Of a stretch of 64,000 nucleotides of DNA, positions 1 through 64,000 are shown in pieces. Location of the stretch: the NCBI GenBank assembly GCA_965219245.1, contig OZ244722.1, positions 1,785,212-1,849,211 of the forward strand, in the 5' to 3' direction. Positions within the stretch are counted from its first letter, which is position 1. Each line of letters begins with the position of its first letter. Origin of the DNA: Dehalococcoidia bacterium (GTDB lineage: Bacteria; Chloroflexota; Dehalococcoidia; Lucifugimonadales; VXLM01). The position numbers and the translations under genes were made by a program. The notes under the pieces are model-generated. The model worked only from the letters and a program-made list of their open reading frames with translations, did no database searches and was not told where the DNA came from.

Positions 1-772
1 TCGCGCCAAAGGTAGGCAGTTCGCCGACCATCGACTGGATTCTCGCGTCGTCGCTGGCCAGCCATTCCGGGTAGGGGTCGAATATGTTGCCCGCATAGTA
101 GCGGAGGGAGGCGATATGGTTGTCGGTTTGCGGTCGGCCGGCGAATTTCAGGGCGATGTAGCGTCTGCCTGCCCAGCCGTTGAAGATGGCGTGCCAGATG
201 CTCTGGTTGAAGAAGATGGCGTCGCCGGGGTTGGACTCGAGGGAGACGCTGGGCATGTTCGGGCCGGGCACGTCGAACGGGCGGACGGGCAGTCCTCGGC
301 GCTGGTGCATGGAGTCGGGCTCAATATCGCGGTGGAGCGGCATCCGGTGAGACCCCGGAATGACGCGGAGGCAGCCGTTTTCCTCTCTGATCGGGTCGAG
401 GTAGAGGTTGAGCTTGAGACGGGTATAGGAGACCTCGTCGTGATCGCCGGGACGATCGGGATGCCAGGGGTGCTCGGAGTTGACGGTGACGTTGCCCTCG
501 GACCCCGCCCAGACGAAGCCGGGGCCGAGGATGCTCTCGGCGGCCTCGTAGATGCGGTCGTCCGTGACGATCTTCGTCAGCGCCTCGTCCTGCTCGATGA
601 AATTCCCTTCCCCCTGGCCCTGTTCGGGGTCGAGGGGCTTACCGTCGCGGAGCTTGAGCCACAGGTTATCCGCGGTAGCGGTGATCTCCGCTGTTTCCTC
701 TGCAGAGAAGAGCTGCGGAATGAACAGAAAACCGAACGATTCAAAGTGGGCGACCTGCCCGTCTGAAAGCAT
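1..772 (-). CDS. Phytanoyl-CoA dioxygenase (PhyH) family Fe(II)/2-oxoglutarate oxygenase, partial (3' end off window)
   Basis: Not in the ORF track (no stop inside window). Reverse complement from ATG at 772 reads MLSDGQVAHFESFGFLFIPQLFSAEETAEI...EHPWHPDRP...CLRVIPGSHR...AIFFNQSIWHA, i.e. the HxD...H pattern of PhyH-type oxygenases. ORF 116..766 (+) is its opposite-strand shadow. Confidence 0.7.
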   Translation of the reverse strand, partial: MLSDGQVAHFESFGFLFIPQLFSAEETAEITATADNLWLKLRDGKPLDPEQGQGEGNFIEQDEALTKIVTDDRIYEAAESILGPGFVWAGSEGNVTVNSEHPWHPDRPGDHDEVSYTRLKLNLYLDPIREENGCLRVIPGSHRMPLHRDIEPDSMHQRRGLPVRPFDVPGPNMPSVSLESNPGDAIFFNQSIWHAIFNGWAGRRYIALKFAGRPQTDNHIASLRYYAGNIFDPYPEWLASDDARIQSMVGELPTFGA

Positions 773-1134
773 CTGGCGTACCTCTGCTGCGGAATCGGAG
801 TTAGCGCCGCTAATGGTACGTCGGTCGGTCGGACATGGCAATAGCGGGAGAACCGCGTAGTAGATAGTGTCAACACTCGGTTCACAATGCTAGGGCGACG
901 TTGAGTTCTTCCCCGCCCGCTGAATTGTGGCCTCTGCTACGTCCTTGGGCGGGTGTTCTTTCGTGCTGTCCATCGGTTTCATAGACGGTCTGAACTTCTA
1001 TCATCTGGCGCGGAGAGCCTAGGCCACAGCACCGCCATTCCTGCGAAAGAACGTCACCCCGTACCCCGATACGGGGCAGGAATCCATCCCCGGCCATTGC
1101 AGATCAAGAAGATTCTGTGACGAGCGAACCCACT

Positions 1135-1422
1135 TCACCCCAACGTGTCAGACAGATCCGACCATGTTGGATTGTCCTTCTCAATCAACTCGATCTTCCA
1201 CGTCCGTTTCCACCTCTTCAGCATCCTCTCCCTCGTGAGTGCGCCTTCCATAGACTCATGAGCCTCATACCAGACCAGTCTGTGAACGCCATAACGCTTC
1301 GTGAATCCTTCCACGAAGTCATTCGTGTGCTGCCAGACTCGTTGGGCAAGATTCGATGTTGCGCCGATGTACAGAGTGCCATTCGGTTTGCTCGCAAGGA
1401 TGTAGGCGCAGGGGGCTTTCAC
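1135..1422 (-). CDS. GIY-YIG nuclease superfamily protein (UPF0213/YhbQ-like)
   Basis: 95 aa. CAYILASKPNGTLYIGATSNLAQRVWQH...RYGVHRLVWYE...EGALTRERMLKRWKR matches the GIY-(x10)-YIG plus conserved R/E/K layout. GTG start. Confidence 0.85.
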   Translation of the reverse strand: MKAPCAYILASKPNGTLYIGATSNLAQRVWQHTNDFVEGFTKRYGVHRLVWYEAHESMEGALTRERMLKRWKRTWKIELIEKDNPTWSDLSDTLG

Positions 1423-1521
1423 GAGGGCCTTGAAGATTCGTTATATTACGGTACGGATCTTGTCGTCACTTGGTGTGGGGATGTTCCCGTTTATTTTCGC
1501 AGGAATCCAGGCGGGTTACGT

Positions 1522-1716
1522 CTACGCGGTATCTTTCCACAAACTGTCGAGTTCGGCCTTGAGGTCTTCTAAAGAGACGGTCTCGTCGTCCCTGCGTTCG
1601 GCGATAAGGGCTAGATCCCGGAGGTCTTCCATGAGACGATCGTATTCGGCCATAGACAGTATTACCGCCTCGCGCTCTCCGGCTTGGTCGATTACGTACC
1701 GACGTTGCTCTAACAC
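1522..1716 (-). CDS. Phd/YefM-like type II antitoxin-like protein
   Basis: 64 aa. EREAVILSMAEYDRLMEDLRDLALIAERRDDE is the typical Phd/YefM C-terminal pattern. No toxin ORF follows. Confidence 0.55.
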   Translation of the reverse strand: MLEQRRYVIDQAGEREAVILSMAEYDRLMEDLRDLALIAERRDDETVSLEDLKAELDSLWKDTA

Positions 1717-1767
1717 CTCTTTAGGCCTCCAGACCTGATGTCTTCTTGACAGGTCATACCAGAATCA

Positions 1768-1992
1768 TCAGCGCTCATTCATCTCATCCCTTGTGAATGT
1801 GCGTCCACCTGTGGATATGACGGAGCGCAACTCACGCAGGGTCGCCTCGGCTTTGGCGGCCCGTTGGTCGCGTCCGACATAGCTGGCGAGCCATAGCCGA
1901 AACTGAGCGTTCAAGGTTGTACGCTCTTCGGCTGCCCGTCGCCGCGCCTCTTCGATCAGAGTCTCGTCGGCACTCAGGGTGATGTTCTTCAC
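1768..1992 (-). CDS. Ribbon-helix-helix (CopG/VapB-like) antitoxin-like protein
   Basis: 74 aa. N-terminal MKNITLSADETLIEEARRRAAEERTTLNAQFRLWL fits a beta-strand plus two helices (RHH). No adjacent toxin. Confidence 0.45.
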   Translation of the reverse strand: MKNITLSADETLIEEARRRAAEERTTLNAQFRLWLASYVGRDQRAAKAEATLRELRSVISTGGRTFTRDEMNER

Positions 1993-2036
1993 GCTGTCAC
2001 CTCGTTAATTGATACACAGATATGGTGTACACGATA

Positions 2037-2203
2037 CTAGTGTCCTGTGTCAGAGGTTCACAGAATAAATCAGCGCGCGAAAATCCCCTCTCCCGTCGTG
2101 GGAGAGGGCTAGAGCCTGCCCCGTACTCGATACGGGGGTGAGGGTGACTTCCCGGAACACACCCATCCGCCTTCTACAACAAACTTCAGGAACAGGACAC
2201 TAG
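2037..2203. mobile_element. MITE (CTAG-bounded, ends CTAGTGTCCTGT / ACAGGACACTAG)
   Basis: 12-bp perfect terminal inverted repeat. Internal core atcccctctcccgtcgtgggagaggg...gccccgtactcgatacggggg tgagggtg. Ends match the right TIR of the adjacent IS630 element. Confidence 0.7.
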
Positions 2204-2343
2204 TACTCAGTCAACTTGAATATGATAAACAGACAGATGCCGATTTATCCCCTCTCCCGTCGTGGGAGAGGGCTAGGGTGAGGGTGACTTCCCGGAACAC
2301 ACCCATCCGCCTTCTACAACAAACTTCAGGAACAGGACACTAG
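2200..2343. mobile_element. MITE (left end CTAGTACTCAGTCAACTTGAATATGA, right end ACAGGACACTAG)
   Basis: Shares its CTAG junction with the previous element. Same hairpin core. The left end recurs at 3625, 3748, 12378, 31195, 42023 and 53902. Confidence 0.65.
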
Positions 2344-2483
2344 TGTCCTGTTTCGCAAGTTCGTCGGATTATTTGGGCTGGTCTTGTAGGGGGCAGGGAC
2401 TGGATTCCGGCCTTCGCCGGAATGACGAACGAGTGTCGATGGTCGTCGCATTTATGTAATGAACTTCAGAAACGGGACACTAG
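2340..2483. mobile_element. MITE-like element (CTAGTGTCCTGT...AACGGGACACTAG) with a different interior
   Basis: Same termini as 2037..2203. The interior carries the ctggattccggccttcgccggaatgac hairpin instead of the core. CTAG at both junctions. Confidence 0.55.
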
Positions 2484-3628
2484 TGTTATGAGTCGTAAGT
2501 AGTCAGTATAATAGAGGGCATGAGTAGTAGGAGGAAGTCATGCCCCGTGGTAGACCGTTGGCACCGTTGGAGATCGGCATAGAGGAGCGAGAAACCCTGG
2601 AGAGATTGGTCGCGCGTCGGAAGACGGCGCAAGCGCTGGCCCAACGCGCCCGGTTGATACTTGGCTGCGCCGAAGGTAAGTCCAACAAGACAGTGAGTGC
2701 TCAAGTGGGGCTCTCTCCCCAGACCGTGGGGAAGTGGCGTCGTCGGTTTCTCGAAAGAGGCTTGGATGGGCTCTTGGACGAACCGAGGCCCGGCGCTCCC
2801 CGCAAGATCACCGACACCGACGTCGAGAAAGTCGTCACTCTGACACTGGAAACGACACCTGACGACGCTACTCACTGGAGCACTCGTTCGATGGCCAGAC
2901 GCACCGGCATGAGCCAGAGCGCCATAAGCCGTATCTGGCGAGCCTTCGCTCTTCAACCTCATCGCACAGAGACCTTCAAACTGTCCACCGATCCTCTCTT
3001 CATCGAGAAGGTCCGAGACATCGTGGGACTGTACCTCAACCCACCGGACAAGGCTCTTGTACTGTGCGTAGACGAAAAATCGGGTATCCAAGCGCTGGAC
3101 CGTACCGCGCCTTTGTTGCCCATGCGTCCAGGCCAAGTCGAGAGACGTACTCACGACTACGCTCGGCACGGAACCACCGACCTGTTCGCGGCCCTTGACG
3201 TAGCTACCGGCAGGGTGATCGGCTCCTGCCAACGGCGCCATCGTTCGGTGGAGTTCCGCAAGTTCCTTGACAAGATCGATGACTCTGTACCCCCAGACCT
3301 CGATGTGCACATCATCCTCGACAACTCCTCAACCCACAAGACCGCGCTTATCCAACGATGGCTGGTTAAGCGGCCCCGTTACCATCTCCACTTCACTCCC
3401 ACCAGTTCATCATGGCTCAATCTTGTCGAGCGCTGGTTCGCCGCGCTGACGGATAAGCAGCTCAGACGGGGTGTCCACCGCAGTACACGCGAGCTTGAGG
3501 AAGCGATCCTTCACTACATCGAGTCTACCTGTGCCGATCCCAAGCCTTTCCGATGGACAAAAACGGCTGACGAAATCCTAGCCTCACTAGCAAGATATTG
3601 CATGCGAACTTATGACTCAGGACACTAG
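2480..3628 (+). mobile_element. IS630-family insertion sequence (complete)
   Basis: Imperfect 21-bp TIRs: 2480..2500 CTAGTGTTATGAGTCGTAAGT versus the reverse complement of 3608..3628, CTAGTGTCCTGAGTCATAAGT. Single transposase ORF. CTAG at both ends, consistent with the known CTAG target and TA duplication of IS630. Confidence 0.85.
2540..3628 (+). CDS. IS630 family transposase (HTH + DDE)
   Basis: 362 aa. N-terminal HTH (ARLILGCAEGKSNKTVSAQVGLSPQTVGKWRRRF) and a DDE core (LCVDEKSGIQ ... HIILDNSSTHK ... SSWLNLVERWF), typical of IS630/Tc1-mariner-type transposases. The stop TAG lies in the right TIR. Confidence 0.92.
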   Translation: MPRGRPLAPLEIGIEERETLERLVARRKTAQALAQRARLILGCAEGKSNKTVSAQVGLSPQTVGKWRRRFLERGLDGLLDEPRPGAPRKITDTDVEKVVTLTLETTPDDATHWSTRSMARRTGMSQSAISRIWRAFALQPHRTETFKLSTDPLFIEKVRDIVGLYLNPPDKALVLCVDEKSGIQALDRTAPLLPMRPGQVERRTHDYARHGTTDLFAALDVATGRVIGSCQRRHRSVEFRKFLDKIDDSVPPDLDVHIILDNSSTHKTALIQRWLVKRPRYHLHFTPTSSSWLNLVERWFAALTDKQLRRGVHRSTRELEEAILHYIESTCADPKPFRWTKTADEILASLARYCMRTYDSGH

Positions 3629-3751
3629 TACTCAGTCAACTTGAATATGATAAACAGACAGATGCCGATTTATCCCCTCTCCCGTCGTGGGAGAGGGCTA
3701 GGGTGAGGGTGCTTTGAGTAAGCTACCAAAATCATATGGAACCGGTACTAG
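3625..3751. mobile_element. MITE (CTAGTACTCAGTC ... GGAACCGGTACTAG)
   Basis: 127 bp with CTAG at both ends. Core cccctctcccgtcgtgggagagggctagggtgagggtg, followed by tttgagtaagctaccaaaatcatatggaaccggtactag. Confidence 0.7.
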
Positions 3752-3880
3752 TACTCAGTCAACTTGAATATGATAAACAGACAGATGCCGATTTATCCCC
3801 TCTCCCGTCGTGGGAGAGGGCTAGGGTGAGGGTGAGGGTGCTTTGAGTAAGCTACCAAAATCATATGGAACCGGTACTAG
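3748..3880. mobile_element. MITE (second tandem copy of the 3625 element)
   Basis: Near-identical to 3625..3751 with one extra gtgagg unit. Shares the CTAG junction. Confidence 0.7.
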
Positions 3881-3931
3881 TGTACAAATCAAAGAAGATG
3901 CCCAACGTAATTCCACCTGGCTTTGCGAGGG

Positions 3932-3972
3932 ATAAGAAAAACAGGCCCGCCGGATCCCGGCGGGCCTGTTTG
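3932..3972 (-). terminator. Rho-independent terminator of the solute-binding protein gene
   Basis: Near-perfect 15-bp GC-rich stem (rc: aaacaggcccgccgg / ccggcgggcctgttt with a short central loop), followed on the minus strand by TTTTTCTTATC, about 40 nt after the stop at 4010. Confidence 0.8.
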
Positions 3973-4009
3973 CTTTAGGCTAAGCTGCCTAGTCTTGTCC
4001 GCTTGGTTT

Positions 4010-6421
4010 CTACCAGACGGTCTTCGTGCACTTGTCGTACGGACTGCCGCCCTGGATGAATGCCCAGCTTCCGCAGTACTTCGACCGATTGCCCGGATGG
4101 TGGAAGTTGTCCTGGCCGTCCTCGAAGAAGCGCGCCCAGGCGGTGAAGCCGTTGTGGTCACGCTCGTGGGTGATCGGCTTGTTGCGGAAGTTGTTCCGGG
4201 TCAGGTAGACGCCGCGGAACACGCCGGAGTAGGCGCAGCAGTTGAGCGCCCAAAGCTGGTCGGCGTTGGTGGCGAACAGCTCCTTGCCCATCTCGACTCG
4301 GCGTGGGTCAAGGTTGCTGACGCCGAGGCCTTCGACCCACAGGTTGGACTGTCGCGCAAGCAGGCCGCCGGCATCAGCCGGGAACTCGCCCGGGCCCGCC
4401 AGAGGGAGCCAATCGGGATCGCCGCCCGTGGGGGCCATGCCCTCTTCACCGCGAGTGGAGTACCACTGTCCTATCCGGCCCGCAAGGTCGCTACCCCCCG
4501 ACAAGGGCGCGAGGCTCGTCCACTGCACCATCCATGGGTTGTACTGGTAGGCGGAGTAGTCACGCGCGATCGTCGTCGTTTCCTGGCTAGTGCGCGTTAG
4601 GGAGTAATGCCCAGTTTGGATCTTCGTCTTGATTCCGACGCTCTGCCAGCCTTCCTTTAGAATCTCGGCGGCCTGCACGACTGCCGGGTTGTCGCTAATC
4701 GTGATTTTCATCTCGATCGTGCCCGATCCGTCCTTGTGCAGCCGGAAGTTATCGGCGTCTCGCGTCGTCAGGCCCAGCCCGTCGAGCAACTGGTTGGACT
4801 TGTTGACGTCTTTCTCCATGTGGAGCATACGGAACTCGTCGCCCGGGTAGTACGGATTGTTCGGTCGCGGGACGCGGTTCTGCACCACACCGACGCCGGA
4901 CAGGACGACGGTGTTGAGGTCTTCCTTGTCGACCGTGTGCGACAGGGCGAGACGGAAGTCGCGCGTTCGGACGAGCTCGCCGATGTGCTGGTCCTCGTTG
5001 TAGGTCTGCTGCATCGTCGCGCTCAGGTCGGCGCCGCCGCTGCTCGGCCAGTGGTAGACCGAGTAGTCGCCGCGCTCCATGTTCTGGACGTAGAGCGGAA
5101 TCTCGCCGGGCAGGAACGAAGACGTTCGTCCGTCTTCTTCACCGGCCATCGCGCGGAACTTGATGACGGCTTGGCTCTCCTGCTTGGTCATCACAGCGCC
5201 GTCGTTGTAGGGGATCTGGTTGCCCTCGGGGTCGACGAACCAGTGGTACTGGTTCTTCATGAACACCGACTGAGCGTCCGTGTCCTCGATGTTGCAGTAT
5301 GGAGCGGCGCAGGGGTTGCTGTCGATGTTGTCCCAGAAGGCCAACTCACCCTTCAGCATGTCCTGAAGGTCGGTGTAGTTGCCTTCCTTGATGAGCTTGT
5401 CGACGGCTGCCTGTCCCGCGTACTGCGGGTAGAGCCTCTTCATCTTCGGGTGCCAGACCATGCACACGCCCCCGGGCTGGCACAGCGTGCCCGGCGTAGA
5501 CCGTGACTCCATGATGGTGAAGATCGGGGAGTCGTAGGTAAGCGTAAACGTCAGGTCGTCGACCACCGCGAATCTAGGCGGGTTCCCCGTTACGGGGTCG
5601 CTAATCCACAGCGGAAGCGGGCCGCCGAAGAGGGCGGGCGTGAGATTCATTTCCCACGCGAACTCGACGGACTCCATGTCCAGCGGAACGCCGTCCCACC
5701 ACTTGAGGCCCTCACGGAGCGTGAAGGTCCAGAGGGTCCCGTCGTCGCTGACTTCCCAGCCCTTGCCGATCCAGGGGAACCAAATAAGGCCCCCGAGGGA
5801 GTCACGGCGGTTCCAACTGGCGCCGATCCACTCGCCGATGTAGGCATGGGGCTGCGTCTGTTGATAGAATCCGCCATACTCGCCGATGCCGTCCGGCCCG
5901 GCGATGACCGCCACGTCCTCAGGAACGGGGAGTCGCTCCATCAGTGGCGGAATTGCGCCTTCCTTAACCAACTGGGCCGAGTGCGGGGACTCGAAGAACT
6001 GCGTTGGGCGCGGGCCGTCGTAGTCCTGGAATACCCAGACCTCGCCAGGCACCTGCTGCTTGACGGGCTTCCAAACGTGCGGGCTGCGGAGCGGGCAGTC
6101 GGAGACTGTGTCGCCCAGGATCACGCACGTTGCCGGCACCATAGCCATTGCCTCCGGCTCGGGCCGTGGGGCAGGTGCTGGTGCAGCCGCGGGGGCGGGC
6201 GCGGGAGCGGCTTGTGCCGGAGCGGGGGCCGCCTGTGCCGGAGCGGGCGCGGGGGCGGGGGCCGGAGCCGGTGCAGCCGCCGGAGCTTGTGCCGGAGCGG
6301 GTGCCGGAGCCGGAGCAGCGGTCGTCCCGCTGTCCGTATCGTCGCTGCTGCCGCACGCCACCAGCGCCAACGCCAGTACGAGACCGGCAACTATAGAGAA
6401 TATAAACCTACGGTTGAGCAT
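4010..6421 (-). CDS. ABC transporter substrate-binding lipoprotein, family 5 (peptide/oligosaccharide/nickel type), with Ala-Pro linker
   Basis: Start moved to ATG 6421 (GGAGG 7 nt upstream). MLNRRFIFSIVAGLVLALALVACGSSDD is a lipobox signal, followed by an (AP)n linker of about 60 aa and a large SBP_5-like body (WWDGVPL, YNPWM...). No permease or ATPase genes are adjacent. Confidence 0.75.
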   Translation of the reverse strand: MLNRRFIFSIVAGLVLALALVACGSSDDTDSGTTAAPAPAPAPAQAPAAAPAPAPAPAPAPAQAAPAPAQAAPAPAPAAAPAPAPRPEPEAMAMVPATCVILGDTVSDCPLRSPHVWKPVKQQVPGEVWVFQDYDGPRPTQFFESPHSAQLVKEGAIPPLMERLPVPEDVAVIAGPDGIGEYGGFYQQTQPHAYIGEWIGASWNRRDSLGGLIWFPWIGKGWEVSDDGTLWTFTLREGLKWWDGVPLDMESVEFAWEMNLTPALFGGPLPLWISDPVTGNPPRFAVVDDLTFTLTYDSPIFTIMESRSTPGTLCQPGGVCMVWHPKMKRLYPQYAGQAAVDKLIKEGNYTDLQDMLKGELAFWDNIDSNPCAAPYCNIEDTDAQSVFMKNQYHWFVDPEGNQIPYNDGAVMTKQESQAVIKFRAMAGEEDGRTSSFLPGEIPLYVQNMERGDYSVYHWPSSGGADLSATMQQTYNEDQHIGELVRTRDFRLALSHTVDKEDLNTVVLSGVGVVQNRVPRPNNPYYPGDEFRMLHMEKDVNKSNQLLDGLGLTTRDADNFRLHKDGSGTIEMKITISDNPAVVQAAEILKEGWQSVGIKTKIQTGHYSLTRTSQETTTIARDYSAYQYNPWMVQWTSLAPLSGGSDLAGRIGQWYSTRGEEGMAPTGGDPDWLPLAGPGEFPADAGGLLARQSNLWVEGLGVSNLDPRRVEMGKELFATNADQLWALNCCAYSGVFRGVYLTRNNFRNKPITHERDHNGFTAWARFFEDGQDNFHHPGNRSKYCGSWAFIQGGSPYDKCTKTVW

Positions 6422-6486
6422 TCGTAACCTCCTCTTCAATAAGGCAAAGTGTTCTTGAACCGATCTCTTCAGGCCGATTCCGAGCG

Positions 6487-6516
6487 ACTCTAGCACAGTA
6501 TTTATGCGGCTGTCAA
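6487..6516 (-). promoter_or_regulatory. Candidate sigma-70 promoter for the SBP gene
   Basis: Minus strand reads TTGACA (6516..6511), an 18-nt spacer, then TAGAGT (6492..6487), about 65 nt upstream of the start. Confidence 0.4.
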
Positions 6517-6532
6517 TGCGTAGCACCACAAG

Positions 6533-6554
6533 GTAACTGTTCAGAGTTGATGAG
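6533..6554 (+). repeat. 22-bp terminal-repeat-like motif GTAACTGTTCAGAGTTGATGAG
   Basis: The same motif occurs at 22972..22993 (+), 44562..44583 (rc) and, degenerate, at 44311..44330 (+). Here it is followed by a short ORF (6607..) whose first ~45 codons (RETLPEVITSQQAVIIELRRRVEDLERQ) look like a transposase N-terminal coiled coil and which is then cut by a hairpin repeat. Confidence 0.4.
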
Positions 6555-6682
6555 GTGAATGAAGGGCTTGAGACTCCTGTGGCCGGGGGTGTGACATAAG
6601 GGAGTCATGGGAGTTGAGGTAGACCGCAAGAGTGCCAGCAGAGAGACTCTGCCGGAGGTTATTACAAGTCAGCAGGCGGTCA

Positions 6683-7081
6683 TCATCGAGTTGCGGCGCA
6701 GGGTCGAGGACTTGGAGAGGCAGGGCTCTCCTCGCGGGCCCTCTGGATTCCGGCCCCGTATCGCAGTACGGGGCAAGCTCTTCGCCGGAATGACGGGGAT
6801 GGCTGCTTTGGTGTTTGGGAGAAGCACACCGACCAAGTTGGTACAGCTTCGAGAATCACTTTCGGATGAACTTGGTTCTCGAAATCATGAAATGAGAAGC
6901 GACAGTTGTTGGGCTTAGGCCACCCACGAGCGGATGAGGCGATGTCCAGCACATCGATGTCTTCGGCGATGCCGTTGGACAGAGTCGCGTAGAGCGGCGA
7001 ACTGCCGATGTAGGTCTCTTCAGAAAACCTCTTGAATATGTTCCCGAGTTTCTGTAGTTGCTCTTCGTCTCCCGACACCAT
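6683..7081 (-). pseudogene. Truncated gene fragment, N-terminus resembles DUF2332 family
   Basis: ATG 7081 with AGGAGG 9 nt upstream. MVSGDEEQLQKLGNIFKRFSEETYIGSSPLYATLSNGIAEDIDVLDIASSARGWPKPNN resembles DUF2332 N-termini (FA..EA..SPLY..L...IA.D). Similarity is lost after ~60 aa and the frame runs into repeat-derived sequence (FRRRACPVLRYGAGIQ). Confidence 0.4.
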
Positions 7082-7220
7082 GTGGGTGAAACCTCCTATG
7101 TATGAAAAGAATACCTGAGTCTGCCTATGGAGTGCTGACCTTTCCCGACCTTCCCGCGAAAAGCCTGCCCCGTACCCCGATACGGGGGAGACATCTGAGT
7201 TACTGGCACGATAACCCGTT

Positions 7221-7342
7221 ATTCCTCTGAAAATAAGCCCCGTCCAACCTCCCGTAGGGGCGATTCGCGAATCGCCCCTACCGCCATTTTCATGATTGGT
7301 GGTGTCGGTGACAACCGACATGAGCGATTGCTATGAAAATAG
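7221..7342 (+). repeat. Single copy of the 105-bp composite hairpin unit
   Basis: ctctgaaaataagccccgtccaacctccc GTAGGGGCGATTCGCGAATCGCCCCTAC cgccattttcatgattggtggtgtcggtgacaaccgacatgagcgatt. Same unit as the tandem array at 17655..18080. Confidence 0.8.
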
Positions 7343-7722
7343 ATGGCAACCACCCCCATTCCGTCATTCCGGCGGAGGCCGGAATCCAGTTCCCGGCACC
7401 CTGCCGACCGTGACGACGCATCCCAATTTTCATCTCTCTTATGTGGCCTGACAAGGCCATAGTCATTCCGAGCGCGGCGAGGAATCTAGGTTATTCCGCC
7501 GTCGTCATCGAGGCTGTTCCAGTTACAGGAACAACTTGGAGGACAAGTACCTGTCATTTCAAACGGAGCGGAGTGAGGAATGACAGGTACCGGGGTTAAG
7601 CGCAGGTCTCCTTACGCAAGAGTGACGACACAGAATTCGGAGCGAAACTCGGAGCCTTGCGCTTCACTCTTAGCAGCACAAGAGCCTCCGGGTCATGACA
7701 CGCGGCCCGTCCGCCCCGACGT

Positions 7723-7760
7723 GTTAAAGATGGTTAATCGTGCCTTAACGTTCCGTTAAC
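7723..7760 (+). promoter_or_regulatory. Pho-box-like array of four direct TTAA(A/T/C) repeats upstream of pstS
   Basis: TTAA at 7724, 7734, 7745 and 7756 (spacing 10/11/11 nt, one helical turn). The array lies 22 nt upstream of a TATAAG -10 (7781..7786), with no -35 hexamer. Position and periodicity match PhoB/PhoP-type activator sites. Confidence 0.45.
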
Positions 7761-7847
7761 GCGATGGGCACGCCGGGCAATATAAGGTTTTTGTTGGAAG
7801 AAACTTCAGAAATCAAAACTAGAGGACTCCAAGGAGGAAGTACGAGA

Positions 7848-8804
7848 ATGTCATCCGTAGGTCGATTGTCAGGGCGCGGGAGCGTGATAGGTCTCCTGCT
7901 GTTGATGGTGTCCGCGCTGCTGATTGCGTGTTCCGGGGACGAAGAGGGAGAATCCCCCAGCCTGAGCGGTACCGTTGAGATCGACGGTTCGAGCACGGTG
8001 TTCCCGATCAGCGAGGCCGTTGCCGAAGAGTTCAACAAGATCTCCCCAAGCGTCCGGGTAAATGTCGGCGTTTCGGGCACAGGCGGCGGCTTCAAGCGGT
8101 TCACGGTCGGTGAGACCGACATCTCCGACGCCTCTCGCGCCATCGAGGACTCCGAGAGTGAAGCGGCGGCGTCCAACGGTATCGAATACCACGAGCTTCG
8201 CGTTGGTACCGACGGCCTCTCGGTCATGGTCTCAACGCGGAACGACTTCCTCGACTGCCTGACGGTGGGAGAGTTGAAGATGATCTGGAATGCCGGTTCC
8301 ACGGTCAAGAACTGGAACCAGGTACGCTCCGGCTTCCCTAACCGCCCTCTCCGGCTGTACGGTCCTGATACCGACTCCGGCACGTTCGACTTCTTCACGG
8401 AGGAGATCAACGGCGAGGCCCAGGTGAGCCGCGCAGACTACACGGCCAGCGCCGACGACAACGTTCTCGTGCAGGGCATCAGCGGCGACCGCAACGCGCT
8501 GGGGTACTTCGGATACGCCTACTACGCCGAGAACGCCGACAAGCTGAAGCTGGTATCGGTGGACAACGGTGACGGTTGCGTGACCCCAACGCCCGACACG
8601 ATCCTCTCGGGCGACTATAAGCCCCTTACCCGCCCACTCTTCATCTACGTGAACAAGAAGAGTCTCGAGCGCGCCGAGGTCAGGGCCTTCGTGGAGTTCT
8701 ACATGGAGCACGGCGAGGAGCTTACCCGCGAGGTCGGCTACGTGCCCGTCTCTCCGGATGCATACGCATCCAACCGCACGATGGTCGAGAATGGCGGCAA
8801 CTAA
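7848..8804 (+). CDS. pstS: Phosphate ABC transporter substrate-binding protein PstS
   Basis: Start refined to ATG 7848 (AAGGAGG 10 nt upstream). Lipoprotein-type signal LLLMVSALLIACSG. IDGSSTVFPISEAVAEEF...GVSGTGGGFKRF...DISDASR are PstS family motifs. Confidence 0.9.
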   Translation: MSSVGRLSGRGSVIGLLLLMVSALLIACSGDEEGESPSLSGTVEIDGSSTVFPISEAVAEEFNKISPSVRVNVGVSGTGGGFKRFTVGETDISDASRAIEDSESEAAASNGIEYHELRVGTDGLSVMVSTRNDFLDCLTVGELKMIWNAGSTVKNWNQVRSGFPNRPLRLYGPDTDSGTFDFFTEEINGEAQVSRADYTASADDNVLVQGISGDRNALGYFGYAYYAENADKLKLVSVDNGDGCVTPTPDTILSGDYKPLTRPLFIYVNKKSLERAEVRAFVEFYMEHGEELTREVGYVPVSPDAYASNRTMVENGGN

Positions 8805-8922
8805 CGGACGTTTGAACTGACGCGCCCCGGTTTTTTGACGGGGTTCGTTGGACAGAGTATTGATACCGGGACGGAGGAGTAGGCCTCCGCCTCGAAGCGT
8901 ACGAGTAATCAAAGAGGATAAC

Positions 8923-9897
8923 GTGAGTTCAGGATCCGCGGCGCAGGGAAGCCCAGAATCGCCCACCGACGTCTTGAAGTCCGCCGGCAGCGAGTACCGC
9001 GCGCTCTTCAAGCGCAACAAGCGAACGTGGGAGGGCGCCGTCGTTCACTGTCTGGTGTTCGTGTGCGCCATTCTGTCGATCTTGACCACGGTCGCCATCC
9101 TCCTGTCTCTGGTCATCCAGTCGTGGGGATTCTTCTCGCAAATCCCGGTATGGGAGTTCCTGGGCGAAGCAAGATGGTCGCCGATCCTCAAACCGAGGTC
9201 ATACGGCGTCCTTCCGCTCGTGGCGGGGACGATGCTGGTGACCTTCCTGGGAGCGGCTGTGGCGATTCCGGTAGGTCTGGCGGCTGCCACGTACCTGTCG
9301 GAATATGCCCACGACAAGGTCAGGCGGATTATCAAGCCGATCCTCGAAGTATTGGCGGGTATCCCGACCGTTGTGTACGGCTATTTCGCCCTGACCTTCG
9401 TGACGCCGCAGCTCCAACGAATCTTCCCGGACATGCTGGTCTTCAACGCCCTGAGCGCGGGGCTGGTCATGGGCATCATGATCCTCCCGATGGTCTCGTC
9501 GCTGAGCGAGGACGCCATGCTGGCGGTGCCGAGCTCGCTGCGACAGGCGGCATACGCCCTCGGCGCGACGCGATTCGAGGTGTCGACCAAGATCGTCATT
9601 CCGGCTGCGCTGTCCGGCATCATGGCGGCCTTCATCATCGGTCTTTCCCGCGCGATTGGCGAGACGATGCTCGTCACCATCGCCGCCGGCGCGACGCCGA
9701 AGCTCACCATCAATCCACTCGAGAGTATCCAGACCATGACCGCCTACATCGTGCAGCTGAGCTTGGGCGAAACGCCGCACGGTTCGCTTGAGTTCAACAC
9801 GATCTTCGCGGTCGGGCTGCTGCTCTTCCTCATGACGCTCGTTATGAACGTCATGGGCTATGCGATTGTTCGGAAATGGGGGCTGAAGTACGAATGA
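8923..9897 (+). CDS. pstC: Phosphate ABC transporter permease PstC
   Basis: Multi-TM protein with the EAA-type loop ([16 protein letters not shown]). Start is uncertain: GTG 8923 (AGAGGA upstream) is preferred over the track start 8848. Confidence 0.85.
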
Positions 9898-10808
9898 TTC
9901 CGAGAACCGCGCGGTTCCATCCGAATCTTGAGGCCCGGAAGGTCAAGGGCGCGATTGCCTACGTCATCCTTGTCGGCGCGGTGGCGGTCGGCATACTAGG
10001 TCTCGCCGTACTCCTAATACAGGTGTTTTTGCAGGGCGTCGACTGGCTCCGGCCGGAGCTTATCTTCAACTTCCCATCCCGATTCCCGGAGCAGGCGGGC
10101 CTCAAGGCCGCGTTGTTCGGTACGTTATGGCTCATGGGCCTGACCGCCCTGTTCTGCGTTCCGGTGGGGATCGGGGCCGCCATCTACCTGGAAGAGTACG
10201 CCCCGGAGAACCGCCTGACCCAGTTCATCGAGATCAACATCGCCAACTTGGCGGGCGTCCCCTCCATCGTCTACGGCCTCTTGGGACTGGCACTGTTCGT
10301 CCAAGGGTACACGTTCGAGTACGGCGGGACGAAGATCGAATTCAACCTTGGTCGAAGCGTTTTGGCCGGCGCGCTCACTATGTCGCTGCTCGTCCTGCCC
10401 ATCGTCATTCTGGCTTCTCGCGAGGCGATAAAGGCGGTGCCGGACACCTACCGGCAGGCCTCGTTCGCTCTCGGAGCGACCAAGTGGGAGACCATCCGAG
10501 GCGTGGTGCTCCCGTCAGCGTTCCCCGGAATGCTGACGGGCATCATCCTGGCGATGTCGCGGGCGGTGGGAGAAACCGCGCCGGTGATAGCAATCAGCGC
10601 GCTGGTCTACCTGACCTTCATTCCGCAAGGGCCGCTCGACCGGTTCTCCGTCCTTCCGATACAAATTTACAACTGGGTCTCCCGTCCTCAGGCGGACTTT
10701 CAGGGCCTCGCAGCGGGTGGTATAGTTGTTCTACTCATAGTGCTGCTCTCCATGAACGCCCTCGCCGTCTACTTGCGGAACAAGTTCCAGAATCGGTCAA
10801 TCGAGTGA
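9894..10808 (+). CDS. pstA: Phosphate ABC transporter permease PstA
   Basis: ATG 9894 overlaps the pstC stop (ATGA). [22 protein letters not shown] permease signature with 6 predicted TM segments. Confidence 0.88.
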
Positions 10809-10836
10809 CAGTCCCTTCCACAATCGGCGAGGCATC

Positions 10837-11691
10837 GTGCAGGAACAGACTACGAAACAGCCGGAAACCATCGTCCCGTCTCAATTGATCGTCAAACAGC
10901 CGGACACCGCTGACGACATTCAGACTGACGTCGTCCTCGACGTGCAGTCGCTTGAGGTCTACTACGGGACTTTCAGGGCGGTGAAGGACGTGGCCATGCC
11001 GATTCAGTCGAACAAGGTCACGGCGTTCATCGGCCCGTCCGGATGCGGCAAGAGCACGGTCCTCCGCTGCTTCAACCGCATGAACGACCTGATCCGCGGC
11101 GCGCGGGTCGGCGGCAGGATACTGTTCCGCGACGAGGACCTGTACGGCGCCGACATCGACCCGACCGAGATGCGTTCGCGCATCGGCATGGTCTTTCAGA
11201 AGCCGAACCCATTTCCCAAGTCGATCTACGAAAACGTCGCGTTCGGCCTTCGGGTGAACGGCTTCACCGGCAACTACCCTGACGCGGTCGAGCGTTCTCT
11301 TCGCCGTGCCGCCCTCTGGGACGAGGTAAAGGACCGGTTGAAGGAGAACGCCTTGGAGCTATCAGGCGGACAGCAGCAGCGCCTCTGCATCGCGCGGGCC
11401 CTCGCGCCCGAGCCGGAGGTGCTCCTCATGGACGAGCCGGCGTCGGCACTCGACCCGATCTCGACTCTCGCCATCGAGGACCTCATCAAGGAACTCGTCA
11501 GCGACGTGTCCATCGTCATCGTGACCCACAACATGCAACAGGCCGCGCGAGTCTCGGACGAGACGGCATTCTTCATGATCGACTCGGACGACCGCGCCGG
11601 ATACCTGGTCGAGTTCGGCAAGACCAACAGCATCTTCACGAACCCGACGGACGAGCGGACGGAAGCGTACATAACGGGCCGGTTCAGCTAG
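10837..11691 (+). CDS. pstB: Phosphate ABC transporter ATP-binding protein PstB
   Basis: Walker [10 protein letters not shown], signature [15 protein letters not shown], Walker [12 protein letters not shown], plus the PstB-typical [15 protein letters not shown]. Confidence 0.93.
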
Positions 11692-11705
11692 GCGGAGACA
11701 CCACC

Positions 11706-12380
11706 ATGCCCCGAAACGAGTTCGGACGCGATCTCCGGTTTCTCCAGGAAGAATTGCTGGCTGTGGGCAGCATGGTCGAAAAGGCCATTGCGAATTCGGT
11801 CGACGGCCTCAAGCGGCGTGACTTGGAACTCTCTCGCCAGGTAGTCCAGGACGACGCAATTATCGACGCCCGGCGGTACGACATCGAGGAGCGCTGCGTC
11901 AATCTCATCGCGAAACAGCAGCCCATGGCCACCGACCTGCGCACGATCATCGCGATCCTGCAAATCGTAGGGGAGCTTGAGCGGATTGGCGACTATGCGA
12001 GCGGTATCGCCAAGATCAGCCTGGCAATGGGGAATGAGCCCCCCATCAAGCCGCTGATCGATATCCCGCGCATGGCCGACAAGGCCTCGCTGATGCTTCG
12101 CAGGAGCCTCGATGCCCTCGTGAACAGGGACATCGTCGCCGCGGCGGGTGTACGGGCCGATGACGACGAGGTGGACGCCCTCTACGACCAGATATACCGC
12201 GAGCTGCTTACCTTCATGCTGGAAGACCCCCGAACGATAACACGGGCCACGTACCTGCTATGGGTCGCGCACGACCTCGAACGCATCGCCGACCGGGCGA
12301 CCAACATCGCCAAGCGCGTCATCTACCTCGTAACCGGCCAGCATGTAGAGACCAAGAACCTCGCGTCGACGGGCTCATAG
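11706..12380 (+). CDS. phoU: Phosphate signalling complex protein PhoU
   Basis: 224 aa with two PhoU repeats (ELERIGDYASGIAK and DLERIADRATNIAK). The stop TAG coincides with the terminal TAG of the downstream MITE. Confidence 0.9.
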   Translation: MPRNEFGRDLRFLQEELLAVGSMVEKAIANSVDGLKRRDLELSRQVVQDDAIIDARRYDIEERCVNLIAKQQPMATDLRTIIAILQIVGELERIGDYASGIAKISLAMGNEPPIKPLIDIPRMADKASLMLRRSLDALVNRDIVAAAGVRADDDEVDALYDQIYRELLTFMLEDPRTITRATYLLWVAHDLERIADRATNIAKRVIYLVTGQHVETKNLASTGS

Positions 12381-12517
12381 TACTCAGTCAACTCGAATAT
12401 GATGAACTGGCAGATGCCGCTCTATCCCCTCTCCCGTCGTGGGAGAGAGCCTGCCCCGTACTTGATACGGGGGTGAGGGCGAATCGTAGTACCAGAATCA
12501 TGTTGACATGGTACCAG
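12378..12517. mobile_element. MITE (TAGTACTCAGTCAACTCGAATATGA ... TGTTGACATGGTACCAG), slightly degenerate ends
   Basis: Same left end and core as 2200, 3625 and 42023. The right end is the catgttgacatggtac type, also seen at 42107..42145 and 53985..54024. Confidence 0.6.
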
Positions 12518-12527
12518 TCTCACCCGT

Positions 12528-12732
12528 CATTACCCTGAAAATAACCCCCGTCCAATCTCCCCTACCGCTGCCATTTTCGTGATTGGTGGTGTCGGTGACA
12601 ACCGACATGAGCGATTGCTATGAGAATAGGCTCCGGCAAACCTGTTGTAGGGGCAACCCTTGTGGTTGCCCGTTCCCGGCGCCACCGCCATTTTCATCCC
12701 CTTATATGGCCTCCACACGGCCATAGTCATTC
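12528..12732 (+). repeat. Degenerate copy of the composite hairpin unit plus its terminal module
   Basis: ctgaaaataacccccgtccaa...attttcgtgattggtggtgtcggtgacaaccgacatgagcgattgc, then a variant palindrome (gtaggggcaacccttgtggttgccc), then ttttcatccccttatatggcctccacacggccatagtcattcc. The same ending occurs at 18033..18080 and 7427..7470. Confidence 0.7.
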
Positions 12733-12868
12733 CGAACGCAGCCGACTCGCCACCCCGTCATTCCTGCGAAGGCAGGAATCCAGAATCCTCGTCCTGCCCG
12801 AACTCACCTCTTACGCAAGGCTTCCTCCCCTGCGCTCTCCGCGCCCTCTGCGGTGAGTCACACGTCAC

Positions 12869-13882
12869 CTACTTGCCGCCGAAGACACCGCGCCGTGTCG
12901 CCTCCCGGATCGCCCTCTCCACGTCCACGACGAGCGGCCCGTCGTCCCTCAACGTGACCTGCGCGGACTGTTCCACCCCAACGCTCCACGCCCTCTCCCC
13001 GTCGAGGGCGATGGTGCACGGCCGCAGTCCTATGTCCACCGCTTCCCCGACACCCATGAGCTTCCACGCGGATACCGGCACGGTCGTCACGATGCCCGGA
13101 GCGATTGGCGCGTCGACCGTCTCCCCGCCCGGTCCGATGGTTACGTGTACTGCCGAACGTTCGCTGCCGTCCGACGGCCTGAGACGCGCGCCGATGGCCG
13201 ACAGGCCGATGGCGTCGGCATCCGTCCGCGCGAGGAACAGTTCCTTGATCGTGTCGATGTCCCACAGCGCCCGCGCCCCGATGAACCGGTGTGTGCTTAC
13301 CGCCACGTCCACGAGGGCTATGTCCCGCACCGTTCGGTCGATTGACACTTCCAGCGCCGTCGATCGTCGTGTGACTTGCTGAACGTCTACCACTCCCGCC
13401 GCCACGACCCCCGCGGCGATACCCGCCACGGTGCCCTCGATCATCTGGGGGAAGACGTTGTTGGTGCCCGTGGATATGGGAATGATTGGGATGTCGCCCG
13501 AGCCCTTGGCAACGGCGCGATTCGTCCCGTCACCTCCCAGGGTGACAAGGCATCCCACACCCTGGTCTTGCATAGCCTCGGCGGCGCGGGTGGAGTCGAT
13601 TTCCTTGTTCGTGACGAGAATGTCGACGAACTCGACATCCAAGCTCCCGGATCGTCCGTCCATGCTGCCATGGCCGAGTCCGTTCATATCCGGCATGAAG
13701 ACGACGCGACGGACGCCGACCGACTCGATGCCTGCAAGCACCCTGCGGAGAATGTTCACCTTCTCCTGGTTGGTGACGAACCGTCCCTGGGCAACGAGTC
13801 GCCGAATGTCCTTGCCCGCCGCCGGATTCGCGATGATCCCGACGGCAGGAGTCCGGCTACTCGCCATCGTTCCAGCGCCCAA
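12869..13882 (-). CDS. ATP-NAD kinase family protein (AcoX-like)
   Basis: 337 aa. VGIIANPAAGKD and LVTLGGDGTNR (GGDGT motif) fit the NAD kinase / diacylglycerol kinase-like fold. Confidence 0.7.
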   Translation of the reverse strand: MGAGTMASSRTPAVGIIANPAAGKDIRRLVAQGRFVTNQEKVNILRRVLAGIESVGVRRVVFMPDMNGLGHGSMDGRSGSLDVEFVDILVTNKEIDSTRAAEAMQDQGVGCLVTLGGDGTNRAVAKGSGDIPIIPISTGTNNVFPQMIEGTVAGIAAGVVAAGVVDVQQVTRRSTALEVSIDRTVRDIALVDVAVSTHRFIGARALWDIDTIKELFLARTDADAIGLSAIGARLRPSDGSERSAVHVTIGPGGETVDAPIAPGIVTTVPVSAWKLMGVGEAVDIGLRPCTIALDGERAWSVGVEQSAQVTLRDDGPLVVDVERAIREATRRGVFGGK

Positions 13883-14789
13883 TCTCTTCGACCGCGTGCG
13901 CGATTCTGCGTCGCAAATTGGCCGACGACTCCGGGGTCCACTCGTACACGCCGCGCCCCGTCTTCAGGCCGTAGTCTCCTCGCTCTGCCATCCGTGCAAT
14001 CGCGGGCGGAACCTCGGTGGACGACTCTATATCGGGCATGAGCTGCTCGCATATCGCGTACCACACGTCCGCGCCCGCGGCGTCGAACACTTCAAATGGC
14101 CCCGCCACGCCGAGCCTTCGACCAAGGCCGCTCCTGACCACCGTGTCGATGTCCTCCGGTCGCGCGACGCCGTCTTCCACGAGCGCGAAGCACTCGCGAA
14201 GAAGGGCGGCCTGCAGCCGGTTGGCGATGAACCCCAGCGCCTCCTTCTCCAGCATGACCGGCCTCTTGCCCTGGGAAACGACGAGGTCGCGTACCGCTTC
14301 GACCGTTTCGGGCGAGGTGTCGCGCCCTCCGACCACCTCGACCAGCGGAACGACGTGGGGCGGATTGAAGTAGTGCATCACTACCACCCGCTCCGGGTTC
14401 TTCGTGGCCTCGGCAATCTGGGAGGGCAAGTACGTGGACGTGTTGCTGGCGAGGATGGTGTCCACCCTGCAGATGCTCTCCAGTTCCCTGAACAACGCCT
14501 GCTTTACTTCCAGGTTCTCGACGATCGCTTCGACGACGAGGTCCGCGTTTTCGACCGCCGTTCGCAGGTCGTCGGTATATGTGATGCGGGATGCGACGCC
14601 GTCCCACTCATCGGATCGCCCCAGCATTTCGAGGTTCTGCCTGATGCGGTCCCGCGCATGGTCCAGCCGCTCTTCGCTCACGTCGTTCAGCGAAACGCTG
14701 TACCCGGAGACGGCAAACTCCTGCGCGATGCTGTGGCCCATCAGCCCCGCCCCAACGACGGCGATGTTACGTATGTCTTTCGTGCTCAT
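13857..14789 (-). CDS. 3-hydroxyacyl-CoA dehydrogenase family protein (NAD-binding)
   Basis: IAVVGAGLMGHSIAQEFA Rossmann motif. NTSTYLPSQIA and HYFNPPHVVPLVEVV are typical of HBD/HADH enzymes. Confidence 0.88.
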   Translation of the reverse strand: MSTKDIRNIAVVGAGLMGHSIAQEFAVSGYSVSLNDVSEERLDHARDRIRQNLEMLGRSDEWDGVASRITYTDDLRTAVENADLVVEAIVENLEVKQALFRELESICRVDTILASNTSTYLPSQIAEATKNPERVVVMHYFNPPHVVPLVEVVGGRDTSPETVEAVRDLVVSQGKRPVMLEKEALGFIANRLQAALLRECFALVEDGVARPEDIDTVVRSGLGRRLGVAGPFEVFDAAGADVWYAICEQLMPDIESSTEVPPAIARMAERGDYGLKTGRGVYEWTPESSANLRRRIAHAVEEIGRWNDGE

Positions 14790-15766
14790 AGCAGCCCTCT
14801 CATGGTTGCAATTTTGGGAAGGAGAGACATGCTCAGGTGCGCTCCGGTGACGATTGCCGCCACCCTTTTCCCCCGGACCTCGTCCGGGTGGCCGACCATG
14901 GCCGCTATCGGCGTGGCTGCCGATGGCTCCGCGAAGACCTGCTCAAGCTCCATCAGGCTCCTCACGGCGGGCAGAATGTCCGACTCCGACACCGTCCACA
15001 CGTCGTCGATGAGACCGGTAAGCTCCTCCACGATCTTGGGAATCGGAACACGAACGGCCAGCCCGTCGGCAAGCGTGTCGACCGAGGCCGACTCGTCCCA
15101 CGCCTGCCCCCGAAGCGCCTGCGCCATCGAGGGCGCTCCCTCAGGCACGACAGCAACTATTTTGGTGTCTGGACTCCGCCTTTTTATCTCCTGCGCGATG
15201 CCCTTGATGAGCGACCCGTTGCCGAGTGGCACGATGACCACGTCCCAAGGGGCCGGGTCCCGCAGCAGCTCCGTAGCGATAGTGCCCGCGCCCGTCGCCA
15301 TCTCCTCGATTACGCCGTCCTCCCAAAAGACCCCACCTGCCTCACGGGCCTTCTCCTTCGCATACCCCTTCGCCACGTCGAAATCGGTGCCGTGTATCTC
15401 CACCTTGCCACCCAACAGACGGATTCTCTCCAGCTTGGACGGGGTCGCCCCCTCGGGAGCAACCACCGTCACCGGGATGCCGTACCTCGCACAGGCGTAT
15501 ACGATTGCCAGGCCATAGTTCCCCGCTGACGCGACGTAGACGCCCGCCTTAGGAACATCCGAGGTCAGCGCTCCGGCGGTCGTGATCGCCCCACGCAGCT
15601 TGAACGAGCCAATCGGAGTGCAGTCCTCCCGCTTGAGCCAGACATCGGCATCGAGTCGACGGCCAATGGCGTGAGCCTGCAGCAGCGGCGTCGGCGTCCA
15701 CGGCTCGGCCTCGATCAGGCTCGCCGCGAATTCGATTGTGGTGGTATCGGTCAGGGAGTCGGGCAC
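14786..15766 (-). CDS. PLP-dependent threonine/serine dehydratase family enzyme
   Basis: LKREDCTPIGSFKLRGA contains the PLP lysine motif of threonine ammonia-lyase / serine racemase-type enzymes. ASAGNYG loop present. 4-bp overlap with the downstream gene. Confidence 0.85.
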   Translation of the reverse strand: MPDSLTDTTTIEFAASLIEAEPWTPTPLLQAHAIGRRLDADVWLKREDCTPIGSFKLRGAITTAGALTSDVPKAGVYVASAGNYGLAIVYACARYGIPVTVVAPEGATPSKLERIRLLGGKVEIHGTDFDVAKGYAKEKAREAGGVFWEDGVIEEMATGAGTIATELLRDPAPWDVVIVPLGNGSLIKGIAQEIKRRSPDTKIVAVVPEGAPSMAQALRGQAWDESASVDTLADGLAVRVPIPKIVEELTGLIDDVWTVSESDILPAVRSLMELEQVFAEPSAATPIAAMVGHPDEVRGKRVAAIVTGAHLSMSLLPKIATMRGLL

Positions 15767-15841
15767 ACGCGGGTCCGGCAGTTGTTGTTACGTGGTCGGC
15801 GGAATTATATCACCGCCCGCCGAAGGGAGAGGGGAGTGCTG

Positions 15842-16813
15842 TTACAGCGATCCCCTACCCCCGAATGGGTACCCCAGCGGATCGTCCTCGAATTCGAGAC
15901 CAATCAACGCTTCCCGCGCCGCCTCTTCAATCGCCTCGTCCTCGTCGGACAGGTGTAGCTGTAGCGCGTTCTTCGCCGTCGTCCCGCCTATCAGTCCGAG
16001 CGCCTTGATCGAGGCCAGGCGCACTTCGGAGTCGTCGTCGCGGAGTCGTCGCAAGAGGTGCGGCGCGTCCGTCTCTTCGCCCAAAAGGCCGCACGCCGTC
16101 ACCGCCTCGAACCGCACCGCGGGCAGGGGGTTCGACATCTCGTCTACGACCGTTGGCAGCCAATTAGGATTCGAGCTTTGCCCCATCCCGTAGATCGCGC
16201 TCTGCACCAGCGTCGGGTTGTCCGACTCGTACGCTTCTCGGACGGCCTCGTTGGTCTCCGGGGTATTGAAGCTCGACACTACCTCGATCGCCCGCCTGCG
16301 CACGTCGATGTCCTCCGTCGGGCTGTTGACCAAGGCTAGGAGCGTCTGACGTATCCGGTCACCGTCACGAGTGAGCAGCTTGCCGTTCTGCGCCATCACT
16401 GCGAAGTTCTTCAGCGAGATGGCCGCCGACGACTTCACCTCGGCGCAGGTGTCGTTTTCCAGTAGCTTGACCAACGGACGGATCATCGTGCGGTCTTCCG
16501 TCTCCCACAGGCCCTTCGCCGCCATCTCCCGTATCGCGTCATCATCGTCCGTCAGACACGACTTGAATATCGAGCTGAAATCGAATTCCACGTTGTCGTC
16601 CGCCAGCTCGAGGAGCTTCCGAACGATCTCGCGCCTGCGTTCCGTCGACAGCCTGGGCCAGACGGTCTTGAGTTCGGCCAGACCCTCGACCGGCAGGTCG
16701 GTAAGCTGCAGTAGGCCCGAATACGTCACGGGCTTTTCCGCGTCGGTCAGGTCGGTTAGAAGGTCGGGGAGCGTCACGGCTATGAGAATGTCCGGCGGGC
16801 ATTTTTTGCCCAA
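15842..16813 (-). CDS. HEAT-repeat (PBS-lyase-like) protein
   Basis: Repeated D..VR..A...LG units (DSEVRLASIKALGLIGG, LPAVRFEAVTACGLLGE, DIDVRRRAIEVV). Confidence 0.7.
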   Translation of the reverse strand: MGKKCPPDILIAVTLPDLLTDLTDAEKPVTYSGLLQLTDLPVEGLAELKTVWPRLSTERRREIVRKLLELADDNVEFDFSSIFKSCLTDDDDAIREMAAKGLWETEDRTMIRPLVKLLENDTCAEVKSSAAISLKNFAVMAQNGKLLTRDGDRIRQTLLALVNSPTEDIDVRRRAIEVVSSFNTPETNEAVREAYESDNPTLVQSAIYGMGQSSNPNWLPTVVDEMSNPLPAVRFEAVTACGLLGEETDAPHLLRRLRDDDSEVRLASIKALGLIGGTTAKNALQLHLSDEDEAIEEAAREALIGLEFEDDPLGYPFGGRGSL

Positions 16814-16980
16814 AACACGGGACGAATGCGATTTGCGTTAGCAGGCACGGAAAATAATCGAGTCCCGCATCGTTTGTCAAGGTGGGGTGCAAGTGCGATA
16901 CTGCCCTTTGCGAGGGCGGTTTTGAGCCGCCGTTCGTACTCCCCCTTCGAGGTCTGCCTGTGCCCCGCCGAGTCAAGCGC

Positions 16981-17634
16981 ATGTCCGCGGTCGAGGTCAT
17001 GGACGCCCTCAGCCCCGAGTACGGCCCGTTCCACTGGGAGCCGCGATACGACCCCGCCTCCGAACTGGTCTACACCATCCTCTCGCAGCACACCTCCGAC
17101 ATCAACTCCGAACGCGCCTTCAACAACCTCATGGCCACGTTCGGCACGTTGGAGGCCATCGCGGCGGCGGACGTGAAGCAGATCGAAGACGCCATCAGGC
17201 GGGCGGGCCTGTTTCGCGTCAAAGCGCCCCGGATCAAGCAGGTGCTGAACGAGGTCCTCGAAGAGGTCGGCTCGTTCGACCTCACATTCCTCGCCGAGAT
17301 GCCCCTGAACGAGGCCAAGGACTGGCTCAAACGCTTCAACGGCATCGGCCCCAAGACCGCGGCCATCATCCTCTGCTTCTCGCTCGGACTGCCCGCCATG
17401 CCCGTCGACACGCACATCTACCGAGTCGCTCGACGGCTCGGCCTCATCGGCCCCAAGGTTACGGCCGACCAAGCCCACGACATTCTCGAGCCCATGGTCG
17501 CCCCGGAGGACGTCTTCGCCTTCCACCTCTACCTCATCAACCACGGGCGTCAGGTATGCAAGGCGATCAGGCCCCGGTGCGATTCCTGCACCCTCGCCGA
17601 GCGCTGCCCGTCGCGTGGCATCGAGCGCGGCTAG
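16981..17634 (+). CDS. nth: Endonuclease III / HhH-GPD base-excision repair glycosylase
   Basis: Start refined to ATG 16981. HhH motif LKRFNGIGPKTAAIIL, catalytic D in PVDTHIYRV, and a C-terminal 4Fe-4S cluster CKAIRPRCDSCTLAERC. Confidence 0.88.
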   Translation: MSAVEVMDALSPEYGPFHWEPRYDPASELVYTILSQHTSDINSERAFNNLMATFGTLEAIAAADVKQIEDAIRRAGLFRVKAPRIKQVLNEVLEEVGSFDLTFLAEMPLNEAKDWLKRFNGIGPKTAAIILCFSLGLPAMPVDTHIYRVARRLGLIGPKVTADQAHDILEPMVAPEDVFAFHLYLINHGRQVCKAIRPRCDSCTLAERCPSRGIERG

Positions 17635-17654
17635 CCGGTGCAGAAATTCTCCGT

Positions 17655-18080
17655 CATTACCCTGAAAATAGCCCCCGTCCAACCTCCCGTAGGGGCGATT
17701 CGCGAATCGCCCTACCGCCATTTTCATGATTGGTGGTGTCGGTGACAACCGACATGAGCGATTCCTCTGAAAATAGCCCCCGTCCAACCTCCCGTAGGGG
17801 CGATTCGCGAATCGCCCTACCGCCATTTTCATGATTGGTGGTGTCGGTGGCAACCGATATGAGAGATTCCTCTGAAAATAAACCCCGTCCAACCTCCCGT
17901 AGGGGCGATTCGCGAATCGCCCCTACCGCCTTTTTCATGATTGGTGGTGTCGGTGACAACCGACATGAGCGATTCCTCTGAAAATAACCCCCGTCCAACC
18001 TCCGGTAGGGGCGATTCGCGAATCGCCCCTACCGCCTTTTTCATCTCCTTATATGGCCTCCACAAGGCCATGGTGATTCC
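17655..18080 (+). repeat. Tandem array of a 105-bp composite hairpin unit (3 full units plus a terminal variant)
   Basis: ctgaaaata begins at 17662, 17767, 17872 and 17978 (periods 105, 105, 106). Each unit holds the perfect 28-nt palindrome GTAGGGGCGATTCGCGAATCGCCCCTAC and a second small hairpin, gtcggtgacaaccgac. There are no unique spacers. Confidence 0.9.
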
Positions 18081-18140
18081 CGCGACATAACTCCCTCTCC
18101 CGTTCGCGGGAGAGGACTGAGGTGAGGGTAAAAGCCCCGA

Positions 18141-19154
18141 CTACCCCTCCGGCCAGTCGACCCCCAGTTCCCGAACCGCGTTCCGCCAGAAGATGTCCTC
18201 GATCTGATCGCGCGTGAGTCCGGCGATCGCCGCCGCCTGCTTCATCGCGAGGAGCTGCTCGTACATGCAGATGACGGGCCGGTAGTCCGAGTGGTCGAAG
18301 TGGAGAGACGGCACCTTGTCGGTTTCGAGTTGCTGGTGTGTTCGGCCAAACGCCGTGTACGCGCCGTGGAACGAGACCGACTCGATGCCGTCGCTGCCGT
18401 AGAAGATGCGCCGGTGGTCCTCCTCGCGGAACAGCGTGATGAACGGGCGCACGTCGGTCACGGCAGACGTGTCGTACCAGATGTTCGGCATCGCCTTGAG
18501 GCGGTCAACCCCTCGCTCCATCTGCCAGTAGACGAACGACCGCGCGCAGTGAGCGAGGATCCACCGGATCCCCGGATAGCGCTTCGTCGTGTACTCCTCG
18601 AGGTCCCGCAGGTTCTCCTCGTCGCCGCCCCCGGCGCGCGACAGGTGCATCGTCACCCACAGTCCCAGTTCGCTGGCGACCTCCAACTGCTCGTGCGGCA
18701 GGAATTCGTGGATGCGGCAGTCCTTGATGTCTCCCGTAACAGAGTAGAAGCGGTACACCTTAAGGCCGATGAAGCCCCGCTCTTTGACATCCCGCTCGAT
18801 CTCTTCGGGAGTGTCGCTGGGCATCGTCAGCCGGTTCCGGCGCGAAAGGGGATCGGACTGCATCTCCCGGTGCATGAACGAGTTGTGGCCGTAGACGTCC
18901 GTGCCCGGCGCCGGCCTCCCCAACATGAGGAAATGCGTCTCCCGTCCCGGCAGCACGAGATTGTGCCACGCCTTGGCCGTCTCGAAGTCGGTGTCGGGAT
19001 ACATGTCCCGGTACTTGGTGCCTTCGGCAATGAGGCTGTTGTCCAGCAGGTGCATGTGACAGTCATAGACCCTCTGCGGCACCCAGCTCTCCAGCTCCGT
19101 TTCCCAGAGCTCCTTGTCGTCGTCTCTGTAGTCGATGTGTTCCTTGGTAAGCAT
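18141..19154 (-). CDS. Amidohydrolase-2 family metal-dependent hydrolase (TIM barrel)
   Basis: Start refined to ATG 19154 (MLTKEHIDY...). VYDCHMHLL HxH motif; ...WVTMHLSR... and ILAHCARS fit the amidohydrolase_2 / ACMSD-like fold. Confidence 0.75.
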   Translation of the reverse strand: MLTKEHIDYRDDDKELWETELESWVPQRVYDCHMHLLDNSLIAEGTKYRDMYPDTDFETAKAWHNLVLPGRETHFLMLGRPAPGTDVYGHNSFMHREMQSDPLSRRNRLTMPSDTPEEIERDVKERGFIGLKVYRFYSVTGDIKDCRIHEFLPHEQLEVASELGLWVTMHLSRAGGGDEENLRDLEEYTTKRYPGIRWILAHCARSFVYWQMERGVDRLKAMPNIWYDTSAVTDVRPFITLFREEDHRRIFYGSDGIESVSFHGAYTAFGRTHQQLETDKVPSLHFDHSDYRPVICMYEQLLAMKQAAAIAGLTRDQIEDIFWRNAVRELGVDWPEG

Positions 19155-19294
19155 GTGCCCCCTGCCTAAAGACGCCGGCAGCGCCGCCGATCTAATTGGT
19201 TCTCGACATGACCCCGCCATAATCCCTGAAATGCCCGCACATAGCAACAGCCACCCACCGGCATTGTCCTGAGAATGGGCCACACCATCAATCC

Positions 19295-19661
19295 GTCATT
19301 CCGGCGAAGAGCTTGCCCCGTACTCCGATACGGGGCCGGAATCCAGTGATCCCTTCAGACGGGGCTCGCCCAGTTTCAGTTTAGGGCGGTGAGGGAGGAA
19401 ACCCTCACGAGATTTTCCGAATGCCGCGAAGCACACCTGTCATTCCGAACGTTGCAAAGCACATCTGTCATTCCGAGCGTAGCGGAGCGGAGAGAGGAAT
19501 CTAAATTCATTCTCCAGCCGAGATATACTGTTTCGGCAGCAGACGGCACGATTTCCTAGATTCCTCCCTACGCTCGGAATGACAGCTTACTAGGGCCGCT
19601 TTCGCAAGGCCCTCACAATGCTGCCCACTCCGCGATCCCCCCGCCCTCTGCGGTGAATCCC
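19295..19661. repeat. Cluster of hairpin repeats (GTCATTCCGGCG...CCGGAATCCAG; GTCATTCCGAGCG...AGGAATCT; CCGCCCTCTGCGGTGAATCC)
   Basis: gtcattccggcgaagagcttgccccgtactccgatacggggccggaatccag at 19295. An inverted pair gtcattccgagcgtagcggagcggagagaggaatcta / tagattcctccctacgctcggaatgac. ccgccctctgcggtgaatcc lies directly 3' of the RND gene. Confidence 0.8.
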
Positions 19662-19662
19662 A

Positions 19663-22600
19663 TCAGGTCGCCGGTACCGGCTTGCGACTCAGCGCGCCGA
19701 CGATGCGCCGGAACGTATTCGGAATGCTCTCGTTGAATATGCTGTAGACCACCGGCACCACGATGAGCGTAAGCCCCGTCGAGCTCATCAGCCCGCCGAT
19801 CACCACCGTCGCCAACTCGGCGCTGATGATGCCGCCCTCGTCCGACGGCGCGGCCGCCAGGGGCAGTAGCGCGAAGCTCGTCGTCAACGCTGTCATGAGA
19901 ATCGGGCGCAGACGCACCCTGCCGCCGTTGATGAGAGCGTCGTAGACACCCATTCCCTTCTCCCGCAGCTGCTCGACGAAGGCGATCAGCACGATGGCGT
20001 TCGTCACCACGATTCCGATCAGGAGCAGGATGCCCATCATCGCGGGCAGGCCCAGAGACCGGCCCGTTATCACCAGCGCCGCCAGCGCCCCGATGAGAGC
20101 GAAGGGTAGGGTGGTTACGATGACGATGGGATTCCTCAGAGACCCGAGACTGGCTACCATCACCAGATAAACGAGGACGACTCCCACAGCCATCGAAATG
20201 AAGATGGCCTGGAACCCCTCGGCGATGTCCGCGAACAGTCCACCGCTGGTGATGGATACGCCCGGAGGAAGCGAGACCGCCGCGATCTTCTCGTCGATCA
20301 GCCGTCCGACCTGCTGCGCGTCCTCGGCAATGATGTCCCCCGTGATGGTGGCCGAGCGAAGGCCGTCCGTCCGGCTGATGGTCACCGGCCCTTCCTTCAC
20401 GACCACTTCGGCCAGTTCGCCGAGAGGGGCCGAGCCGAGCGGCCCCGCAATGATCAGACTCTCCACCGCTCCTATGCCGTTTGCCGCCATGCGGTTGCCC
20501 GACAGGACAACGTCTGTGACCGTATCGTCGATGGTAATCCGCGTGACCGTCTCGCCGATGAGGTACTGGCTCAGCTGCAACCCCACCTGCCTCGTGCTCA
20601 AGCCGATGGTCGCCGCCTTCGCCGGATCGACCTGTATGGATGCCTCGTCCCGCGCCTGCGCAACATTGCTCTCGACATTGATGACCCCATCCAGTTCCCC
20701 GAACGAGGCCGTCAGTTCCTCCGAGACCGCCACGATATCGTCATAGTTCGACCCCGTGATCCTGACATCGAGGCCGGAGGATGGGGGACCGCTCTGTACC
20801 TCTCGGATCCTTAAGGTCCGTCCGCCCGTGTCGAGTTCCTCTCTCAGGATCTGGGCAATGGCTTCCGGCGCATCCTCTGACAGATTTACCAGGATGCCGG
20901 CCTGATTGAGCCCGCCCGGCTGGCCCCCGAACGACAAGCTCGACGCCCCGATGGTGGTGCTGTACACCTGAGCGATACCGCTCACCCGTTCCTCAATTTG
21001 GATTACCTCGGCCAGCGTCCGGTCGGGCGGAGTGCCGGGCGGCAGGGAGAGCTCGATCTGCACGAACCTGTCGCCGCCGCTGGGGAAGAGTGTGACGGGG
21101 ATGAGGAACGTCAATCCCAGGCTTCCGGCGGTTAGCGCGAACGCGGTCACCAAAGTAATCGCCTTGTGCCGGAGCGTCCACCTGATGATCGGCGTGTACA
21201 CACGCTGCATCCACGTCTCTTGGACGAAGGTGTCGTTCTCCTCTCCAGCCCCTTCGGGCAGGTCGCCCGGGCGCAGCAGATAAGCGCCCAGCACCGGGAC
21301 CGCCGTCAGCGCGACGAACAGGGACGCTATCAGCGCGAAGCTCACCGTGAGCGCGAAGGGCGCGAAGAACGCGCCCACCAGACCCTGAATGAATGCCAGG
21401 GGCGCGAACACCACGATGGTCGTCATGGTCGAGGCGAAAATCGCGGGGCCGACCTCCGCCGTGGCCTCCAGAGCCGCCCTCCACCTCTCACGACCCGCCT
21501 GGATGTGACGATACACGTTCTCCAATACCACGATCGAGTCGTCGACCACGCGCCCGACGGAGATCGCCAGACCGCCCAGCGTCATGAAGTTCAGCGACAT
21601 ATCCTGCCACGCCATCAGCAGCACGCCCGTGAATACGCTCAGAGGGATCGACAGGCCGATGACGACGGTCGGGCGAAGGGTGTTGAGCAGCCCGCGCGGT
21701 ACCGTCGGCTTGAGCGTAAGCATGAACGCGAACACGACCGTCACCGCGAACAGGAACCCGAACATCGCCTCCCGCAGGAGCGTGTCGATCTGATGCTGAA
21801 TGCTCGGCCCCTGGTCGGATACGATGACGATCTCCACGTCCGGGGGGAGCCCCTCCAGACCGTCCAGCGCATCCCGCACGGCGGCCGTCACGTCGATAGT
21901 GTTCGCCTCGGCCTCCTTGACGACGGTCACGCCCACGCTCGGCTTGCCGTTCGTGCGGGAAATGCTCCTTGGAGCGGCAGTTCCAAGGCTAACGTCCGCC
22001 ACGTCGCCGAGGAACACGGGGCCCGACTCGGACATCCCCACGGCGAGATTCTTTACGTCGTCGATGGAGCTAAAGGTGTGCGTCGTCTTGGCAAGGACGG
22101 CTTGCCCGCCCTCGAAGATCGCCCCCGCCGGCAGGCTAACGTTGTTGTCTCTCAGGGCGTTCGATATCTGGAACAGCGAGACGCCGTTCTGCGCAAGCCT
22201 GTCGGCGTCCACGGTGATCTGCACCCGTCGCTCGATCTCTCCCGTAGCCTGGACCTGCAGGATGCCCTCGACGTCCGATAGCGCGGGAAGGACCCGTGAC
22301 TGGACGATTCCCCGCAGTTCGGCGGGGTCGCGGTCCGAGATGACGCTGAACTGGATCACCGGGAACTGGTCGGGATTGAAGCGTCCAACCGTGGGCTCCT
22401 CGACTCCGCCAACGAACGGAATATCGTTCACGGCAGAGGCGATGTGGGTCTCGGCGGCGGCCATGTCCGTCCCATACTTGAAGGTGGCCAGCACGACCGA
22501 GTTGCCCTCGAAAGTCGTCGTCTGGACGGACTCCAGCCCCACCGTTCCTGAAATCGCCCGCTCTATCGGATCGGTCACGTCGCGGACGACGGCGTCCGGG

Positions 22601-22767
22601 TTCGCGGACGGGTATGCTGTCCTTACGGTTACGAGCGGAAACTCGATTTCGGGAAACAGCTCCACGCGCAGGGAATTGTAGGCCGTTACCCCCGCCGTCA
22701 GAACGATGATTATCGCGAGAACCGTAACCGTCCTATTGCGGACCGCTATCCCGGTGATGAACCTCAT
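19663..22767 (-). CDS. RND family efflux transporter permease (AcrB/HAE-type)
   Basis: 1034 aa with 12-TM architecture and two large periplasmic loops. Typical N-terminus MRFITGIAVRNRTVTVLAIIIVL and GGLAISVGRVVDDSIVVLENV motif. No membrane-fusion gene is adjacent. Confidence 0.92.
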   Translation of the reverse strand: MRFITGIAVRNRTVTVLAIIIVLTAGVTAYNSLRVELFPEIEFPLVTVRTAYPSANPDAVVRDVTDPIERAISGTVGLESVQTTTFEGNSVVLATFKYGTDMAAAETHIASAVNDIPFVGGVEEPTVGRFNPDQFPVIQFSVISDRDPAELRGIVQSRVLPALSDVEGILQVQATGEIERRVQITVDADRLAQNGVSLFQISNALRDNNVSLPAGAIFEGGQAVLAKTTHTFSSIDDVKNLAVGMSESGPVFLGDVADVSLGTAAPRSISRTNGKPSVGVTVVKEAEANTIDVTAAVRDALDGLEGLPPDVEIVIVSDQGPSIQHQIDTLLREAMFGFLFAVTVVFAFMLTLKPTVPRGLLNTLRPTVVIGLSIPLSVFTGVLLMAWQDMSLNFMTLGGLAISVGRVVDDSIVVLENVYRHIQAGRERWRAALEATAEVGPAIFASTMTTIVVFAPLAFIQGLVGAFFAPFALTVSFALIASLFVALTAVPVLGAYLLRPGDLPEGAGEENDTFVQETWMQRVYTPIIRWTLRHKAITLVTAFALTAGSLGLTFLIPVTLFPSGGDRFVQIELSLPPGTPPDRTLAEVIQIEERVSGIAQVYSTTIGASSLSFGGQPGGLNQAGILVNLSEDAPEAIAQILREELDTGGRTLRIREVQSGPPSSGLDVRITGSNYDDIVAVSEELTASFGELDGVINVESNVAQARDEASIQVDPAKAATIGLSTRQVGLQLSQYLIGETVTRITIDDTVTDVVLSGNRMAANGIGAVESLIIAGPLGSAPLGELAEVVVKEGPVTISRTDGLRSATITGDIIAEDAQQVGRLIDEKIAAVSLPPGVSITSGGLFADIAEGFQAIFISMAVGVVLVYLVMVASLGSLRNPIVIVTTLPFALIGALAALVITGRSLGLPAMMGILLLIGIVVTNAIVLIAFVEQLREKGMGVYDALINGGRVRLRPILMTALTTSFALLPLAAAPSDEGGIISAELATVVIGGLMSSTGLTLIVVPVVYSIFNESIPNTFRRIVGALSRKPVPAT

Positions 22768-22971
22768 GTACTACTCCGTGGTTCGCTTCAGGTTCGTTTC
22801 GTGCCGTATCGCAAGAACGCCCCCGACCGCGGTCGGGGGCGAGTAACCTTCAATTCCAATTGTAGATAACGACATGTCGGGACGGTAGGTTATTCCCGAA
22901 CTGGCCGAGGTTGTCTTGTTCTCCTTGCTTCCGTATAGATTGAACTCATACAAGTCTACAAAGATGCCGTA

Positions 22972-22993
22972 GTAACTGTTCAGAGTCGGTGAG
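22972..22993 (+). repeat. Solo copy of GTAACTGTTCAGAGTCGGTGAG terminal-repeat motif
   Basis: 19/22 identical to 6533..6554. Lies in the RND upstream region next to a gtcattctgaggagcgcaacgacgaagaat hairpin. Confidence 0.5.
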
Positions 22994-23044
22994 ATATGCG
23001 GGAATTGTCCTCCTGCTGTCATTCTGAGGAGCGCAACGACGAAG

Positions 23045-23433
23045 AATTTACAATCTCTCGCGACGACCGCCTGACGTGGAGCGTGCCGAAACCGACCGGA
23101 ATCATGGGGCAGACCATGACGCCGGTCCCGCTGGGACGCGACCGGCTCATGGTACTCTACAACCGTCGATACGGACGGCAGGGCGTCGTGATGAACCTCG
23201 TGACGTTTACCGACAACGCCTGGACGATTTACTACGAGGGGATGATGTACGACCCCAACACGACTGCCGAGCGTCCGGAGGACATCAAGTCGGGCGTGGA
23301 GACATTCGCGAGCTTCCAGTTCGGCTTCCCGACTGCCATCAGGCTACACGACAGGACGTATCTGGCGACGCACTGGTCGCACGAGGGCGGCCACTGCGGC
23401 ATCGGGTGGACGCTGTTGCGGGTGGACTGGTAG
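23045..23433 (+). pseudogene. C-terminal fragment of a BNR/sialidase-like beta-propeller protein
   Basis: FTISRDDRLTWSV matches the BNR SxDxGxTW motif, followed by a last-blade-like region (YLATHWSHEGGHCGIGWTLLRVDW). The upstream sequence is replaced by a hairpin repeat and there is no plausible N-terminus. Confidence 0.4.
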
Positions 23434-23616
23434 GGGAGTACTGGAGACAAGACCTCATCGGCCGCTCCGAATGTGCTTCAGACGGACTTTCGGAATCGAC
23501 CGTCCTTGCTTCTTGGGTTTCCCCGCAATCCAATCCTCCTCCCGCTGCGTAGTACATAGTAGAGCCATGTAGCTTCCCATTATTTTTTTCGTTGTGGCTC
23601 TCGGGAGGGACTCGCT

Positions 23617-23991
23617 ATGACGACGACCACGTATGGACTCGATGTGTTCCGGCGGGAGTTGCTGAAGGGAAGCACCGAAACACTTATCATGTCGCTCCTA
23701 GCGGAGCAGGAGATGTACGGCTACCAGCTCGCCAAGGAGATGGAGCGGAGGAGTGGAGGCTACTTCCACCTCAAGGAAGGGACGCTGTATCCCGCCCTGC
23801 ACAGGCTGGAGCGCGACGGCCTGATAGAGGGGCACTGGGAGCTGTCCGAAACGGGCCAGAGTCGCAGGTACTACCATGTCAGCGCCCGGGGCATGGACCG
23901 CCTCGACGCAATGCTCGCCGAGTGGAACACCTTCTCCAACGCCGTAAACCGCATCGCTCGACCGGTCAGTGTCCCCGCCTACGTGGCCTGA
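23617..23991 (+). CDS. PadR family transcriptional regulator
   Basis: GSTETLIMSLLAEQEMYGYQLAKEM...LKEGTLYPALHRLERDGLIEG..SETGQSRRYY is the canonical PadR winged HTH. Confidence 0.9.
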   Translation: MTTTTYGLDVFRRELLKGSTETLIMSLLAEQEMYGYQLAKEMERRSGGYFHLKEGTLYPALHRLERDGLIEGHWELSETGQSRRYYHVSARGMDRLDAMLAEWNTFSNAVNRIARPVSVPAYVA

Positions 23992-24242
23992 CGCGCATCC
24001 GCTCCGAATATCCACCTGCCCGAAATGGGCACAGTGTCCCCCGCTGGCCTTCTCCTCACCTTCCCCACTATGCTGGACTAAACGGAGAACCTTCGTGTTG
24101 AGGTTCAACCTGCAGCAATAGCCTCATCCGCCATACACCGAGGGGCACATGGCCTGTCCTGGCCAGTACGCCGGGCTGCGTCAACTTCACGAAGACGGCA
24201 GCATCGGGCGACACCGAGCGCGAGCAGCCGGGTCAAACAGGC

Positions 24243-26423
24243 CTAGCTGTCACCAGCAGCCGACCGAGAAACGGCACAGTTGCATCCACTGCAACCCAGG
24301 CGCAGCAGCGTGCTTGGGTCTCCCGGAATGGTCCAATTAATGTTGGCTGGCATGCCAGTGAACTCAACCAGCGTGGCGTCCTCGCGCCGAGTGGTCAGGC
24401 CACCATCCTTGTAGTAGCCAAGTAGATACTCCGTGCATCCGTCTTCTGTCCACCACAGGGAGAGAATACCCGATCCGGTAGCGCCTTTGGGGTATATGAC
24501 GTAGAACGTACCGTCTGCCCTGGATCCCCTGAGAACCAAGTCGATCGGAGTGCCCACCCACGAACCGTGGTCTTCCTCGAGCTTGAACCGTGGAAATCCC
24601 TCACCCTTGGTCGATTGGTCAGGCCAGCCCAGTTGCGCTTTGAACTGCACCATGGGCGGCGCGGGAGACTCCATCGCGTTGATCCACTCATCGAATGCTG
24701 TGTAGAAGTCCGCTATGGAGAGACCAAAGGCTTCCTCAAAAGCCTGTTGCCAAGTCGGCCGTTCGCCTAGGAGCTTCCAGTAGGTCACGTATGCGTTCTC
24801 TTCCTCGGCCGCCTCCTCAACCAGGAAAGTGGCCGCGATGAAGCTCAAAGCGTAGGAGTGCCACCCTTCAGAACATCCGTGAAAAGCGAACCTGTCCTCG
24901 ATCCTCGCCAGCTCCATCGCCAGGTTTTCCAGGACATCCGACTCCTGTGCACGTTGCCACGCCAAGTCTTCATATGGTGTGTATCTGTCGTTCAGGAATG
25001 GCCTGCCTCCGGGTCTGCTTGGAGAGTATGCGTAGTCGGCATACGAAGCCAGACCTTCCACCAGCCAACTGGGGCCAGGACCGCGTGGGAAGCCCCAGGC
25101 TATCTCGCCACTCTGCAACTGTGCGAGCCCTGAACCAAGTTGCCCTTGCAGAACGTGGAAGTACTCGTGGGCAATGTAATGCTTGAGAGTAGAGAGCGAC
25201 CTGTCAGAGAGATGCCCGTACACTAGACCGACCACTGCCCCTCCCGATGCGGAGGATCCAACCCAACCATGCGTCACCTTCAATCTGTAAGCCGACGAGA
25301 TGTCTGTGCCGGTTACGTCCCGGTACACCGGGGACATCGCCTCATAGTCGACACCGACCAGCACCGTAAATCCTGTCGCCTCAATGCCAAACCGGTCGCT
25401 GAAGTAAGCCCGGGAGTGCTCCATCTCCGCGCGCAGTATCGTCTGGTGCTCTCTCGGAATATCCCCTGCGAATACCCAAGTTGGGGGAGGTGAATCCGCC
25501 TTTGGAACAGGTGTCGGTGTGGCCGTGGCCGTCGGAACAGGCGTAGCCGTGGGAGAAGGCGTGATCGTCTGAGTGGGCGTAGGCGACGGCGTCACGGTCG
25601 GCACGGGTGTAGCCGAGGGTGCGGGCGTGGCTGTCGGCAGGGGCGTCGGAGTCGCCGTAGGCTCCGGGGTTCGGGTAGCTGTCGGCGACGGAGTCGCGGT
25701 CGGTATGGGTGTGGCCGAGGGTGCGGGCGTGGTTGTCGGCAGGGGCTTCGGAGTCGCCGTAGGCTCCGGGGTCTGGGTAGCTGTCGGCTCCGGCGTCGCG
25801 GTCGGTATGGGTGTGGCCGAGGGTACGGGCGTGCCTGTTGGTGTAATGGTAGGGCTTACGGTTGACGTAGGCGTAGCTGTCGGTTCAACTGTGGGGGTGG
25901 GCTCTGCCGACGGTACCAGTGTCGGTTCAAGCGTTGGCTCAGGCGCCGCGTCCGGCGTGGGTTCGGGGGTTGGAGTCGGCTCCGGCGTCGGCTCGGATAC
26001 ATCGGGCAGCGCCTGAGATTTGGCAAGGTTTTCGGCAGCCACGGCTGCTTCGAATCCCGACGATGAAGCAGGCTGACGTGTTACTTCAACTGTTGGTGTT
26101 GCTGTTCTGGTGGGTGTCGGCGTGACCGTGTTGTCCGGTTGAGCAGCCGGCGCCTGATCGGGGCCATTCGACAGGACAAGGACCACCAGCCCGAAGCCCA
26201 GAACGGCGAACGTTGCAGCTATGAACAGGAGCCCGACTGCCGTCCAGGCGCGTGAGAGGCCCAGTGACAGGATGCGTGGCCTCGTGGTCGTGATGCCGGT
26301 TGTGGACCTGCGGGCGGCTCGTTCGATTCTGGGCCACAGGTCGTGGCTGTCAGGAACGGCGAATTGCGCGAGGTCGCTCAGCTGTTCTCGGTTGAGGAAT
26401 TGGTCTATTGGCTGGGCATTCAT
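24243..26423 (-). CDS. Membrane-anchored anti-sigma-factor-like protein with Pro/Thr linker and extracytoplasmic HExxH metallopeptidase-like domain
   Basis: Lies 22 nt downstream of the ECF sigma gene. Short cytoplasmic N-terminus, one TM (AVGLLFIAATFAVLGFGLVVLVL), about 200 aa of (T/E)P(T/S)-rich repeats, then a globular domain with KHYIAHEYFHVLQG. Confidence 0.7.
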   Translation of the reverse strand: MNAQPIDQFLNREQLSDLAQFAVPDSHDLWPRIERAARRSTTGITTTRPRILSLGLSRAWTAVGLLFIAATFAVLGFGLVVLVLSNGPDQAPAAQPDNTVTPTPTRTATPTVEVTRQPASSSGFEAAVAAENLAKSQALPDVSEPTPEPTPTPEPTPDAAPEPTLEPTLVPSAEPTPTVEPTATPTSTVSPTITPTGTPVPSATPIPTATPEPTATQTPEPTATPKPLPTTTPAPSATPIPTATPSPTATRTPEPTATPTPLPTATPAPSATPVPTVTPSPTPTQTITPSPTATPVPTATATPTPVPKADSPPPTWVFAGDIPREHQTILRAEMEHSRAYFSDRFGIEATGFTVLVGVDYEAMSPVYRDVTGTDISSAYRLKVTHGWVGSSASGGAVVGLVYGHLSDRSLSTLKHYIAHEYFHVLQGQLGSGLAQLQSGEIAWGFPRGPGPSWLVEGLASYADYAYSPSRPGGRPFLNDRYTPYEDLAWQRAQESDVLENLAMELARIEDRFAFHGCSEGWHSYALSFIAATFLVEEAAEEENAYVTYWKLLGERPTWQQAFEEAFGLSIADFYTAFDEWINAMESPAPPMVQFKAQLGWPDQSTKGEGFPRFKLEEDHGSWVGTPIDLVLRGSRADGTFYVIYPKGATGSGILSLWWTEDGCTEYLLGYYKDGGLTTRREDATLVEFTGMPANINWTIPGDPSTLLRLGCSGCNCAVSRSAAGDS

Positions 26424-26445
26424 ATCGTCCTTCTCCAGTTCCCCT

Positions 26446-26991
26446 TTACTTCCCGCGCGTGGTTGCTTGGAGGATCTGTTTCAGCCGCGCTCGTGCGTCG
26501 TGGAGGTTACTCTTGATCGTGCCTCTTGAGCGTCCGGTCCGCTCGACCATCTCGGCCTCAGACAGATCGAGGAAATACCGCATGATGACCGCCCCTCGCT
26601 GTGACGGCGCAAGCTGTAACAGCGCCTCGCGTACGGCTCTTCGCTCCTCGTTCAGTACTGCGGCGTCCTCAGGGTCGGTCGATTGGTCCGGTCTCCGTGT
26701 AACTTCCACGTGGTCCAAGGTTGTAGTCCGGTCTCGGCGTTGGACGGCCTTGATGGAGTCGTTGACGACGATCCTGTAGAACCATGGGCCAAACGGGCGG
26801 TTTGGGTCGTACTGGTCGGCCCGCTCGAAGACCCGAAGGAACGCGCCGGTCACAACATCTTCGGCAAGGGCGAGATCGTGTGTAACAAGGTACGCGGCAC
26901 GCAGCGCCCTGGTCTGGTATCGGGAAACCAGCGTACCGAGGGCGGCGATATCGCCCCGCCTTAGCTGTTCCATCTCGGGTTGGTCGTTCAT
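26446..26991 (-). CDS. ECF-type RNA polymerase sigma-70 factor
   Basis: Region 2 (DLALAEDVVTGAFLRVFER..QYDPNRPFGPWFYRIVVN) and region 4 HTH (GAVIMRYFLDLSEAEMVERTGRSRGTIKSNLHDARARL). Confidence 0.9.
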   Translation of the reverse strand: MNDQPEMEQLRRGDIAALGTLVSRYQTRALRAAYLVTHDLALAEDVVTGAFLRVFERADQYDPNRPFGPWFYRIVVNDSIKAVQRRDRTTTLDHVEVTRRPDQSTDPEDAAVLNEERRAVREALLQLAPSQRGAVIMRYFLDLSEAEMVERTGRSRGTIKSNLHDARARLKQILQATTRGK

Positions 26992-27321
26992 GTTTTCTGC
27001 CCTGGCACGTCAGGGCTCCGCTATGTATAGTATCCGTGAAACGGCCTAAAGGTTGGGAGCAATTCGCCTTTCGGCAGAATGTCTTGTGGTGACCCTATGT
27101 CGTTTTGAATGAATCCACGTCCCGACCGGCGTTCCAACCCCTTAAAAGGCCCCGACTTCCCCCGAAGCAGAGGCAGCTTTAGCTCCTACGGAGCAGAATG
27201 CTGAAGGTGCTTGACTATACCGTTCTGAGCACCTGGGTTTTCGACCGTGGGACTTCCTGAGTGAGTTCATCCGGCTCCCTTCCGAAGTCGGGGTAGAGTT
27301 ATTTCTCCGTCGCAAGCACCA

Positions 27322-27466
27322 CTAGTACCGTTCCCATTTGAATATGACAGTCGTATTGAGAGGTGCGTATCCCCTCTCCCGTCGTGGGAGAGAGCCTGCC
27401 CCGTACTCGATACGGGGGTGAGGGTGTTTTGAGTAAGCTACCAAAATCATATGGAACCGGTACTAG
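27322..27466. mobile_element. MITE (CTAGTACCGTTCCCATTTGAATATGA ... CATATGGAACCGGTACTAG)
   Basis: 145 bp, CTAG-bounded. TIR CTAGTACCG(G)TTCC. Core with both hairpins (ccctctcccgtcgtgggagag / gccccgtactcgatacggggg). Confidence 0.7.
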
Positions 27467-27844
27467 CTATTGAGGCCTACTTCCTTCGCGTGGAATCGCT
27501 AGGTCAGTCGCATCGTCATGACCAGGAGGTGTCAAGCTCCGTTCCTTTGTACGTCTTTCTCCTTTTACTACACCACTCATGCAGCGGAACTGTAGCTAAT
27601 ACGTAACAACCGCCCCAATCACACTTCCTCTTGCCAGTCGAAGATTGGCCCTGCACATGCCCGAAACCCATACTTCGTTCGCTGCCTGACTAGAATTAGA
27701 ATCTGCCACTGACGGTCCAAGGAGTTCTGTAGAGGCTCGTAAACTCCACCAAACAGGCCTCGCACGCAGCGTCCCTTTCGTCGCGGAAGACTCTCCGTGA
27801 TATGATGCGCCGGTACCGACCGTCGAGAGAGGTGTCGGCGTACC

Positions 27845-28723
27845 GTGCAGGGGAACAACCGGGTATCCATCGTCACTGACAGCGCGGCTTCTCTGCCCGC
27901 GCAATTGGCGGACGAGTCCGACCAATTCCTTCACGTCGTTCCCCACCAGATGGTCATCAACGGCACAACGTACCGGGAGGGGCTGGATCTTTCGCCGGAT
28001 GAGTTCTACGAGACTCTGCGAAGGCTAAAGCGGCCGCCAACGACGTCGGGGCCTTCGCCCGATCAATTCGCCAGGGCGTACGAGGCGGCATCAGTGGTGA
28101 GCGACAGTGTCGTCTGCCTCGTTCTCTCCTCGAAGTTCAGCATGACATACGACTCGGCGGTCGTCGGCGCGCATGAAGTCTCGGAGAGACTGCCGGCAAC
28201 GCATATCGAGGTGATCGATACGGAGAGCGCGACCGGCTCCGGCCTCATGGTGATCGAGGCGCTCCGGCTCTCGGCGCAGGGCCACACCGCGGACGAGATC
28301 GTCCGGCGGACGAAGGAGCTTGTGCCGCGAGTCAAGGTTATCGCTACGCTCGATACGCTGTACTACCTCCAGAAGGGCGGGCGCGTGCCTGTGCTGGCCC
28401 ATCTCGGAACGTCCCTCTTGCAGGTCAAGCCGATCTTCGAGATGTACCGTGGAGAGGTGAGCACGATAGCCAAGGTACGGACCGCAAAGAGGGCAAAGAG
28501 CAAGCTAGTCGACCTGCTCCACGAGGACGTGGGCGAAAAGAGACTCCACGCGGCCGTCTTACAGGGCAACGTCCCCGACGAGGCCTTAGAGCTGGAAGAG
28601 CGTATAGCCTCGGAGTTCGACTGCGCCGAGCTCTACGTCGGGACGTTTTCCCCCGTCATCGGCGCGCACACAGGCCCCGGACTGCTCGGCGTGTCCTACT
28701 GGTCGGAGAGCGAGTCGGCTTGA
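27845..28723 (+). CDS. DegV family fatty-acid-binding protein
   Basis: GTG start. VSIVTDSAASLP, TTSGPSP and LDTLYYLQKGGRV are DegV/EDD-fold signatures. Confidence 0.85.
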   Translation: MQGNNRVSIVTDSAASLPAQLADESDQFLHVVPHQMVINGTTYREGLDLSPDEFYETLRRLKRPPTTSGPSPDQFARAYEAASVVSDSVVCLVLSSKFSMTYDSAVVGAHEVSERLPATHIEVIDTESATGSGLMVIEALRLSAQGHTADEIVRRTKELVPRVKVIATLDTLYYLQKGGRVPVLAHLGTSLLQVKPIFEMYRGEVSTIAKVRTAKRAKSKLVDLLHEDVGEKRLHAAVLQGNVPDEALELEERIASEFDCAELYVGTFSPVIGAHTGPGLLGVSYWSESESA

Positions 28724-30105
28724 CCGAGAACGTCATCCTGCAGTTCACCGACCTCGTCACCACAAGGCGAAGCGCGCTTCGCATCGATCCGCCCGACCTA
28801 GACCTGACGCTCCAAAACCTGCTCGACAAGTACCTCAAGCATCCGCCGCTGGCGTTGCTGCGTGAAGAACGCCGCATCGCCGACGACTCCGAAGAGACTC
28901 TTACGGCGTTCCAAGACCTGGTCTACATCTCATCCGACTCCGGCAGCCTGACCGGCATGTTCGAGGGGGTCGAGTTCCTCCAAGAAGGGAGATACTTGGA
29001 CGCTGATGACACGCCTCACTCCGAGCCTGTGACCATAGGCGAAAAGGACGCCCTCGTCGTCGACCTGCAGATCGATCGCACCGGCGTCGGATACGACCGC
29101 AACTGGGTCGGATTCCACCGCCGACGATGGGACAGGCACTCGGACACCTTCACCGACTTCGTGGCGGAGAGTCTGGAGATGAGATTCGGGTCGGAATTCG
29201 CGAAACGGTCCGGTGGCTTGAAGTCAACGGGCGACAAGGCGGACTTCATTCACGCGCTCGCCTTGCGTATCTGGGAAGCCGACTTCGAAAACTATTCGCG
29301 CTTTAGCGGGCGCAAGCTGGTATTCAAGTCGGGCGATGAGACCGTGCTCAATATCGTCGGAGGGCGCGGCGGAATATGCTCGGAGAAGGTGCAGGCGCTG
29401 AAGTTTCTCACCGACCATTTCGGTCTGGAGTCCGAGTACGTCCTCTCCGGCCCTGCCACTCCCGATCCGGTGCCTGAAGAGCGCCTTCGTCAGCTGTTGG
29501 ACACGCTCGACTTCCGCTTCTCCAAGCGGTTCATGCGCTACTGGCAGCACCTCGCCCTGCTGTACAGGTTCGACGGCATGGAGCTTCTCGTCGACGCGAC
29601 CAACGGAAACGTCCCCTTTCTGTTCGTCTCAGGCCCGGAGGCCGAGGGCGTCTTGGGGTACGAGTCCAAACGTCCCGTCCGCGTCCGCATGGCCGTGAAG
29701 GAGGAGGACTTCTACTACCACCGCGTCTCGCAGGACATCGTCGAGGACATGATCTTCGCGATGGAGGGGTGGATTCCCTACGTCGATCTGGTGCAGGTCT
29801 TCGAGAATGAGCTTGGCCTGTGCATCACGAAAGACTACATGGTCGCGCCGGTCGTCTTCAGAATGGAGAAGACTTTCGATACAATGAGGCGGGAGTATCT
29901 CCGCGTATGCGACGAAGCAGGACTCGACTGCGAGGTCTCGGACGAGTGGGGCTTCACGGGACCCATCGGCGAGTCGTTTGCGACGGAAGATCCGGAGAAG
30001 GTCGAGCATATCATGGACTCGTACGACCACCTGCTCGACAGGTACGATGAGGCCCACGGCCCGGGGCACGAGGCGGGTCTGGCGGTCATAAGGCTAACTG
30101 CGTAG
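28720..30105 (+). CDS. Uncharacterised protein with transglutaminase-like Cys-His-Asp core
   Basis: 461 aa. TTG start overlaps the DegV stop (TTGA). GGRGGICSEKVQALKFLTDHFGLESEYVLSG (Cys), then YWQHLALLYRFDGMELLVDATNG (His ... Asp), matching the papain-like transglutaminase core spacing. Confidence 0.6.
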   Translation: MTENVILQFTDLVTTRRSALRIDPPDLDLTLQNLLDKYLKHPPLALLREERRIADDSEETLTAFQDLVYISSDSGSLTGMFEGVEFLQEGRYLDADDTPHSEPVTIGEKDALVVDLQIDRTGVGYDRNWVGFHRRRWDRHSDTFTDFVAESLEMRFGSEFAKRSGGLKSTGDKADFIHALALRIWEADFENYSRFSGRKLVFKSGDETVLNIVGGRGGICSEKVQALKFLTDHFGLESEYVLSGPATPDPVPEERLRQLLDTLDFRFSKRFMRYWQHLALLYRFDGMELLVDATNGNVPFLFVSGPEAEGVLGYESKRPVRVRMAVKEEDFYYHRVSQDIVEDMIFAMEGWIPYVDLVQVFENELGLCITKDYMVAPVVFRMEKTFDTMRREYLRVCDEAGLDCEVSDEWGFTGPIGESFATEDPEKVEHIMDSYDHLLDRYDEAHGPGHEAGLAVIRLTA

Positions 30106-30108
30106 ATC

Positions 30109-31173
30109 ATGTTCTACTCGCTAAATCGACTGCTTCGCAAGATGAGACGCCGCCGCGAACTCGGCGCTCTCTTCCTTCTGTTCGCCCTCGCGATAAGCAT
30201 CGTTGGAAACACGCTGAACTTCTTCTACTTCGAACAGGTCAGCGCTAATCCGCCCGGAGTCTGGGACAGCCTTTGGTACAGCGTCATTTCGATCACCACC
30301 ATCGGGTACGGCGACTTTTCCTCCACAACCGTCGGCGCGAGAATTGGTACGACGGTCTTCATCGTGGTCATCGGTTTGGCCGCGTTCACCACGTCAATAG
30401 GGCTGCTGGTGGACTGGGTCGTGGAACTCCGAGACAGAGAGAGGTCAGGTATGGGTAAATCGGATGCGAGAGACCACTTGATTATCGTCAACTTCCCCGG
30501 CGAGTCCCGGGTGCGGCAGGTCATCAGCGAGTTCCTGACGGACGCCCAACACGAAGACAGGGACATTGTGATCGTGACCGATGGGATAGAGCGCCTGCCG
30601 TTCGTGATGCCCAACGTGTCGTTTGTGCGCGGCTCGCCTCTGGAAGAAGAGACGTACCGCCGTGCAGGAATCGAGCACGCCGAGCAGGCCATCATCCTCA
30701 GTACCGGCTACGACGACCCCCGCTCGGACAGCTTCGTCGCGTCCGTGGCCTTCGTCGTCGAGAATATGAACCCGGACGTCAACATCGTCGCGGAGTGCTT
30801 GGACTCAAAACACGCTGCCCTGTTCAGCAAGTCCGACCAGGTGTCCCTCGTGTACGCGCTCAGCCTGGTGACGAACCTGTTGGTTCAAGAGGCCCAGGAC
30901 CCCGGCGTGAGCCTCGTTACGCAGGCCATTACCAGCAACGAGGTGGAGGGTACCCTTGCCACGACGATGGTGGAGGGTGACGTTGGCCCCAACCCCTCCT
31001 ACGACTACATTGCCGGCAAACTGCTCGACAACGACGTGAACCTCGTCGGAGTCGTCCGCGATCAGTCCGTCATGCTGAGGTTCCACGGCGAGGTCTGTAG
31101 CCAAGGCGACAGCCTTGTATACATCGACTCGAGCCGCCGGACGTGGGATCAGATCCGGGAGATGCTGGCGTGA
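30109..31173 (+). CDS. Two-TM potassium channel with C-terminal RCK/TrkA-N domain
   Basis: Selectivity filter SITTIGYGDF between two TM helices. RCK domain begins DHLIIVNFPGESRV. Starts 3 nt after the previous stop. Confidence 0.88.
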   Translation: MFYSLNRLLRKMRRRRELGALFLLFALAISIVGNTLNFFYFEQVSANPPGVWDSLWYSVISITTIGYGDFSSTTVGARIGTTVFIVVIGLAAFTTSIGLLVDWVVELRDRERSGMGKSDARDHLIIVNFPGESRVRQVISEFLTDAQHEDRDIVIVTDGIERLPFVMPNVSFVRGSPLEEETYRRAGIEHAEQAIILSTGYDDPRSDSFVASVAFVVENMNPDVNIVAECLDSKHAALFSKSDQVSLVYALSLVTNLLVQEAQDPGVSLVTQAITSNEVEGTLATTMVEGDVGPNPSYDYIAGKLLDNDVNLVGVVRDQSVMLRFHGEVCSQGDSLVYIDSSRRTWDQIREMLA

Positions 31174-31194
31174 CCACTGCGACGGCCCGCGACG

Positions 31195-31652
31195 CTAGTA
31201 CTCAGTCAACTTGAATATGACGAACAGGCAGGTGCCGATTTATCCCCTCTCCCGTCGTGGGCTGACAGGGGTAGGTAAAACGGATTTGTAGCTATGATCC
31301 GGCCCCGTCTCTCTGTCATTCCGAGCGTAGCGAGGAATCTAAAATCCATAACCGCAAGACCGGACAGCCAGCGCCGTGCTTCTATCGTGACCAAGAGCGA
31401 AAACAGCGTAAGAACTCCCTATGTCAGCTTTACGTTAGGACAGACACTTTAGATTCTTCGACTCCGCTACGCTCCGCTCAGGATGACAGAGCCAGGTTGC
31501 TTTCTGGTCAATGGAGAGTGGAGCGATAGGCAAATACATACCCCTGTCAGCCCGTCGTGGGAGAGGGCTAGGGTGAGGGCTAGAGCCTGCCCCGTACTCG
31601 ATACGGGGGTGAGGGTGGTTTGAGTAAGCTACCAAAATCATATGGAACCGAA
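31195..31652. mobile_element. MITE interrupted by a nested insertion
   Basis: The left part (31195..31261) is ctagtactcagtcaacttgaatatga...cccctctcccgtcgtggg. The right part (31551..~31652) resumes cccgtcgtgggagagggctagggtg...aaaatcatatggaacc. The right terminus is degenerate. Confidence 0.7.
31262..31550. mobile_element. 289-bp non-autonomous element with 12-bp perfect TIRs and 11-bp target-site duplication
   Basis: TIR CTGACAGGGGTA (31262..31273) / TACCCCTGTCAG (31539..31550). Flanked by direct cccgtcgtggg at 31251..31261 and 31551..31561. The interior carries an inverted pair of gtcattccgagcgtagcgaggaatcta-type hairpins. Confidence 0.75.
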
Positions 31653-32264
31653 ACTCGCATTGCAGAAGCAACCAGCGAGTCCGTCCACCGGATTCACACG
31701 CTCTTCGCGGAAACTCTCGGCAACGACTCGGTTGAAGACCTCGAGTCGTTTCGTCAGACGGTTTCTCCGCACACTGACCCGCATGTTGCTCCAAAGCTGG
31801 TGACGACGCACGAGTGCGGCCACCACGTCGGCGCGATGCTCGGCGTATACCTTCGCAGGGTGAACGGTGGCATGGTTCTCTACGCAGGCGTCAAAGAGCC
31901 GTTTAGACGACAGGGGATATACACGGAAATGAGAACCAGGCTGCTGGCCAAGCTCGCCGCGGAGTCTCCGACCCGTCTGGGGTTCGTGCTGAGTGAGGTC
32001 GAGGACGGCTCCTGGCTGCACCGGATGTACCTCGAAGATTGGGGAGCGTTCATCGCCCCGCTGGACTACGTTCAACCGGCTGTCCAGGGCCTGTCGAGAC
32101 GGCGCCTGGACCTTGTGGTCGTGCCTCAGGCTGCAGATAGGGAGGAGATCATTCACTCCCTGCCAGCGATTGTTCGCGAGGTGTTCACGGGCGTCTACGG
32201 CATCTCGGAGCCCGAAGACCACCCGGACTTCCGTCACGTAGTGGACTCAATCGGGACGTCCTGA
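31620..32264 (+). CDS. GNAT family N-acetyltransferase
   Basis: VKEPFRRQGIYTEMRTRL is the acetyl-CoA-binding R/Q-x-x-G-x-G/A-like motif with surrounding beta-alpha pattern. The only in-frame canonical start (TTG 31620, preceded by GAGG) lies inside the MITE right end. Confidence 0.65.
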   Translation: MSKLPKSYGTETRIAEATSESVHRIHTLFAETLGNDSVEDLESFRQTVSPHTDPHVAPKLVTTHECGHHVGAMLGVYLRRVNGGMVLYAGVKEPFRRQGIYTEMRTRLLAKLAAESPTRLGFVLSEVEDGSWLHRMYLEDWGAFIAPLDYVQPAVQGLSRRRLDLVVVPQAADREEIIHSLPAIVREVFTGVYGISEPEDHPDFRHVVDSIGTS

Positions 32265-32284
32265 AGACCGAGGAGTCGCCCGTC

Positions 32285-35200
32285 GTGCCCGATTCTCCCG
32301 TCATCAACGATTCTCCCGCCGGCCAATCTGGATGGCGTGGTGAGCCGACGGGATTGTTCCGTCGACCTGACCGTTCTTCGCAGGCGTTTATGTCGTCCGT
32401 ACGAAGCATCGATTTGTCCCAAGCGTCGGACGCGGAGCTTCGCGCCCGCGCAGATAGGCTGAAGCATCGCACACTGGATGAGGATACTCTGGCCGAGTGT
32501 TTTGCCGTCATCGACGAGACAATCAGACGGCGAATCGGCGCATGGCAGGTCTTCGACCCAGGTTTCGAGCACGCGGACATTGACAGATATAGAGACCTGG
32601 CCCGTAACCTCACTGGAATTGACAAGCTGATCGCGGATACCCTTGCCTACGTGGCCGAAGAGAGTACCTCGCGATACTTCGCCGACATCGATCTCCCAGC
32701 ACCGTTCTACCTCGCAGTACGAGAATCAACCCTCTTCGACGTACTACGTTTCGAGCCGACGGACGAGCAGATAGCGGCGGGCCGGCTGATGCTCGACCGC
32801 ACCGTCGTCGAGATGGACGCTGGCGAGGGCAAGACCGTCGCTGCCGCCTTCCCCGCCATCACGCAGGCGCTGTCCGCGCGCAAGGTGCATGTCATTACAG
32901 CGAACGATTACCTCGCCCTGCGCGATGCCGAGTTGCTGGCGCCTGCATACGAGTTCCTGGGCCTTACGGTCGGCGCCGTGCTGAGTCACATGAGCGACGC
33001 CGAACGTCGAAGCGCCTACCGGCGTGACATCGTCTATGGCACGCTGCGGGAGATCGGTTTCGACTACCTGCGCGACAACCTGCGCCACTCGCGGGTTGAC
33101 ATGGTGCATGGACCCATCGAGGTCGCCATCGTGGACGAGGCCGACCATGCCCTCGTCGACGATGGCCGCACGCCGCTCATCATCTCCGGGAAGCCGGGCG
33201 GGAGCGTCAGGTCGGTCTTCCGGGTGAAGCAAGCAGTCGAAGGGCTGATCGAAGAACAGCGGGACATCGTCGTGTCGCTCGTCGACAATCTCACGGAGGT
33301 GAAGGGGACGCCGCGCCTAGATCGGTACGCCAAGCTACTGCTCGCCGACCCTCGAAACGCCGCATTCGTCTCCGCCGCCGCGCGCGACGAACGATTATTG
33401 AGCCGCGTTCGAGCCGTAATCGACACGTACTCCGAGGACGGCATCGAAAACAAGCTCACCGAGGGGCTGCTCTACACGACCGACCCCAGTCGCGGTCTCG
33501 TCGCGCTTACGGCGGAAGGCAGCGCCTACGTCGAAGGCCGCCTCGGCCCCGTCTTCGACACTGCCGACCTCCACGCCGAGCTTGCCGAGATTGAGTCCGA
33601 CCGGTCCGTGCCGCTTGCGGAACGGAGACGACTCAGAGAGGCCGTCTCTAAGCGAATAGCACGGCAGTACGGCACCGCAAACCAGGTACACCAGATGCTC
33701 AGGGCCTACCTGTTGCTGACTCGTGACGAGGACTACATCGTTGCGGACGGACGCGTCGTATTGATCGACGATCTGACCGGCCGCCGCAAGTCGGACAGCA
33801 AGTACCAATACGGCCTGCAGGCCGCGCTCGAGGCTAAGGAGGGCGTCCGGGTGCGTCCGGATCCCCAAACACTCGCGTACCTGACGGTCGAGGGACTCGT
33901 CCGGCAGTACGTCCATGTATCGGGAATGACGGGGACGGCGTTGGAGGCCCGCGAGACGTTCCGCAGGTCGTACGGTCTCGACGCCGCGCGAGTTGAGCCT
34001 GCCAACCCTTCCCGCCGAGTCGACCGTCCGCCGAGGGTCTATGCCACGCGGAGCGAGAAGCTCGACGCGATCGTGGAAGAAGTGGCGTACTGGAACCGCA
34101 TTGGCCGTCCGGTGCTCGTCGGAACGCGAACGGTCGAGCAGTCGGAAGAGATCAGCCGGCTCCTCACCGAGGCGCAGGTCGCCCACAACAGGTTGGACGC
34201 CGTGAGGAACGGCGATGAGGCCCGGATCGTCCAAAAAGCCGGTTCATTCGGCGCGGTGACCGTCGCGACCAATATGGCCGGCCGCGGCACCGATATCCTG
34301 CTGGACGACGACCTCGACGAACGAGTAACCGGCCGGTTCATCCGAATGCTCAGCGAACGCCACAGTACAGAGCGACACCCCGTTCGCGTGGACTGCGGCC
34401 ATGCAGATGTCGTTGAAGATCTTGCCGCTCGGCTTACCGATTTGGGACTCCCTTTTCACGTCACGGAATCCGCCCTCGTGATCGAGGGAACCGGCAGCGA
34501 GACATCAATGGAATTCGGTCTCGGCCTCCACGTGATCGGCACGGAGATGAACGAGGCCGCCCGCGTCGACCGTCAACTCCGGGGTCGGAGCGGCCGGCAG
34601 GGCCAGCACGGCTCGTCCCGGTTCGTCCTGTCGCAGGAAGACCGCCCCTTCATCACGTCGAGCCGCAGGCTGTCGAGTCCCGACGCGGAGGACGCGCAGG
34701 GGTTCGTCGAGAAGGTGCAGTCGTCCATTGAGCAGGACGCCGATGCTATACGCATCGTCTCGTACGACCTCGCCCGGATCATCGAGCGCCAGACCCTGAA
34801 CTACTACAAGGCCCGCAACGCCGTGCTCGACGACGATTCGTTCCACGAAACATGCTGTGACATGGCGCGGGATGTCGTTCGCCGCCTGGTTGAACGCCTG
34901 TTTCCGCCCTCGGAGATGGGTGATTACACGACGCGGTTCGACGACGTAGCGGAGTCCGTTCGGCTCGACTTCGAGATAGACATGGAGGATCTATACGGCT
35001 TGGGGGCCGAGTCGCTGCATGAAGAGATTTACGAGGCCGTTATCACACGATTCGGTGATGCGGAGGCCGTGCTGAGTACAAGAAAATACAATCGGTTGGC
35101 CAAGACGATTGCCTTACAGGTGAGCGACGGGCTTTGGGCGCAGCACCTAAACCTCGTGCAGGACTTGATCGTAAACGCGCAGTTGTCCATGTCAGGGCAT

Positions 35201-35371
35201 AACAGTGTGGTGGCCGAGCTTGTCTTTCGGGCCGAAGATGCGTACCGTACATTTATGGAGCAGGCGGCAGATACGTTCATCTCTCGATTGGCGATGTTCG
35301 AGGCCGACGAGGAGGTGGGCGATGATGACTCGATCGTGCTTGCAGATGACGTAGGGGCTATACTTGTGTAA
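32285..35371 (+). CDS. Divergent SecA-like ATPase (DEAD motor, preprotein-binding-like and helical domains; no zinc-binding tail)
   Basis: 1028 aa. MDAGEGKT, HVITANDYLALRD, FLGLTVG, VYGTLREIGFDYLRDN, VDEADHALVDDGRTPLIISG, YIVADGRVVLIDDLTGR, YQYGLQAALEAKEGV, SGMTGTA, VLVGTRTVEQSE, ATNMAGRGTDI and HVIGTEMNEAARVDRQLRGRSGRQG all align to canonical SecA motifs but with many substitutions and extra insertions. GTG 32285 has GAGGAG upstream. Confidence 0.8.
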   Translation: MPDSPVINDSPAGQSGWRGEPTGLFRRPDRSSQAFMSSVRSIDLSQASDAELRARADRLKHRTLDEDTLAECFAVIDETIRRRIGAWQVFDPGFEHADIDRYRDLARNLTGIDKLIADTLAYVAEESTSRYFADIDLPAPFYLAVRESTLFDVLRFEPTDEQIAAGRLMLDRTVVEMDAGEGKTVAAAFPAITQALSARKVHVITANDYLALRDAELLAPAYEFLGLTVGAVLSHMSDAERRSAYRRDIVYGTLREIGFDYLRDNLRHSRVDMVHGPIEVAIVDEADHALVDDGRTPLIISGKPGGSVRSVFRVKQAVEGLIEEQRDIVVSLVDNLTEVKGTPRLDRYAKLLLADPRNAAFVSAAARDERLLSRVRAVIDTYSEDGIENKLTEGLLYTTDPSRGLVALTAEGSAYVEGRLGPVFDTADLHAELAEIESDRSVPLAERRRLREAVSKRIARQYGTANQVHQMLRAYLLLTRDEDYIVADGRVVLIDDLTGRRKSDSKYQYGLQAALEAKEGVRVRPDPQTLAYLTVEGLVRQYVHVSGMTGTALEARETFRRSYGLDAARVEPANPSRRVDRPPRVYATRSEKLDAIVEEVAYWNRIGRPVLVGTRTVEQSEEISRLLTEAQVAHNRLDAVRNGDEARIVQKAGSFGAVTVATNMAGRGTDILLDDDLDERVTGRFIRMLSERHSTERHPVRVDCGHADVVEDLAARLTDLGLPFHVTESALVIEGTGSETSMEFGLGLHVIGTEMNEAARVDRQLRGRSGRQGQHGSSRFVLSQEDRPFITSSRRLSSPDAEDAQGFVEKVQSSIEQDADAIRIVSYDLARIIERQTLNYYKARNAVLDDDSFHETCCDMARDVVRRLVERLFPPSEMGDYTTRFDDVAESVRLDFEIDMEDLYGLGAESLHEEIYEAVITRFGDAEAVLSTRKYNRLAKTIALQVSDGLWAQHLNLVQDLIVNAQLSMSGHNSVVAELVFRAEDAYRTFMEQAADTFISRLAMFEADEEVGDDDSIVLADDVGAILV

Positions 35372-35401
35372 CGGTCGGGCTAGCGCGCAGGAGGCACCGA
35401 C

Positions 35402-36220
35402 ATGACTACCCGATGGCGAAAGCTGGGAATCCGAGCGACGGCAGGACTAGCGGTTGCGGCCGCGCCGGTTGCGGCGGCTTGCGGTTCAGGGCCGTCCTAC
35501 GAGGACTGGGCCGAAACGGACGGCGCTGCAGGTCGTATCAACCTCGAGGACGTGCAGAACGCATTCCAGGAGTCCGAGAGCGTTACCGAATTCGAGAAGC
35601 GCGTCAACGAGATATTCGAGGGAGACGGCATTGTCCTCATCAAGGCCGAGCAGACCGACACGGCATTCGTCCTCGAAGGGTGGGAAAACCTGGACGGCAA
35701 CATAAGGATAGACGAGGGGACGGACGAGAAGCTCTTCACCATCACGGAGAAAGATGACAAGAGCCACGAAATGCGAGGCCACCACGCCAACTCCTACTAC
35801 CATTCATCGTTTGGAGCCGGCAACTTCCTGTTTACCTACTTGCTCCTGTCTTCCTTCGCCGGTCCGCGCTACGTGTACGCTACCCCGGCGTCTCGCGTAG
35901 GCACTATACGCAACGAACGGGGCCTCTACCGCAATTCAAGCGGCTACAAAAGCCAGGTCTCGAAGAACGGCTCGTACTTCAACAAGCAGAAGAGCTTTGC
36001 CGGTTCGAGCTACGACTCTGCAAACCGGAATCGCAGCAGCGCCAGGCAGTCCTACCAGTCACGCGCTCGCTCGACAGGCGCTTTCAGGAACAGCGGGACT
36101 GGAGTTCGCAGCAGCTGGGGAACGTCATCGCGTTCAGGCTTCTCTAGCGGCCGCAGCGGCGGTTTCTTCGGTGGGGGTGGCGGACAAACCTTCCTCGGCT
36201 CCACCCGACGCCGCGGTTGA
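35402..36220 (+). CDS. Lipoprotein of unknown function with Ser/Arg/Gly-rich tail
   Basis: AGGAGG SD. Lipobox signal LAVAAAPVAAACGSG, an acidic globular part, then a low-complexity S/R/G-rich C-terminus ending FFGGGGGQ. Confidence 0.65.
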   Translation: MTTRWRKLGIRATAGLAVAAAPVAAACGSGPSYEDWAETDGAAGRINLEDVQNAFQESESVTEFEKRVNEIFEGDGIVLIKAEQTDTAFVLEGWENLDGNIRIDEGTDEKLFTITEKDDKSHEMRGHHANSYYHSSFGAGNFLFTYLLLSSFAGPRYVYATPASRVGTIRNERGLYRNSSGYKSQVSKNGSYFNKQKSFAGSSYDSANRNRSSARQSYQSRARSTGAFRNSGTGVRSSWGTSSRSGFSSGRSGGFFGGGGGQTFLGSTRRRG

Positions 36221-37314
36221 GGCACTTGCCGGACGAAGGGCCGAAATACGCAAAACCACCAGTCTCTCCAGTCGGCCCGTGGAGCGCATCCTCCCTTTCC
36301 GCCGCTGACTCCGAGTTCGTCCTGCAAATCACCCTGGGCGAGATGCCCATCGAGGACGGATTCTGGATAGGCCTGCCTGACGACCTCTCGCGTCTGTCGC
36401 TTCGAGAACTGTTTAGCCGGGTGTTCCCGGGTGACCCCTCTCTCCAACAACTCTTCCTAGAGCGACTCGACATTAGCGGAAATCCAGACCTCCCCGACAT
36501 GTATGAGGCCCTGATCGACATCTTCGTGAAAGAACAGCTGGGACTGTGCGCCGTCGACACCTACGTGAACCACGGCCCGAAGCTCGACGACTCGGCAGCC
36601 ATAGACCAGCGCCTGAACAAGAACGACACCCCGCCTGTGCTCGACCTCGTACTGGAGCAGCGATTCTCGGCCATCGACTACGCCGTGCGGCGCGGGGACT
36701 TCGCCGATCAAGAGGATGCGCTGGCGTGGATGCGTTCGCGAGTGCTGCTGTACTTCCTCGACACGCCCGACTATGCCCTGCTTAGCGATCCTGTCGACGA
36801 TGCCGACGCGGCACTGCTGCCCATAGCACAGACCCTCGTCGAAGAGGGTCTTATCGAACGACCCGCCAAGCCCGGGCCGTTCGAGATCACCGAGTTGGGA
36901 CACGAGACGCTTCACGAAATGACGGCAGAGGTCGAAAACGTGCTCGAACGTTACGAGGTGTTCGGGGACGTTCTCTACGACCCAGAGACGGGCGAATGCG
37001 TCTTTGGCACGGGCGCAGGCATCGATCTTCGCATACCCGTCTACGAAGCGGAGGACCTAAGCCCCGTGCGCGCCGTCCTGCTCGTCGAACTATGCGACGG
37101 CGAACTCGCCCAAATGACCGACGACTGGCGCACCGCCATCCACGACCGCGAGTTCTTCGATGCGCTGCTCCTGCCCGTAGTCGAGCGCCCTCTAGTCGAC
37201 TCGGAGCACCTAGACGCCATCATCGACGCCGGGTTCGAGTTCATGGAGCGGCAGGCCCGCCAAGCATCCCTCGCCGACGAAGACGCCCAACTGCGCCGCT
37301 CCATCGACCTTTAG
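36217..37314 (+). CDS. Hypothetical acidic protein (possible winged-helix segment)
   Basis: Long ORF with coding-like composition. EEGLIERPAKPGPFEITELGHETL resembles a wHTH wing. Start uncertain: TTG 36217 overlaps the upstream stop, with ATG 36343 as the alternative. Confidence 0.55.
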   Translation: MRHLPDEGPKYAKPPVSPVGPWSASSLSAADSEFVLQITLGEMPIEDGFWIGLPDDLSRLSLRELFSRVFPGDPSLQQLFLERLDISGNPDLPDMYEALIDIFVKEQLGLCAVDTYVNHGPKLDDSAAIDQRLNKNDTPPVLDLVLEQRFSAIDYAVRRGDFADQEDALAWMRSRVLLYFLDTPDYALLSDPVDDADAALLPIAQTLVEEGLIERPAKPGPFEITELGHETLHEMTAEVENVLERYEVFGDVLYDPETGECVFGTGAGIDLRIPVYEAEDLSPVRAVLLVELCDGELAQMTDDWRTAIHDREFFDALLLPVVERPLVDSEHLDAIIDAGFEFMERQARQASLADEDAQLRRSIDL

Positions 37315-37392
37315 TAGGTAATGCTGACATCCCAATCATCCCCAACCCAATCCCAAGCAAAACGCGATTGCCCTAGATGATGGGGAAAAGGA

Positions 37393-37752
37393 TCAGATGT
37401 GGAGGACTTGGAGTTTGTCCACAAGCTCTTCGACGTCTCGCAGGCCGTCTTCGACCGCGTCCCGCGTCATCCAGCCCTCGTAGAAGTTCTGGTGGAGAGA
37501 GTTGGCGGAGCGGAATAGGTTGCGCAGGCGCCGGTCCCCGGTCTCGTCGGCCAGGCGGTCGATTGCCGTGTACAGTTGGCGGTGGCCGTCGTGCGACCAG
37601 CCGCGGTGCTCGGCAACGGCCTTGACCGTCTGGGCGGCGGCGCCCCAGCCCTTCTCGGAAGCCTGGAGAAGATCGCCGTCGGCCAGGTAGTCGCCAGCCT
37701 TTGCCATGAAGTGCCGGGCCGTGGTGGTGTGGTATTCGGTGCGAGTGGTCAT
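37393..37752 (-). CDS. PaREP1-like (HEPN-related) helical protein
   Basis: 119 aa. LLQASEKGWGAAAQTVKAVAEHRGW...SANSLHQNFYEGW matches the ASEK.WGA ... LH.NFYE pattern of the archaeal PaREP1 family as I recall it. Confidence 0.5.
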   Translation of the reverse strand: MTTRTEYHTTTARHFMAKAGDYLADGDLLQASEKGWGAAAQTVKAVAEHRGWSHDGHRQLYTAIDRLADETGDRRLRNLFRSANSLHQNFYEGWMTRDAVEDGLRDVEELVDKLQVLHI

Positions 37753-37838
37753 GGAAGGTACCCTTCAGAGACTATTGTAGCAGATGCCTCAACCGCGATT
37801 CGCGTGAAGCGAATGCGATAGCCCTTCGCAAACCCCTC

Positions 37839-38762
37839 CTAGATCGCAAAGAAGAGCACCAGCGACGCGCTGAGGACGATTGCGCCCACGACGAACGCCA
37901 TGCCGACGTTGCGCGCGCCGGCAAGCTCGTCCGCGATCGTCACCTTGGGGAACATCGCCTTGTCGATGACCCACTGGACGACCAGCAGGAGGACGAACCC
38001 GATCACCGCGAACGTAGCGAACGAGATGAGGCTCTCGCTCCACCCGACGAACTCGCCCGTCACCGCCTTGAAGATCACTATCGCGATGGCGATCAGGTTG
38101 GCCGCCATCGCAACGCCGACGGCGACGTTGTTCTTCTCGATCTCATCGTGGATATCGTAGGCAGTGATGACTTGATAAAAGAGCGCGTACAGGACAAGCA
38201 CTCCCATACCCAACAGGAAGAAAGCGACGGAGCGGATGAGTTCATCGAGGACGCCTGGGGCCACGGCTCCAAGCGGGGTGGCGTCGTATCCCGCCAGCGA
38301 TGAAGCAATGACGAGGGCCACTGCTATGTAGACCGCCATCTCGACGGCGCCGCTCCCGGCGTTCTGGTCTTCGATGACCTCCTTCTCGACGCTGAACTTG
38401 AAGAGCACGAGGCGGTCGACCAGGAACCGGGTCAAGTTCAGAACCGCTATGGCCCCCAGTGAGTAGAGGAAGACTTCCAGAACGTCGTACCCGAAGTCGG
38501 CATTGAACTGCCATTCATACTCGCCCCCTGCCGTGAACGGCGTGTATAACACCGCGACGAAGACGATGATGACTCCAAGGAAATATCCCGCGATACTCAG
38601 GCCGAGAGCATTATTGCTCTTCTCGCCAAGCTGGTCGCCAACGTGATATGGAGTGACGAAGTCGAGTATCCACTTGGCGATGTACAGCACGACTATCCCC
38701 AGCGCAACGTACACCAGCCCGCGCGGAAAGTATTCGAGCGTCTCAATGAACGTGTCAATCAT
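37839..38762 (-). CDS. Integral membrane protein with repeated DUF350 domains
   Basis: 307 aa, about 8 TM. Three or four repeats of the pattern (V/I)T.(Y/F)(D/H)..(D/E)(I/L)...N.A.(G/A) (VTPYHVGDQLGEKSNNALGL; ITAYDIHDEIEKNNVAVGV; KVTIADELAGARNVGMAF). Confidence 0.7.
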   Translation of the reverse strand: MIDTFIETLEYFPRGLVYVALGIVVLYIAKWILDFVTPYHVGDQLGEKSNNALGLSIAGYFLGVIIVFVAVLYTPFTAGGEYEWQFNADFGYDVLEVFLYSLGAIAVLNLTRFLVDRLVLFKFSVEKEVIEDQNAGSGAVEMAVYIAVALVIASSLAGYDATPLGAVAPGVLDELIRSVAFFLLGMGVLVLYALFYQVITAYDIHDEIEKNNVAVGVAMAANLIAIAIVIFKAVTGEFVGWSESLISFATFAVIGFVLLLVVQWVIDKAMFPKVTIADELAGARNVGMAFVVGAIVLSASLVLFFAI

Positions 38763-38796
38763 GTTCTTTCTCCCTCAGAACGGCCGGCGATGCCGG

Positions 38797-39369
38797 TTAC
38801 TGCTTGTACACGGTAATGCTGTCCGGTGATACCACGCTGCTGAAGTAGCACTCGTACGGGCGGTCACCGAATTTGTCGATGGACAGGATCGTGCGCTCGT
38901 CCGAGCTCATTAAGTCCCACGTATAGTACCCGATCCCGTCTCCCTGGCCACCCTCGAAGAGAAAGGCCTCTCCGCTGTTGAGATAGTAGAAGTCCCGACC
39001 ATCATACGTGAAGTAGTTGCTCAGGGAGTGCTCCTCGTCGACCTGAGTAAGGTCGTCTCGCGTGAGGTTGAGCGCTTCGAGCGGTATCGGCTCGTTGTCG
39101 TTGGTGACAGAGGTGAAGAGCTGCCCGCCGTCGTTCGACCAGTAGACCCACAGCCTGCGGTCGCCGTCGCCCGCAACCAACTCGTACCACGTGCTGTAGC
39201 TGGTCGCGTACCGGTGCTTTGCCTCGATGAGATAGTAGCCGTCGTCGTACTCCAAGTCGAAACCCATGATGGTGAACACGTCCCCGACAACCGCGTCCCT
39301 GACGCCCTCGGCAAGAGAGGTAGCGCCGGTGAGCTTCTTCTTCTTTCGCCCGAACAGCGACTTTATCAC
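38797..39369 (-). CDS. DUF4178 domain protein
   Basis: Start refined to GTG 39369 (GGAAGGAG 5 nt upstream). GDVFTIMGFDLEYDDGYYLIEAKHRY...WYELVAGDGDRRLWVYW and a second similar half fit the DUF4178 pattern. Confidence 0.6.
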   Translation of the reverse strand: MIKSLFGRKKKKLTGATSLAEGVRDAVVGDVFTIMGFDLEYDDGYYLIEAKHRYATSYSTWYELVAGDGDRRLWVYWSNDGGQLFTSVTNDNEPIPLEALNLTRDDLTQVDEEHSLSNYFTYDGRDFYYLNSGEAFLFEGGQGDGIGYYTWDLMSSDERTILSIDKFGDRPYECYFSSVVSPDSITVYKQ

Positions 39370-39468
39370 GCCTACTCCTTCCCGCCGAGTGCCATTGTAG
39401 ATTCGGGCCAAACTAAGGTCAACCAACCAACTGTTGACGCTACCCCCGTTCCCTGCTACCGTCCCGCC

Positions 39469-40611
39469 ATGTTGGAAACATCCCTACAAAACAAACCGCC
39501 AGCCCACGCCACCCTCACGGCCCCGCAGACGCCGTCATTCGTCTGTCACGTCGACGACCTCAAATGCACGGCGGCGCGCATACGAGAAGCCGCTCGCAAC
39601 GCCGATTGCACCCTCCTCTACTCGGTCAAAGCCAACGCACTCCCCGGAGTTCTGTCCGCCATCACCCCCTTCATCGACGGCTTCGGCGTCAGCTCGCTGG
39701 CCGAGGCGCGAGCCGCCCGAACGGCCCTCGGAGACTCCGGCAGGCTCCATCTCTGCACGGTCGCCGTCCCGCCTCCCGACGCCCAAGAGTTGGCGGACAT
39801 CTGCGACTACGTGACCTTCAACTCGCTCTCCCAGCTTCAGCGGTGGGGCCCCACCTTCACCGGACGCGCCTCGATCGGCCTGCGCGTAAACCCCGGACAC
39901 TCCTTCCTCGACGACCACAGATACGACCCATGCCGCCCTCACACCAAGCTGGGCGTTCCCCTCGACGACCTCGCCGCCTCAGCCGACCGTATTGCCCCAC
40001 TGATCGACGGCCTCCACATCCACTCCAACTGCGACTCAACCAACCTCGGCGAGCTGCTCGAGACCATCCAAGTCCTCGACTCTCGCCTTGGGCATGTCCT
40101 GTCGCAGGTCAAATGGGTCAATCTCGGAGGCGGCTACCTGTTCGACGAAGGAGCGAACCTCGATCCCCTAAGGGAAGCCGCAAGTCTCCTTCGTGACCGA
40201 CACGGCGCGGAGGTCATCATCGAGCCGGGAGCGGCCTTCGTGCGCGACAGCGGCTTCCTTGTGACGTCCGTGCTCGACCTGTTCGAGAGCGACGGCAAGG
40301 AAGTGGCCGTTCTGGACACGACCGTCAACCACATGCCGGAGGTCTTCGAGTACCAGTTCCGCCCCGACGTCCTCGGCCACCGCGACACGGGAGCGCATGA
40401 GTACGTCCTGGCCGGCATGTCTTGCTTGGCGGGTGACATCTTCGGCGACTATCGCTTCGATGATCCGCTGGAGTTCGGATCGCGCATCATATTCTCAAAC
40501 GCCGGGGCATACACTATCGTCAAGGCGAACACCTTCAACGGCATCCCTCTGCCCACCATCTACGAGTTGCGAGACGACGGGAGTTTCGTCGAGATGGCGG
40601 TGGCGTCGTGA
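39469..40611 (+). CDS. nspC: Carboxynorspermidine/carboxyspermidine decarboxylase
   Basis: Start refined to ATG 39469; the upstream part of track ORF 39028.. overlaps the divergent gene. LYSVKAN, FNSLSQL, LRVNPGHS...YDPCRPHTKLGV, GLHIHSNCDS, VNLGGGY, IIEPGAAF, AGMSCLAGDIFGDY and YTIVKANTFNGIPLP follow the NspC/CANSDC family. Confidence 0.85.
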   Translation: MLETSLQNKPPAHATLTAPQTPSFVCHVDDLKCTAARIREAARNADCTLLYSVKANALPGVLSAITPFIDGFGVSSLAEARAARTALGDSGRLHLCTVAVPPPDAQELADICDYVTFNSLSQLQRWGPTFTGRASIGLRVNPGHSFLDDHRYDPCRPHTKLGVPLDDLAASADRIAPLIDGLHIHSNCDSTNLGELLETIQVLDSRLGHVLSQVKWVNLGGGYLFDEGANLDPLREAASLLRDRHGAEVIIEPGAAFVRDSGFLVTSVLDLFESDGKEVAVLDTTVNHMPEVFEYQFRPDVLGHRDTGAHEYVLAGMSCLAGDIFGDYRFDDPLEFGSRIIFSNAGAYTIVKANTFNGIPLPTIYELRDDGSFVEMAVAS

Positions 40612-41996
40612 GGCTGTTCGAGCGCGAGCTTACCCAGACAGCGACGGACGGGCGTATCGGAACGCTCGAAGACATCCGGCGCATGATCGACGGACAACTC
40701 GACACCAATCAGATGCCGATACGTTTCGCCGTCACCGAGTCCTCTCCACACTCCTACCACTACGAGATCGGCATTCTCGAAGGGACAGGGTCTTTCGTCC
40801 CCTCCATGTTCGACCTCCATCCTCGACTCGACGAAAACGTGAGTTCCTTCAACGCGGTGCTCGTCGTGCCAACGGGCATCGGAGCGGAGATCGGCGGTCA
40901 CGCCGGTGACGCGACGCCCGTCGCGCGACTGCTGGCCTCCGTGTGCGACACGCTTATCACGCACCCGAACGTCGTCAACGCCTCAGACCTGAACGAGATC
41001 CCGGACAACGGCCTCTACGTCGAGGGCAGCCTCCTGAGCCGCTTTCTTACGGGCGCCATCGGCCTGAGACCCGTCCGATCAAACCGCGTCCTCGTCATCA
41101 TCGACGCCCACCCCAACGAGCGGTTCGCGCGCGCAACGGTCAACGCCGTCAACGCCGCGCGGGCGACCTATGGACTCCGATGCCCCCGTGTCGTCGTCCT
41201 AGATCCCCCGCTGCCGGTACGCGGCGAGTACACGCCGTCCGGACGCACAGCAGGGACCGTCGAGGACTTGGAACGGGTCTTCGAGGTGCTCGACACCCAC
41301 CGGGGCGAGTACGACGCCGTCGCCCTCTCAACCCTCGTCGACGTCGACGTGCCCCACGAGAGCTACTTCTCCTCGAGGGGCGAGATCGTCAACCCCTGGG
41401 GCGGCGTCGAGGCCATGCTCACCCACGCGATATCAACCCTCTACAACGTGCCGTCCGCCCACGCGCCGATGATGGAGTCGGTCGAGATCGCAAACATCGA
41501 CCCCGGCGTCGTCGACCCCCGCATGGCCGCTGAGGTCATCTCACTCACCTTCCTCCAGTCCGTCCTCAAGGGCTTGCACACCGCGCCGCGAATCGCCGTT
41601 GGCCCCACCGAAACAGCCAGTCTCTCCCCAGCCGGGGGAGAGATACAGAGAGGGGGCCACACCCTCACGGCGAGAGACGTATCCTGCCTCGTTATCCCCG
41701 ACGGCTGCATCGGGCTGCCGACTCTGGCCGCGCTCGAACAGGGCATACCGGTTATCGCCGTCCGCGAGAACCGGAGCCTGATGAGAAACGACCTCACACT
41801 ACTGCCCTGGTCCGACGACCAGCTGCACGTCGTCGAAAACTACTGGGAGGCCGCGGGGGTGATGGCAGCGCTGAAGGAGGGCATGTCGCCTGGCTCCGTG
41901 CGCCGACCTCTGCGCGATGTGCCCATCGAACGCACCCCCACGACCGAACGGTCCAGAGTCGGTCTTCCAACCCCGCCCGGCGGCGTAGAGCAATGA
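40608..41996 (+). CDS. Uncharacterised conserved protein (possibly DUF3326-like), translationally coupled to nspC
   Basis: GTGA overlap with the nspC stop. Gly-rich motif VLVVPTGIGAEIGGHAGDATPVARLLA. The family assignment is from memory only. Carries an in-frame repeat insertion at 41621..41668. Confidence 0.6.
   Translation: MRLFERELTQTATDGRIGTLEDIRRMIDGQLDTNQMPIRFAVTESSPHSYHYEIGILEGTGSFVPSMFDLHPRLDENVSSFNAVLVVPTGIGAEIGGHAGDATPVARLLASVCDTLITHPNVVNASDLNEIPDNGLYVEGSLLSRFLTGAIGLRPVRSNRVLVIIDAHPNERFARATVNAVNAARATYGLRCPRVVVLDPPLPVRGEYTPSGRTAGTVEDLERVFEVLDTHRGEYDAVALSTLVDVDVPHESYFSSRGEIVNPWGGVEAMLTHAISTLYNVPSAHAPMMESVEIANIDPGVVDPRMAAEVISLTFLQSVLKGLHTAPRIAVGPTETASLSPAGGEIQRGGHTLTARDVSCLVIPDGCIGLPTLAALEQGIPVIAVRENRSLMRNDLTLLPWSDDQLHVVENYWEAAGVMAALKEGMSPGSVRRPLRDVPIERTPTTERSRVGLPTPPGGVEQ
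41621..41668 (+). repeat. Palindromic repeat element inside a CDS (translated LSPAGGEIQRGGHTLT)
   Basis: tctctccccagccgggggagaga tacagagaggggg ccacaccctcac. The same hairpin plus tacagagaggggg occurs at 43211..43251, 43825..43866, 52978..53016 and 53190..53228. Confidence 0.8.
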
Positions 41997-42022
41997 CCAC
42001 CGCGCTCCGCGACACGCGGCTA

Positions 42023-42145
42023 CTAGTACTCAGTCAACTTGAATATGACGAACATCCAGGTGCCGATTTATCCCCTCTCCCGTCGTGGGAGAGGGCTAGG
42101 GTGAGGGTGAAACGTAATATCAAAACCATGTTGACATGGTACTAG
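42023..42145. mobile_element. MITE (CTAGTACTCAGTC ... TGTTGACATGGTACTAG)
   Basis: 123 bp, CTAG-bounded, near-identical to 53902..54024. Confidence 0.7.
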
Positions 42146-42285
42146 TACCGTTCCCATTTGAATATGACAGTCGAATAGAGAGGTCGTATCCCCTCTCCCG
42201 TCGTGGGAGAGAGCCTGCCCCGTACTCGATACGGGGGTGAGGGTGTTTCGAGTAAGCTACCAAAATCATTTGGAACAGGCACTAG
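42142..42285. mobile_element. MITE (CTAGTACCGTTCCC ... TTTGGAACAGGCACTAG)
   Basis: Homologous to 27322..27466. Shares CTAG junctions with both neighbours. Confidence 0.7.
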
Positions 42286-42443
42286 TTTCCTGTGTCAGAG
42301 ATTCTTCGAACATATCAGCGCGTGAAAATCCCCTCTCCCGTCGTGGGAGAGAGCCTGCCCCGTACTCCCATACGGGGGTGAGGGCGGCTCCCCGGAACAC
42401 ACCCATCCAATGTATACAATGAACTTCAGAAACAGGACACTGG
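42282..42443. mobile_element. MITE (CTAGTTTCCTGTGTCAGAG ... AACAGGACACTGG)
   Basis: Homologous to 2037..2203. The right terminus is mutated (CTGG). Contains the ATGs at 42410 and 42419 used by the downstream ORF. Confidence 0.65.
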
Positions 42444-44329
42444 AACGGCCAGATTCGACCACCGGTCAACAGCTAGGTGCCGCCCTCCAATACGCCTACT
42501 CGACCTTTTCGACCTACCGTGACCTGTTCGAGGGAGCCGGAGTCGGACTAGACGCGCTTGTCAAGGACGACCCGCTTGCCGTCCTCGAACGGCTGCCGGT
42601 CATCGCCGCCGACACACTTGCGAGGGTGAGCGAAGAGAGCCTCTCGGTCGTCGACGGCATCGTGGACATGGAGACCTCATCCGGCACCACAGGCGTCCGA
42701 AAGAAACGCTTCATCTCCTACGAAGACGACCAAGACGACCACGCCTTCATGGCCGAGCTGTTTCGACTGGCGGGCATCAACGAGCACGACCGCGTGGCCT
42801 GCCTCGATACCGACCCCGTCTACCTGATGGTCTCATTCGCCCGCGCCCTCGATATCCTCGGCGTAGACGAATCATATGTCTACTCCGTAGGCCGCGATCA
42901 GGGCCAGACGCTCGATGCATTGGTGCGACTCGACCCCACCGCGATCTTCGCCGTGCCGTCCATGTTCGAGCGGTGCTGGCCCGCACTCCGCCGGCTCTAC
43001 GACCAAGCAGGACGCGGCAGCCTGAGCAAGGTCGTCTTCCTCGGCGAGCGAGTCCCCCGCCGGCTGAGAGCGCAGTTGGAGTCCGAGCATGGCGTCGAGG
43101 TCTTCAGCTACTACGGCGCAGCCGAGACCTCGTCACTCGGCATCGAATGTACGGCCCACACAGGCATCCACCTCTACACCGACCGCAACCTATTCGAACT
43201 GACCAACACCAATCGTCTCTCCCCCGCCGGGGGAGAGATACAGAGAGGGGGGCGTGAGGTCACCAACAGCCCCCTCTCCCTTGAAGGAGAGGGCCTGCCC
43301 CGTACTCGATACGGAGGTGAGGGTGATCATACCCCCTCTCCCGTCGTGGGAGAGGGTTGGGGTGAGGGTGACCATGCCCCCTCTCCCGTCGTGGGAGAGG
43401 GCTGGGGTGAGGGTGACCATACCCCCTCTCCCGTCGTGGGAGAGGGCTGGGGTGAGGGTGACCATACCCCCTCTCCCGTCGTGGGAGAGGGTTGGGGTGA
43501 GGGTGACCATACTACCCCCTCTCCCGTCGTGGGAGAGAGCTGGGGTGAGGGTGAGACAGCCCCCACCGGAGAAGAGATGCAGACAGGCGCGCTCGCAGAT
43601 ACCAACAATCTCTCCCCCACCGGAGAAGAGATGCAGACAGGCGCGCGCGCAGATACCAACAATCTCTCCCCCACCGGAGAAGAGATGCAGACAGGCGCGC
43701 TCGCAGATACCAACAATCTCTCCCCCACCGGAGAAGAGATGCAGACAGGCGCGCGCGCAGATACCAACAATCTCTCCCCCACCGGAGAAGAGATACAGAC
43801 AGGCGCGCGCGCAGACACCAACAATCTCTCCCCCGCCGGAGAAGAGATACAGAGAGGGGGGCTCGTCGTCACAAGCCTCCTGCAGAAGACCGTCCCCCTC
43901 GTGCGATACTCCCTCGGCGACGAGATAGTCCTGCTCCCCGGCGACTGCCCGTGCGGCCTACCGCACCCGCGAGTCGACGTGCTCGGTCGAGCAGGGGACA
44001 GCTTCGCCATTCTCGGCTCCACGTTCCACTACGACTCGTTCCTGCGCTCGGTCTACAAGAACCTCGACGAGGTCGGCTACATGCAGGTCGTCCTCACGAC
44101 CGAGGCTCAAGATGTCCTCACGGTCCTCCTCCCCGCCGAGATGCACCCCCACGAAAAGCGCATGAAGGACTCGCTCCTCTCCGACCAGCTCGAATTGGAG
44201 TTCCTCCTCACCAGCAAGCTCGCGTCCCTGCGGTTCGACTACGTAGACGAGTCCTACTTCACCGGCTCCCGGAAGATGAAGCTGGTCGATGACCGGAGAC
44301 AAAAGGAGGCAACTGTTCAGACTTCGTGA
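42410..44329 (+). CDS. PaaK / coenzyme F390 synthetase-type adenylate-forming ligase carrying about 650 bp of in-frame repeats (function possibly compromised)
   Basis: N-domain motifs ETSSGTTGVRKK (P-loop), YYGAAETSS and HLYTD. C-terminal GLVVTSLLQKTVPLVRYSLGDEI...CPCGLPHPRVDVLGRAGD. The start lies in a MITE and the stop in another MITE TIR. Repeats occupy 43211..43866. Confidence 0.6.
   Translation: MYTMNFRNRTLERPDSTTGQQLGAALQYAYSTFSTYRDLFEGAGVGLDALVKDDPLAVLERLPVIAADTLARVSEESLSVVDGIVDMETSSGTTGVRKKRFISYEDDQDDHAFMAELFRLAGINEHDRVACLDTDPVYLMVSFARALDILGVDESYVYSVGRDQGQTLDALVRLDPTAIFAVPSMFERCWPALRRLYDQAGRGSLSKVVFLGERVPRRLRAQLESEHGVEVFSYYGAAETSSLGIECTAHTGIHLYTDRNLFELTNTNRLSPAGGEIQRGGREVTNSPLSLEGEGLPRTRYGGEGDHTPSPVVGEGWGEGDHAPSPVVGEGWGEGDHTPSPVVGEGWGEGDHTPSPVVGEGWGEGDHTTPSPVVGESWGEGETAPTGEEMQTGALADTNNLSPTGEEMQTGARADTNNLSPTGEEMQTGALADTNNLSPTGEEMQTGARADTNNLSPTGEEIQTGARADTNNLSPAGEEIQRGGLVVTSLLQKTVPLVRYSLGDEIVLLPGDCPCGLPHPRVDVLGRAGDSFAILGSTFHYDSFLRSVYKNLDEVGYMQVVLTTEAQDVLTVLLPAEMHPHEKRMKDSLLSDQLELEFLLTSKLASLRFDYVDESYFTGSRKMKLVDDRRQKEATVQTS
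43329..43559 (+). repeat. Tandem array, 5 units of 45 bp (one of 48), inside the ligase CDS
   Basis: Unit ccccctctcccgtcgtgggagagggctggggtgagggtgaccata, starting at 43332, 43377, 43422, 43467 and 43515. Translated PSPVVGEGWGEGDHT. This is the MITE hairpin core. Confidence 0.9.
43556..43866 (+). repeat. Tandem array, about 5.7 units of 54 bp, inside the ligase CDS
   Basis: Unit tctctcccccaccggagaagagatgcagacaggcgcgc(t/g)cgcagataccaacaa, starting at 43609, 43663, 43717, 43771 and 43825. Translated LSPTGEEMQTGA(L/R)ADTNN. Confidence 0.9.
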
Positions 44330-44583
44330 GAGCACTCGATAGACGCAGCTATCGTCATACCCCTTTCCCACAACCGTCATACCGGCGAAGAGCCTGCCCC
44401 GTACTCCGATACGGGGCCGGTATCCAGAGGGGCGGGGGGTGGGGTTTGATGGTGTCGATTCTAAGTCCCGCCCCTTTTTACAGATCATGCAAAGGCCTCC
44501 GAAAGAACGTCACCCCGTACCACGATACGGGGCGGGTATCCACAGCGGTGGGGAGTATTCGTCTCATCAACTCTGAACAGTTA
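44309..44583. mobile_element. MITE with 22-bp imperfect TIRs AACTGTTCAGA(C/G)TT..TGAGA
   Basis: Left AACTGTTCAGACTTCGTGAGAG (44311..) versus the reverse complement of the right end, AACTGTTCAGAGTTGATGAGAC (..44583): 18/22 identical. The interior holds two gccccgta..tacggggc hairpin repeats. Confidence 0.55.
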
Positions 44584-44600
44584 CAAAAGGTGCTGCCATA

Positions 44601-45113
44601 ATGCAGGTCTTCTTCATCGCGCTCGCCATCCTCAGCGGAGCGGGAATCTCCATGCAGGCTGCCATGCTCGGCGCGGTAGGCACGGCGCGCACCCCCGCGG
44701 CCGCCGTGTGGATATCCCTGCTCGCAACGGTCGTCGGCCTCACCGCATTCGTAATCTACCGCTCCGCCACCTCGTCCATCGGCCTTCCCCCACCGTTCGA
44801 CCGCCCTTACATCATGATCGCCTTCGCAATCGCCGCAACCGTCGCGCTGGCCTTCTCCGCACGGGACATCGAGTGGTACTACGTCCTCACCGGCCTGATG
44901 CCGATCCCATTCCTCGTCGGCGCGGGATTCCTCGCCCCCCGCCTCGGAGTCGGACTCTTCATCTCCGCCGCCATCGCCGGACAGCTCACCGCCGCCGTCC
45001 TGCTCGACCACATCGGCGCTTTCGGCGGCAACCTCATACGCGCCGACTACATCCGCCTACTCGGCATCGCCGCCCTCATGACCGGCGTCGTCCTCATCCG
45101 CGGCTTCAACTAA
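44601..45113 (+). CDS. DMT-superfamily membrane protein (DUF606/YdcZ-like)
   Basis: 170 aa, 5 TM. ILSGAGISMQAAMLG and AAIAGQLTAAVLLDHIGAFG match the YdcZ family pattern. Confidence 0.75.
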   Translation: MQVFFIALAILSGAGISMQAAMLGAVGTARTPAAAVWISLLATVVGLTAFVIYRSATSSIGLPPPFDRPYIMIAFAIAATVALAFSARDIEWYYVLTGLMPIPFLVGAGFLAPRLGVGLFISAAIAGQLTAAVLLDHIGAFGGNLIRADYIRLLGIAALMTGVVLIRGFN

Positions 45114-45428
45114 TACCAATTCGCTTTGACTACGCCATAAATCATTAATACATACCGGAACCCCGCCGTCATTTGATCCCCTCTCCCGTCGTGGGAGAGG
45201 GCTAGGGTGAGGGTCCGCAAGGCATGCAAGCGAGATTACGGCCTCGTCACGCCAAATTGGTATAACGTCAGCGCGGATTGCCATACGGACGGAAGACGCG
45301 GAAACGACGGAAAAGCGAGAGTTCAAGGGAATCGTGTACGATATCTCTGTGCTGTCGTGCGAGGATGTCGCTTCCACTTACGCGCGATTCGTGCGTCAGG
45401 GGACTGGCATGAAGAAAGGACGAATGAA

Positions 45429-45851
45429 ATGAACAATCATAGGCCGGTTCGGTGGATGGTGTCCTTTTGGCATCCGGATGGCGACAGCAAAGAAGAGCCT
45501 GACTTCCCGAAGGTAAAGCATTGGCATTCCGATAAACAAACCGCCAGAGTTGAGGCTGCGCGGGTGCTGATCGAGTTACGGGAGAGTCGTGGCGATGTCC
45601 GTGACTGGGTCGCGGCCGGTCACCCCGACCCTTTGGAAGTCGGCGCAGGCCGTCATGTCGGAGGGCAGTGGATTCTCCGCTATGGGGACTTGGAGAAGCG
45701 CGACGCCACATCGAGGCTGACGGCGGAAGAAAGGCTCAAAGGGACGAAATCGGCCGCTGGTTCTTGGAAAGGTCTCATCGACGGAGAGGAACTAAAGACA
45801 ACCCTCCATGAAGCCCGTCACTCCGGCTCCCTCGTCGGTCCGGATCAGTAG
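45429..45851 (+). CDS. VapB-like antitoxin with an unusual ~95-aa N-terminal extension
   Basis: Start refined to ATG 45429. The C-terminus LTAEERLKGTKSAAGSWKGLIDGEELKTTLHEAR resembles antitoxin tails paired with PIN toxins. Ends 3 nt before vapC. Confidence 0.55.
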   Translation: MNNHRPVRWMVSFWHPDGDSKEEPDFPKVKHWHSDKQTARVEAARVLIELRESRGDVRDWVAAGHPDPLEVGAGRHVGGQWILRYGDLEKRDATSRLTAEERLKGTKSAAGSWKGLIDGEELKTTLHEARHSGSLVGPDQ

Positions 45852-45854
45852 CGG

Positions 45855-46250
45855 ATGCGGTACTTGGCCGACACCAATTGGGTCATCGATTACATGAATG
45901 GCATACCCCAAGTCGTCGGGCGATTCGACGAGCTATTGCCGCAGGGGATCGGTCTGAGCATCATTTCGCTTGCCGAGCTCTACGATGGCGTGTACGGTGC
46001 TGCGAATCCCCAGAGTGCTGAACTGGGACTGCAAAGATTTCTCGATGGTCTCGATGAAATAGTGCCACTCGAAGAACCGGTCTGTCGGATTTTCGCCATG
46101 GAGCGTGTCAGATTGCGAACGGCCGGAAACCGCATTGAAGACCTTGACCTCCTGATAGGCTCAACTGCAATACATCACGGACTTACACTGCTCACCAACA
46201 ACCGCAGGCACTTTGAGAGAATGCAGGGCCTGAGCCTAATCTCGGCATGA
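45855..46250 (+). CDS. vapC: PIN-domain ribonuclease toxin VapC
   Basis: MRYLADTNWVIDY (first acidic D), SIISLAELYDG, DLLIGSTAIHHGLTLLTNNRRHF. Classic VapC layout. Confidence 0.88.
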   Translation: MRYLADTNWVIDYMNGIPQVVGRFDELLPQGIGLSIISLAELYDGVYGAANPQSAELGLQRFLDGLDEIVPLEEPVCRIFAMERVRLRTAGNRIEDLDLLIGSTAIHHGLTLLTNNRRHFERMQGLSLISA

Positions 46251-46302
46251 ATTAGGCTTCAATGAATCGAGCGATCATAAACTGATCATCAGCCGCCCAA
46301 CC

Positions 46303-47856
46303 TCAACCCTCCCCGTACCTCACCACCAACTCCACATCCGTCAGCGTCAAATCCGGGATAATACGCGGGTTCCTATGCCGCAAAACCACCTTGACCCTGT
46401 GCTGCCCCTTCGCGACCTGCCCAGCCTCAAGCGCATACGACTGCCACACCACGTCGGATACCGCATCGCCCATATGCGACCGCTCGATCACGTATTCGAC
46501 GTTCGCGTCGGGCAGCAACTCGCCGTCCCACATCACCTCGACCTCGTCGCCGACAACCCACTCCTCCATCCGCACTCGCAGGCAAACGCTCTCCGGCGCA
46601 TCGACCAAAAAATCGTCGGCGACCGTCAGGGCCACTGTCGGGCCGTCCCCGCTCATCGTCTCGACCAGCGGCGTCGGGACCTCGGCGTAGATGCGGTCGT
46701 TCAGCTCCGCGCCACGCCACTCTCCCGTCACACGCGGTATCTTGTGTGTCGCGGCGTATATCTTGCTTGCGCCTTGGAGCGTCTCCGGCGAGCCCATCGT
46801 CGTCAAGAGTCTCCGGCGGTGCTCTCGGTCTCCGTGGAAATTGAACACGTAGATGCCGTCCGCCCCATGCGCGTAGTGCCGGCTCGCGATCCCTCCGAGC
46901 ACCATTTCCTGCTTCGTGCCCTCGTCCTCCGGCCCAACGTGCGGCCCGTCCGTCGCGCCGTAGATGCACCCGTACACCGCGATGTCCGTGCCCTCCGTCA
47001 GCCGCTTGAACCCCTCGATGTCCAGCAGAGGGTCGGTCCCTGAGCTCGCCGCCGGAATGAGAATATCGACGAGTCCCTCTTCAACCCACGCCTCGATGTC
47101 GTACCCGATGCGCTTGCACATCTCCAGCGTCCCCGACACCCTCGCCGCCACGTAGAACGGCCTGCCCCGTTCCTCCGCGATCCGGTCGGTCGCCTGCCGG
47201 ATCGACCGCTGCAGATCGGTCACAGCATACCGCATCTTGTACCCGTAGTCCTTGTCCAGGTGGTATCCATGACGCTGCCAGTCGAGCTCGACCCCGTCCC
47301 AGTCCCATCGCTCGCAGAGCTCCTTCACGTGCTCGTACCTGTGCCGCCGCACCTCCGGCACGGCCATATTCCACGACAGCGCGAACCAGTCCGACTGCGC
47401 CCCGTCGCCCAGCACCCATTCGGGATGGTCCCGCCGCATCTGCGTTATCGAGCCGTGCCGCGACGTCCCCAGGTCCTCCACCTGCAGCCCGGCGAAGTGA
47501 TTGTCGTTCATGCGCACCGACGCGTACACGTGCATCCCCAGCGCATGGCCCCGCTCGATAGCCGCCGCCTGCGCGTCCTCCCCACGTTCGAGCATCGCCA
47601 GAACGTTCTCGCTGAACGTGTACTGATGGACGCTGTGATACTCCCTCCCCACGTGCTCCCCCATGGTCTCCTGCACCGCGCTCCTGTACCGCGCGACGTG
47701 CTCTCCTATGCACCAGAAATGCGCTCCCACCTGCGTGTCCGCCAGCGGCGCGTACATAGAGCCGAGAAACTGCTCCATAGTCTGCGGTACCTCGTGATGA
47801 CCGTGCGGCGCACCGTCCCAGTTGTAGATGATTCCGTAGTCCGGTGGTTGGGACAT
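46303..47856 (-). CDS. Hypothetical protein, possible glycoside-hydrolase-like TIM barrel
   Basis: 517-aa ORF with good coding character. WDGVELDWQRHGY and ILIPAASSG suggest a GHL-type barrel. The functional call is weak. Confidence 0.6.
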   Translation of the reverse strand: MSQPPDYGIIYNWDGAPHGHHEVPQTMEQFLGSMYAPLADTQVGAHFWCIGEHVARYRSAVQETMGEHVGREYHSVHQYTFSENVLAMLERGEDAQAAAIERGHALGMHVYASVRMNDNHFAGLQVEDLGTSRHGSITQMRRDHPEWVLGDGAQSDWFALSWNMAVPEVRRHRYEHVKELCERWDWDGVELDWQRHGYHLDKDYGYKMRYAVTDLQRSIRQATDRIAEERGRPFYVAARVSGTLEMCKRIGYDIEAWVEEGLVDILIPAASSGTDPLLDIEGFKRLTEGTDIAVYGCIYGATDGPHVGPEDEGTKQEMVLGGIASRHYAHGADGIYVFNFHGDREHRRRLLTTMGSPETLQGASKIYAATHKIPRVTGEWRGAELNDRIYAEVPTPLVETMSGDGPTVALTVADDFLVDAPESVCLRVRMEEWVVGDEVEVMWDGELLPDANVEYVIERSHMGDAVSDVVWQSYALEAGQVAKGQHRVKVVLRHRNPRIIPDLTLTDVELVVRYGEG

Positions 47857-47926
47857 TTCACTCTCCTCGCAAAACGGGATTATGGCCGTCCATTCTACGC
47901 GACACTACGGTCCCGTGCCCGCTCAT

Positions 47927-48014
47927 ATCCCCTCTCCCGTCGTGGGAGAGAGCCTGCCCCGTACTCGATACGGGGGCTAGAGCCTGCCCCGTACCCGATA
48001 CGGGGGTGAGGGTG
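47927..48014 (+). repeat. Solo hairpin-core repeat with duplicated second hairpin
   Basis: atcccctctcccgtcgtgggagag agcctgccccgtactcgatacggggg ctag agcctgccccgtacccgatacggggg tgagggtg. Confidence 0.8.
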
Positions 48015-48246
48015 ATTCCTTGTGAGCACATCCATCTACGCTACGCACTTCAGAACCGCACCCCGCCAACCGTTAACAGTTCTGTAAGGTACGTAATGAG
48101 GGGGAAACCTTTACCCCATACTATGGTAGCCAAACGACGAACGGGAACGACCTATGAACAAAACAAGGCCCGCGCCTGCGCCCGCCGAGTCGCGTATACT
48201 GAAGGCAGCACACTCCGATGCTGTGAGGGACCGGCGCGACGATATC

Positions 48247-48933
48247 ATGGCGACTCGAATTCTCATCGTGGACGACGAACGCGTTGTAACGGAGGTCGTC
48301 GAGCGCTACCTGAAGCTCGAAGGCTACGACGCCGCCATCGCGTCCGACGGGGCCGACGCCCTCAAGGTCGCCCAGGACTGGGACCCCCACCTCGTAGTCC
48401 TCGACCTGATGCTCCCCGTCCTCGACGGCCTCGAGGTCTGTCGCATCCTCCGCAAGAACTCCGACGTGCCGATCATCATGCTCACCGCGCGCGGCGAGGA
48501 GACCGACCGCATAGTCGGGCTCGAGATGGGCGCCGACGACTACATGGTCAAGCCCTTCAGCCCGCGAGAGCTCGTGGCGCGAGTCAAGTCGGTGCTGAGG
48601 CGGGCGCAGGCGACTCCGGGCACGGGCACCGGCTCGACCCTCAAGTTCGGCTCACTGGAAATCAACCCCGACACCAGAGAGGTTACCGACGGCCCACGCA
48701 AGGTCACGCTCACCGCCAAGGAGTTCGACCTCCTCTTTTTCCTGGCGTCACATCCCAACCATGTCTTCACGAGGACGCAACTCATGGACCAGGTGTGGGA
48801 CTACTCCTATGCGGCCGACTACTCGACCGTCACCGTCCACATCCGACGTCTTCGGGCCAAGCTGGAGTCCGACCCCCTGAAGCCGAGGTACATCAAGACC
48901 GTCTGGGGTGTCGGCTACAAGTTCGAAGAATAG
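48247..48933 (+). CDS. OmpR/PhoB-family response regulator
   Basis: Start refined to ATG 48247 (MATRILIVDDE). Receiver D in VVLDLMLP, K in MVKPF. Winged-helix output domain (LTAKEFDLLFFLASHPNHVFTRTQL...VWGVGYKF). Confidence 0.92.
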   Translation: MATRILIVDDERVVTEVVERYLKLEGYDAAIASDGADALKVAQDWDPHLVVLDLMLPVLDGLEVCRILRKNSDVPIIMLTARGEETDRIVGLEMGADDYMVKPFSPRELVARVKSVLRRAQATPGTGTGSTLKFGSLEINPDTREVTDGPRKVTLTAKEFDLLFFLASHPNHVFTRTQLMDQVWDYSYAADYSTVTVHIRRLRAKLESDPLKPRYIKTVWGVGYKFEE

Positions 48934-48936
48934 ACC

Positions 48937-50184
48937 ATGACGACACTCGCAAAGCACTCCATGCAGGCGGCGGCAACGCTGATCATACTCTTGGCCGTCG
49001 TCCTGGCGGCAACCGTTGTGCTGCTCGACCCACCCGCGGGCGATCTGGTCGACCTCGGCCTGTTCCTGCTCCTGTCCGGCGGGATCACCGTCGGCCTCGG
49101 CGTGGCCGTCTCACAGTTCGGACTGCCGTCTTGGGCACGCTCGATCCGAAGCCGTCTCATCCTCATATCCGTCCTCGTAATGGCGCTCTCCCTCGCCAAC
49201 GTCGGATTCGTCGCCGTCCTCATGTTCTTCTCACAGCACGATTTCTACCTCCTCGTCGTGCTCACCGTCTTCTCCGTCGGCATATCCATCTTCGTGGCGT
49301 ATGCCTCGTCCGTGCCGACCGCGCGCGTCATGGGCGGATTCGTCAGCGCCGTCCGCGAGATCAACACCGGTAGCCTCGACACGAGGGTGCCCGTCGAGTC
49401 GAACGACGAGGTCGGCGAGCTTGCCGCCGCCTTCAACGACATGGTCGAGCGGCTCCAGGGCAGCTTCGAGCGGGAGCGAGACCTCGAAAACGCCCGCAAG
49501 GACCTATTCGGCGCAGTCTCCCACGACCTCCGTACCCCACTCGCGTCCATCCGCGCCATGATCGAGAGCATCAACGACGGCGTAGTGACCGACGAGGACA
49601 CCAAGGCGCGCTACCTCGCAACGATCCAGTCGGAGGTCGAGAACCTCAGCGGCCTCATCGGGGACCTGTTCGAGCTTTCGCAGATCGACGCGGGAATCCT
49701 CGCCCTCCACGTCGAGTCGTCGTCGATCCAGGACCTCATATCCGACACGCTCGAAAGCATGGCGGCGCAGGCCAACAACCGGCGTCTGCGGCTGGAGGGC
49801 GAGGTCGCAGAGGACATCTCCCCCGTCTCCATGGACTCCCAGCGCGTCCAGCGGGTGCTCTACAATCTCGTGCAAAACTCGATCCGCTACACCCCGCCGG
49901 ACGGCTCCATCTCCATACGGGCAGTCGACGCCGGAGAGGAAGTCCACGTGCAGGTGGCCGACACCGGAGAGGGCATCCGCCGGCGCGACCTGCCCAAGAT
50001 CTTCGACCGTGCCTACCGGGCGGACCCCGCTCGTCACCGAAACTCCGGCGGCGCGGGCATCGGCCTCAGCATCGCCAAGGGCATCATCGAGGCCCACGGA
50101 GGCCGCATCTGGGTAGAAAGCGAACCCGGCCGAGGCAGCGTCTTCAGCTTCACGCTCCCCAAATCCGCCCCCGCGGCGGGTTAG
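48937..50184 (+). CDS. Sensor histidine kinase (2 TM, HAMP, HisKA, HATPase_c)
   Basis: HAMP (EVGELAAAFNDMVERL), H-box SHDLRTPL, N-box LYNLVQNSIRYT, G-boxes DTGEGI and GGAGIGLSIAK. Confidence 0.92.
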   Translation: MTTLAKHSMQAAATLIILLAVVLAATVVLLDPPAGDLVDLGLFLLLSGGITVGLGVAVSQFGLPSWARSIRSRLILISVLVMALSLANVGFVAVLMFFSQHDFYLLVVLTVFSVGISIFVAYASSVPTARVMGGFVSAVREINTGSLDTRVPVESNDEVGELAAAFNDMVERLQGSFERERDLENARKDLFGAVSHDLRTPLASIRAMIESINDGVVTDEDTKARYLATIQSEVENLSGLIGDLFELSQIDAGILALHVESSSIQDLISDTLESMAAQANNRRLRLEGEVAEDISPVSMDSQRVQRVLYNLVQNSIRYTPPDGSISIRAVDAGEEVHVQVADTGEGIRRRDLPKIFDRAYRADPARHRNSGGAGIGLSIAKGIIEAHGGRIWVESEPGRGSVFSFTLPKSAPAAG

Positions 50185-50214
50185 GGCCCCAACTCGGCGG
50201 CCTGTCGACAACCG

Positions 50215-51861
50215 CTACCGCCCCTCCCATATCCGCACCATCAACAAGTCCCCATCCTCCCACGGCTGCGACTCCACTCTCCAACTCAACGTTTCGTTCG
50301 CACTGTCAACCGTCGCCTCGTCCACGTCCAGCGAGAGCGACACCGTCCCGTCAAGCTCGATGATGTCCAGAATGTGACCACTAAGCGCGTCGTCGGGGGT
50401 CACCTCGATCTCCACCGTGCCCGACTTATAGGAGATGCTGCCTATAGCCGCCGACCCGCCGTTTGCGTCCGTGAACGCCGCGGGCTCCAACTGCCCGTTC
50501 GACGAATCGGCCCCCACATCTGGGAGCCTGCCCTGAGCTTGTCGAAGGGTCACCGGGTCGAAGAATAGCTCGTGCAACGTGCCCTCCGGTGACTCGACGT
50601 TTACGAGCCACTTGACGCGGTACGGCGGGATGTAGTTGCAGGGCTTCATGCGGTGCTTCTGGATGTTCGTGTGGAACTCATACACCCGCGCGGGCAGAGG
50701 CCGCGTAGTGTAGTAACTGTGAGAGAAGCCGTTTAAGGCATTCGTGTCTGTATCGCTCTGTTTCGTCGTGAACCAATCGGAGTCAGGCCCTTCTAGGAAG
50801 TGGGTGGGGTATCCGTCCTTAGCTCTACTCCTCTCTCCCATGAGTGGGGTGTTGGTCGGCGATCCTGAAGGAATGGACACATCGACTTGGCTCCAAAACG
50901 CAGGCGGATACGTCGGCCTGCCGTCGCGTTCATCTTGCTCTTTGGCTAACAGGCACTCTTTGTGGCCGGGTATCGAGCTGTCGACCTTGGCGGTCTCGGT
51001 CGTGATGTCGGTCTTCAGGTCTACCAGCGATTTCGTCGCAGGGAGATTCACGATTTTCGGGTCGTCAAGGTAGAACGTTTGACTCCCAGCCTCTCCTACC
51101 GAGACCGCAGGGAGCCACACCTGATTCTTCGTGCTGTGGATGGTGTACTCATCCTCGCTCATTCTGGCATTCCCCCCGATTGACCGCTCCGAGACGAAGA
51201 CATATTGAACCGTCGAAGGGACTCCGTCCTTCCAAGACTCAGAGACGTTGGATGCCAGCGACAGGAATATGATCGCGTCGCGCTCGTCCCAGTCGGTGAC
51301 GCGCCGGGTTTCATTCCAAACCCTGCTTACTTCCAGGGCCTTGGCTTCTGTCTTGTAGGGCGCGGCGGGGACATTGTTTTCCCAGGGCTTGGATAGCAAG
51401 AGACCTACCACGACAGTCTCGTCGGGGCTTCCGTACAGGGCTTCCTTCATGTCGAACGTGAAGGCGACCGCCGGGGCGTATGCCTTCCGTTGACCATAGT
51501 TGTACCACCACGAAGAGGGGACTACTGAGGTCAACCTTGCCCTTGCGATCACATCGGATCGCAAGATGCGCTCGCTCAGCGACAGAGGCCTGGGGTTCCT
51601 GTGCCCCACATCATCTATCGCGCTGTCCGCTCGAGGCCCCCAAGTGTATTCCACCTGCTCGACCGCGCGACTTGCCTCCGGCGCGGCTTCCGGTGTCGGC
51701 TCTGTCTGGGTCGCCACATCGCGTGGTTCCGAAGCCATGGGCGCAACGGGTTGCGTGGCGGCGGGCACCGCCTGCTCGTCTCGATCTGTGATCACGGAGC
51801 AGGCCAACGCTACTCCCACAACTACCACCAACCAAACGCAGATGACCGTCCTATACGTCAT
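50215..51861 (-). CDS. Secreted/lipoprotein of unknown function
   Basis: 548 aa. N-terminal signal VWLVVVVGVALACS. No recognisable catalytic motif. Confidence 0.6.
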   Translation of the reverse strand: MTYRTVICVWLVVVVGVALACSVITDRDEQAVPAATQPVAPMASEPRDVATQTEPTPEAAPEASRAVEQVEYTWGPRADSAIDDVGHRNPRPLSLSERILRSDVIARARLTSVVPSSWWYNYGQRKAYAPAVAFTFDMKEALYGSPDETVVVGLLLSKPWENNVPAAPYKTEAKALEVSRVWNETRRVTDWDERDAIIFLSLASNVSESWKDGVPSTVQYVFVSERSIGGNARMSEDEYTIHSTKNQVWLPAVSVGEAGSQTFYLDDPKIVNLPATKSLVDLKTDITTETAKVDSSIPGHKECLLAKEQDERDGRPTYPPAFWSQVDVSIPSGSPTNTPLMGERSRAKDGYPTHFLEGPDSDWFTTKQSDTDTNALNGFSHSYYTTRPLPARVYEFHTNIQKHRMKPCNYIPPYRVKWLVNVESPEGTLHELFFDPVTLRQAQGRLPDVGADSSNGQLEPAAFTDANGGSAAIGSISYKSGTVEIEVTPDDALSGHILDIIELDGTVSLSLDVDEATVDSANETLSWRVESQPWEDGDLLMVRIWEGR

Positions 51862-51973
51862 AGGCGCTCATCTCCTTGCAAAACAAAACGCAGACGGTCT
51901 TGCCCGCGTCCCCCTCATCACCCGTTATCGTACCACCAACCCATTCCGTTTTCCCACCCACTGAAACCAACAA

Positions 51974-52363
51974 CCGTCATTCCCGCCAATAGCCGACTCC
52001 GTCATTCCTGCGAAGGAACGTCACCCCGTACTCGATACGGGGGCTGGGGTGAGGGGCAACCCCAGAACCCAGAACCCTCCCCTCCGCGCTCTCTGCGATC
52101 TCTGTGGTGAATCTCCTCCCCCTCTGCGCCCTCCGCGCTCTCTGCGGTGAATCCTCTTTCACCCACACCGTCATTCCCGCCAATGGCCGACTCCGTCATT
52201 CCGGCGTAGGCCGGAATCCAGCGATCCACCAAGGCGGTACGTGGCCCCACTGACAATTCACATACCTAACACCCAGAACCCTCCTCCTCCCCTCTGTGCT
52301 CTCTGCGATCTCTGTGGTGAATCTTCTCCTCCTCTCCCCCCTCCGCGCCCTCTGCGGTGAACC
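51974..52363. repeat. Dense cluster of hairpin repeats and CTCTGCGGTGAATC-type repeats
   Basis: Two copies of ccgtcattcccgccaat(a/g)gccgactccgtcattcc..., and four or five copies of cc(t/g)ctgcg...ctctg(c/t)ggtgaatc. Confidence 0.8.
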
Positions 52364-52413
52364 CCAAAATCGCGCTTTTGACACGAACGTTCTTATCCTC
52401 TACCATCAATTAC

Positions 52414-53862
52414 ATGACATCACACAAAGACCACCAACTCGACCAACTCGGCATAAACTCCCAGTACGAGGCCGACGAGCTCGAACGAGAGCTCGACATA
52501 CGCTTCGACAGGTTCTCCTACCACGGCCGCGAGGCCTGGGTCCAGCAGAACGCCTACCTCGACGCCTACGCCAACACGCGCGCCGTCTCCAACGCCGCAG
52601 ACACAGCGGGCGTCACCGTCCCCACCGCGCAGGCGTGGAAATTCCTCAACACCCTCGGCTTCAAACGCAGACTCGAAATCGCCGACCTCCGCTTCTCCGA
52701 CAGCCTCCAGGTCATGGCCCTCGAACGCGCAAGAGAACCCGACGCCCCAGCGTCCCTCCTCATCGCTCTCCTTCGCGCCCACATACCCGAAAAATTCTCC
52801 TCCAACGGACACACCTGCGACACCTCAAAGGCCGACGAACTCCTCTTCCTCTACAGCCAGGACGCCAAACGAGAACTCGACGCGGGCCATCCTACCTTCC
52901 GCGCCATCGCCAACGGGACCTACCAACCACCCAACCGTCATACCGGCGGAGGCGGGAATCCAGAGGCGGCCCATTCCAATCTCTCCCCCGCCGGGGGAGA
53001 GATACAGAGAGGGGGATCCTTCCCTGAAAACCAATATGACTCCCAAGAGACCACCCTCCCCCACGACGACATCTCTCCCGACGAACCCGACACCCCCACC
53101 CGTCATTCCCGCGAACGCGGGAATCCAGAGGCGGCCCATTCCAATCTCTCCCCCGCCGGAGAAGACACTCCCCGTTCCAATCTCTCCCCCGCCGGGGGAG
53201 AGATACAGAGAGGGGGATCCTTCCCTGAAAACCAATACGATTCCCAAGAGACCACGCCCCACGACGACATCCACCCCGTCGACCCCGACGAGATCGCCCG
53301 CGCCAACCTCTCCCCCTCACCGGAAGAACACACCTCTTCCCCCTCTCCCGTTGTGGGAGAGAGCCTGCCCCGTACTCGATACGGGGGCTGGGGTGAGGGT
53401 GAGGGTGAAATGCCCCGTCCCCAGAACCCAGCACCTAGCACCCAGAACCCCTCCGCGCCCTCCGCGCCCTCTGCGGTGAATCCCTCCCCAACACCCCAGA
53501 ACCCAGCACCTAGCACCCAGAACCCCTCCGCGTCCTCCGCGCCCTCTGCGGTGAATCCCTCTCCAACACCCCAGAACCCAGCACCTAGCACCCAGAACCC
53601 CTCCGCGTCCTCTGCGCTCTCTGCGGTGAATCCTTCCCCAACACCCCAGAACCCAGCACCTAGCACCCAGAACCCCTCTGCGTCCTCTGCGCTCTCTGCG
53701 GTGAATCCTTCCCCAACACCCCAGAACCCAGCACCTAGCACCCAGAACCCCTCTGCGTCCTCTGCGGTGAAACCAACCCGCCGCCCCATCGCCTCAATAT
53801 TCCAAACACGCAGACCCTCCCAAAACGACGACCCCAACACCTTCAAAGTAACTCGCTTCTAA
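52414..53862 (+). CDS. HTH protein (terminase-small-subunit-like / homeodomain-like N-domain) with a repeat-derived C-terminal tail
   Basis: Start refined to ATG 52414. The N-terminal ~135 aa are paralogous to 54046..54951 (YANTRAVSNAADTAGVTVPTAQAWKFLNTLGFKRRLEIA...LLIALLRAHIPEKF). The remaining ~350 aa are translated repeats. Confidence 0.5.
   Translation: MTSHKDHQLDQLGINSQYEADELERELDIRFDRFSYHGREAWVQQNAYLDAYANTRAVSNAADTAGVTVPTAQAWKFLNTLGFKRRLEIADLRFSDSLQVMALERAREPDAPASLLIALLRAHIPEKFSSNGHTCDTSKADELLFLYSQDAKRELDAGHPTFRAIANGTYQPPNRHTGGGGNPEAAHSNLSPAGGEIQRGGSFPENQYDSQETTLPHDDISPDEPDTPTRHSRERGNPEAAHSNLSPAGEDTPRSNLSPAGGEIQRGGSFPENQYDSQETTPHDDIHPVDPDEIARANLSPSPEEHTSSPSPVVGESLPRTRYGGWGEGEGEMPRPQNPAPSTQNPSAPSAPSAVNPSPTPQNPAPSTQNPSASSAPSAVNPSPTPQNPAPSTQNPSASSALSAVNPSPTPQNPAPSTQNPSASSALSAVNPSPTPQNPAPSTQNPSASSAVKPTRRPIASIFQTRRPSQNDDPNTFKVTRF
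53420..53775 (+). repeat. Tandem array, about 4.7 units of 75 bp
   Basis: cccagaaccc starts at 53420, 53495, 53570, 53645 and 53720. The unit contains the ccctctgcggtgaatcc repeat. Translated QNPAPSTQNPSASSAPSAVNPSPTP. Confidence 0.9.
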
Positions 53863-53901
53863 TACGTACATACGAAATACCCTCTACCTCCTTCCCAGAA
53901 C

Positions 53902-54024
53902 CTAGTACTCAGTCAACTTGAATATGATGAACAGGTAGATGCCGATTTATCCCCTCTCCCGTCGTGGGAGAGGGCTAGGGTGAGGGTGAATCGTAATATC
54001 AAAACCATGTTGACACGGTACTAG
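53902..54024. mobile_element. MITE (CTAGTACTCAGTC ... TGTTGACACGGTACTAG)
   Basis: 123 bp, CTAG-bounded, near-identical to 42023..42145. Confidence 0.7.
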
Positions 54025-54045
54025 AACCCAACACCCAGCACCCCA

Positions 54046-54951
54046 ATGCCCTCCCTATACGAAACCCTAGGCATCTCATCCCAACTAGAAGCCGCCGAGC
54101 TCGAACAGGACCTCGGCATCCGCTTCGACGACTTCACACCCGAAGACGCCGACACATGGATTCGCCAGACCCTCTACCTCGGCCAGTACGCCAACACCCG
54201 CACCTTCACTCACGCCGTGCGTGAAGCGGGCGTCTCCCTTCGCCACGCCAGAACATGGCAGACCGAAAACACCCTCGGCTTCAACCAACGCCTCCAAATA
54301 GCCGTCCTCGAATACACCGAAGAGATCGAGGTCCTTCTCTTGGAGCAAGTCCGACAGCCCAAACCCTCCCCCGCGCTCCTCGCAATGCTCCTCCGAGCGC
54401 ACCTCCCCGAAAAATACGGCCCCGCGCGCCGCCAAAGCGCCCCGCGGGCCAGCCACTCCGACCACGACGACGACCCCAAGCCGGAAACCTCCCAAGACGA
54501 CCGTGAATCCCTAGACGACATCCGCCAAGACCTCCAACAACTCAACCAATTCGCCGGCCTCACCGACCCTACCTCCAATCTCTCCCCCGCCGACCTACCA
54601 CCCGTAGGGGCAGGTTTCAAACCTGCCCCCGATCCCTCCCCCACCGGAGAAGACACGTCCCATCCCAATCTCTCCCCCAACGGAGAAGACACTTCCCATC
54701 CCAATCTCTCCCCCGCATCCTCACACCCCTCCGCGCCCTCCACATCTTCCCCCTCTCCCGTCGTGGGAGAGACCTGGGCTGAGGGCGATCTGCCCCATCC
54801 CCAGCACCCAGCACCTAACACCCAGAACCCTCCCCTCACCCGCCGCCAACGCCGTCAACTCCAACGAAAACAACGCAAACAACGCAAGGCCCCGCGCCCC
54901 GATGCGCGGACCAAACAACCCAACTCCCACCGCCCACGCGCCCCCAACTGA
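54046..54951 (+). CDS. HTH protein, paralog of 52414..53862, with repeat-derived and basic C-terminal tail
   Basis: YANTRTFTHAVREAGVSLRHARTWQTENTLGFNQRLQIAVLEY...LLAMLLRAHLPEKY. The tail contains LPPVGAGFKPAP (palindrome gtaggggcaggtttcaaacctgcccc), PSPVVGETW and RRQRRQLQRKQRKQRK. Confidence 0.5.
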   Translation: MPSLYETLGISSQLEAAELEQDLGIRFDDFTPEDADTWIRQTLYLGQYANTRTFTHAVREAGVSLRHARTWQTENTLGFNQRLQIAVLEYTEEIEVLLLEQVRQPKPSPALLAMLLRAHLPEKYGPARRQSAPRASHSDHDDDPKPETSQDDRESLDDIRQDLQQLNQFAGLTDPTSNLSPADLPPVGAGFKPAPDPSPTGEDTSHPNLSPNGEDTSHPNLSPASSHPSAPSTSSPSPVVGETWAEGDLPHPQHPAPNTQNPPLTRRQRRQLQRKQRKQRKAPRPDARTKQPNSHRPRAPN

Positions 54952-54961
54952 CCCCACCACC

Positions 54962-55352
54962 TGTCATTCCGACACCACCTGTCATTCCGAGCGAAGCGAG
55001 GAATCTAAGATCCCAACCTTCCTCAATGGACCTCGAAGCAGGAACGACCCTTGCCCATATCCCCTCTCCCGTCCTGGGAGAGAGCCTGCCCCGTACTCGA
55101 TACGGGGGCTAGGGTGAGGGTACCCCGTACTAGATACGGGGCCGGAATCCAGAAAGGGCTCTACACCACACCCTAATCCAGAACCTACTCACACCTCATC
55201 CGACTGAAACCCCCACCCCAGTCGGCCGTCCCTACACGCCCTTACTTTTCTCTTCCCCTCTGTGTCCTCCGTGCCCTCTGTGGTGAATCCTCCCACTTTC
55301 TACGCAATACTTTCTACTTTCTCTCCCCCTCTGCGCCCTCCGCGGCGAACCC
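54962..55352. repeat. Cluster of hairpin repeats (GTCATTCCGA..., core, CCGGAATCCAG, CTCTGTGGTGAATCC)
   Basis: ctgtcattccgacaccacctgtcattccgagcgaagcgaggaatctaag; the core at 55059..55152; ccctctgtggtgaatcc and ccctctgcgccctccgcggcgaacc. Confidence 0.8.
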
Positions 55353-55485
55353 CACGCAACACCCGGTACTTTCCCCTCTCCCTCCCCAAGCGTAATTGCC
55401 TTTCGCGTGACGCGCAGAGACGTTTACACAGGTTCTTTTCACGTGCTACGATTAATGCAGTGTCGGGGCGAAGGAGGGGTGTGCG

Positions 55486-55761
55486 TTGCTGCAAGACACG
55501 GCTTATGTCATAGGAATCGTCCGTGACATTCTACTCATCTTCGTCTTGGCCTTTATCGGCGTTGCTCTCTATGTGACCTATCGAAAGCTGTCGAGCGTGC
55601 TCGAATCCGTAGATGGGACACTCAAGAGCACAAGGGAAGTGGCGGAAGCGATATCGGAGCGGTTCTCGGAGTCGTCATCCTCGGGCGGAGGTGTGGCATC
55701 AGGGATTGGGAATGTCCTATCTTTTCTACTGCGACGATCTCGCGCAGATTCGGATTCGTGA
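55486..55761 (+). CDS. Small membrane-anchored protein (DUF948-like)
   Basis: TTG start with GAAGGAGGGG 7 nt upstream. One N-terminal TM (ILLIFVLAFIGVALYV) plus a helical tail. Sits upstream of a YtxH gene, as in Firmicutes ytxG/ytxH-type pairs. Confidence 0.55.
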   Translation: MLQDTAYVIGIVRDILLIFVLAFIGVALYVTYRKLSSVLESVDGTLKSTREVAEAISERFSESSSSGGGVASGIGNVLSFLLRRSRADSDS

Positions 55762-55792
55762 GTTCAGTCCAAATATAAGGAGGTTACATATC

Positions 55793-56212
55793 ATGGCTGA
55801 TAACGATAGTGGAATGGCATTTGTTTCAGGGTTTCTCCTGGGCGGATTGGTCGGCGCGGCAATAGGCCTGCTGCTCGCCCCCAAGTCCGGCGCGGAGACG
55901 CGGGCCGGTATAGCGGAGCACAGTGACGAATGGAGGCATCGGGCCGAAGACATCGCCGGTCAGATCTCCCACAACATCACTCCCGCCATCGAAAACCTGC
56001 GTCACCAGGTAGCCCCGGCGGTCGATGTCGTCCGTGAGAGGATGGGCATGGAGCCGGCCCCGGTTGTGGCTGAACCGGCCGAACCGGACATGGCGAGCGC
56101 CAACGGCGCCGAGGCAGAACCCGTACCGGAGATGGTGAGCGACGCTGCCTCCGACGTTGCGGAACCCGAAGAAGAAGCGCCCGAAGCGGCTCCAGCCGCC
56201 AAAGCGTCCTAG
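55793..56212 (+). CDS. YtxH domain-containing protein
   Basis: ATG 55793 with AAGGAGG 8 nt upstream. FLLGGLVGAAIGLLLAPKSGAETR is the YtxH signature. Confidence 0.8.
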   Translation: MADNDSGMAFVSGFLLGGLVGAAIGLLLAPKSGAETRAGIAEHSDEWRHRAEDIAGQISHNITPAIENLRHQVAPAVDVVRERMGMEPAPVVAEPAEPDMASANGAEAEPVPEMVSDAASDVAEPEEEAPEAAPAAKAS

Positions 56213-56233
56213 TTCAAAATTAGCCCGAGGATG

Positions 56234-56272
56234 GAGACGGGTGGCCCTTAGCTGGGCCACCCGTCTTGCTTT
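56234..56272 (+). terminator. Rho-independent terminator after the YtxH gene
   Basis: Stem gagacgggtggccc / gggccacccgtct with loop ttagct, followed by tgcttt. Confidence 0.6.
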
Positions 56273-56307
56273 AAGGCAGTGTAGTGCCACCTGCACCAGA
56301 AACTTCG

Positions 56308-57036
56308 TCACCGCCTCCGCAGTCCAACAACCAGGCCGACGGTGCCAAGCACCGCTCCCGATACGCCGAGCGCCAGCGCCACGATGGGCAGCACGCCCGG
56401 TCCCTCTTCCGCGGCGTCGCGCGCCTGCTCCGCCGTGCTGATGGCGCCGCGCACTGCGCTCTCCATCTCGCGGGCCGACGGGAGCTCATCCGGGAACTGG
56501 AGCGCCGCCAGCGGCCGGATGTCGTCAAAGCCTCCGCCACCGCCCCTCGACGCGAACGTCTCGTCGACCTGCATATCCTCGATGGCCCCGAAGACACGGA
56601 ACTCGTACACCCCCGGCGTCGTCGGCAACAGGTCCGCCGTGTAGCGACCGGCCTCGTTCACGTCGGCGCTCAGGTTGACCACCCGCAACGCGCCCGTGGG
56701 AACGTAGATGACCTCCACCTTGAGGGTGTTCTCCAGGCCCTCTACGGCCGCCGAATCGCCGTGGTGATTGGCCATCGCCATGCCATCTCCGTCGTCGTCC
56801 TTGCTCATTGACGTGGACTCGCTGTGGTCATCACCACCGCTCTCCGCCACCCTGGTCACTCGGACCTCCACTCCGTTCATAAACCCTTCGTACGCCGGTT
56901 CCACAATCCATCCGATGTTGATGCGGTAGTCGCCCACCTCCCGGCCTTCGTGGGCGGAAACGACGCCGACCGTCAGGCTCAGCACGGCAGCGACGGCCGC
57001 CGCAAGCCAATATCTCTTGTTAGTTACAAGCTGCAT
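56308..57036 (-). CDS. Secreted protein with mature N-terminal His and C-terminal TM anchor (possible metal/copper-binding, YcnI-like)
   Basis: Start refined to ATG 57036 (AAGGAG 5 nt upstream). The signal peptide ends VGVVSA|HEGREVGDY. His/Asp-rich loop (GGDDHSESTSMSKDDDGDGMAMANHHGD). C-terminal TM LPIVALALGVSGAVLGTVGLVVG. Confidence 0.6.
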   Translation of the reverse strand: MQLVTNKRYWLAAAVAAVLSLTVGVVSAHEGREVGDYRINIGWIVEPAYEGFMNGVEVRVTRVAESGGDDHSESTSMSKDDDGDGMAMANHHGDSAAVEGLENTLKVEVIYVPTGALRVVNLSADVNEAGRYTADLLPTTPGVYEFRVFGAIEDMQVDETFASRGGGGGFDDIRPLAALQFPDELPSAREMESAVRGAISTAEQARDAAEEGPGVLPIVALALGVSGAVLGTVGLVVGLRRR

Positions 57037-57140
57037 GAGAGCTCCTTTCATGAACTCACGCCGTCCCTGCTTTCGGGCCGCGTGGCGATGCCATGCGGGA
57101 AGTCCGATCGAAACGGTCAATGCCTATGGGGAGAAAGGAG

Positions 57141-57566
57141 CTAGGCGCGAGGGGGTTTCTTCGGAACGACGAGGATTGCGTCTTCGGGAATGAGGGAATC
57201 GGAGGAGATGCCGTAGGCGGCCGCATCGTCGTCGGGCCCTACGAAGGGCGGCGACTGCTGGATAGCTTGCACGGTAGCGTCGATCATCACCGGGCTACTG
57301 CCGTCGTAGGACGCGAGGTAGACGATGCCGTCCGTCGGCGCCTCGAATGGATGGTAGTGGAAGTGGCCCTGCACCTCGAACGGGTGAACGTGGTTAGAAT
57401 CGCTAGGCCCGAAATACAGGTGGGTGTGGTTCGGAAGCCGCTCGGCGTAGTGATGGTCGAGCAGCGGCCCCAGCGTGGGCAGGAACACCGCGGCCGTCGC
57501 AGCCGTGGTGAAGAGCGCGCTCAGTATGGCGCGCAGCACACGTCCTACCGTGAAGCGCTCTTCCAT
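57141..57566 (-). CDS. Membrane-anchored His-rich protein of unknown function
   Basis: 141 aa. N-terminal TM, then LLDHHYAERLPNHTHLYFGPSDSNHVHPFEVQGHFHYHPFE (11 His in 41 aa). Confidence 0.5.
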   Translation of the reverse strand: MEERFTVGRVLRAILSALFTTAATAAVFLPTLGPLLDHHYAERLPNHTHLYFGPSDSNHVHPFEVQGHFHYHPFEAPTDGIVYLASYDGSSPVMIDATVQAIQQSPPFVGPDDDAAAYGISSDSLIPEDAILVVPKKPPRA

Positions 57567-57599
57567 GTCTTCATTGTCCCATACGCAGTTCAGGCGCCG

Positions 57600-58460
57600 C
57601 TACACGTCTACGCTCATCAGCTCCCGTCCCCAGACGATCTCGCCATCGTAGTGATGCGCTATGTCGCGAATCGCCCGCTCCGTCTCGCCGGGCTCGTCCA
57701 TGGCGTCGGTCTGGTGCACGAGGACGAGCCGCTTCGCTCCGGCGTCCTGAGCCATCTTGGCGGCCGTCTCGCTCCCGCACATGTACTGCCCCTCAGGCGT
57801 GTCCGCCTCCTCGTTCTCGATGTAGGTGCACAGGCAGACCATCGTGTCAACGTCCTTGGCGAGGTCGACGACGCTGTCGCACGGCCTCGTGTCTCCCGTG
57901 ACGACGACGCTGCCCTCGTCGCTGTCTACCCGGTAAGCGAGAGAGTCGAGCCACGGCTCAACGTGTTCGGCCGGAGCGGCGGTTATCTCCCAGTCCGGGC
58001 CGTCGATGATCTTTCCGGGGCCCACGTCCTTTGCGACGACAACGGGCGCGGGACGGGGCAGCACGCCGCCCCGCGAGGTGAAGGCGTTCAGGCTCAGTGG
58101 GTGGTTGATCCTCGCGATCCAGTCGTGGGCGAATGCGCCCTCGTTCTCATCCATGATCCGGTGCGTGATCCTCTCCGTCAGGTTCGGGCCGTACACGCGC
58201 AGGTCTTCCTCGCCCCCGATGCAGAGGTTCCAGCGACTGAGGATGAAGCACGGGTAATCAACGTCGTGGTCGAAGTGGTGGTGCGTGAAGAAGAGGTTGT
58301 CGATCTTCGTCAGCGGTATTCCCATCTTCACCAGCTTGTGCGTCGACGCGGGGCCGCAGTCGAACATCAGCCGCTCGTCGCCGACATTGACCACGTAGCA
58401 GGAACCAAACCTCTCGGAGGCCGGTGACGGGGTGCCCGAACCAATGATGTCGATTTTCAT
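57600..58460 (-). CDS. MBL-fold metallo-hydrolase (RNase Z/BN-like)
   Basis: Start refined to ATG 58460 (AAGGAG 5 nt upstream). LFFTHHHFDHDVDY is the HxHxDH motif, with downstream His/Asp ligands. Confidence 0.85.
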   Translation of the reverse strand: MKIDIIGSGTPSPASERFGSCYVVNVGDERLMFDCGPASTHKLVKMGIPLTKIDNLFFTHHHFDHDVDYPCFILSRWNLCIGGEEDLRVYGPNLTERITHRIMDENEGAFAHDWIARINHPLSLNAFTSRGGVLPRPAPVVVAKDVGPGKIIDGPDWEITAAPAEHVEPWLDSLAYRVDSDEGSVVVTGDTRPCDSVVDLAKDVDTMVCLCTYIENEEADTPEGQYMCGSETAAKMAQDAGAKRLVLVHQTDAMDEPGETERAIRDIAHHYDGEIVWGRELMSVDV

Positions 58461-58608
58461 GTGCTCTCCTTCTGAGGTGCGCACTTTTCTCATAGGTGGA
58501 GTATGAAACTGCTATGGGCATCACCCTCACCCTAGCCCTCTCCCACGACGGGAGAGGGGATTTCACAAAGGTCTCTCTGGGTGAAGAGATTGGTGAAGGG
58601 GGAGCGTG

Positions 58609-59523
58609 TCACTCGGCGTCGCCGGTGGGGACGGGCGTCTGGCCGATGCCGTCTAGGCGGCGCTTTGCCTCGGCGTACACGTCCTCCGAGAGGGGACCGC
58701 GCATGACGGCCTCAACGTTCTCGCGCAGGTGCTCCGCGCGGGTCGTACCAACGATGATCGTGTGGGCGTGCGGGTGCGTGAGGGTGAAGCGGAGCACGAA
58801 CGCCGAGCGGCTCTCTCCCGGTTCCCGGAGCTCGTCCAGGTCGGCGCGCTCGAACTGGCCCCATGTTCCCGCGCGGTCGCCCGACGACACCTCGCCCTGC
58901 GCCACGCCACCCCTGATGATGATCCCCACGCCCGCCTCGGCCACCTTCGTGATCCAGTCCTCGTGCTCCCGCTCGAGCGCGGAGTAGGGGATCTGCATCG
59001 TGTCGAACACGCCCCAGTCGAGGAACGTCGGCAGGTATGGCAGCGTTGTCGATATGCCGAGATGCCGCACCTTGCCGGAGTCGCGCATCTCCCTCATGGC
59101 GTCGACGAGTCCGCCGTCCTCGACCTCCGCAACGGTGGGGTTGTGCGGCTGGATGATGTCCACGCTTTCGCGTCCCAGCCGTTCGAGGCTGCCGCTGATG
59201 TTGCTCAGGAAGTTCGAGCGCGTCCACACGTGGCGAGAGCTGTTGCGGTCGGGCTGGGTGTCGGTGCATCCGCACTTGGTCGCCAGCCGGAACTCGTCGT
59301 AGCGGTCGATGAGGGTCCTCCCGATCCAGTCCTCGGCGAACATGTAGTCATAGGCCGTGTCGAGGAAGTTGATGCCGCAGTCCAGCACCTCGTTATAGAG
59401 GGCAGACGCGGTCTGCTCCGTCCAATGGTGTCGGTCCGGTCGCCAAAGGGCCGTACCGAACCCCAGCCGCGTGACCTTGATGCCAGTCCGACCCAGTATG
59501 GCAGTCGGCAGTACGTCGCTCAT
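58609..59523 (-). CDS. Aldo/keto reductase
   Basis: Start refined to ATG 59523 (GGAGGAGG upstream). LGRTGIKVTRLGFGT, INFLDTAYDY, HLGIST and TIIVGTTRAEHLRENV are AKR family motifs. Confidence 0.88.
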   Translation of the reverse strand: MSDVLPTAILGRTGIKVTRLGFGTALWRPDRHHWTEQTASALYNEVLDCGINFLDTAYDYMFAEDWIGRTLIDRYDEFRLATKCGCTDTQPDRNSSRHVWTRSNFLSNISGSLERLGRESVDIIQPHNPTVAEVEDGGLVDAMREMRDSGKVRHLGISTTLPYLPTFLDWGVFDTMQIPYSALEREHEDWITKVAEAGVGIIIRGGVAQGEVSSGDRAGTWGQFERADLDELREPGESRSAFVLRFTLTHPHAHTIIVGTTRAEHLRENVEAVMRGPLSEDVYAEAKRRLDGIGQTPVPTGDAE

Positions 59524-60417
59524 AGTCGGCGCCTCCTCCACTGTTTGTGCGTACCCTCGGCAGGGCGGTCGTATGGTATCACGGGGTGAGAGAGCATACG
59601 GCCGAGCTCAGACGGAGAGCATGCGGTCGTGAGACAGACTGAGATTTTGGGACAGTTTGAGATGTCTTCCAGATCTCCTTCTTTTCTCCTTGTCCCAACT
59701 TGTCTCGCCCGTCCCGATGGGGCGTTTTGAAGCTGTTTCGACGAGACGCACCCGGCAGGCGATGCAGTGGTGAGACAGTATGTGACAAATCCCGCATGGC
59801 TAGATTTTTCCGCTCTCGTTCTCATTTTGTCTCGCGACGTTTCACGGGTCCGGGCAAGGCGGCATGAACCCGCTTCCACGACGCAGTTAGTGTAGAGCGT
59901 ATGTTCTCTTAATTCAAGTTTGGTGTTGGATTCACCTAATGGGCGCGGAGAACGTGGAGCGATAAAATGGGGTTTCCGCGCTCGGAGACCTTTGCGGTAT
60001 CTGCCCAAGAATTGTCATTCCGAGCGCAGCTGGGTACGCTCAGGTCTCTACTATCACTACGCCTTCAAGAGAATCCACTGACAGGCTGCATACCCAGAGC
60101 GTTGGTGGACAATCCAAACCTTGAACTGGCTTTGCACTAAAAGTCGATGTTGGTGCAAAAGTCGGTTGGCCTGATTGGCTTGGGAGCTATATACTTGGCG
60201 ATCCCGTGAAGCAAGAACAATAAGGGACTCAGGTGGCAAAATAAGCAATCCCAGGGTACTTACTCGTAGTACCTCAACTCTTCTAGGCGTCGGCGGGCCT
60301 CGTCTAACTCCGCTTGGGTGAACAGGCAATGCCACTGAGGATTGTCTGAAATCGCGGCTTCAAGAGTTAAGTCCAGCCGCCTACACTCCTAAAGTTCATA
60401 GAAGCCAATGGAAAAGC

Positions 60418-63045
60418 CTATGACCCAAGAGATAGCAAGTCCTCCTGTTGGGATCTGATAGATTCAAGGCTCTGGTGAATCTGTTTCTGTGCTTCCAGCA
60501 TCGCCTGAGCTTCTTTCAGGAGTTGCTCCCGGCAAGCGGGCGCAGGAAAAGGAAGCATGAATTCGTCCTTAAATATCTCTCGCCGAATTTCAGGCTGACT
60601 AGCAGAGACCGCAAGATAATAGATTTGCTTGCGCACTGCTTCCGACGAAAGAACGGACCACCACAAAAGAGACTCTTCCGGGGAGTCGGGACGAATCCCT
60701 ATGAATCCTGTTGTGACCAAAGCGTCATCAAAGGACTCTGGAATCACTACCGTCGTTCCGCGAGAACTGTTGTTTTTAGCGAAAACCACGTCATTTACCT
60801 TGACCATGAGACGCCCGCGGGTTGGCAGGTCTTCAATCGCATCCTGCTTCCAGTGGACTATGGCGCCATATCTAGTTACGTCGCCAATTTCGAAATATTT
60901 GAAGACATCGCCTTCAAGCTCCAGTACTTGAGTGGAAGACAGTTCCTTAATCATTGAGACGTCTTTCCCGCTCATGAGTTCAATTTTCCCTTGACTGGCT
61001 GCTTTCTGGAGTTGCTCCCGCAGTTGCACAAGTTCCGGGGCATAGTAAAAGGCATCGAGTCTGTCTTGAAGCTGATCGGGTGCGACCGTGAAGATTTGCA
61101 AGGGACACCCTAACGGTTCGTCCTGGTGCTCATTACGGATGATTCGGGATTCCAGGCTTTCACCGTCTAACCACTGACTGTAGAAGGAAGCAACGATGCT
61201 CAAGTTATCGCGGTGCGGGGTGTCGTGTCTGTGGTCGTCGTGTCCGACGTTGTTGGTAATGGCCATGAAAACTGCGCTCTGCTCTTCTCCCGGCATTTTC
61301 TTGCGTAGATGGAGGACCGACGTCTTTATGTTGGCCTGAGCTTTGAAAAACGCGTTGAACGGAAGGGAAACCACCTGCCTGATGATAAAGTGTTCGCGTA
61401 GAAATTCTCTGTGCCTCTTGCTGGAAGGCCCATTCAAGATAGTGTCGTCAATCACGGTGAGCAGGTCCCCACCCGGCTCCAGCAAGTCGAGGTAGCGTTC
61501 AATAAATAACATACTCGACTTTTCAGTGCTGGACAGTTTGCCATTCTGTGTGATAGCCACTTTGTATTGCTGGAGGATCGCCTTCTCCGCTTCATCACTG
61601 GCTTTGTAGGACATCGAGAACGGCGGATTGGTCAGGATTATATTGAACCGCAGTCCTTCATCGACAACCGTCTTCTTGAATTCTATTAATCCGTCCTCCT
61701 TCTCAACGTTGATACCAGACTCGATGCTGACTTCCTTGTCTAGCGCCTCGGCGTGATAGATTCGGCTTCCGCCGTCACCATGAAGGTACATATTGAGTCG
61801 GGCTACCCGCGACAAGTCTTCATTCGCTTCGATTCCGTACAGCCTTTGGTCTTGAACGGTGCGTTTCAACTGATCCTTCTCGTAGGAACTAAGGGCCGCA
61901 TAACTCTCGATCTTTTGTGTCAGAATGGCCATAGCTTCAATCAAGAACCCTCCCGTGCCACAACATCCATCCAGCACGAAAGGAGTCTGACCACCGGCAA
62001 TATTGAGGCCGCTGGTCATGGCCATGTACCTCACAATCGGCCTGGGCGTGAAATACTGCCCCAATTCCTTGCCTCGTATTGTGGCATTCAGGAATGTCTC
62101 GAACATCCTGCCATTCAGGTCTTCATCAATGCCATGGAGGTCATAGTGCTCCAACATTCTGACGACCTCTTTAATAGTCGACGGGGCCAGTCGCAAGGTT
62201 TCCCCAGGAGTGAATATGGGCTTTTTCAGGCCCTGCTTGATTTGGTCCTCGATGTCCTCCCGCAATTCTTTGAAAAGGATCGTGTCAAAAGGATTAGGAG
62301 TGGTGGCCTCCAGGGACTCAAGCCAATGAACCGAGAAAACGAAGTCGGTCTTTTTGACTAATTCGCTCTTATCGATCTTTTGATGAATTTGCCGGTCTTC
62401 CCTCATCTTGACGAATACGATTTTCACGAATTCATAGAAGGCCCATGTAGGTCCTTGTTTTTCCTTCTTCCAAATAACATCGTGACATCGATTGAACGTT
62501 TTGGTCAGCGTAGTAAGCTCAGGCCGGGAGAAGGCAAAGTCAGTTCCTTCCACGGGAACGTCGTTGAATATCCCGTAGGCAATATTCGACACCAGCAATG
62601 CGAATGCGGTGTTTCCTTCAACCAGATCATCAAAAGCCAGATAGAAAACGGGAGTGTTGCTGTCCCATGGGTAGACTGCGAGAGTATGACCGTTGCACAA
62701 GACTCCGTATTTGACCGGGTTCACCCCAGCTGGGAACGTTCTGTTGACAGCTGCAGCATAGCCCACTGGCTGGTAGACCCATGAGTCAATGGATTCGTGG
62801 GGATGTTTGGCTTCGATCACTATAACCGGCCTATTCCCCGAATCCAGCAAGACGTAGTCGGGCCTATAGTTCTCCGTGGCGCTTCCCCGAGGGATTGGCA
62901 ATGTCTCAATCGACTCTTTTGTCCGAACGCGGCTGTCTGGATAGCCAAGGCGAATCAACAGCCGATTGACTAGAAAAGTCTCGACTGCCGCTTCGTTGTT
63001 CAGGTCACTGAGGCGGCAGAACATATTCGTAATCTCAGTTGCCAA
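60418..63045 (-). CDS. Single-polypeptide restriction-modification enzyme (type IIG/IIL-like): PD-(D/E)xK nuclease + gamma-class N6-adenine methyltransferase + target-recognition domain
   Basis: TTG start with AAGGAGGA upstream. N-terminal HsdR-N-like nuclease (RPDYVLLDSGNRPVIVIEAK). MTase motif I VLDGCCGTGGFL and motif IV ILTNPPFS. C-terminal HsdS-like half-TRD. Visibly lower GC than flanking genes. Confidence 0.82.
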   Translation of the reverse strand: MATEITNMFCRLSDLNNEAAVETFLVNRLLIRLGYPDSRVRTKESIETLPIPRGSATENYRPDYVLLDSGNRPVIVIEAKHPHESIDSWVYQPVGYAAAVNRTFPAGVNPVKYGVLCNGHTLAVYPWDSNTPVFYLAFDDLVEGNTAFALLVSNIAYGIFNDVPVEGTDFAFSRPELTTLTKTFNRCHDVIWKKEKQGPTWAFYEFVKIVFVKMREDRQIHQKIDKSELVKKTDFVFSVHWLESLEATTPNPFDTILFKELREDIEDQIKQGLKKPIFTPGETLRLAPSTIKEVVRMLEHYDLHGIDEDLNGRMFETFLNATIRGKELGQYFTPRPIVRYMAMTSGLNIAGGQTPFVLDGCCGTGGFLIEAMAILTQKIESYAALSSYEKDQLKRTVQDQRLYGIEANEDLSRVARLNMYLHGDGGSRIYHAEALDKEVSIESGINVEKEDGLIEFKKTVVDEGLRFNIILTNPPFSMSYKASDEAEKAILQQYKVAITQNGKLSSTEKSSMLFIERYLDLLEPGGDLLTVIDDTILNGPSSKRHREFLREHFIIRQVVSLPFNAFFKAQANIKTSVLHLRKKMPGEEQSAVFMAITNNVGHDDHRHDTPHRDNLSIVASFYSQWLDGESLESRIIRNEHQDEPLGCPLQIFTVAPDQLQDRLDAFYYAPELVQLREQLQKAASQGKIELMSGKDVSMIKELSSTQVLELEGDVFKYFEIGDVTRYGAIVHWKQDAIEDLPTRGRLMVKVNDVVFAKNNSSRGTTVVIPESFDDALVTTGFIGIRPDSPEESLLWWSVLSSEAVRKQIYYLAVSASQPEIRREIFKDEFMLPFPAPACREQLLKEAQAMLEAQKQIHQSLESIRSQQEDLLSLGS

Positions 63046-63120
63046 CCCCTTCCTCCTTCTGGGTGGTGGCTTATCGCTGTCTTCCCGTTCCTGGACAGCG
63101 TTCGGAGTAACCGCTCTGCG

Positions 63121-63303
63121 TCAAACCGTTTCGGACTTGCGCCTGAACTGGTACGGCCGGTCCCAATTGGCGCTTTTGCACTTGGGACAGACCCTGGGAG
63201 CTTCGGTCTGATGCAGGTTCTTGGGAACCCATTCGTGTCCACACCGGCAACGATAAGCCGTTACTTTGAAAGTCCCCGGTTTCGCCTTGGTATCGGTCCC
63301 CAT
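63121..63303 (-). CDS. Small zinc-ribbon protein
   Basis: 60 aa, AAAGGAG SD. CRCGHEW...CPKCKS is a CxC...CxxC ribbon. Lies 75 nt upstream of, and co-oriented with, the R-M gene. Confidence 0.6.
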   Translation of the reverse strand: MGTDTKAKPGTFKVTAYRCRCGHEWVPKNLHQTEAPRVCPKCKSANWDRPYQFRRKSETV

Positions 63304-63333
63304 TATTGGTAACTCCTTTCACGAGATACCACC

Positions 63334-63380
63334 AATATATACCATAAGTATTGACAGGTCAACCATATTAGGTATATACT
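63334..63380. promoter_or_regulatory. Back-to-back divergent promoters sharing a palindromic -35 (TTGACAGGTCAA)
   Basis: Plus strand: TTGACA 63351..63356, 18 nt, TATACT 63375..63380. Minus strand: TTGACC (63362..63357), 17 nt, TATATT (63339..63334). Flanked by ATTGGT-containing inverted and direct repeats. Confidence 0.5.
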
Positions 63381-63410
63381 ATTGGTAGTTACTACAAAGG
63401 AGTCGCACCC

Positions 63411-63725
63411 ATGACTACCCAAGCCCCGTGCCGCACAGCCCTCAGCCCCAATGACCCTGATGACGGCGAAACTGGACGGCAACAGCGCGGAATGGCAATT
63501 GCAGCCAGTGTGCCCATTCAGAAGAACAAACTCGGCTACAAGGTTCCCTCCCAATCCGGGAACGGCTCCTACGTGGTCAGTGTAAATGGTGAGCCATTTT
63601 GCACTTGCCCGGACTTCGAAAAACGCGAAGACCGTTGCAAGCACGTATACGCCGTGGAGTTTACCATCCAGCGGGAAGCGAACTCGCCAGATGCACCCCC
63701 GACCAGTGACCGACCCTTCGGCTGA
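63411..63725 (+). CDS. SWIM zinc-finger protein
   Basis: 104 aa, AAAGGAG SD. CTCPDFEKREDRCKHVYAV is the CxCx(n)CxH SWIM signature. Confidence 0.75.
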   Translation: MTTQAPCRTALSPNDPDDGETGRQQRGMAIAASVPIQKNKLGYKVPSQSGNGSYVVSVNGEPFCTCPDFEKREDRCKHVYAVEFTIQREANSPDAPPTSDRPFG

Positions 63726-63805
63726 GCCCGCCCCAGCGCCCTGGCTGGTTACGGCATCCGCCTCACTGATATACTTCGCCGCAATTCGGCAGGCCAGAGG
63801 TCGCG

Positions 63806-64000
63806 GTGAACTGTTCCCGTCTACGACGAGCGGTCCGGACGGCGGCGCTCATCTCCGGGCTTCTCGCCGGAGCATTGCTAACGCCGCACGTGGCGACCGC
63901 GAACGATACCCAGACCTACACCAACCACCTGATGGGATTCTCCATCACTGCGCCAGCTGATTGGCGGATTGTCGAAACGGGGCGTAGAGTCTCGGTCGTC
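63806..64000 (+). CDS. Secreted protein, N-terminal part only (runs off window)
   Basis: Not in the track. GTG 63806 opens VNCSRLRRAVRTAALISGLLAGALLTPHVATANDTQ..., a signal-peptide-like N-terminus, and stays open to the window end. GC returns to host level here. Confidence 0.4.
   Translation, partial: MNCSRLRRAVRTAALISGLLAGALLTPHVATANDTQTYTNHLMGFSITAPADWRIVETGRRVSVV

Follow-up and report, generated by a model that had tools for sequence, protein, structure and literature searches.

A divergent SecA-family ATPase linked to a lipoprotein gene in SAR202-type Dehalococcoidia

SecA is among the most conserved and best-studied bacterial motors, and SAR202-type Dehalococcoidia abound in sponges and the deep ocean. 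The question raised by the locus analysed here, which lies within a 64-kb stretch of DNA from a Dehalococcoidia bacterium (the window), is whether its SecA-like gene encodes the housekeeping translocase of these bacteria or a SecA-derived motor with a task of its own. The gene corresponds exactly to one open reading frame of 1028 aa with a GTG start and a GGAG sequence 9 nt upstream of it. The gene and its parts are as follows:

32285..35371, + strand: SecA-family ATPase, member of a divergent Dehalococcoidia/SAR202 clade (ORF, four SecA Pfam domains, AF2, Foldseek)
32540..32743, + strand: insert within the N-terminal part of NBD1 (aa 86-153, ~68-70 aa), following RRRIG and bearing the signature RRxGxWxxF (from the E. 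coli SecA alignment; helical in the model)
32813..32836, + strand: Walker A MDAGEGKT (aa 177-184; MRTGEGKT in E. coli; alignment)
33134..33145, + strand: Walker B/DEAD box (aa 284-287), canonically DEVD, followed by His instead of Ser (alignment)
33440..33832, + strand: core of the preprotein cross-linking domain (aa 386-516; Pfam SecA_PP_bind, 3e-15)
34265..34297, + strand: ATNMAGRGTDI motif of NBD2 (aa 661-671), retained (alignment)
34298..34510, + strand: enlarged variable (VAR) segment (aa 672-742), a small alpha/beta subdomain in the model (alignment and model)
34574..34603, + strand: motif VI QLRGRSGRQG with the arginine fingers retained, followed by QHG where the canonical sequence is DPG (alignment)
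34685..35296, + strand: scaffold helix, wing domain and two-helix finger (aa 801-1004), fold kept, canonical signatures gone (model, motif table)
35297..35368, + strand: C-terminal tail of an acidic disordered linker and the conserved end motif LxDDVxxILV, no zinc-binding domain (clade alignment, model)

The gene product is a genuine though very unusual SecA relative. A preliminary description had recognised the hallmark SecA motor, preprotein-binding and scaffold motifs from the sequence, and both profile searches and structure prediction bear this out. All four SecA Pfam domains score above their gathering cutoffs (SecA_DEAD 3e-75, 253 bits; P-loop_SecA 1e-49, 169 bits; SecA_SW 1e-16, 62 bits; SecA_PP_bind 3e-15, 57 bits), and the top match by sequence among solved structures is E. 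coli SecA (1e-112). The AlphaFold (AF2) model is confident (pLDDT 85.5, pTM 0.83) and matches B. subtilis SecA with a target-normalised TM of 0.78-0.79 (Foldseek). The substitutions described for Walker A and the DEAD box were also recovered in the alignment against E. coli SecA. The ATPase residues G180-T184, D284/E285/D287, R667-D670, R768 and R771 are invariant across the clade alignment, 107 of the 174 columns that are near-invariant in canonical SecAs are retained, and NBD1 and the preprotein-binding domain are about as conserved as in canonical SecAs (ratios 0.94 and 0.96). Judged by its motifs, the ATPase motor is predicted to be intact, and it would be a working motor in the explanation that we prefer.

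The distance from known SecA types is large. The protein falls below the cutoffs of the housekeeping SecA models TIGR00963, NF009538 and NF009536 (508 vs 800, 512 vs 814 and 468 vs 1493 bits, respectively; NCBIfam) as well as of the SecA2 models TIGR03714, TIGR04221, TIGR04397 and NF012136 (395 vs 930, 397 vs 725, 450 vs 1085 and 325 vs 1100, respectively). Five lipoprotein-linked or clade relatives, taken from other subclades and from the distant locus L136, are also below the SecA and SecA2 cutoffs (444-556 bits), and canonical SecAs that carry an N-terminal insert, used as controls, reach 1033-1134 bits. The clade and the canonical types are sharply bimodal, and the clade is a sharply separated, monophyletic group that does not cluster with SecA2. 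The clade is large and restricted to marine and sponge-associated Dehalococcoidia/SAR202 MAGs, its members carry the NCBI label ‘hypothetical protein’, and its internal distance is 0.625 vs 0.536 for canonical SecAs of all phyla.

The signatures that are gone are the Walker A Thr, LEYDDV, LRGYAQKDPLxEYK and QGDPG. All 79 canonical representatives have Thr at E. coli position 104 (Walker A), where the clade has A or S and the protein studied here has Ala. Relaxed conservation is concentrated in the scaffold helix (0.58) and the core of the two-helix finger (0.56), and thus in the SecY-coupling parts. At the sites of the two-helix-finger (LRxYxQxDPLxEYK) and scaffold-helix (LEYDDV..QR) signatures the protein reads LSMSGHNSVVAELVFRAE and VSYDLARIIERQT, respectively, with P799, D649 and R656 lost, and SMSG(H) forms the tip of the finger (aa 968-971), where the aromatic residue is lost. 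The fold of scaffold and finger persists in the model as helices 801-849, 908-967 and 972-1004; as the finger is kept as a structure, the protein could still couple to SecY. Residues 1-30 are predicted to be disordered (pLDDT ~30), are unconserved among clade members and are not amphipathic, so that the protein is without a conserved N-terminal amphipathic membrane-binding helix, which would probably have consequences for its function. Moreover, the gene is the fastest-evolving member of its conserved neighbourhood: its dN/dS of 0.22-0.24, which still means purifying selection, compares with 0.02-0.17 for the genes of the lipoprotein, DUF350, DUF4178 and K+ channel proteins and exceeds the neighbouring values by a factor of 2 to 10, and over deep divergences its conservation is the lowest in the block (0.20 vs 0.24-0.56 normalised bits).

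Three further differences had been described, and all of them are real. The N-terminal region has 81 residues vs 11 in the alignment with E. coli SecA, which confirms the ~70 extra residues before Walker A; from ATNMAGRGTDI to EFGLGLHVIGTE there are 71 residues vs about 36 in E. coli, in agreement with the enlarged segment; and the C-terminus, ...DDVGAILV, has no Cys/His motif and no SEC-C match (Pfam), as stated for the missing zinc motif. The tail has a character of its own, as 170 of 228 clade members terminate in three hydrophobic residues, the linker consists of 21% D+E, and the model ends in a C-terminal helix (1019-1027). However, the same type of insert is present in the fully canonical SecAs P0286, P0323 and P0373, by which it is ruled out as a clade marker, the site of the VAR segment varies among SecAs, and the zinc tail is absent from some canonical SecAs. 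Because all three occur in canonical SecAs, insert, enlarged VAR segment and zinc-tail loss are not diagnostic alone. The claim that this is not a housekeeping SecA therefore holds at the sequence level through the failed cutoffs, the separate monophyletic clade, the lost finger and scaffold signatures, the fast evolution and the linkage to a lipoprotein gene, which together fit an accessory or recruited motor, but not through the three structural differences on which it had partly been built.

The lipoprotein linkage is part of a conserved gene neighbourhood:

28720..30105, + strand: conserved acidic 461-aa protein of no known family, accompanying the block in most loci
30109..31173, + strand: K+ channel with an RCK ligand-sensing domain (Pfam), upstream in the near and middle subclades
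31620..32264, + strand: conserved 214-aa protein, no family match, its gene stopping 20 nt before the SecA-like gene; found in L136 and in the near and middle subclades
35402..36220, + strand: conserved lipoprotein, lipobox AAAC, no known family, 31 nt downstream of the SecA-like gene (synteny)
36217..37314, + strand: acidic cytoplasmic protein of 365 aa, no known family, start overlapping the lipoprotein stop by 4 nt; kept in the near and middle subclades and L136
37839..38762, - strand: tandem DUF350 (YjfL family) membrane protein with ~8 TM, convergent with the SecA-like operon (Pfam 1.9e-52, hydropathy); in nearly all loci
38797..39426, - strand: DUF4178 protein (Pfam 8e-11), adjoining DUF350 in related loci
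39526..40611, + strand: carboxynorspermidine-decarboxylase-like (nspC-like) PLP enzyme (NCBIfam TIGR01047 2e-76, below cutoff; Pfam), syntenic in distant loci; the listed ORF starts at 39028, with homology only from near aa 167
40608..41996, + strand: DUF3326 protein (Pfam 4e-95), syntenic
42410..44329, + strand: PaaK-like adenylate-forming ligase, in distant loci and L136 the immediate upstream neighbour of the SecA-like gene

In genomes, 53 of 55 loci have the lipoprotein gene directly downstream of the SecA-like gene, with 53-97% identity among the lipoproteins, and in metagenomes the SecA-like gene directly precedes it in all 61 loci that have at least 600 bp of upstream flank. The lipoprotein has no Pfam, NCBIfam or PDB match, also when 53 orthologs were scanned against Pfam and PDB sequences were searched with a profile, and its single-sequence structure model is unusable (pLDDT 37). 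Its signal peptide looks normal and carries no mark of needing a special motor. The distant, GC-rich locus L136 keeps the same operon; the SecA-like protein there has 916 aa and begins ~60 residues before Walker A, and the lack of an N-terminal segment in this type is hard to square with a sole general translocase. In agreement with the preliminary description, the large ORFs of the 64-kb window include no secY (or secY2), asp or glycosyltransferase gene, nor are any of these conserved neighbours in related loci. Furthermore, a scan of the neighbours between 24 and 52 kb gave no match to the PspA or CesT family, and the linked genes include no second SecY and, DUF350 aside, no other candidate for a channel.

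A second, canonical secA was looked for in several ways. None was found from any genome carrying the SecA-like gene, and no canonical Dehalococcoidia SecA came from an exhaustive representative search, cluster look-ups, a search of a plasmid collection or context look-ups of P0373, P0286, P0378 and P0294. A search with the basal L136-type protein returned ~17 unnamed relatives and then canonical SecAs of other phyla. No second secA was seen in the about 2 Mb of DNA examined; each genome locus found is single-copy, although one match per genome is uninformative on a second copy because the scan patterns were clade-specific. The SecA-like gene is located on chromosome-scale contigs of 1.5 to 5.2 Mb, small ones included, in all subclades, which suits an indispensable as well as an accessory gene. 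The literature searched mentions neither the SecA-like protein nor the SecA copy number in SAR202.

Taken at about even odds, our preferred reading is that the protein is an accessory, lineage-specific SecA-family motor dedicated to an envelope module; its function is probably such a dedicated one rather than general secretion. The motor would have kept the ATPase, the preprotein-binding domain and the scaffold. Remodelling would have affected what couples canonical SecA to SecY and the membrane, namely the amphipathic helix at the N-terminus, the motif of the scaffold helix, the signature of the two-helix finger and the zinc tail. Its gene would be co-transcribed with the lipoprotein gene and, in most lineages, with those of the two uncharacterised cytoplasmic proteins, and this operon lies within the conserved envelope block of 8-TM DUF350, DUF4178 and polyamine-type enzymes. 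Driven by ATP, the motor could hold the adjacent lipoprotein, its putative client, or a small set of module clients and feed it to the membrane, presumably using SecYEG, and the LxDDVxxILV peptide may serve as docking element for a partner in the zinc finger's stead. General secretion would then be handled by a canonical SecA encoded elsewhere in the genome. What the data delineate is a large, ancient SecA-family clade across SAR202-type Dehalococcoidia in which the motor is kept, the presumed SecY-coupling elements are rewritten and the gene is tied to that of one lipoprotein.

With the housekeeping SecAs of E. coli and B. subtilis the protein has in common a fold and five-part architecture of NBD1, the preprotein cross-linking domain, NBD2 and the scaffold, wing and two-helix finger, further the Walker A Lys/Thr, DExD box, GRGTD and motif VI arginines, and its motor shares about 35% identity with that of E. 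coli SecA. It differs from them in scoring 508-512 bits where the cutoffs lie at 800-814, and in lacking all four of the lost signatures, a conserved N-terminal amphipathic helix and the zinc tail, the latter being common, not universal, in housekeeping SecAs. In contrast to them, the clade evolves much faster, has a new C-terminal motif and sits in a fixed operon with the lipoprotein gene. Firmicutes and Actinobacteria are the main groups in which accessory SecA2 proteins are known, and SecA2-only systems serve few clients encoded nearby; the secA2 of Clostridioides difficile is situated in the slpA/cwp locus. The SecA2-only systems of Mycobacterium, Listeria and C. difficile (4uaq, 6sxh) are likewise divergent, with an intact motor, altered C-terminal parts, no zinc tail and no linked SecY2, here too a candidate client is encoded next door, and the model matches SecA2 entries about as well as SecA1. 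However, the protein is larger than SecA1, not smaller, keeps the wing domain, stays below the cutoffs of the four curated SecA2 models and groups apart from SecA2. Its host phylum is Chloroflexota, which is not known to have a SecA2. Should the protein be an accessory motor, dedicated-SecA systems would reach a new phylum, with a candidate client and partners at hand.

For the neighbourhood itself a likeness exists to a described type of PSP-associated operon (PMC11237479), in which an 8-TM DUF350 protein and a lipoprotein occur together with DUF4178, polyamine genes and a K+ channel; a ‘Ctha_1186’ domain is described in the same paper. The likeness is one of parts list: the block studied here combines DUF4178 and an 8-TM DUF350 protein with a lipoprotein and a polyamine-type enzyme, to which this subclade adds a ligand-gated K+ channel. 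It differs in having the SecA-like ATPase and no PspA and CesT/Tir genes, and its polyamine enzyme is nspC-like instead of a spermidine-synthase fusion.

Several observations would also suit a different role, in which the protein is the only SecA of SAR202-type Dehalococcoidia, a fast-evolving housekeeping translocase co-evolved with its SecYEG, and its position in the block reflects gene order only. This is possible but less probable than a dedicated motor. One copy per genome locus and no second secA in about 2 Mb, as found with clade-specific patterns, the chromosome-scale contigs of all subclades, some of about 1.5 Mb, and the purifying selection point in this direction, as does the retention of all catalytic motifs, of the preprotein-binding domain and of the fold of the two-helix finger. 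Some fingers of the middle subclade are nearer to canonical ones, e.g., that of L018 with CGYGQKKTVTEF, and an N-terminal insert and the absence of a zinc tail are known in canonical SecAs. However, a sole translocase would hardly be expected to show a diversity within one class that exceeds that of canonical SecAs across all phyla, to be the least conserved gene of its neighbourhood with 2 to 10 times the dN/dS of the others, to lose near-universal signatures (Walker A Thr, LEYDDV, LRGYAQKDPLxEYK, QGDPG), or to have an unconserved, non-amphipathic N-terminus, and in the L136-type member of the same operon the whole N-terminal segment is missing. Dehalococcoides SecA carries the annotation of a regular SecA, and on that basis the ancestor of the class would have had a canonical one. 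Should the protein be the only SecA after all, a whole class secretes with neither the canonical finger nor the scaffold motif nor the N-terminal helix, with direct bearing on the debated question of how SecA pushes polypeptides.

That relaxation is centred on the SecY-coupling elements and that the finger-tip aromatic residue is lost could also mean that SecY is no longer involved, and the protein would then be a SecA-derived ATPase or chaperone of the DUF350/DUF4178/lipoprotein envelope module, docking via its LxDDVxxILV C-terminus. In place of the CesT/Tir-PspA dyad or the AAA+ ATPase of related operons, it might assemble or remodel a membrane complex. The parts list of the described PSP-type operons, with PspA and CesT not found nearby, the putative new C-terminal docking motif and the conserved uncharacterised cytoplasmic partners (the 214-aa and 365-aa proteins) agree with this. 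We consider it unlikely, however, since the preprotein-binding domain and clamp region are conserved as in true translocases, the finger helices persist, and the only invariant partner is an exported lipoprotein, which points to export. A non-export function is not known for any member of the SecA family, and this would be the first to function outside Sec translocation. A decaying or non-functional secA copy might at first sight explain why amino acids change faster than in the neighbours and canonical motifs are lost, but an intact full-length ORF in >100 lineages, a dN/dS of 0.22 and thus well below 1, invariant catalytic motifs, a confident predicted fold and the conservation of new motifs make this hardly credible, and on these conservation data it is effectively refuted. 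As SAR202 strains are now in culture (PMC10444878), the accessory and the sole-SecA outcome alike have become testable.

Two sequences at the edge of the clade deserve mention. P0278, considered as a bridging form, has the insert and FGLGLHVIG, but with its unrelated context and 737 bits it is nearer to ordinary SecA and outside the lipoprotein-linked group. P0055, the sole clade match with a SEC-C tail, was rejected as evidence for an ancestral zinc finger: its tail matches SecAs of the acidobacterial Vicinamibacterales at 64-89% identity, which makes the sequence an inter-phylum assembly chimera with its junction at ATNMAGRGTDI.

The SecA-like gene and its 3' neighbor are found at the following positions:

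32285..35371 (+), SecA-like gene with GTG start, 1028 aa, divergent SecA-family ATPase
35402..36220 (+), gene of a lipoprotein of no known family, with the lipobox AAAC

The ORF lies where the preliminary description had placed it, and a GGAG is located 9 nt 5' of the GTG. In the profile search, each of the four SecA Pfam domains matched the protein with a score well above its cutoff, and no Pfam match to the SEC-C domain was found in it. Among solved structures, the top sequence match is E. coli SecA (1e-112). An AlphaFold model, based on an alignment of 79 sequences of the clade of divergent SecA-like proteins from Dehalococcoidia/SAR202 MAGs, is confident (pLDDT 85.5, pTM 0.83) and superposes on B. 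subtilis SecA, SecY-engaged states included, with a target-normalised TM of 0.78-0.79. The long scaffold helix and two finger helices (908-967, 972-1004) are still present in the model, the finger tip being SMSG(H) and not an aromatic residue. Residues 1-30 are predicted to be disordered and are not conserved, and therefore the canonical amphipathic N-terminus is missing. In the C-terminal tail, an acidic linker leads to the conserved end L-x-[DE]-[DE]-[VLI]-x-x-[IL]-L-[VA], with three hydrophobic residues at the end in 170/228 clade members.

The peculiarities read earlier from the sequence are all present: MDAGEGKT at aa 177-184, a literal DEAD at aa 284-287, an N-terminal insert of ~70 residues directly after RRRIG85, an enlarged segment of 71 residues from GRGTDI to EFGLGLHVIGTE (~36 in E. 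coli), and a C-terminus without Cys or His. However, the insert, the enlarged segment and the missing zinc tail are not specific for the clade. An insert of the type RRxGxWxxF...L[PS]xxFYxxxR also occurs in the fully canonical, zinc-tailed database proteins P0286, P0323 (Sedimentisphaerales) and P0373, the site of the enlarged segment varies in length among SecAs, and some canonical SecAs lack the zinc tail, too. A search of 1.84 billion representative proteins, of which the best 150 were classified by diagnostic columns, gave a bimodal distribution of clade members versus canonical SecAs.

Diagnostic features of the clade and of canonical SecAs
Walker A: x[AS]GEGKT in the clade, xTGEGKT in canonical SecAs
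Walker B: DEAD[HQ] in the clade, DEVDS in canonical SecAs
After motif VI: QG.[FH]G in the clade, QGDPG in canonical SecAs
Scaffold helix: LEYDDV in canonical SecAs, motif lost in the clade
Two-helix finger: ...GH[KR]xAVA[DE][YF] in the clade, LRGYAQKDPLxEYK in canonical SecAs
C-terminus: hydrophobic ...ILV end in the clade, usually a zinc tail in canonical SecAs

The clade is monophyletic in a distance tree, and its mean internal distance (0.625) exceeds that among canonical SecAs from all phyla (0.536). Close relatives share 73-92% identity at ~1028 aa and distant ones down to 30%; every one belongs to a MAG assigned to Dehalococcoidia, SAR202 or Chloroflexota. Many are encoded on contigs of chromosome scale obtained from sponge and marine samples, and the complete chromosomes with the gene include OZ240223.1, OZ220720.1, OZ244816.1, OY762443.1, OY759598.1 and OZ251484.1. 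The few annotated members are named "hypothetical protein" by NCBI, since the window protein falls below the cutoffs of the SecA family models, with 508-512 bits against equivalog cutoffs of 800-814. Five relatives from the other subclades and the most distant locus reach 444-556 bits, whereas canonical controls reach 1033-1134 bits. The window protein is also below the cutoff in all four SecA2 models. P0055, the sole clade match with a zinc tail, was rejected as an assembly chimera on a 3.5-kb ENA contig: its N-terminal two-thirds belong to the Dehalococcoidia clade, the remaining third is from an acidobacterial SecA (Vicinamibacterales), and the two are joined at the conserved ATNMAGRGTDI. 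The only sequence intermediate, P0278, was set aside as well, as it lies outside the lipoprotein context, between an AP-endonuclease-like gene and yjeF. In further small SecA-like groups (P0291, P0350 / L136:2738-5488, P0372), the two-helix-finger signature has been lost too, and the box reads DEAD or DEID.

The lipoprotein gene follows the SecA-like gene after 31 nt in the window and is directly downstream in 53/55 Dehalococcoidia genome loci, the contig ending inside or at the SecA-like gene in the other two; lipoprotein identity between loci is 53-97%. Scanning metagenome contigs with the lipoprotein alignment gave 61 loci with at least ~600 bp upstream (19 others were too short), and each of the 61 has a SecA-like gene immediately 5' of the lipoprotein gene and in the same orientation. 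Both genes belong to a larger block.

Genes around the SecA-lipoprotein pair
Tandem DUF350 (~8 TM) and DUF4178: conserved block, convergent with the SecA-like operon
nspC-like decarboxylase, DUF3326 and PaaK-like ligase: conserved block
461-aa protein of no known family: conserved block
K+ channel: part of the block in the near and middle subclades
214-aa and 365-aa proteins: flank the pair in the near and middle subclades, the 365-aa ORF having a 4-nt overlap with the lipoprotein stop

The P0350/L136 type shares the lipoprotein operon. At L136, the most distant locus, which is GC-rich, the lipoprotein is 44% identical and the gene order (PaaK-like, 214-aa-like, SecA-like, lipoprotein, 365-aa-like) is unchanged; the SecA-like protein has 916 aa and starts only ~60 residues ahead of Walker A. 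Proteins of this type are rare (~17 clusters). As noted before, secY, asp and glycosyltransferase genes are absent from the window's large ORFs, and a tRNA and Rfam search of the window gave no matches. The listed start of the nspC-like ORF (39028) overlaps the opposite-strand DUF4178 gene (39028-39526 vs 38797-39426). As homology to nspC begins only at ~residue 167, translation probably starts near 39.5 kb, unless the enzyme has an N-terminal extension bearing a hydrophobic segment. Nested inverted repeats (31245-31567; arms of 33 nt at 82% and 22 nt at 86% complementarity) lie within the 447 nt that separate the 214-aa ORF from the K+ channel gene; they contain GTCATTCCGAGCGTAGCG and look like a MITE or REP-like element.

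A comparative-genomics study of PSP systems described operons with an 8-TM YjfL/DUF350 protein, a novel lipoprotein, an intracellular DUF4178 protein and polyamine genes, in one variant also a ligand-gated K+ channel; as a rule, such operons are linked to a CesT/Tir-PspA dyad (PMC11237479). The window has the same parts, but instead of a PspA or CesT gene it contains the SecA-like ATPase and the lipoprotein. We found no mention of a SecA paralog in Chloroflexota in the literature.

Using the domain coordinates of E. coli SecA, conservation within the clade was compared to that within 79 representatives of canonical SecA.

Conservation ratio, clade / canonical
NBD1: 0.94
Preprotein-binding domain: 0.96
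NBD2: 0.82
Scaffold long helix: 0.58
Two-helix-finger core: 0.56

The clade keeps 107/174 columns that are nearly invariant among canonical SecAs, including the catalytic Lys/Thr, the DExD pair, GRGTD and the motif VI arginines. Changed or lost are T104, S213, the GRRW..GLHQ patch of the preprotein-binding domain, Q378/N379/F381, D580/P581, D649, R656 and P799. Against the two nearest relatives, dN/dS of the SecA-like gene is 0.22-0.24, and therefore the gene is functional. This value is 2 to 10 times those of the lipoprotein (0.05-0.17), DUF350 (0.07-0.12), DUF4178 (0.02-0.09) and K+ channel (0.06-0.10) genes. At the deepest divergence, the SecA-like gene is the least conserved of the block (0.20 normalised bits vs 0.24-0.56), whereas SecA normally shows the opposite pattern.

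The best fit, to which we assign a probability of roughly 0.5, is an accessory SecA-family motor dedicated to the envelope module, because the motor and preprotein-binding domain are intact, the SecY- and membrane-coupling elements are relaxed and rewritten, the C-terminal docking element is replaced, evolution is fast and the operonic linkage to one exported protein is strict. By analogy to SecA2-only systems, the lipoprotein is the obvious candidate client. A decaying secA copy, in contrast, is extremely improbable and excluded by the conservation data. A SecY-independent role within the DUF350/DUF4178 module appears rather unlikely.

The main rival, that these bacteria possess only this SecA, is a possible but doubtful explanation. 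No second secA was found in the ~2 Mb of Dehalococcoidia DNA examined, which covers little of the genomes, and the genome scan used clade-specific patterns, so that one match per genome says nothing on further secA copies. Dehalococcoides has a SecA with a regular SecA annotation; if this holds and the L136 type lies outside the class, canonical SecA and the SecA-like gene coexisted in the ancestor. Coexistence with a canonical SecA is the defining criterion for a SecA2-like protein. The preliminary idea of a SecA2-like translocase or recruited motor is partly supported: the protein clearly differs from a standard SecA, and the fixed gene context points to a dedicated role. On either reading, this bacterial group of ecological importance has a variant, not described before, of a motor that is otherwise very well known.

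Elsewhere in the window, the following features were observed:

2540-3628, IS630-type transposase ORF (DDE_3 and HTH domains) within a lower-G+C stretch
7764-12380, complete phosphate-uptake operon (PstS-like binding protein, two permeases, ATPase, PhoU)
52357-53862 and 54046-54951, paralogous ORF pair with a common N-terminal domain of ~120 aa without Pfam match
60418-63045 (-), 875-aa N6-methylase / restriction-type fusion ORF

In both paralogous ORFs, the domain is followed by 4-5 copies of Pro/Ser/Asn/Gln-rich tandem repeats (NPSPTPQNPAPSTQNPSASSAPSAV), and these repeats account for the extremes of GC skew between 52 and 56 kb (-0.33 and -0.27). From 60001 to 64000, G+C falls to 0.50-0.53 from ~0.61, and this stretch is possibly a horizontally acquired island.

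Follow-up and report, generated by a model that had tools for sequence, protein, structure and literature searches.

A DUF3326 protein and an NspC-like decarboxylase form a candidate polyamine-building cassette in a Dehalococcoidia genome

Introduction

The pavettamine cluster of Burkholderia sensu lato, pavABC, encodes PavA, which combines a Rieske domain with a CANSDC-like domain, and PavB, a DUF3326 protein (bioRxiv 10.64898/2026.06.12.731819). A June 2026 preprint reports, from mass-spectrometric signals in cells, that N-(5-aminopentyl)cadaverine, a triamine, appeared only where PavA and PavB occurred together, that every strain contained cadaverine, and that triamine intermediates formed in E. 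coli expressing pavABC of B. pseudomallei (bioRxiv 10.64898/2026.06.12.731819). Cyanobacterial short-form DUF3326 proteins adjoin a ferredoxin gene rather than polyamine genes (PMC4284462).

The CASDC/CANSDC decarboxylases known to us act on N-substituted carboxyaminopropyl amines. SpeD homologues that have turned into arginine or ornithine decarboxylases by neofunctionalisation are widespread (JBC 2023, PMC10407285). The DUF350 and DUF4178 families, which a first-pass annotation of the present locus had named as frequent neighbours of polyamine genes, are in print as such: published operons join DUF350 (YjfL), a lipoprotein and DUF4178 to a SpeE-like 7TM fusion, or YjfL-YjfM-YjfC (DUF350-DUF1190-GSP-synthetase-like) to AdoMetDC (mSystems 2024, PMC11237479). 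Here we describe an nspC-like gene paired with a DUF3326 gene, a pair that recurs across many phyla, sometimes as a fusion, and whose products probably provide an undescribed route to polyamine-type amines.

Results

Gene anatomy of the locus

The window, a 64,000-nucleotide stretch, comes from a closed, 4.4 Mb genome of a Dehalococcoidia-class member of the Chloroflexota (95.8% complete). On its forward strand, a gene for an NspC-like PLP decarboxylase of the CASDC/CANSDC family (39469-40611; ATG at 39469, stop codon at 40609-40611; TIGR01047, 258 bits) runs into the gene for a 462-aa, long-form DUF3326 protein (40608-41996; PF11805, 319 bits). The two share GTGA, a 4-bp overlap in which the DUF3326 GTG start at 40608 lies over the nspC-like stop codon, and this start is supported by the alignment of homologues from other phyla, which begins at residue 1 (MRLFERE, MRLYEKE, MRLTERQ). 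The first-pass annotation had described this overlap and a Gly-rich motif in the 462-aa protein, VVPTGIGAEIGGHAGDA, both of which are present, and its guess of DUF3326/PF11805 was correct; ORF coordinates and profile matches place all genes at the positions it gave.

Downstream, an intergenic gap (41997-42409) with three dispersed MITE/REP-like hairpin repeat copies separates the DUF3326 gene from a forward-strand PaaK-like adenylate-forming ligase gene interrupted in frame by repeats (42410-44329; PF00501 and NF045666 matches, below cut-off), followed on the same strand by a YdcZ-type DMT membrane protein, a possible exporter (44601-45113; PF04657, 67.6 bits). Divergent from the nspC-like gene, on the reverse strand, lie genes for a DUF4178 protein (38797-39426; PF13785, 42.6 bits) and a double-DUF350, YjfL-type membrane protein with about eight TM segments (37839-38762; PF03994, 177 bits in two stretches). 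Beyond these, a forward-strand block is headed by a divergent SecA paralogue whose SecA domains carry a large insertion (32285-35371) and continues with a predicted lipoprotein (35402-36220; signal peptide ending ...VAAAC, Ser/Gly/Arg-rich tail) and an acidic, family-less conserved protein of 365 aa (36217-37314; 0 Pfam matches).

The decarboxylase and the DUF3326 protein

The stand-alone, 380-aa NspC-like protein reaches 258 bits on TIGR01047 against a cut-off of 409. Its closest solved relative is the C. leptum CASDC (9EAF, 251 bits); Lys/Orn or DAP decarboxylases score 30-68 bits, those for DAP at most 68. The active site is retained (PLP Lys54, His185, Cys188, Glu252, Gly254, Cys319, Asp323 and Tyr348). 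In place of the specificity-helix Asp276 of ClCASDC the protein has Glu291, a residue kept without exception in 32 DUF3326-linked homologues, and an acidic residue stays at the distal-amine-binding position. Judged by sequence, the protein belongs to a putative distinct, DUF3326-linked subfamily of CASDC/CANSDC decarboxylases.

The long form of DUF3326 carries an additional N-terminal domain of about 80 aa, and the AF2 model (pLDDT 93.5) predicts two generic Rossmann-like alpha/beta domains with a small N-terminal domain. Its top fold matches, at Z 10, are GT-B glycosyltransferases and lumazine synthase. Folds of the Asp/Glu/hydantoin racemase and periplasmic-binding types resemble it more weakly (Z 8.0 for allantoin racemase; the Foldseek list also contains glutamate racemase and arylmalonate decarboxylase), and these weak matches lie at background level, the best Z being typically 7-8. 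Searches by sequence and by fold found neither an informative solved relative nor a characterised enzyme family, including no well-characterised unrelated one of the kind considered in the first-pass annotation. Since the fold is generic and informative solved relatives are lacking, neither an NAD(P)H nor a SAM site, nor indeed any nucleotide-cofactor motif, can be asserted. An 11-aa in-frame insert derived from the hairpin-repeat family (41613-41696) falls in a variable loop of low model confidence and is partly common to the close relatives P0005 and P0008; the invariant residues of both proteins are all retained in the window.

Polyamine routes in the genomes

The closed genome gave 0 matches for CANSDH/HSS, SpeE (Spermine_synth) and DS/SpeY, and likewise 0 for Sacchrp_dh_C, so that a search for a canonical CANSDH elsewhere, which had been recommended from the outset, returned nothing. 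Three weak Sacchrp_dh_NADP matches were rejected as CANSDH, being TrkA, an SDR and a HIBADH-type protein. A stand-alone SpeD-like gene (63.6 bits, below cut-off) adjoins an agmatinase gene (246 bits), and this pair is the likely source of putrescine. Among 32 DUF3326 genomes, Sacchrp_dh_C exceeds its cut-off in only 3, the two clear matches being in SpeD-type genomes. SpeE, on the other hand, is also present in 26 of 32 other DUF3326 genomes, the window clade being an exception in lacking it.

Linkage and fusion across phyla

Of at least 578 DUF3326 loci, our survey took in the 80 closest, which share 54% identity or more with the query and come from about a dozen phyla. In 44 of these closest 80, across many phyla, an NspC-like gene lies adjacent on the same strand within 800 bp. 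In 31/80 its place is taken by a SpeD-like pyruvoyl decarboxylase (PF02675), non-homologous to NspC and encoded 5-89 bp upstream of DUF3326, in which the pyruvoyl Ser and the catalytic Cys are conserved. Some decarboxylase thus stands beside DUF3326 in 75 of the 80 closest loci, and none of the 80 holds both types. NspC and DUF3326 are fused in P0277 and P0279, in the gene order of the window, and SpeD is fused to DUF3326 in P0124. The NspC-like subfamily was found in 28/28 non-SpeD-type DUF3326 genomes tested, and the co-occurrence with nspC that the first-pass annotation proposed checking is therefore upheld by adjacency, fusion and genome content alike. In a quick DUF3326 tree the decarboxylase partner switches 8 times, with starred branches forcing at least 3 switches, some of them within Fidelibacterota and Planctomycetota. 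In P0280 DUF3326 is fused to an adenylation-carrier pair, and an NRPS cluster (L008) contains DUF3326 but no decarboxylase, settings that fit an amino acid as its product.

The envelope module

Within 10 kb of DUF3326, DUF350 is found in 32/80 of the closest loci, and DUF4178 is conserved together with it in 28/80. The predicted lipoprotein occurs in the same block in 31/80, and the acidic 365-aa protein in 30/80, always beside the lipoprotein and DUF350. By analogy, the predicted lipoprotein appears to correspond to the 'novel lipoprotein' described in published operons with DUF350 and DUF4178 (PMC11237479). The SecA paralogue of the window scores 250 bits, against 404 bits for a second, canonical SecA in the genome, and its cluster (c1) adjoins the cassette in 33 loci. 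In alphaproteobacterial loci (14 of the 80 closest) the SpeD-like/DUF3326 cassette directly follows DUF350-DUF1190-GSP_synth. The divergent orientation of DUF4178 noted in the first-pass annotation stands, but its true start probably lies downstream of the annotated one at 39426, near 39375, and the annotated 5' extension contains a promoter-like site (39422-39394).

Hairpin repeats and the ligase

The repeats previously noted as MITEs between the DUF3326 and ligase genes are indeed there, as the three copies in 41997-42409 of a hairpin unit, CCCCTCTCCC-GTCGT-GGGAGAGGG. The unit occurs 21 times in the window (0 expected) and in 101 exact copies genome-wide, and the locus is a local hot spot for it. 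A PaaK-type ligase is present as first annotated, with the correction that roughly 650 bp have been inserted in frame into its ORF (at about 43208-43860), in the form of about five (5.2) 45-bp hairpin units and 5.5 units of 54 bp. The product is consequently 639 aa long, with about 215 extra residues over its 426-aa relatives; against one of these, residues 9-268 are 76% and residues 483-634 84% identical. Its scores on the DVU_1553 and PaaK models fall short of the cut-offs. All window ORFs remain open despite the insertions. The ligase adjoins DUF3326 in 16 of the 80 closest loci, and also in L007, and a YdcZ-type gene follows it in 10/80, in close kin only.

Discussion

From the gene anatomy, the family assignments, the absence of canonical-route matches from the genome and the cross-phylum linkage and fusions, all of them observed, we lean towards the view that the two enzymes form a cassette whose output is a polyamine-type amine and which needs no saccharopine-dehydrogenase-type enzyme, DUF3326 making an N-alkylated amino acid (a "carboxy-polyamine") that the decarboxylase finishes. 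Putrescine would be supplied by the SpeD-like pyruvoyl decarboxylase and agmatinase encoded elsewhere in the genome. DUF3326, the proposed C-N bond former, would couple the amine to an amino-acid-derived unit, giving an N-alkylated alpha-amino acid such as carboxyspermidine or a homologue, and the CASDC-family enzyme, given its family membership and intact active site, would strip the alpha-carboxylate to leave the polyamine. Conserved context suggests that the product is probably destined for the envelope module (SecA paralogue, lipoprotein, DUF350 and DUF4178) and that in relatives the PaaK-like ligase, repeat-disrupted in the window, may acylate it. The data are compatible with both readings offered initially, a replacement for the dehydrogenase step and a conjugated polyamine, which do not rule each other out; the biochemical step of DUF3326 is inferred. 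Because SpeE is present in most other DUF3326 genomes, the pair appears to be a dedicated extra route and not simply the housekeeping spermidine pathway; bulk spermidine in those genomes does not depend on the cassette, whose product may be a different one.

It is unlikely, in our view, that the order is reversed, with the NspC-like or SpeD-like enzyme first making a diamine from a basic amino acid and DUF3326 then condensing or transferring aminoalkyl groups, in the manner of homospermidine synthase or deoxyhypusine synthase, or modifying the amine in some other way. The fusions and adjacency are compatible with either order, basic-amino-acid decarboxylases exist in both decarboxylase families, and the triamine formed with PavA and PavB is symmetric, being the C5 homologue of homospermidine. 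We know of no report of an AdoMetDC-family enzyme that decarboxylates a carboxy-polyamine. The reported neofunctionalised AdoMetDC enzymes, which are widespread, act on arginine or ornithine and would fit a decarboxylase acting first (PMC10407285). However, the NspC-like protein scores 251 bits with CASDC/CANSDC against 30-68 with Lys/Orn or DAP decarboxylases, the genome already has a separate SpeD-like and agmatinase pair for putrescine, and decarboxylase-free DUF3326 in an NRPS cluster or adenylation-carrier fusion is hard to square with a decarboxylated-amine substrate. Moreover, strains without PavA contained cadaverine, as all strains did, yet showed no triamine (bioRxiv 10.64898/2026.06.12.731819).

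The two alpha/beta lobes with their cleft, the weak racemase-type and periplasmic-binding-type similarity, the lack of an assertable nucleotide-cofactor motif and the NRPS settings, in which amino acids are often tailored, would also suit an enzyme that forms no C-N bond and instead tailors an amino acid (as a racemase, epimerase, isomerase or in another side-chain step) for decarboxylation or adenylate loading, with an unusual mono- or diamine as output. We regard this as improbable: these fold matches are at background, the triamine signal needs both PavA and PavB, E. coli expression gave triamine intermediates, the pav operon offers no other candidate for the condensation step, and the links to the GSP-synthetase-like ligase and the DUF350 module point to polyamines. 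Very unlikely, finally, is a cassette decaying in this genome, its ligase and perhaps DUF3326 inactivated by repeats so that it yields no product here, whatever the role of the family in other genomes. The hot spot, the ligase expansion and the DUF3326 insert speak for such decay, but every ORF is open, the invariant NspC and DUF3326 residues are kept, the DUF3326 insert falls within a variable loop modelled with low confidence and is partly common to P0005 and P0008, and the genome has no matches for another triamine route.

The favoured reading, a carboxy-polyamine made and then decarboxylated, shares its logic with the CANSDH/CASDH and CANSDC/CASDC pathway (C. leptum and C. jejuni CASDCs; PDB 9EAF, 3N29), and the window decarboxylase has the same AR-fold PLP type. 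It differs from CASDC in falling below the NspC equivalog cut-off (258 versus 409) and in carrying Glu for ClCASDC Asp276, and DUF3326 occupies the slot of the saccharopine-dehydrogenase-type partner that the genome lacks. As in pavABC, DUF3326 (PavB) stands beside a CANSDC-like decarboxylase domain (the PavA C-terminus), whereas here the decarboxylase is stand-alone without a Rieske domain, the host is a Chloroflexota member and the context is an envelope module. The window neighbour genes scanned gave no JmjC/PavC match, and no hydroxylated product is expected from this cassette, unlike pavABC.

The genome's stand-alone SpeD-like gene resembles the SpeDA type in its agmatinase neighbour and its score below the AdoMetDC cut-off (PMC10407285). 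The SpeD-like proteins linked to DUF3326 are, like the enzymes of that study, divergent AdoMetDC homologues unpaired with SpeE in their genomes, but they are far more divergent (22-32 bits on TIGR03330), and Thr or Gln replaces Glu before the processing Ser. With the published envelope operons (PMC11237479) the window shares an 8-TM DUF350, DUF4178 and a lipoprotein beside a polyamine-making function; it departs from them in that the polyamine enzymes are NspC-like and DUF3326 proteins rather than a SpeE-like aminopropyltransferase, and a divergent SecA paralogue heads the block.

Results

The gene layout proposed in the first-pass annotation was borne out by an ORF listing and profile scans. 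Profile scans place two genes on the reverse strand, one for a double-DUF350 membrane protein with about eight transmembrane segments (37839-38762), the other for a protein of the DUF4178 family (38797-39426). The forward strand carries the gene of a 380-aa NspC-like decarboxylase (39469-40611; ORF listing and profile scan) and that of a 462-aa protein (40608-41996), whose GTG start does overlap the nspC stop in a GTGA, as had been claimed. This start is real, since the alignment with homologues of other phyla begins at the first residue. The DUF3326 family suspected for the 462-aa protein was recovered by profile search, with a PF11805 score of 319 bits against a gathering cut-off of 25; there is no other Pfam or NCBIfam match, so that the Sacchrp_dh_NADP and Sacchrp_dh_C domains are absent. 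Three hairpin repeats lie in the 413 bp between the DUF3326 gene and that of a PaaK-like adenylating enzyme (42410-44329, forward strand; recognised by models scoring below their cut-offs), after which a YdcZ-type membrane protein is encoded (44601-45113). Further on lies a VapC-type PIN toxin gene (45855-46250, forward strand; 80 bits on a VapC model, below the model cut-off), preceded by an ORF of 214 aa (45207-45851) that has no family match and is long for a VapB antitoxin. Upstream of the DUF350 gene, the forward strand encodes a divergent SecA paralogue (32285-35371), a predicted lipoprotein whose signal peptide ends in ...VAAAC and an acidic 365-aa protein of no known family. Placed between this envelope block and the DUF350 gene is a 119-aa ORF (37393-37752, reverse strand) matching the archaeal PaREP1/PaREP8 family at 83 bits, here in a bacterial genome.

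The NspC-like protein matches PF02784 and PF00278 in the profile scan, the domains of alanine-racemase-fold PLP decarboxylases. Its four top solved relatives are all CASDC/CANSDC enzymes (176-251 bits), headed by the Clostridium leptum CASDC 9EAF at 251 bits, while DAP decarboxylases reach at most 68 bits and one Lys/Orn decarboxylase 30 bits. Its score on the NspC equivalog TIGR01047 lies below the cut-off (258 against 409 bits), and the same is true of the NspC-like homologues from 28 other DUF3326 genomes (234-297 bits; 0 of 28 above the cut-off). The active-site residues listed for ClCASDC, namely Lys43, His170, Cys173, Glu237, Gly239, Cys306 and Tyr335 (PMC11866407), were mapped through an alignment to 9EAF and are all kept, as Lys54, His185, Cys188, Glu252, Gly254, Cys319 and Tyr348; this covers the PLP lysine, the stacking His, both Cys, the Glu-Pro-Gly segment and the phosphate Tyr. 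Among 32 homologues Cys188 is nearly invariant and the other six are invariant. Asp276 of the ClCASDC specificity helix, which binds the terminal amine (PMC11866407), is replaced by Glu291, a residue invariant among the 32 DUF3326-linked homologues. With an acidic residue at this position a distal-amine substrate is still plausible, and the change from Asp to Glu may mean that the preferred chain length differs. Because the active-site residues are kept and Glu291 is invariant in the DUF3326-linked homologues, we read the protein as an active-looking CASDC/CANSDC-family member in a distinct subfamily. A complex prediction for the NspC-like and DUF3326 proteins scored 0.00, a result that gives no verdict and counts neither for nor against binding.

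The pairing of the two genes extends well beyond this genome. The 80 closest genomic DUF3326 loci (of at least 578, all at least 54% identical to the query) were fetched using an 18-sequence alignment, and their neighbours were counted by tblastn. They come from Dehalococcoidia/SAR202, Alphaproteobacteria, Planctomycetota, Fidelibacterota, Nitrospinota, Acidobacteriota, Binatota, Bacteroidota, Gemmatimonadota, Actinomycetota and SAR324. An NspC-like gene lies within 800 bp of DUF3326 on the same strand, mostly overlapping it, in 44 of the 80 loci, and in another 31 a small AdoMet_dc-family (SpeD-like) gene, for example L023:9463-9975, lies 5-89 bp upstream, retaining the self-processing Ser and catalytic Cys. 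Both types never occur together (0/80), and neither adjoins DUF3326 in five loci; four of these five genomes were searched, and each has an nspC-like gene elsewhere. On a quick SH-aLRT tree of DUF3326 the partner type switches eight times, of which the starred branches force at least three. Because it switches on the tree, in some cases within single phyla, two unrelated decarboxylases replace each other beside the same DUF3326.

Natural fusions confirm the link: NspC-like and DUF3326 domains are joined in the order seen in the window in proteins P0277 and P0279, and a SpeD-like domain precedes DUF3326 in P0124. The observation is genuine and goes far beyond chance. Other fusions place DUF3326 ahead of an adenylation domain and a carrier domain (P0280) or with an NNMT-type methyltransferase and a SET domain (P0278), and at L008:9753-11078, in another Chloroflexota genome, DUF3326 lies within an NRPS cluster with no decarboxylase. 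An even sample of 300 Chloroflexota genomes contained one other genome with DUF3326, too sparse for co-occurrence, and none with an nspC-like gene at E <= 1e-40. No DUF3326 match emerged from a tblastn search of 50,697 phage records. At 11 of the 80 loci (L021, L022, L025, L027, L029, L039, L056, L067, L068, L076 and L077; two with NspC-type and nine with SpeD-type cassettes) the cassette lies within about 2 kb of genes of clusters c7/c12 on the same strand. The members tested (L021, L025, L029) match PtuA/PtuB of the Septu anti-phage system (PADLOC E 1e-44 to 1e-58); in the part of the window that was scanned, genes of this kind were not observed.

Clustered at 50% identity, the DUF3326 family has 1,196 representatives (E <= 0.001). 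They are either long (about 440-460 aa) or short (about 330-345 aa), the short form having no N-terminal domain. The short type adjoins fed3 according to a cyanobacterial review (PMC4284462), and in P0282, a plant U-box protein, DUF3326 is one of the domains; the family is therefore not confined to decarboxylase partners. Across 60 diverse members the motifs PTG..GG..GD, HPN..N, NPWGG.E and AH.P are invariant or nearly so; the invariant residues include Thr89, Asp101, His119, Asn121, Glu268, His285 and Glu309. The AF2 model of the window protein is confident (pLDDT 93.5, pTM 0.92) and predicts a small N-terminal beta-alpha-beta domain followed by two Rossmann-like alpha/beta domains, in one of which the Gly-rich motif lies between the first strand and first helix. 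The model agrees with the DUF3326 cluster of the ESM Atlas (TM 0.93), and this shape search yielded only DUF3326 itself. Foldseek against the PDB gave nothing significant (best E 6e-4, TM 0.23), a profile search of PDB sequences returned only a spurious L23 match, and a protein-atlas feature search that skipped PF11805 gave no usable match. VIA-align against 48,161 chains assigned no fold family: GT-B glycosyltransferases came top (Z 10.0), followed by lumazine synthase, LOG/MCP-like and LacI-type domains (Z 8-9.6), all near the background of the tool. Apart from generic alpha/beta folds, the structure searches turned up no relative. The sole match of the saccharopine-reductase-type fold, 1E5L, is likewise at background level (Z 8.0, rmsd 9.2 Å). 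Within the DUF3326 gene, an 11-aa in-frame insert (41613-41696; ...SLSPAGGEIQRGG...) can be traced to a second dispersed repeat, of which the genome has 30 exact copies; the insert sits in a variable loop and is partly common to close relatives.

The genome, a single contig of 4,415,595 bp and 95.8% complete, encodes one nspC-like and one DUF3326 gene. A whole-genome search found no match to Sacchrp_dh_C (CANSDH/HSS type), Spermine_synth PF01564 (SpeE) or DS (SpeY/DHS), so the canonical CANSDH that might have filled the dehydrogenase step elsewhere was not found. Three weak Sacchrp_dh_NADP matches proved to be TrkA, an SDR and a HIBADH-type dehydrogenase. Outside the window, in the region G000:C1:2315445-2316732 of the same contig (L089, L090), a stand-alone SpeD-like gene, which at 63.6 bits stays below the AdoMetDC cut-off (75.65), has an agmatinase gene as its immediate neighbour (246 bits, above cut-off); an IS630-family transposase adjoins this pair. 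Such an arrangement has been described for pyruvoyl arginine decarboxylases (PMC10407285), which makes putrescine supply plausible in this genome, and the two genes probably constitute a pyruvoyl arginine decarboxylase route to it. Judged from gene content, the genome offers no candidate for making longer polyamines besides the nspC-like/DUF3326 pair.

The SecA paralogue, lipoprotein, 365-aa protein, DUF350 and DUF4178 genes form a unit in about 30 of the 80 loci, usually within 10 kb of the cassette. All of these loci are Dehalococcoidia or unclassified, and the association could reflect shared descent. The SecA paralogue of the window has a large insertion in its DEAD-like domain and scores 250 bits, compared with 404 for the canonical SecA elsewhere in the genome. 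A SpeD-like/DUF3326 cassette stands immediately after DUF350-DUF1190-GSP_synth in 14 alphaproteobacterial loci. Polyamine enzymes have been tied to both types of DUF350 module by comparative genomics (PMC11237479), so that the association of DUF4178 and DUF350 with polyamine genes, named in the first-pass annotation, is indeed in print. Given this adjacency and these ties, the cassette is probably a source of amine for a function associated with the envelope.

The ligase adjoins DUF3326 in only 16 of the 80 loci. It was not retained as a PaaK: all its model scores are under the cut-offs (TIGR02155, 46.9 against 646; NF041878, 71.9 against 700; the best model, DVU_1553, 104 against 300), and in place of an uninterrupted two-domain architecture it is split by an insert of about 215 residues, leaving it a PaaK-like ANL enzyme. 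The insert comes from in-frame arrays at 43208-43860, with 5.2 units of a 45-bp hairpin repeat followed by 5.5 units of 54 bp, through which the ORF stays open. The dispersed hairpin repeat recurs in 101 exact copies across the genome, and the window has 21 copies. As the repeat expansion splits the protein, ligase function in this genome is doubtful.

Discussion

The first-pass annotation had read the partner of NspC as a non-orthologous replacement for the dehydrogenase or as part of a polyamine-modifying pathway, and gene linkage supports this interpretation, through adjacency in 44 of 80 loci and the fusions; the biochemical step is one that we infer. An alpha-amino acid is the simplest kind of product open to both decarboxylation and adenylation. 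Since the DUF3326 product appears to meet both fates and the partner of DUF3326 belongs to the CASDC family, we favour a scheme in which DUF3326 would make a carboxy-polyamine that the NspC-like decarboxylase would finish. A simple replacement is weakened by the presence of SpeE in 26 of 32 other DUF3326 genomes; only the nearest relatives of the window lack it.

The experimental data come solely from a preprint of June 2026 on pavettamine (bioRxiv 10.64898/2026.06.12.731819), which reports no enzymology and is the one genetic precedent for the pair. There, B. pseudomallei pav genes in E. coli led to triamine intermediates, and the triamine N-(5-aminopentyl)cadaverine was detected only when PavA (Rieske plus CANSDC-like) occurred together with the DUF3326 protein PavB, cadaverine being present in every strain. 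PavB is for this reason the natural candidate for the condensation step. We also considered SAM-dependent 3-amino-3-carboxypropyl transfer as the chemistry of DUF3326; our results speak neither for nor against it, and it would not yield the C5 units of the PavAB product.

Building on the carboxy-polyamine scheme, our tentative proposal, which we regard as possible rather than probable, is that DUF3326 represents a new enzyme class, unrelated to saccharopine-dehydrogenase-type CANSDH, SpeE and deoxyhypusine/homospermidine synthases, that would form polyamine C-N bonds via N-alkylated diamino acids. These would either be decarboxylated to a polyamine by the NspC-like PLP or SpeD-like pyruvoyl enzyme or be activated by adenylation/NRPS domains, and the amines would be tied to modules of the envelope (DUF350/DUF4178/SecA-like, YjfLMC) and to Septu defence operons in other genomes. 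To our knowledge, polyamine backbones are built by few enzyme types, namely aminopropyltransferases, CANSDH/CASDH-type dehydrogenases and homospermidine/deoxyhypusine synthases. If true, the proposal would add a fourth unrelated family and alter the way in which genomes are read for polyamine capacity, most of all for abundant uncultured ocean lineages in which the cassette is common (SAR202/Dehalococcoidia, Marinimicrobia, marine Alphaproteobacteria, Nitrospinota and Planctomycetota); in the clade of the window the cassette is the sole candidate triamine route. The proposal would, moreover, assign a role to a Pfam DUF of about 1,200 clusters at 50% identity that extends to cyanobacteria and to one or more plant proteins. 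The swap of two unrelated decarboxylases and the adenylation-domain fusions make the hypothesis directly testable.

In the CASDC/CANSDC pathway the decarboxylase is paired with a CANSDH/CASDH of the same genome, whereas the window genome has no CANSDH match. The operon described in PMC11237479 includes a SpeE-like synthase fused to a 7TM region, in contrast to the window genome with no PF01564 match; the 8-TM DUF350, DUF4178 and predicted lipoprotein are nevertheless found together in both. PavA differs in carrying a fused Rieske domain, for which the 380-aa window decarboxylase has no match, and the pav cluster encodes the JmjC hydroxylase PavC, with no JmjC/cupin match among the window neighbours scanned. 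As in the PavAB cassette, however, the DUF3326 gene of the window adjoins that of a CANSDC-like decarboxylase.

Follow-up and report, generated by a model that had tools for sequence, protein, structure and literature searches.

A short dispersed hairpin repeat read in one frame inside genes of a Dehalococcoidia bacterium

The window, a stretch of 64,000 nucleotides of contig OZ244722.1 from a Dehalococcoidia bacterium, holds four genes that carry copies of one palindromic element: a DUF3326 gene (40608-41996), a PaaK-like ligase gene (42410-44329) and two paralogs resembling the small subunit of terminase (TerS-like). The features are collected in Table 1. Exact copies of the element start at 41621, 43216, 52980 and 53181. 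Degenerate copies are at 43609, 43663, 43717, 43771 and 43825, forming a 54-bp tandem array, at 53145 and, in the fourth gene, at 54669 within a 36-bp array. All are on the plus strand within four plus-strand ORFs and all read L-S-P-x-G-x-E. Allowing up to three mismatches, the 23-nt pattern TCTCTCCCCNGCCGGGGGAGAGA was matched 15 times in the window; none were expected from 100 dinucleotide-preserving shuffles. This bore out the original prediction that a palindromic element is repeated in frame in unrelated genes. The single orientation and frame (LSPxGGE) that it had claimed were confirmed for all copies in the window, although its positions 43211, 52978 and 53190 were slightly off the measured 43216, 52980 and 53181.

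Table 1. Element copies and associated inserts in the window.
Feature	Position	Strand	Basis or context
In-frame insert in the DUF3326 gene, 48 nt (16 codons), TASLSPAGGEIQRGGH	41613-41660	+	empty-site homologs
Hairpin core of the DUF3326 insert, 35 nt	41621-41655	+	
In-frame insert in the ligase gene, 660 nt (220 codons)	43202-43861	+	alignment to orthologs L108, L110 and L109
Element copy A in the ligase, RLSPAGGEIQRGG	43216-43253	+	
Tandem array 45 bp x 5.2 of a second hairpin family, PSPVVGEGWGEGDHT, within the ligase insert	43316-43554	+	TRF, translation
Tandem array 54 bp x 5.5 of degenerate element copies, NLSPTGEEMQTGARADTN	43560-43857	+	ends in copy B
Element copy B in the ligase	43825-43862	+	
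Element copy in the linker of TerS-like protein 1	52980-53017	+	ORF 52357-53862
Truncated copy NLSPAGEDTPRS, then full copy (53181-53218), same linker	53145-53218	+	within a 201-nt duplication
Element remnants in the linker of TerS-like paralog 2	54573-54714	+	ORF 54046-54951

The full element, (AA)TCTCTCCCCC-GSC-GGGGGAGAGA-YAC-AGAGAGGGGG, has a core of 38 nt, and the inserted unit comprises 48-54 nt. A pyrimidine/purine stem of 10-11 bp encloses a loop of 3 nt, with a predicted hairpin energy of -20.8 kcal/mol. The purine tail 3' of the hairpin is a mirror repeat of the purine arm. Because the central loop base varies (C in 125 copies, G in 28), orientation must be set by the purine tail. Stop codons are absent from all six frames of the element. 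Stem and mirror tail displayed no compensatory changes, which speaks neither for nor against a hairpin or a triplex as the copies are too alike for a covariation signal. An intramolecular Y-R-R triplex at the purine mirror tail may be speculated upon. Rfam 15 returned no match at gathering score across the whole window. A CRISPR array, an intein, an intron and a Shine-Dalgarno role were rejected from the sequence, as was an intrinsic terminator, the T run being absent.

Among the matches listed, more than 107 stretches in 7 Dehalococcoidia/Chloroflexota MAGs contain the exact pattern. In Logan contigs word depth was about 1,500 over the element versus about 20 for unique DNA. A JGI metagenome scan yielded one match, and the L112 locus (21 kb, another genome) contained no full copy. 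Judging from record names, e.g. MAG APA_bin_48, the host clade appears to be sponge-associated. A k-mer map revealed no intergenic copy of the element in the window; other repeat families fill nearly every intergenic spacer, and a composite repeat containing the element, described below, is not present. Tandem arrays in this intergenic DNA have periods of 123, 105 and 30; as periods of 28 and 211 also occur, the multiples of three are not significant.

The product of the first gene matches Pfam DUF3326 (4e-95, aa 82-431). In a 21-homolog alignment, empty homologs of 452 aa with 83-88% identity read VGPxE-MSQxD-TLTARD, and the window protein reads VGPTE-TASLSPAGGEIQRGGH-TLTARD. Every one of the more distant homologs in the alignment is without it. 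The predicted gain of about 16 codons stands, but the TLT that had been counted as insert is ancestral. At the DNA level L109 has an insert of 54 nt; in the window this insert is present as well, and a deletion of 24 nt comes after it. L108 and L110 are empty. A neighbor-joining tree, drawn without bootstrap support, mixes filled and empty alleles in the shallow clade. The empty alleles are not excision products because the ancestral MSQxD is retained; polymorphism or recombination is the more likely source of the mixture. In other relatives this loop carries different hairpin families, e.g. ..VRPELVEGQ.., and an LSPAG copy has its loop split by NSPLSLEGE and PSPVVGEGWGEGD units.

L074 is syntenic with positions 35384-42007 of the window at about 84% DNA identity and has the DUF3326 copy. 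Compared with this regional identity, the 35-nt core differs between genomes at only 1-2 positions. Selection on the peptide alone does not account for such invariance; it may stem from gene conversion, from selection acting on the hairpin or from a recent replacement. Logan contigs from four public runs span the copy, therefore it is not an artefact of one assembly. The same insert is present in at least three independent assemblies and in short-read contigs. An AlphaFold2 model computed from the 21-sequence alignment was too poor for placing the insert (mean pLDDT 47), and a search for a relative in the PDB found none.

In the ligase, about 11 ancestral codons were replaced by an insert that consists, in this order, of copy A, two other hairpins, the 45-bp array, the 54-bp array and copy B. 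After it the reading frame continues into the 155 conserved C-terminal residues. Syntenic orthologs have 425-426 aa (L108 and L110, empty) and 510 aa (L109, plus 85) compared to 639 aa in the window (plus 220 codons). Close homologs with empty sites thus identify the segments in both DUF3326 and the ligase as insertions, as had been claimed. The ligase is related to PaaK (PDB 4r1l, E=1.2e-15), and the insert aligns with the 'IDPETGEPVPEGEIGE' excursion of PaaK, a loop before the YRTRD motif. Hairpin pairing decays among the copies of the 54-bp array. A protein search with the 221-aa insert gave 4 weak matches, of no use for a frame census. The array lengths in the window rest on a single assembly, and short contigs break at every repeat; 'joints' of Logan contigs in the ligase arrays are repeat-induced ambiguities. 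At the 5' end, 400 nt of stop-containing repeat are inserted after codon 11. The ancestral ATGA start at 41993 is split off and the body now opens at ATG 42410. In L109 the operon overlap is intact.

dN/dS was determined pairwise on both sides of the DUF3326 and ligase inserts and was 0.09-0.33, with one short segment at 0.52. Downstream of the inserts both proteins resume in frame with at least 80% identity. The two hosts are under purifying selection. Because its 5' end is lost and dN/dS is slightly raised, the ligase of the window may be decaying.

The protein at 52357-53862, originally read as an HTH protein, and that at 54046-54951 are paralogs whose N-terminal domains match phrog_4044, a family of phage terminase small subunits (6e-7 and 2e-8); neither had a match in Pfam. 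The family has 92 database members of 181-349 aa, and the sole source name is Dehalococcoidia hypothetical protein. IMG/VR gave zero matches for both the element and the TerS-like protein. Members share an N-terminal domain starting MTSHKD, and ATG 52414 is the likely start of TerS-like protein 1. The conserved C-termini are of two types, ..RPIASIFQTRRRPQxDDPNTFKVTRF* or ..RRQRRQLQRKQRK..RAPN*, the former basic like the latter. Between the conserved ends lies a hypervariable linker of hairpin-repeat peptides, and conservation of the C-terminus indicates in-frame read-through of this linker. Among the loci examined and the window there are eight TerS-like homologs. Several have the element or 12-aa NLSPxxGE units in the linker. 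In addition, four or five further hairpin families, each abundant between genes, are represented in the linkers. In paralog 2 the loop of one left arm is interrupted by a GTAG-type hairpin (NLSPA, then DLPPVGAGFKPAP), followed by the 36-bp array NLSPNGEDTSHP. One window copy is 185 aa longer than a relative with a 98%-identical N-terminal domain; it contains the 201-nt duplication and a 75-nt x 4.6 array, both multiples of three.

For a census beyond the window, 155 tail-oriented copies from 110 loci of related MAGs plus the window were sorted by the coding potential of their 300-nt flanks. In place of a gene finder, scores came from a home-made codon log-odds model trained on 270 long ORFs. 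About 101 of the 155 copies had no coding ORF running through them, 29 were located just upstream of genes in the stop-to-stop extension, and 17 had coding flanks on both sides in one frame. The remaining 8 were 'C-tail' copies, most in shadow ORFs; those in L014, L063, L080 and L095 lie in such ORFs and were dropped as genic copies. Upstream copies stand, for instance, before the starts of genes for Mfd, MutL and an Ldh_2-like protein, names which we take from reading the translations. In a check that does not depend on the coding threshold, 30 of the 155 copies were in no ORF of 100 or more codons in any frame. Almost a third (47/155) belong to a fixed non-coding composite, ..GACGAAGAATCTACAA-[element]-GTCTTCGCAATTCAACTCAC.., in which the LSP frame typically meets stops 9 codons upstream and 20 codons downstream. 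Non-genic copies are as well conserved as genic ones. Orthologous upstream copies are retained across species, and 22 of the 29 upstream copies are in sense and 7 in antisense orientation, counts that include orthologous duplicates. Intragenic copies outside the window are found in a BirA-like gene of L009, between its two Pfam domains, and in orthologous uncharacterized proteins of L094 and L046, where they are reversed and in frame; L046 has a 72-nt x 5 array.

The original prediction held that the element exists only within ORFs. This is correct inside the window, yet it is not a property of the family because most census copies lie outside genes. An excess of intergenic copies had been named as evidence against the prediction, and in the survey of relatives and window most copies are indeed intergenic.

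LSPxGGE is the reading of all 17 copies that are flanked by coding sequence on either side; 14 of them are in forward and 3 in reverse orientation. Forward internal copies read ..NLSPAGGEIQRGG.. and the three reverse ones (L094/L046) read ..PSLYLSPGGGE..; the core peptide is the same in either orientation because the core is palindromic. After removal of orthologs and tandem copies only about 7 independent intragenic events remained, a small number (DUF3326, ligase copy A, ligase copy B, the BirA-like gene, the L094/L046 protein and at least two TerS-like lineages), and 7 of 7 used one frame (binomial p=4.6e-4). In contrast, the 29 upstream copies were split 10:9:10 over the three core frames; therefore the element is not in itself tied to any frame. 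The frame rule appears only where a copy forms part of a protein. Stop codons cannot explain it because there are none in any of the six frames. Furthermore, every intragenic insert and all array periods (45, 54, 75, 36, 72 and 201 nt) are multiples of three nucleotides. Exceptions to the frame rule were seen only in the disordered linkers of the TerS-like family. P0127 has a compensated frameshift, NLSPRRGERYREG, and reads another frame over part of the element. P0125, P0127 and P0131 terminate with SLPRRGRDTERGLLP* without the conserved C-terminus. The inserts are probably translated: a repeat that is frame-free when untranslated and frame-locked in genes constitutes indirect evidence of translation. 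The original view that the element does not behave like a neutral REP is thus upheld as far as the single, non-random core frame in genes is concerned, but not for the family, as most copies in relatives are intergenic and upstream copies use all frames. The constant frame most plausibly reflects selection that filters an otherwise REP-like element, rather than a separate kind of element.

We propose, with a probability of roughly 70%, that this is a REP/MITE-like hairpin repeat of which genes keep only those insertions that are multiples of three, fall into loops or linkers and are in the LSPxGGE frame. The element would be a short, non-autonomous, dispersed repeat which multiplied in a sponge-type Dehalococcoidia clade. 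It would insert anywhere, most copies ending up in intergenic DNA and often nested in other repeats. Because it is open in all six frames, insertion into a gene would not automatically be lethal. Selection in genes would then retain inserts of 3n length in surface loops or disordered linkers in the L-S-P-(A/G)-G-G-E frame. One alternative frame may be rejected because its product, SPP(P/A)GER, holds a polyproline/PPG motif. Motifs of this kind are known to stall ribosomes. The other would yield the strongly basic SLPRRGRD; by contrast, LSPAGGE is small and flexible. A resident insert grows: other hairpin families enter it, often in the loop, and slippage lengthens it by tandem arrays whose steps are always multiples of three. 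This growth can be seen directly in the ligase insert, which forms a series of 0, 85 aa and 220 codons across relatives, and in the TerS-like copy with its added 185 aa. The expected product is a flexible loop rich in Pro, Ser, Gly and Glu, made by the ribosome.

Mobilization presumably is by an enzyme acting in trans. Filled and empty pairs (DUF3326 and the intergenic pairs L016/L005 and L088/L001) have fuzzy junctions; the ends are not sharp and a target-site duplication is not resolvable. A possible ACG duplication at a junction was seen in one case only. About 27 of about 47 ORFs of the window were scanned with Pfam. Among these we found neither a Y1 transposase nor a cognate transposase linked to the element; one IS630-type DDE_3 (2540-3628) abuts a different, 123-nt repeat. 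A more far-reaching version of the proposal would have the element adapted to genes, as an orientation-independent 'coding palindrome', with active maintenance of its hairpin in ORFs at the nucleotide level and a loop that is a landing site for further hairpins. Together with its sister families it would then be a general generator of disordered loops and linkers of up to 220 residues in sponge-symbiont Chloroflexota. We consider this unlikely.

Alternatively, the intragenic copies may be kept for a function, either as a hairpin which slows translation or directs processing, or as an adaptive, length-variable disordered loop with S-P motifs that is useful in the sponge host. The DUF3326 core is near-invariant although synonymous sites are free to change, the same loops were hit repeatedly, and upstream copies are retained across species with a sense bias. 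However, gene conversion among hundreds of copies would also homogenize the core, the orientation counts contain orthologous duplicates, close relatives lack the insert, hairpin pairing is being lost in the ligase array and the hosts are functionally unrelated. Retention for function therefore seems to us quite improbable. The direction of transfer might also have been the opposite, NLSPxGGE being native to the TerS-like linker and copied from there as a coding cassette by recombination in frame, with intergenic copies decayed or secondary. The eight TerS-like homologs, several with element or NLSPxxGE units, and the constant genic frame would fit. Yet the non-genic majority, including the 47-copy composite with its fixed flanking stops, is equally conserved, and upstream copies use all frames. 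Moreover, since the linkers hold other intergenic hairpin families, they look like recipients, not sources; an origin as a coding cassette is very doubtful.

The insert might never be translated, being instead excised from the mRNA or skipped by the ribosome. In favor of this, the hairpin is stable and lies in ORFs, the DUF3326 insert of L109 may be flanked by an ACG...ACG codon pair, and the nucleotide core is more conserved than the coding flanks. T4 gene 60 and the mitochondrial 'byp' elements are short GC-rich hairpins inside coding sequences. Such bypass elements need not keep to multiples of three or to one frame, and stop codons are frequent in them. Here all inserts are 3n and in one frame, no stop codon follows the take-off site, and 660 nt is, to our knowledge, far beyond all known bypass gaps. 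The constraints on length and frame argue against bypass or RNA excision and point to ordinary translation, which makes a skipped insert highly improbable. The disrupted 5' end of the window ligase, repeats that are open in several frames and array lengths taken from one assembly raise the question whether the hosts are pseudogenes, or long-read misassemblies of repeats, that stay open only since the repeats lack stops. We give this hardly any credit, as dN/dS downstream of the inserts stays well under 1, the frame is regained in the C-terminal parts with an identity of at least 80%, the DUF3326 insert recurs in independent assemblies and short-read contigs, and the L109 ligase combines an 85-aa insert with an intact operon overlap.

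A filter on a REP-like repeat has several implications. The concept of selfish DNA inside protein-coding genes, known from Rickettsia and a few bacteria rich in REPs, is extended to uncultured Chloroflexota associated with sponges. The system contains a clean internal control, the element being frame-free where untranslated and frame-locked in genes, and this suggests a filter at the level of the peptide or the ribosome. Repeat invasion and slippage have here added more than 200 residues to an enzyme loop with the frame kept, a concrete route to new disordered segments. Finally, repeats of this type distort gene calls in MAGs by creating hypothetical proteins, long tails and false N-terminal extensions; because they inflate gene calls, annotators should mask them.

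In-frame palindromic repeats in genes are already known; what is new is this family and its host clade. No description of such repeats in sponge Chloroflexi turned up in a literature search. Rickettsia palindromic elements (RPE; Ogata 2000, 2002) are, according to the summary in PMC10969869, situated between genes and in frame inside unrelated housekeeping genes; there, RPE-1 is given as about 100-150 bp, several families coexist per genome and the surface of the protein is assumed to tolerate the inserted peptide. A CGTC end is found in some RPE families (PMC3733652). The present element likewise is a dispersed palindrome (more than 107 stretches in 7 MAGs among the matches listed, hairpin at -20.8 kcal/mol) with in-frame insertions in DUF3326, the ligase, the BirA-like gene, the L094/L046 protein and the TerS-like family. 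It differs in being shorter (38-nt core, 48-54-nt unit), without CGTC and without sequence similarity, and in a host of another phylum and lifestyle; in addition, the inserts nest and reach 220 codons. MITEs such as ERIC, BOX and Correia are small non-autonomous repeats which sometimes carry an open frame through the host gene and have terminal inverted repeats, target-site duplications and related IS (PMC10969869). The element is much shorter, and none of these three features could be established for it.

Intragenic REPs of the GTAG/CGTC super-families (Di Nocera et al. 2013) have 20-40 bp, are mostly extragenic and encode 20-30 aa. They occur as singles, dimers or groups, hit the same site in several related genomes and are notable in Opitutus terrae and in repair genes (PMC3733652). 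Similarly, the element is an imperfect palindrome of high copy number, extragenic in about 101 of 155 cases with a minority in genes. In contrast to these REPs it has a purine mirror-repeat tail, a RAYT was not seen with it among the scanned ORFs of the window, and the consensus AATCTCTCCCCCGCCGGGGGAGAGATACAGAGAGGGGG bears neither a GTAG nor a CGTC tag on either strand. It is a new hairpin family that resembles REPs but lacks their tag, has in-frame copies in genes as RPEs do, and belongs to neither known family. Other hairpin families of the window, GTAGGGGCGATTCGC... and GTAGGGGCAGGTTTCAAACC..., do carry GTAG.

The LSP element, a 38-nt hairpin-forming dispersed repeat that is read LSP(A/G)GGE inside genes, varied very little. 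In the DUF3326 gene its 35-nt hairpin core (window 41621-41655) showed just 1-2 differences between genomes in the comparisons with L109, a relative with a filled DUF3326 site, and L074, a locus syntenic with this part of the window. Synonymous positions of the core had not drifted. The near-invariant core stands against an overall DNA identity of about 84% in the region syntenic between the window and L074. Over all loci, variation at each stem position was limited to fewer than 10 copies. At the centre of the loop, 125 copies have C and 28 have G, and the change from C to G switches the peptide residue from Ala to Gly. The split could come from a hot spot or from the palindrome having flipped.

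Nested insertions also interrupted the LSP hairpin within its 3-nt loop, NLSPA|DLPPVGAGFKPAP (window 54573-54628) and LSPAG|PTNSPLSLEGE... (homolog protein P0021). The loop may be a favoured landing site for insertions. L020, a locus from a related MAG, has a transcription-repair coupling factor gene that carries a related hairpin peptide pair (SHPSPAGGRTNDLSHPSPGGGRTKEGG) in frame in its late part; the ORF was called Mfd-like from reading of its translation. The LSP element proper sits upstream of the start of this gene.

A different type of repeat was present at the 5' end of the PaaK-like ligase gene. At window 41993-42409 the ancestral ligase start (ATGA) and the first 11 codons are retained; the ATGA overlaps the DUF3326 stop, the same arrangement as in relatives. 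About 400 nt of MITE-like repeats with a unit of about 123 nt (ACTAGTACTCAGTCAACTTGAATATGA...) split these codons from the remaining gene. The block contains stop codons, and the gene presently opens with ATG 42410. The same repeat of about 123 nt flanks the IS630-type transposase and recurs at window 31195, 42023 and 53902; it probably represents a family of MITEs belonging to this IS. In four public runs word depth was 4,000-19,000 over the intergenic repeats at window 41968-42451 and 44267-44600 and about 20 over unique sequence. These repeat families are present in hundreds of copies across the metagenome.

Hairpins of the GTAG-tagged type formed a 105-bp x 3.6 array built of GTAGGGGCGATTCGCGAATCGCCCCTAC; GTAG-tagged GTAGGGGCAGGTTTCAAACCTGCCC was read in frame as PVGAGFKPA within the linker proteins. 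The latter belong to a multi-copy, terminase-small-subunit-like gene family (window 52414-53862 and 54046-54951; also L004, L005, L026, L040, L046, L067 and L112), the genes of which are frequently a neighbouring pair. A terminase-small-subunit-like N-terminal domain is followed by a hypervariable linker of hairpin-repeat peptides and a conserved basic C-terminus. The family (92 proteins) is confined to this clade. In each copy that was inspected (window copy 1, L004, L046), a CGCCCTCTGCGGTGAATCC-type motif precedes the gene. That these proteins might handle the repeats is pure speculation.

Further features of the window
Feature	Position	Strand	Remark
IS630-type transposase	2540-3628		DDE_3 + HTH
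~123-nt repeat	2200-2287 and 3625-3870		both sides of the transposase (region 2200-3870)
GTAG-tagged REP-like hairpins	7221-7342, 17653-18032, 54590-54628		canonical
726-codon ORF	24243-26423	-	coding score very low (0.07 bits per codon)
PIN-domain protein	45855-46250		possibly toxin of a toxin-antitoxin pair
Restriction-modification protein	60418-63045		fused N6-methylase/Eco57I-like/HSDR_N, 875 aa

The 726-codon ORF had no Pfam match, contains a 102-bp x 2.5 repeat (25582-25838) and may not be a real gene. GC content was 50-53% in window 60001-64000 compared with about 61% elsewhere; this segment is possibly an acquired island.
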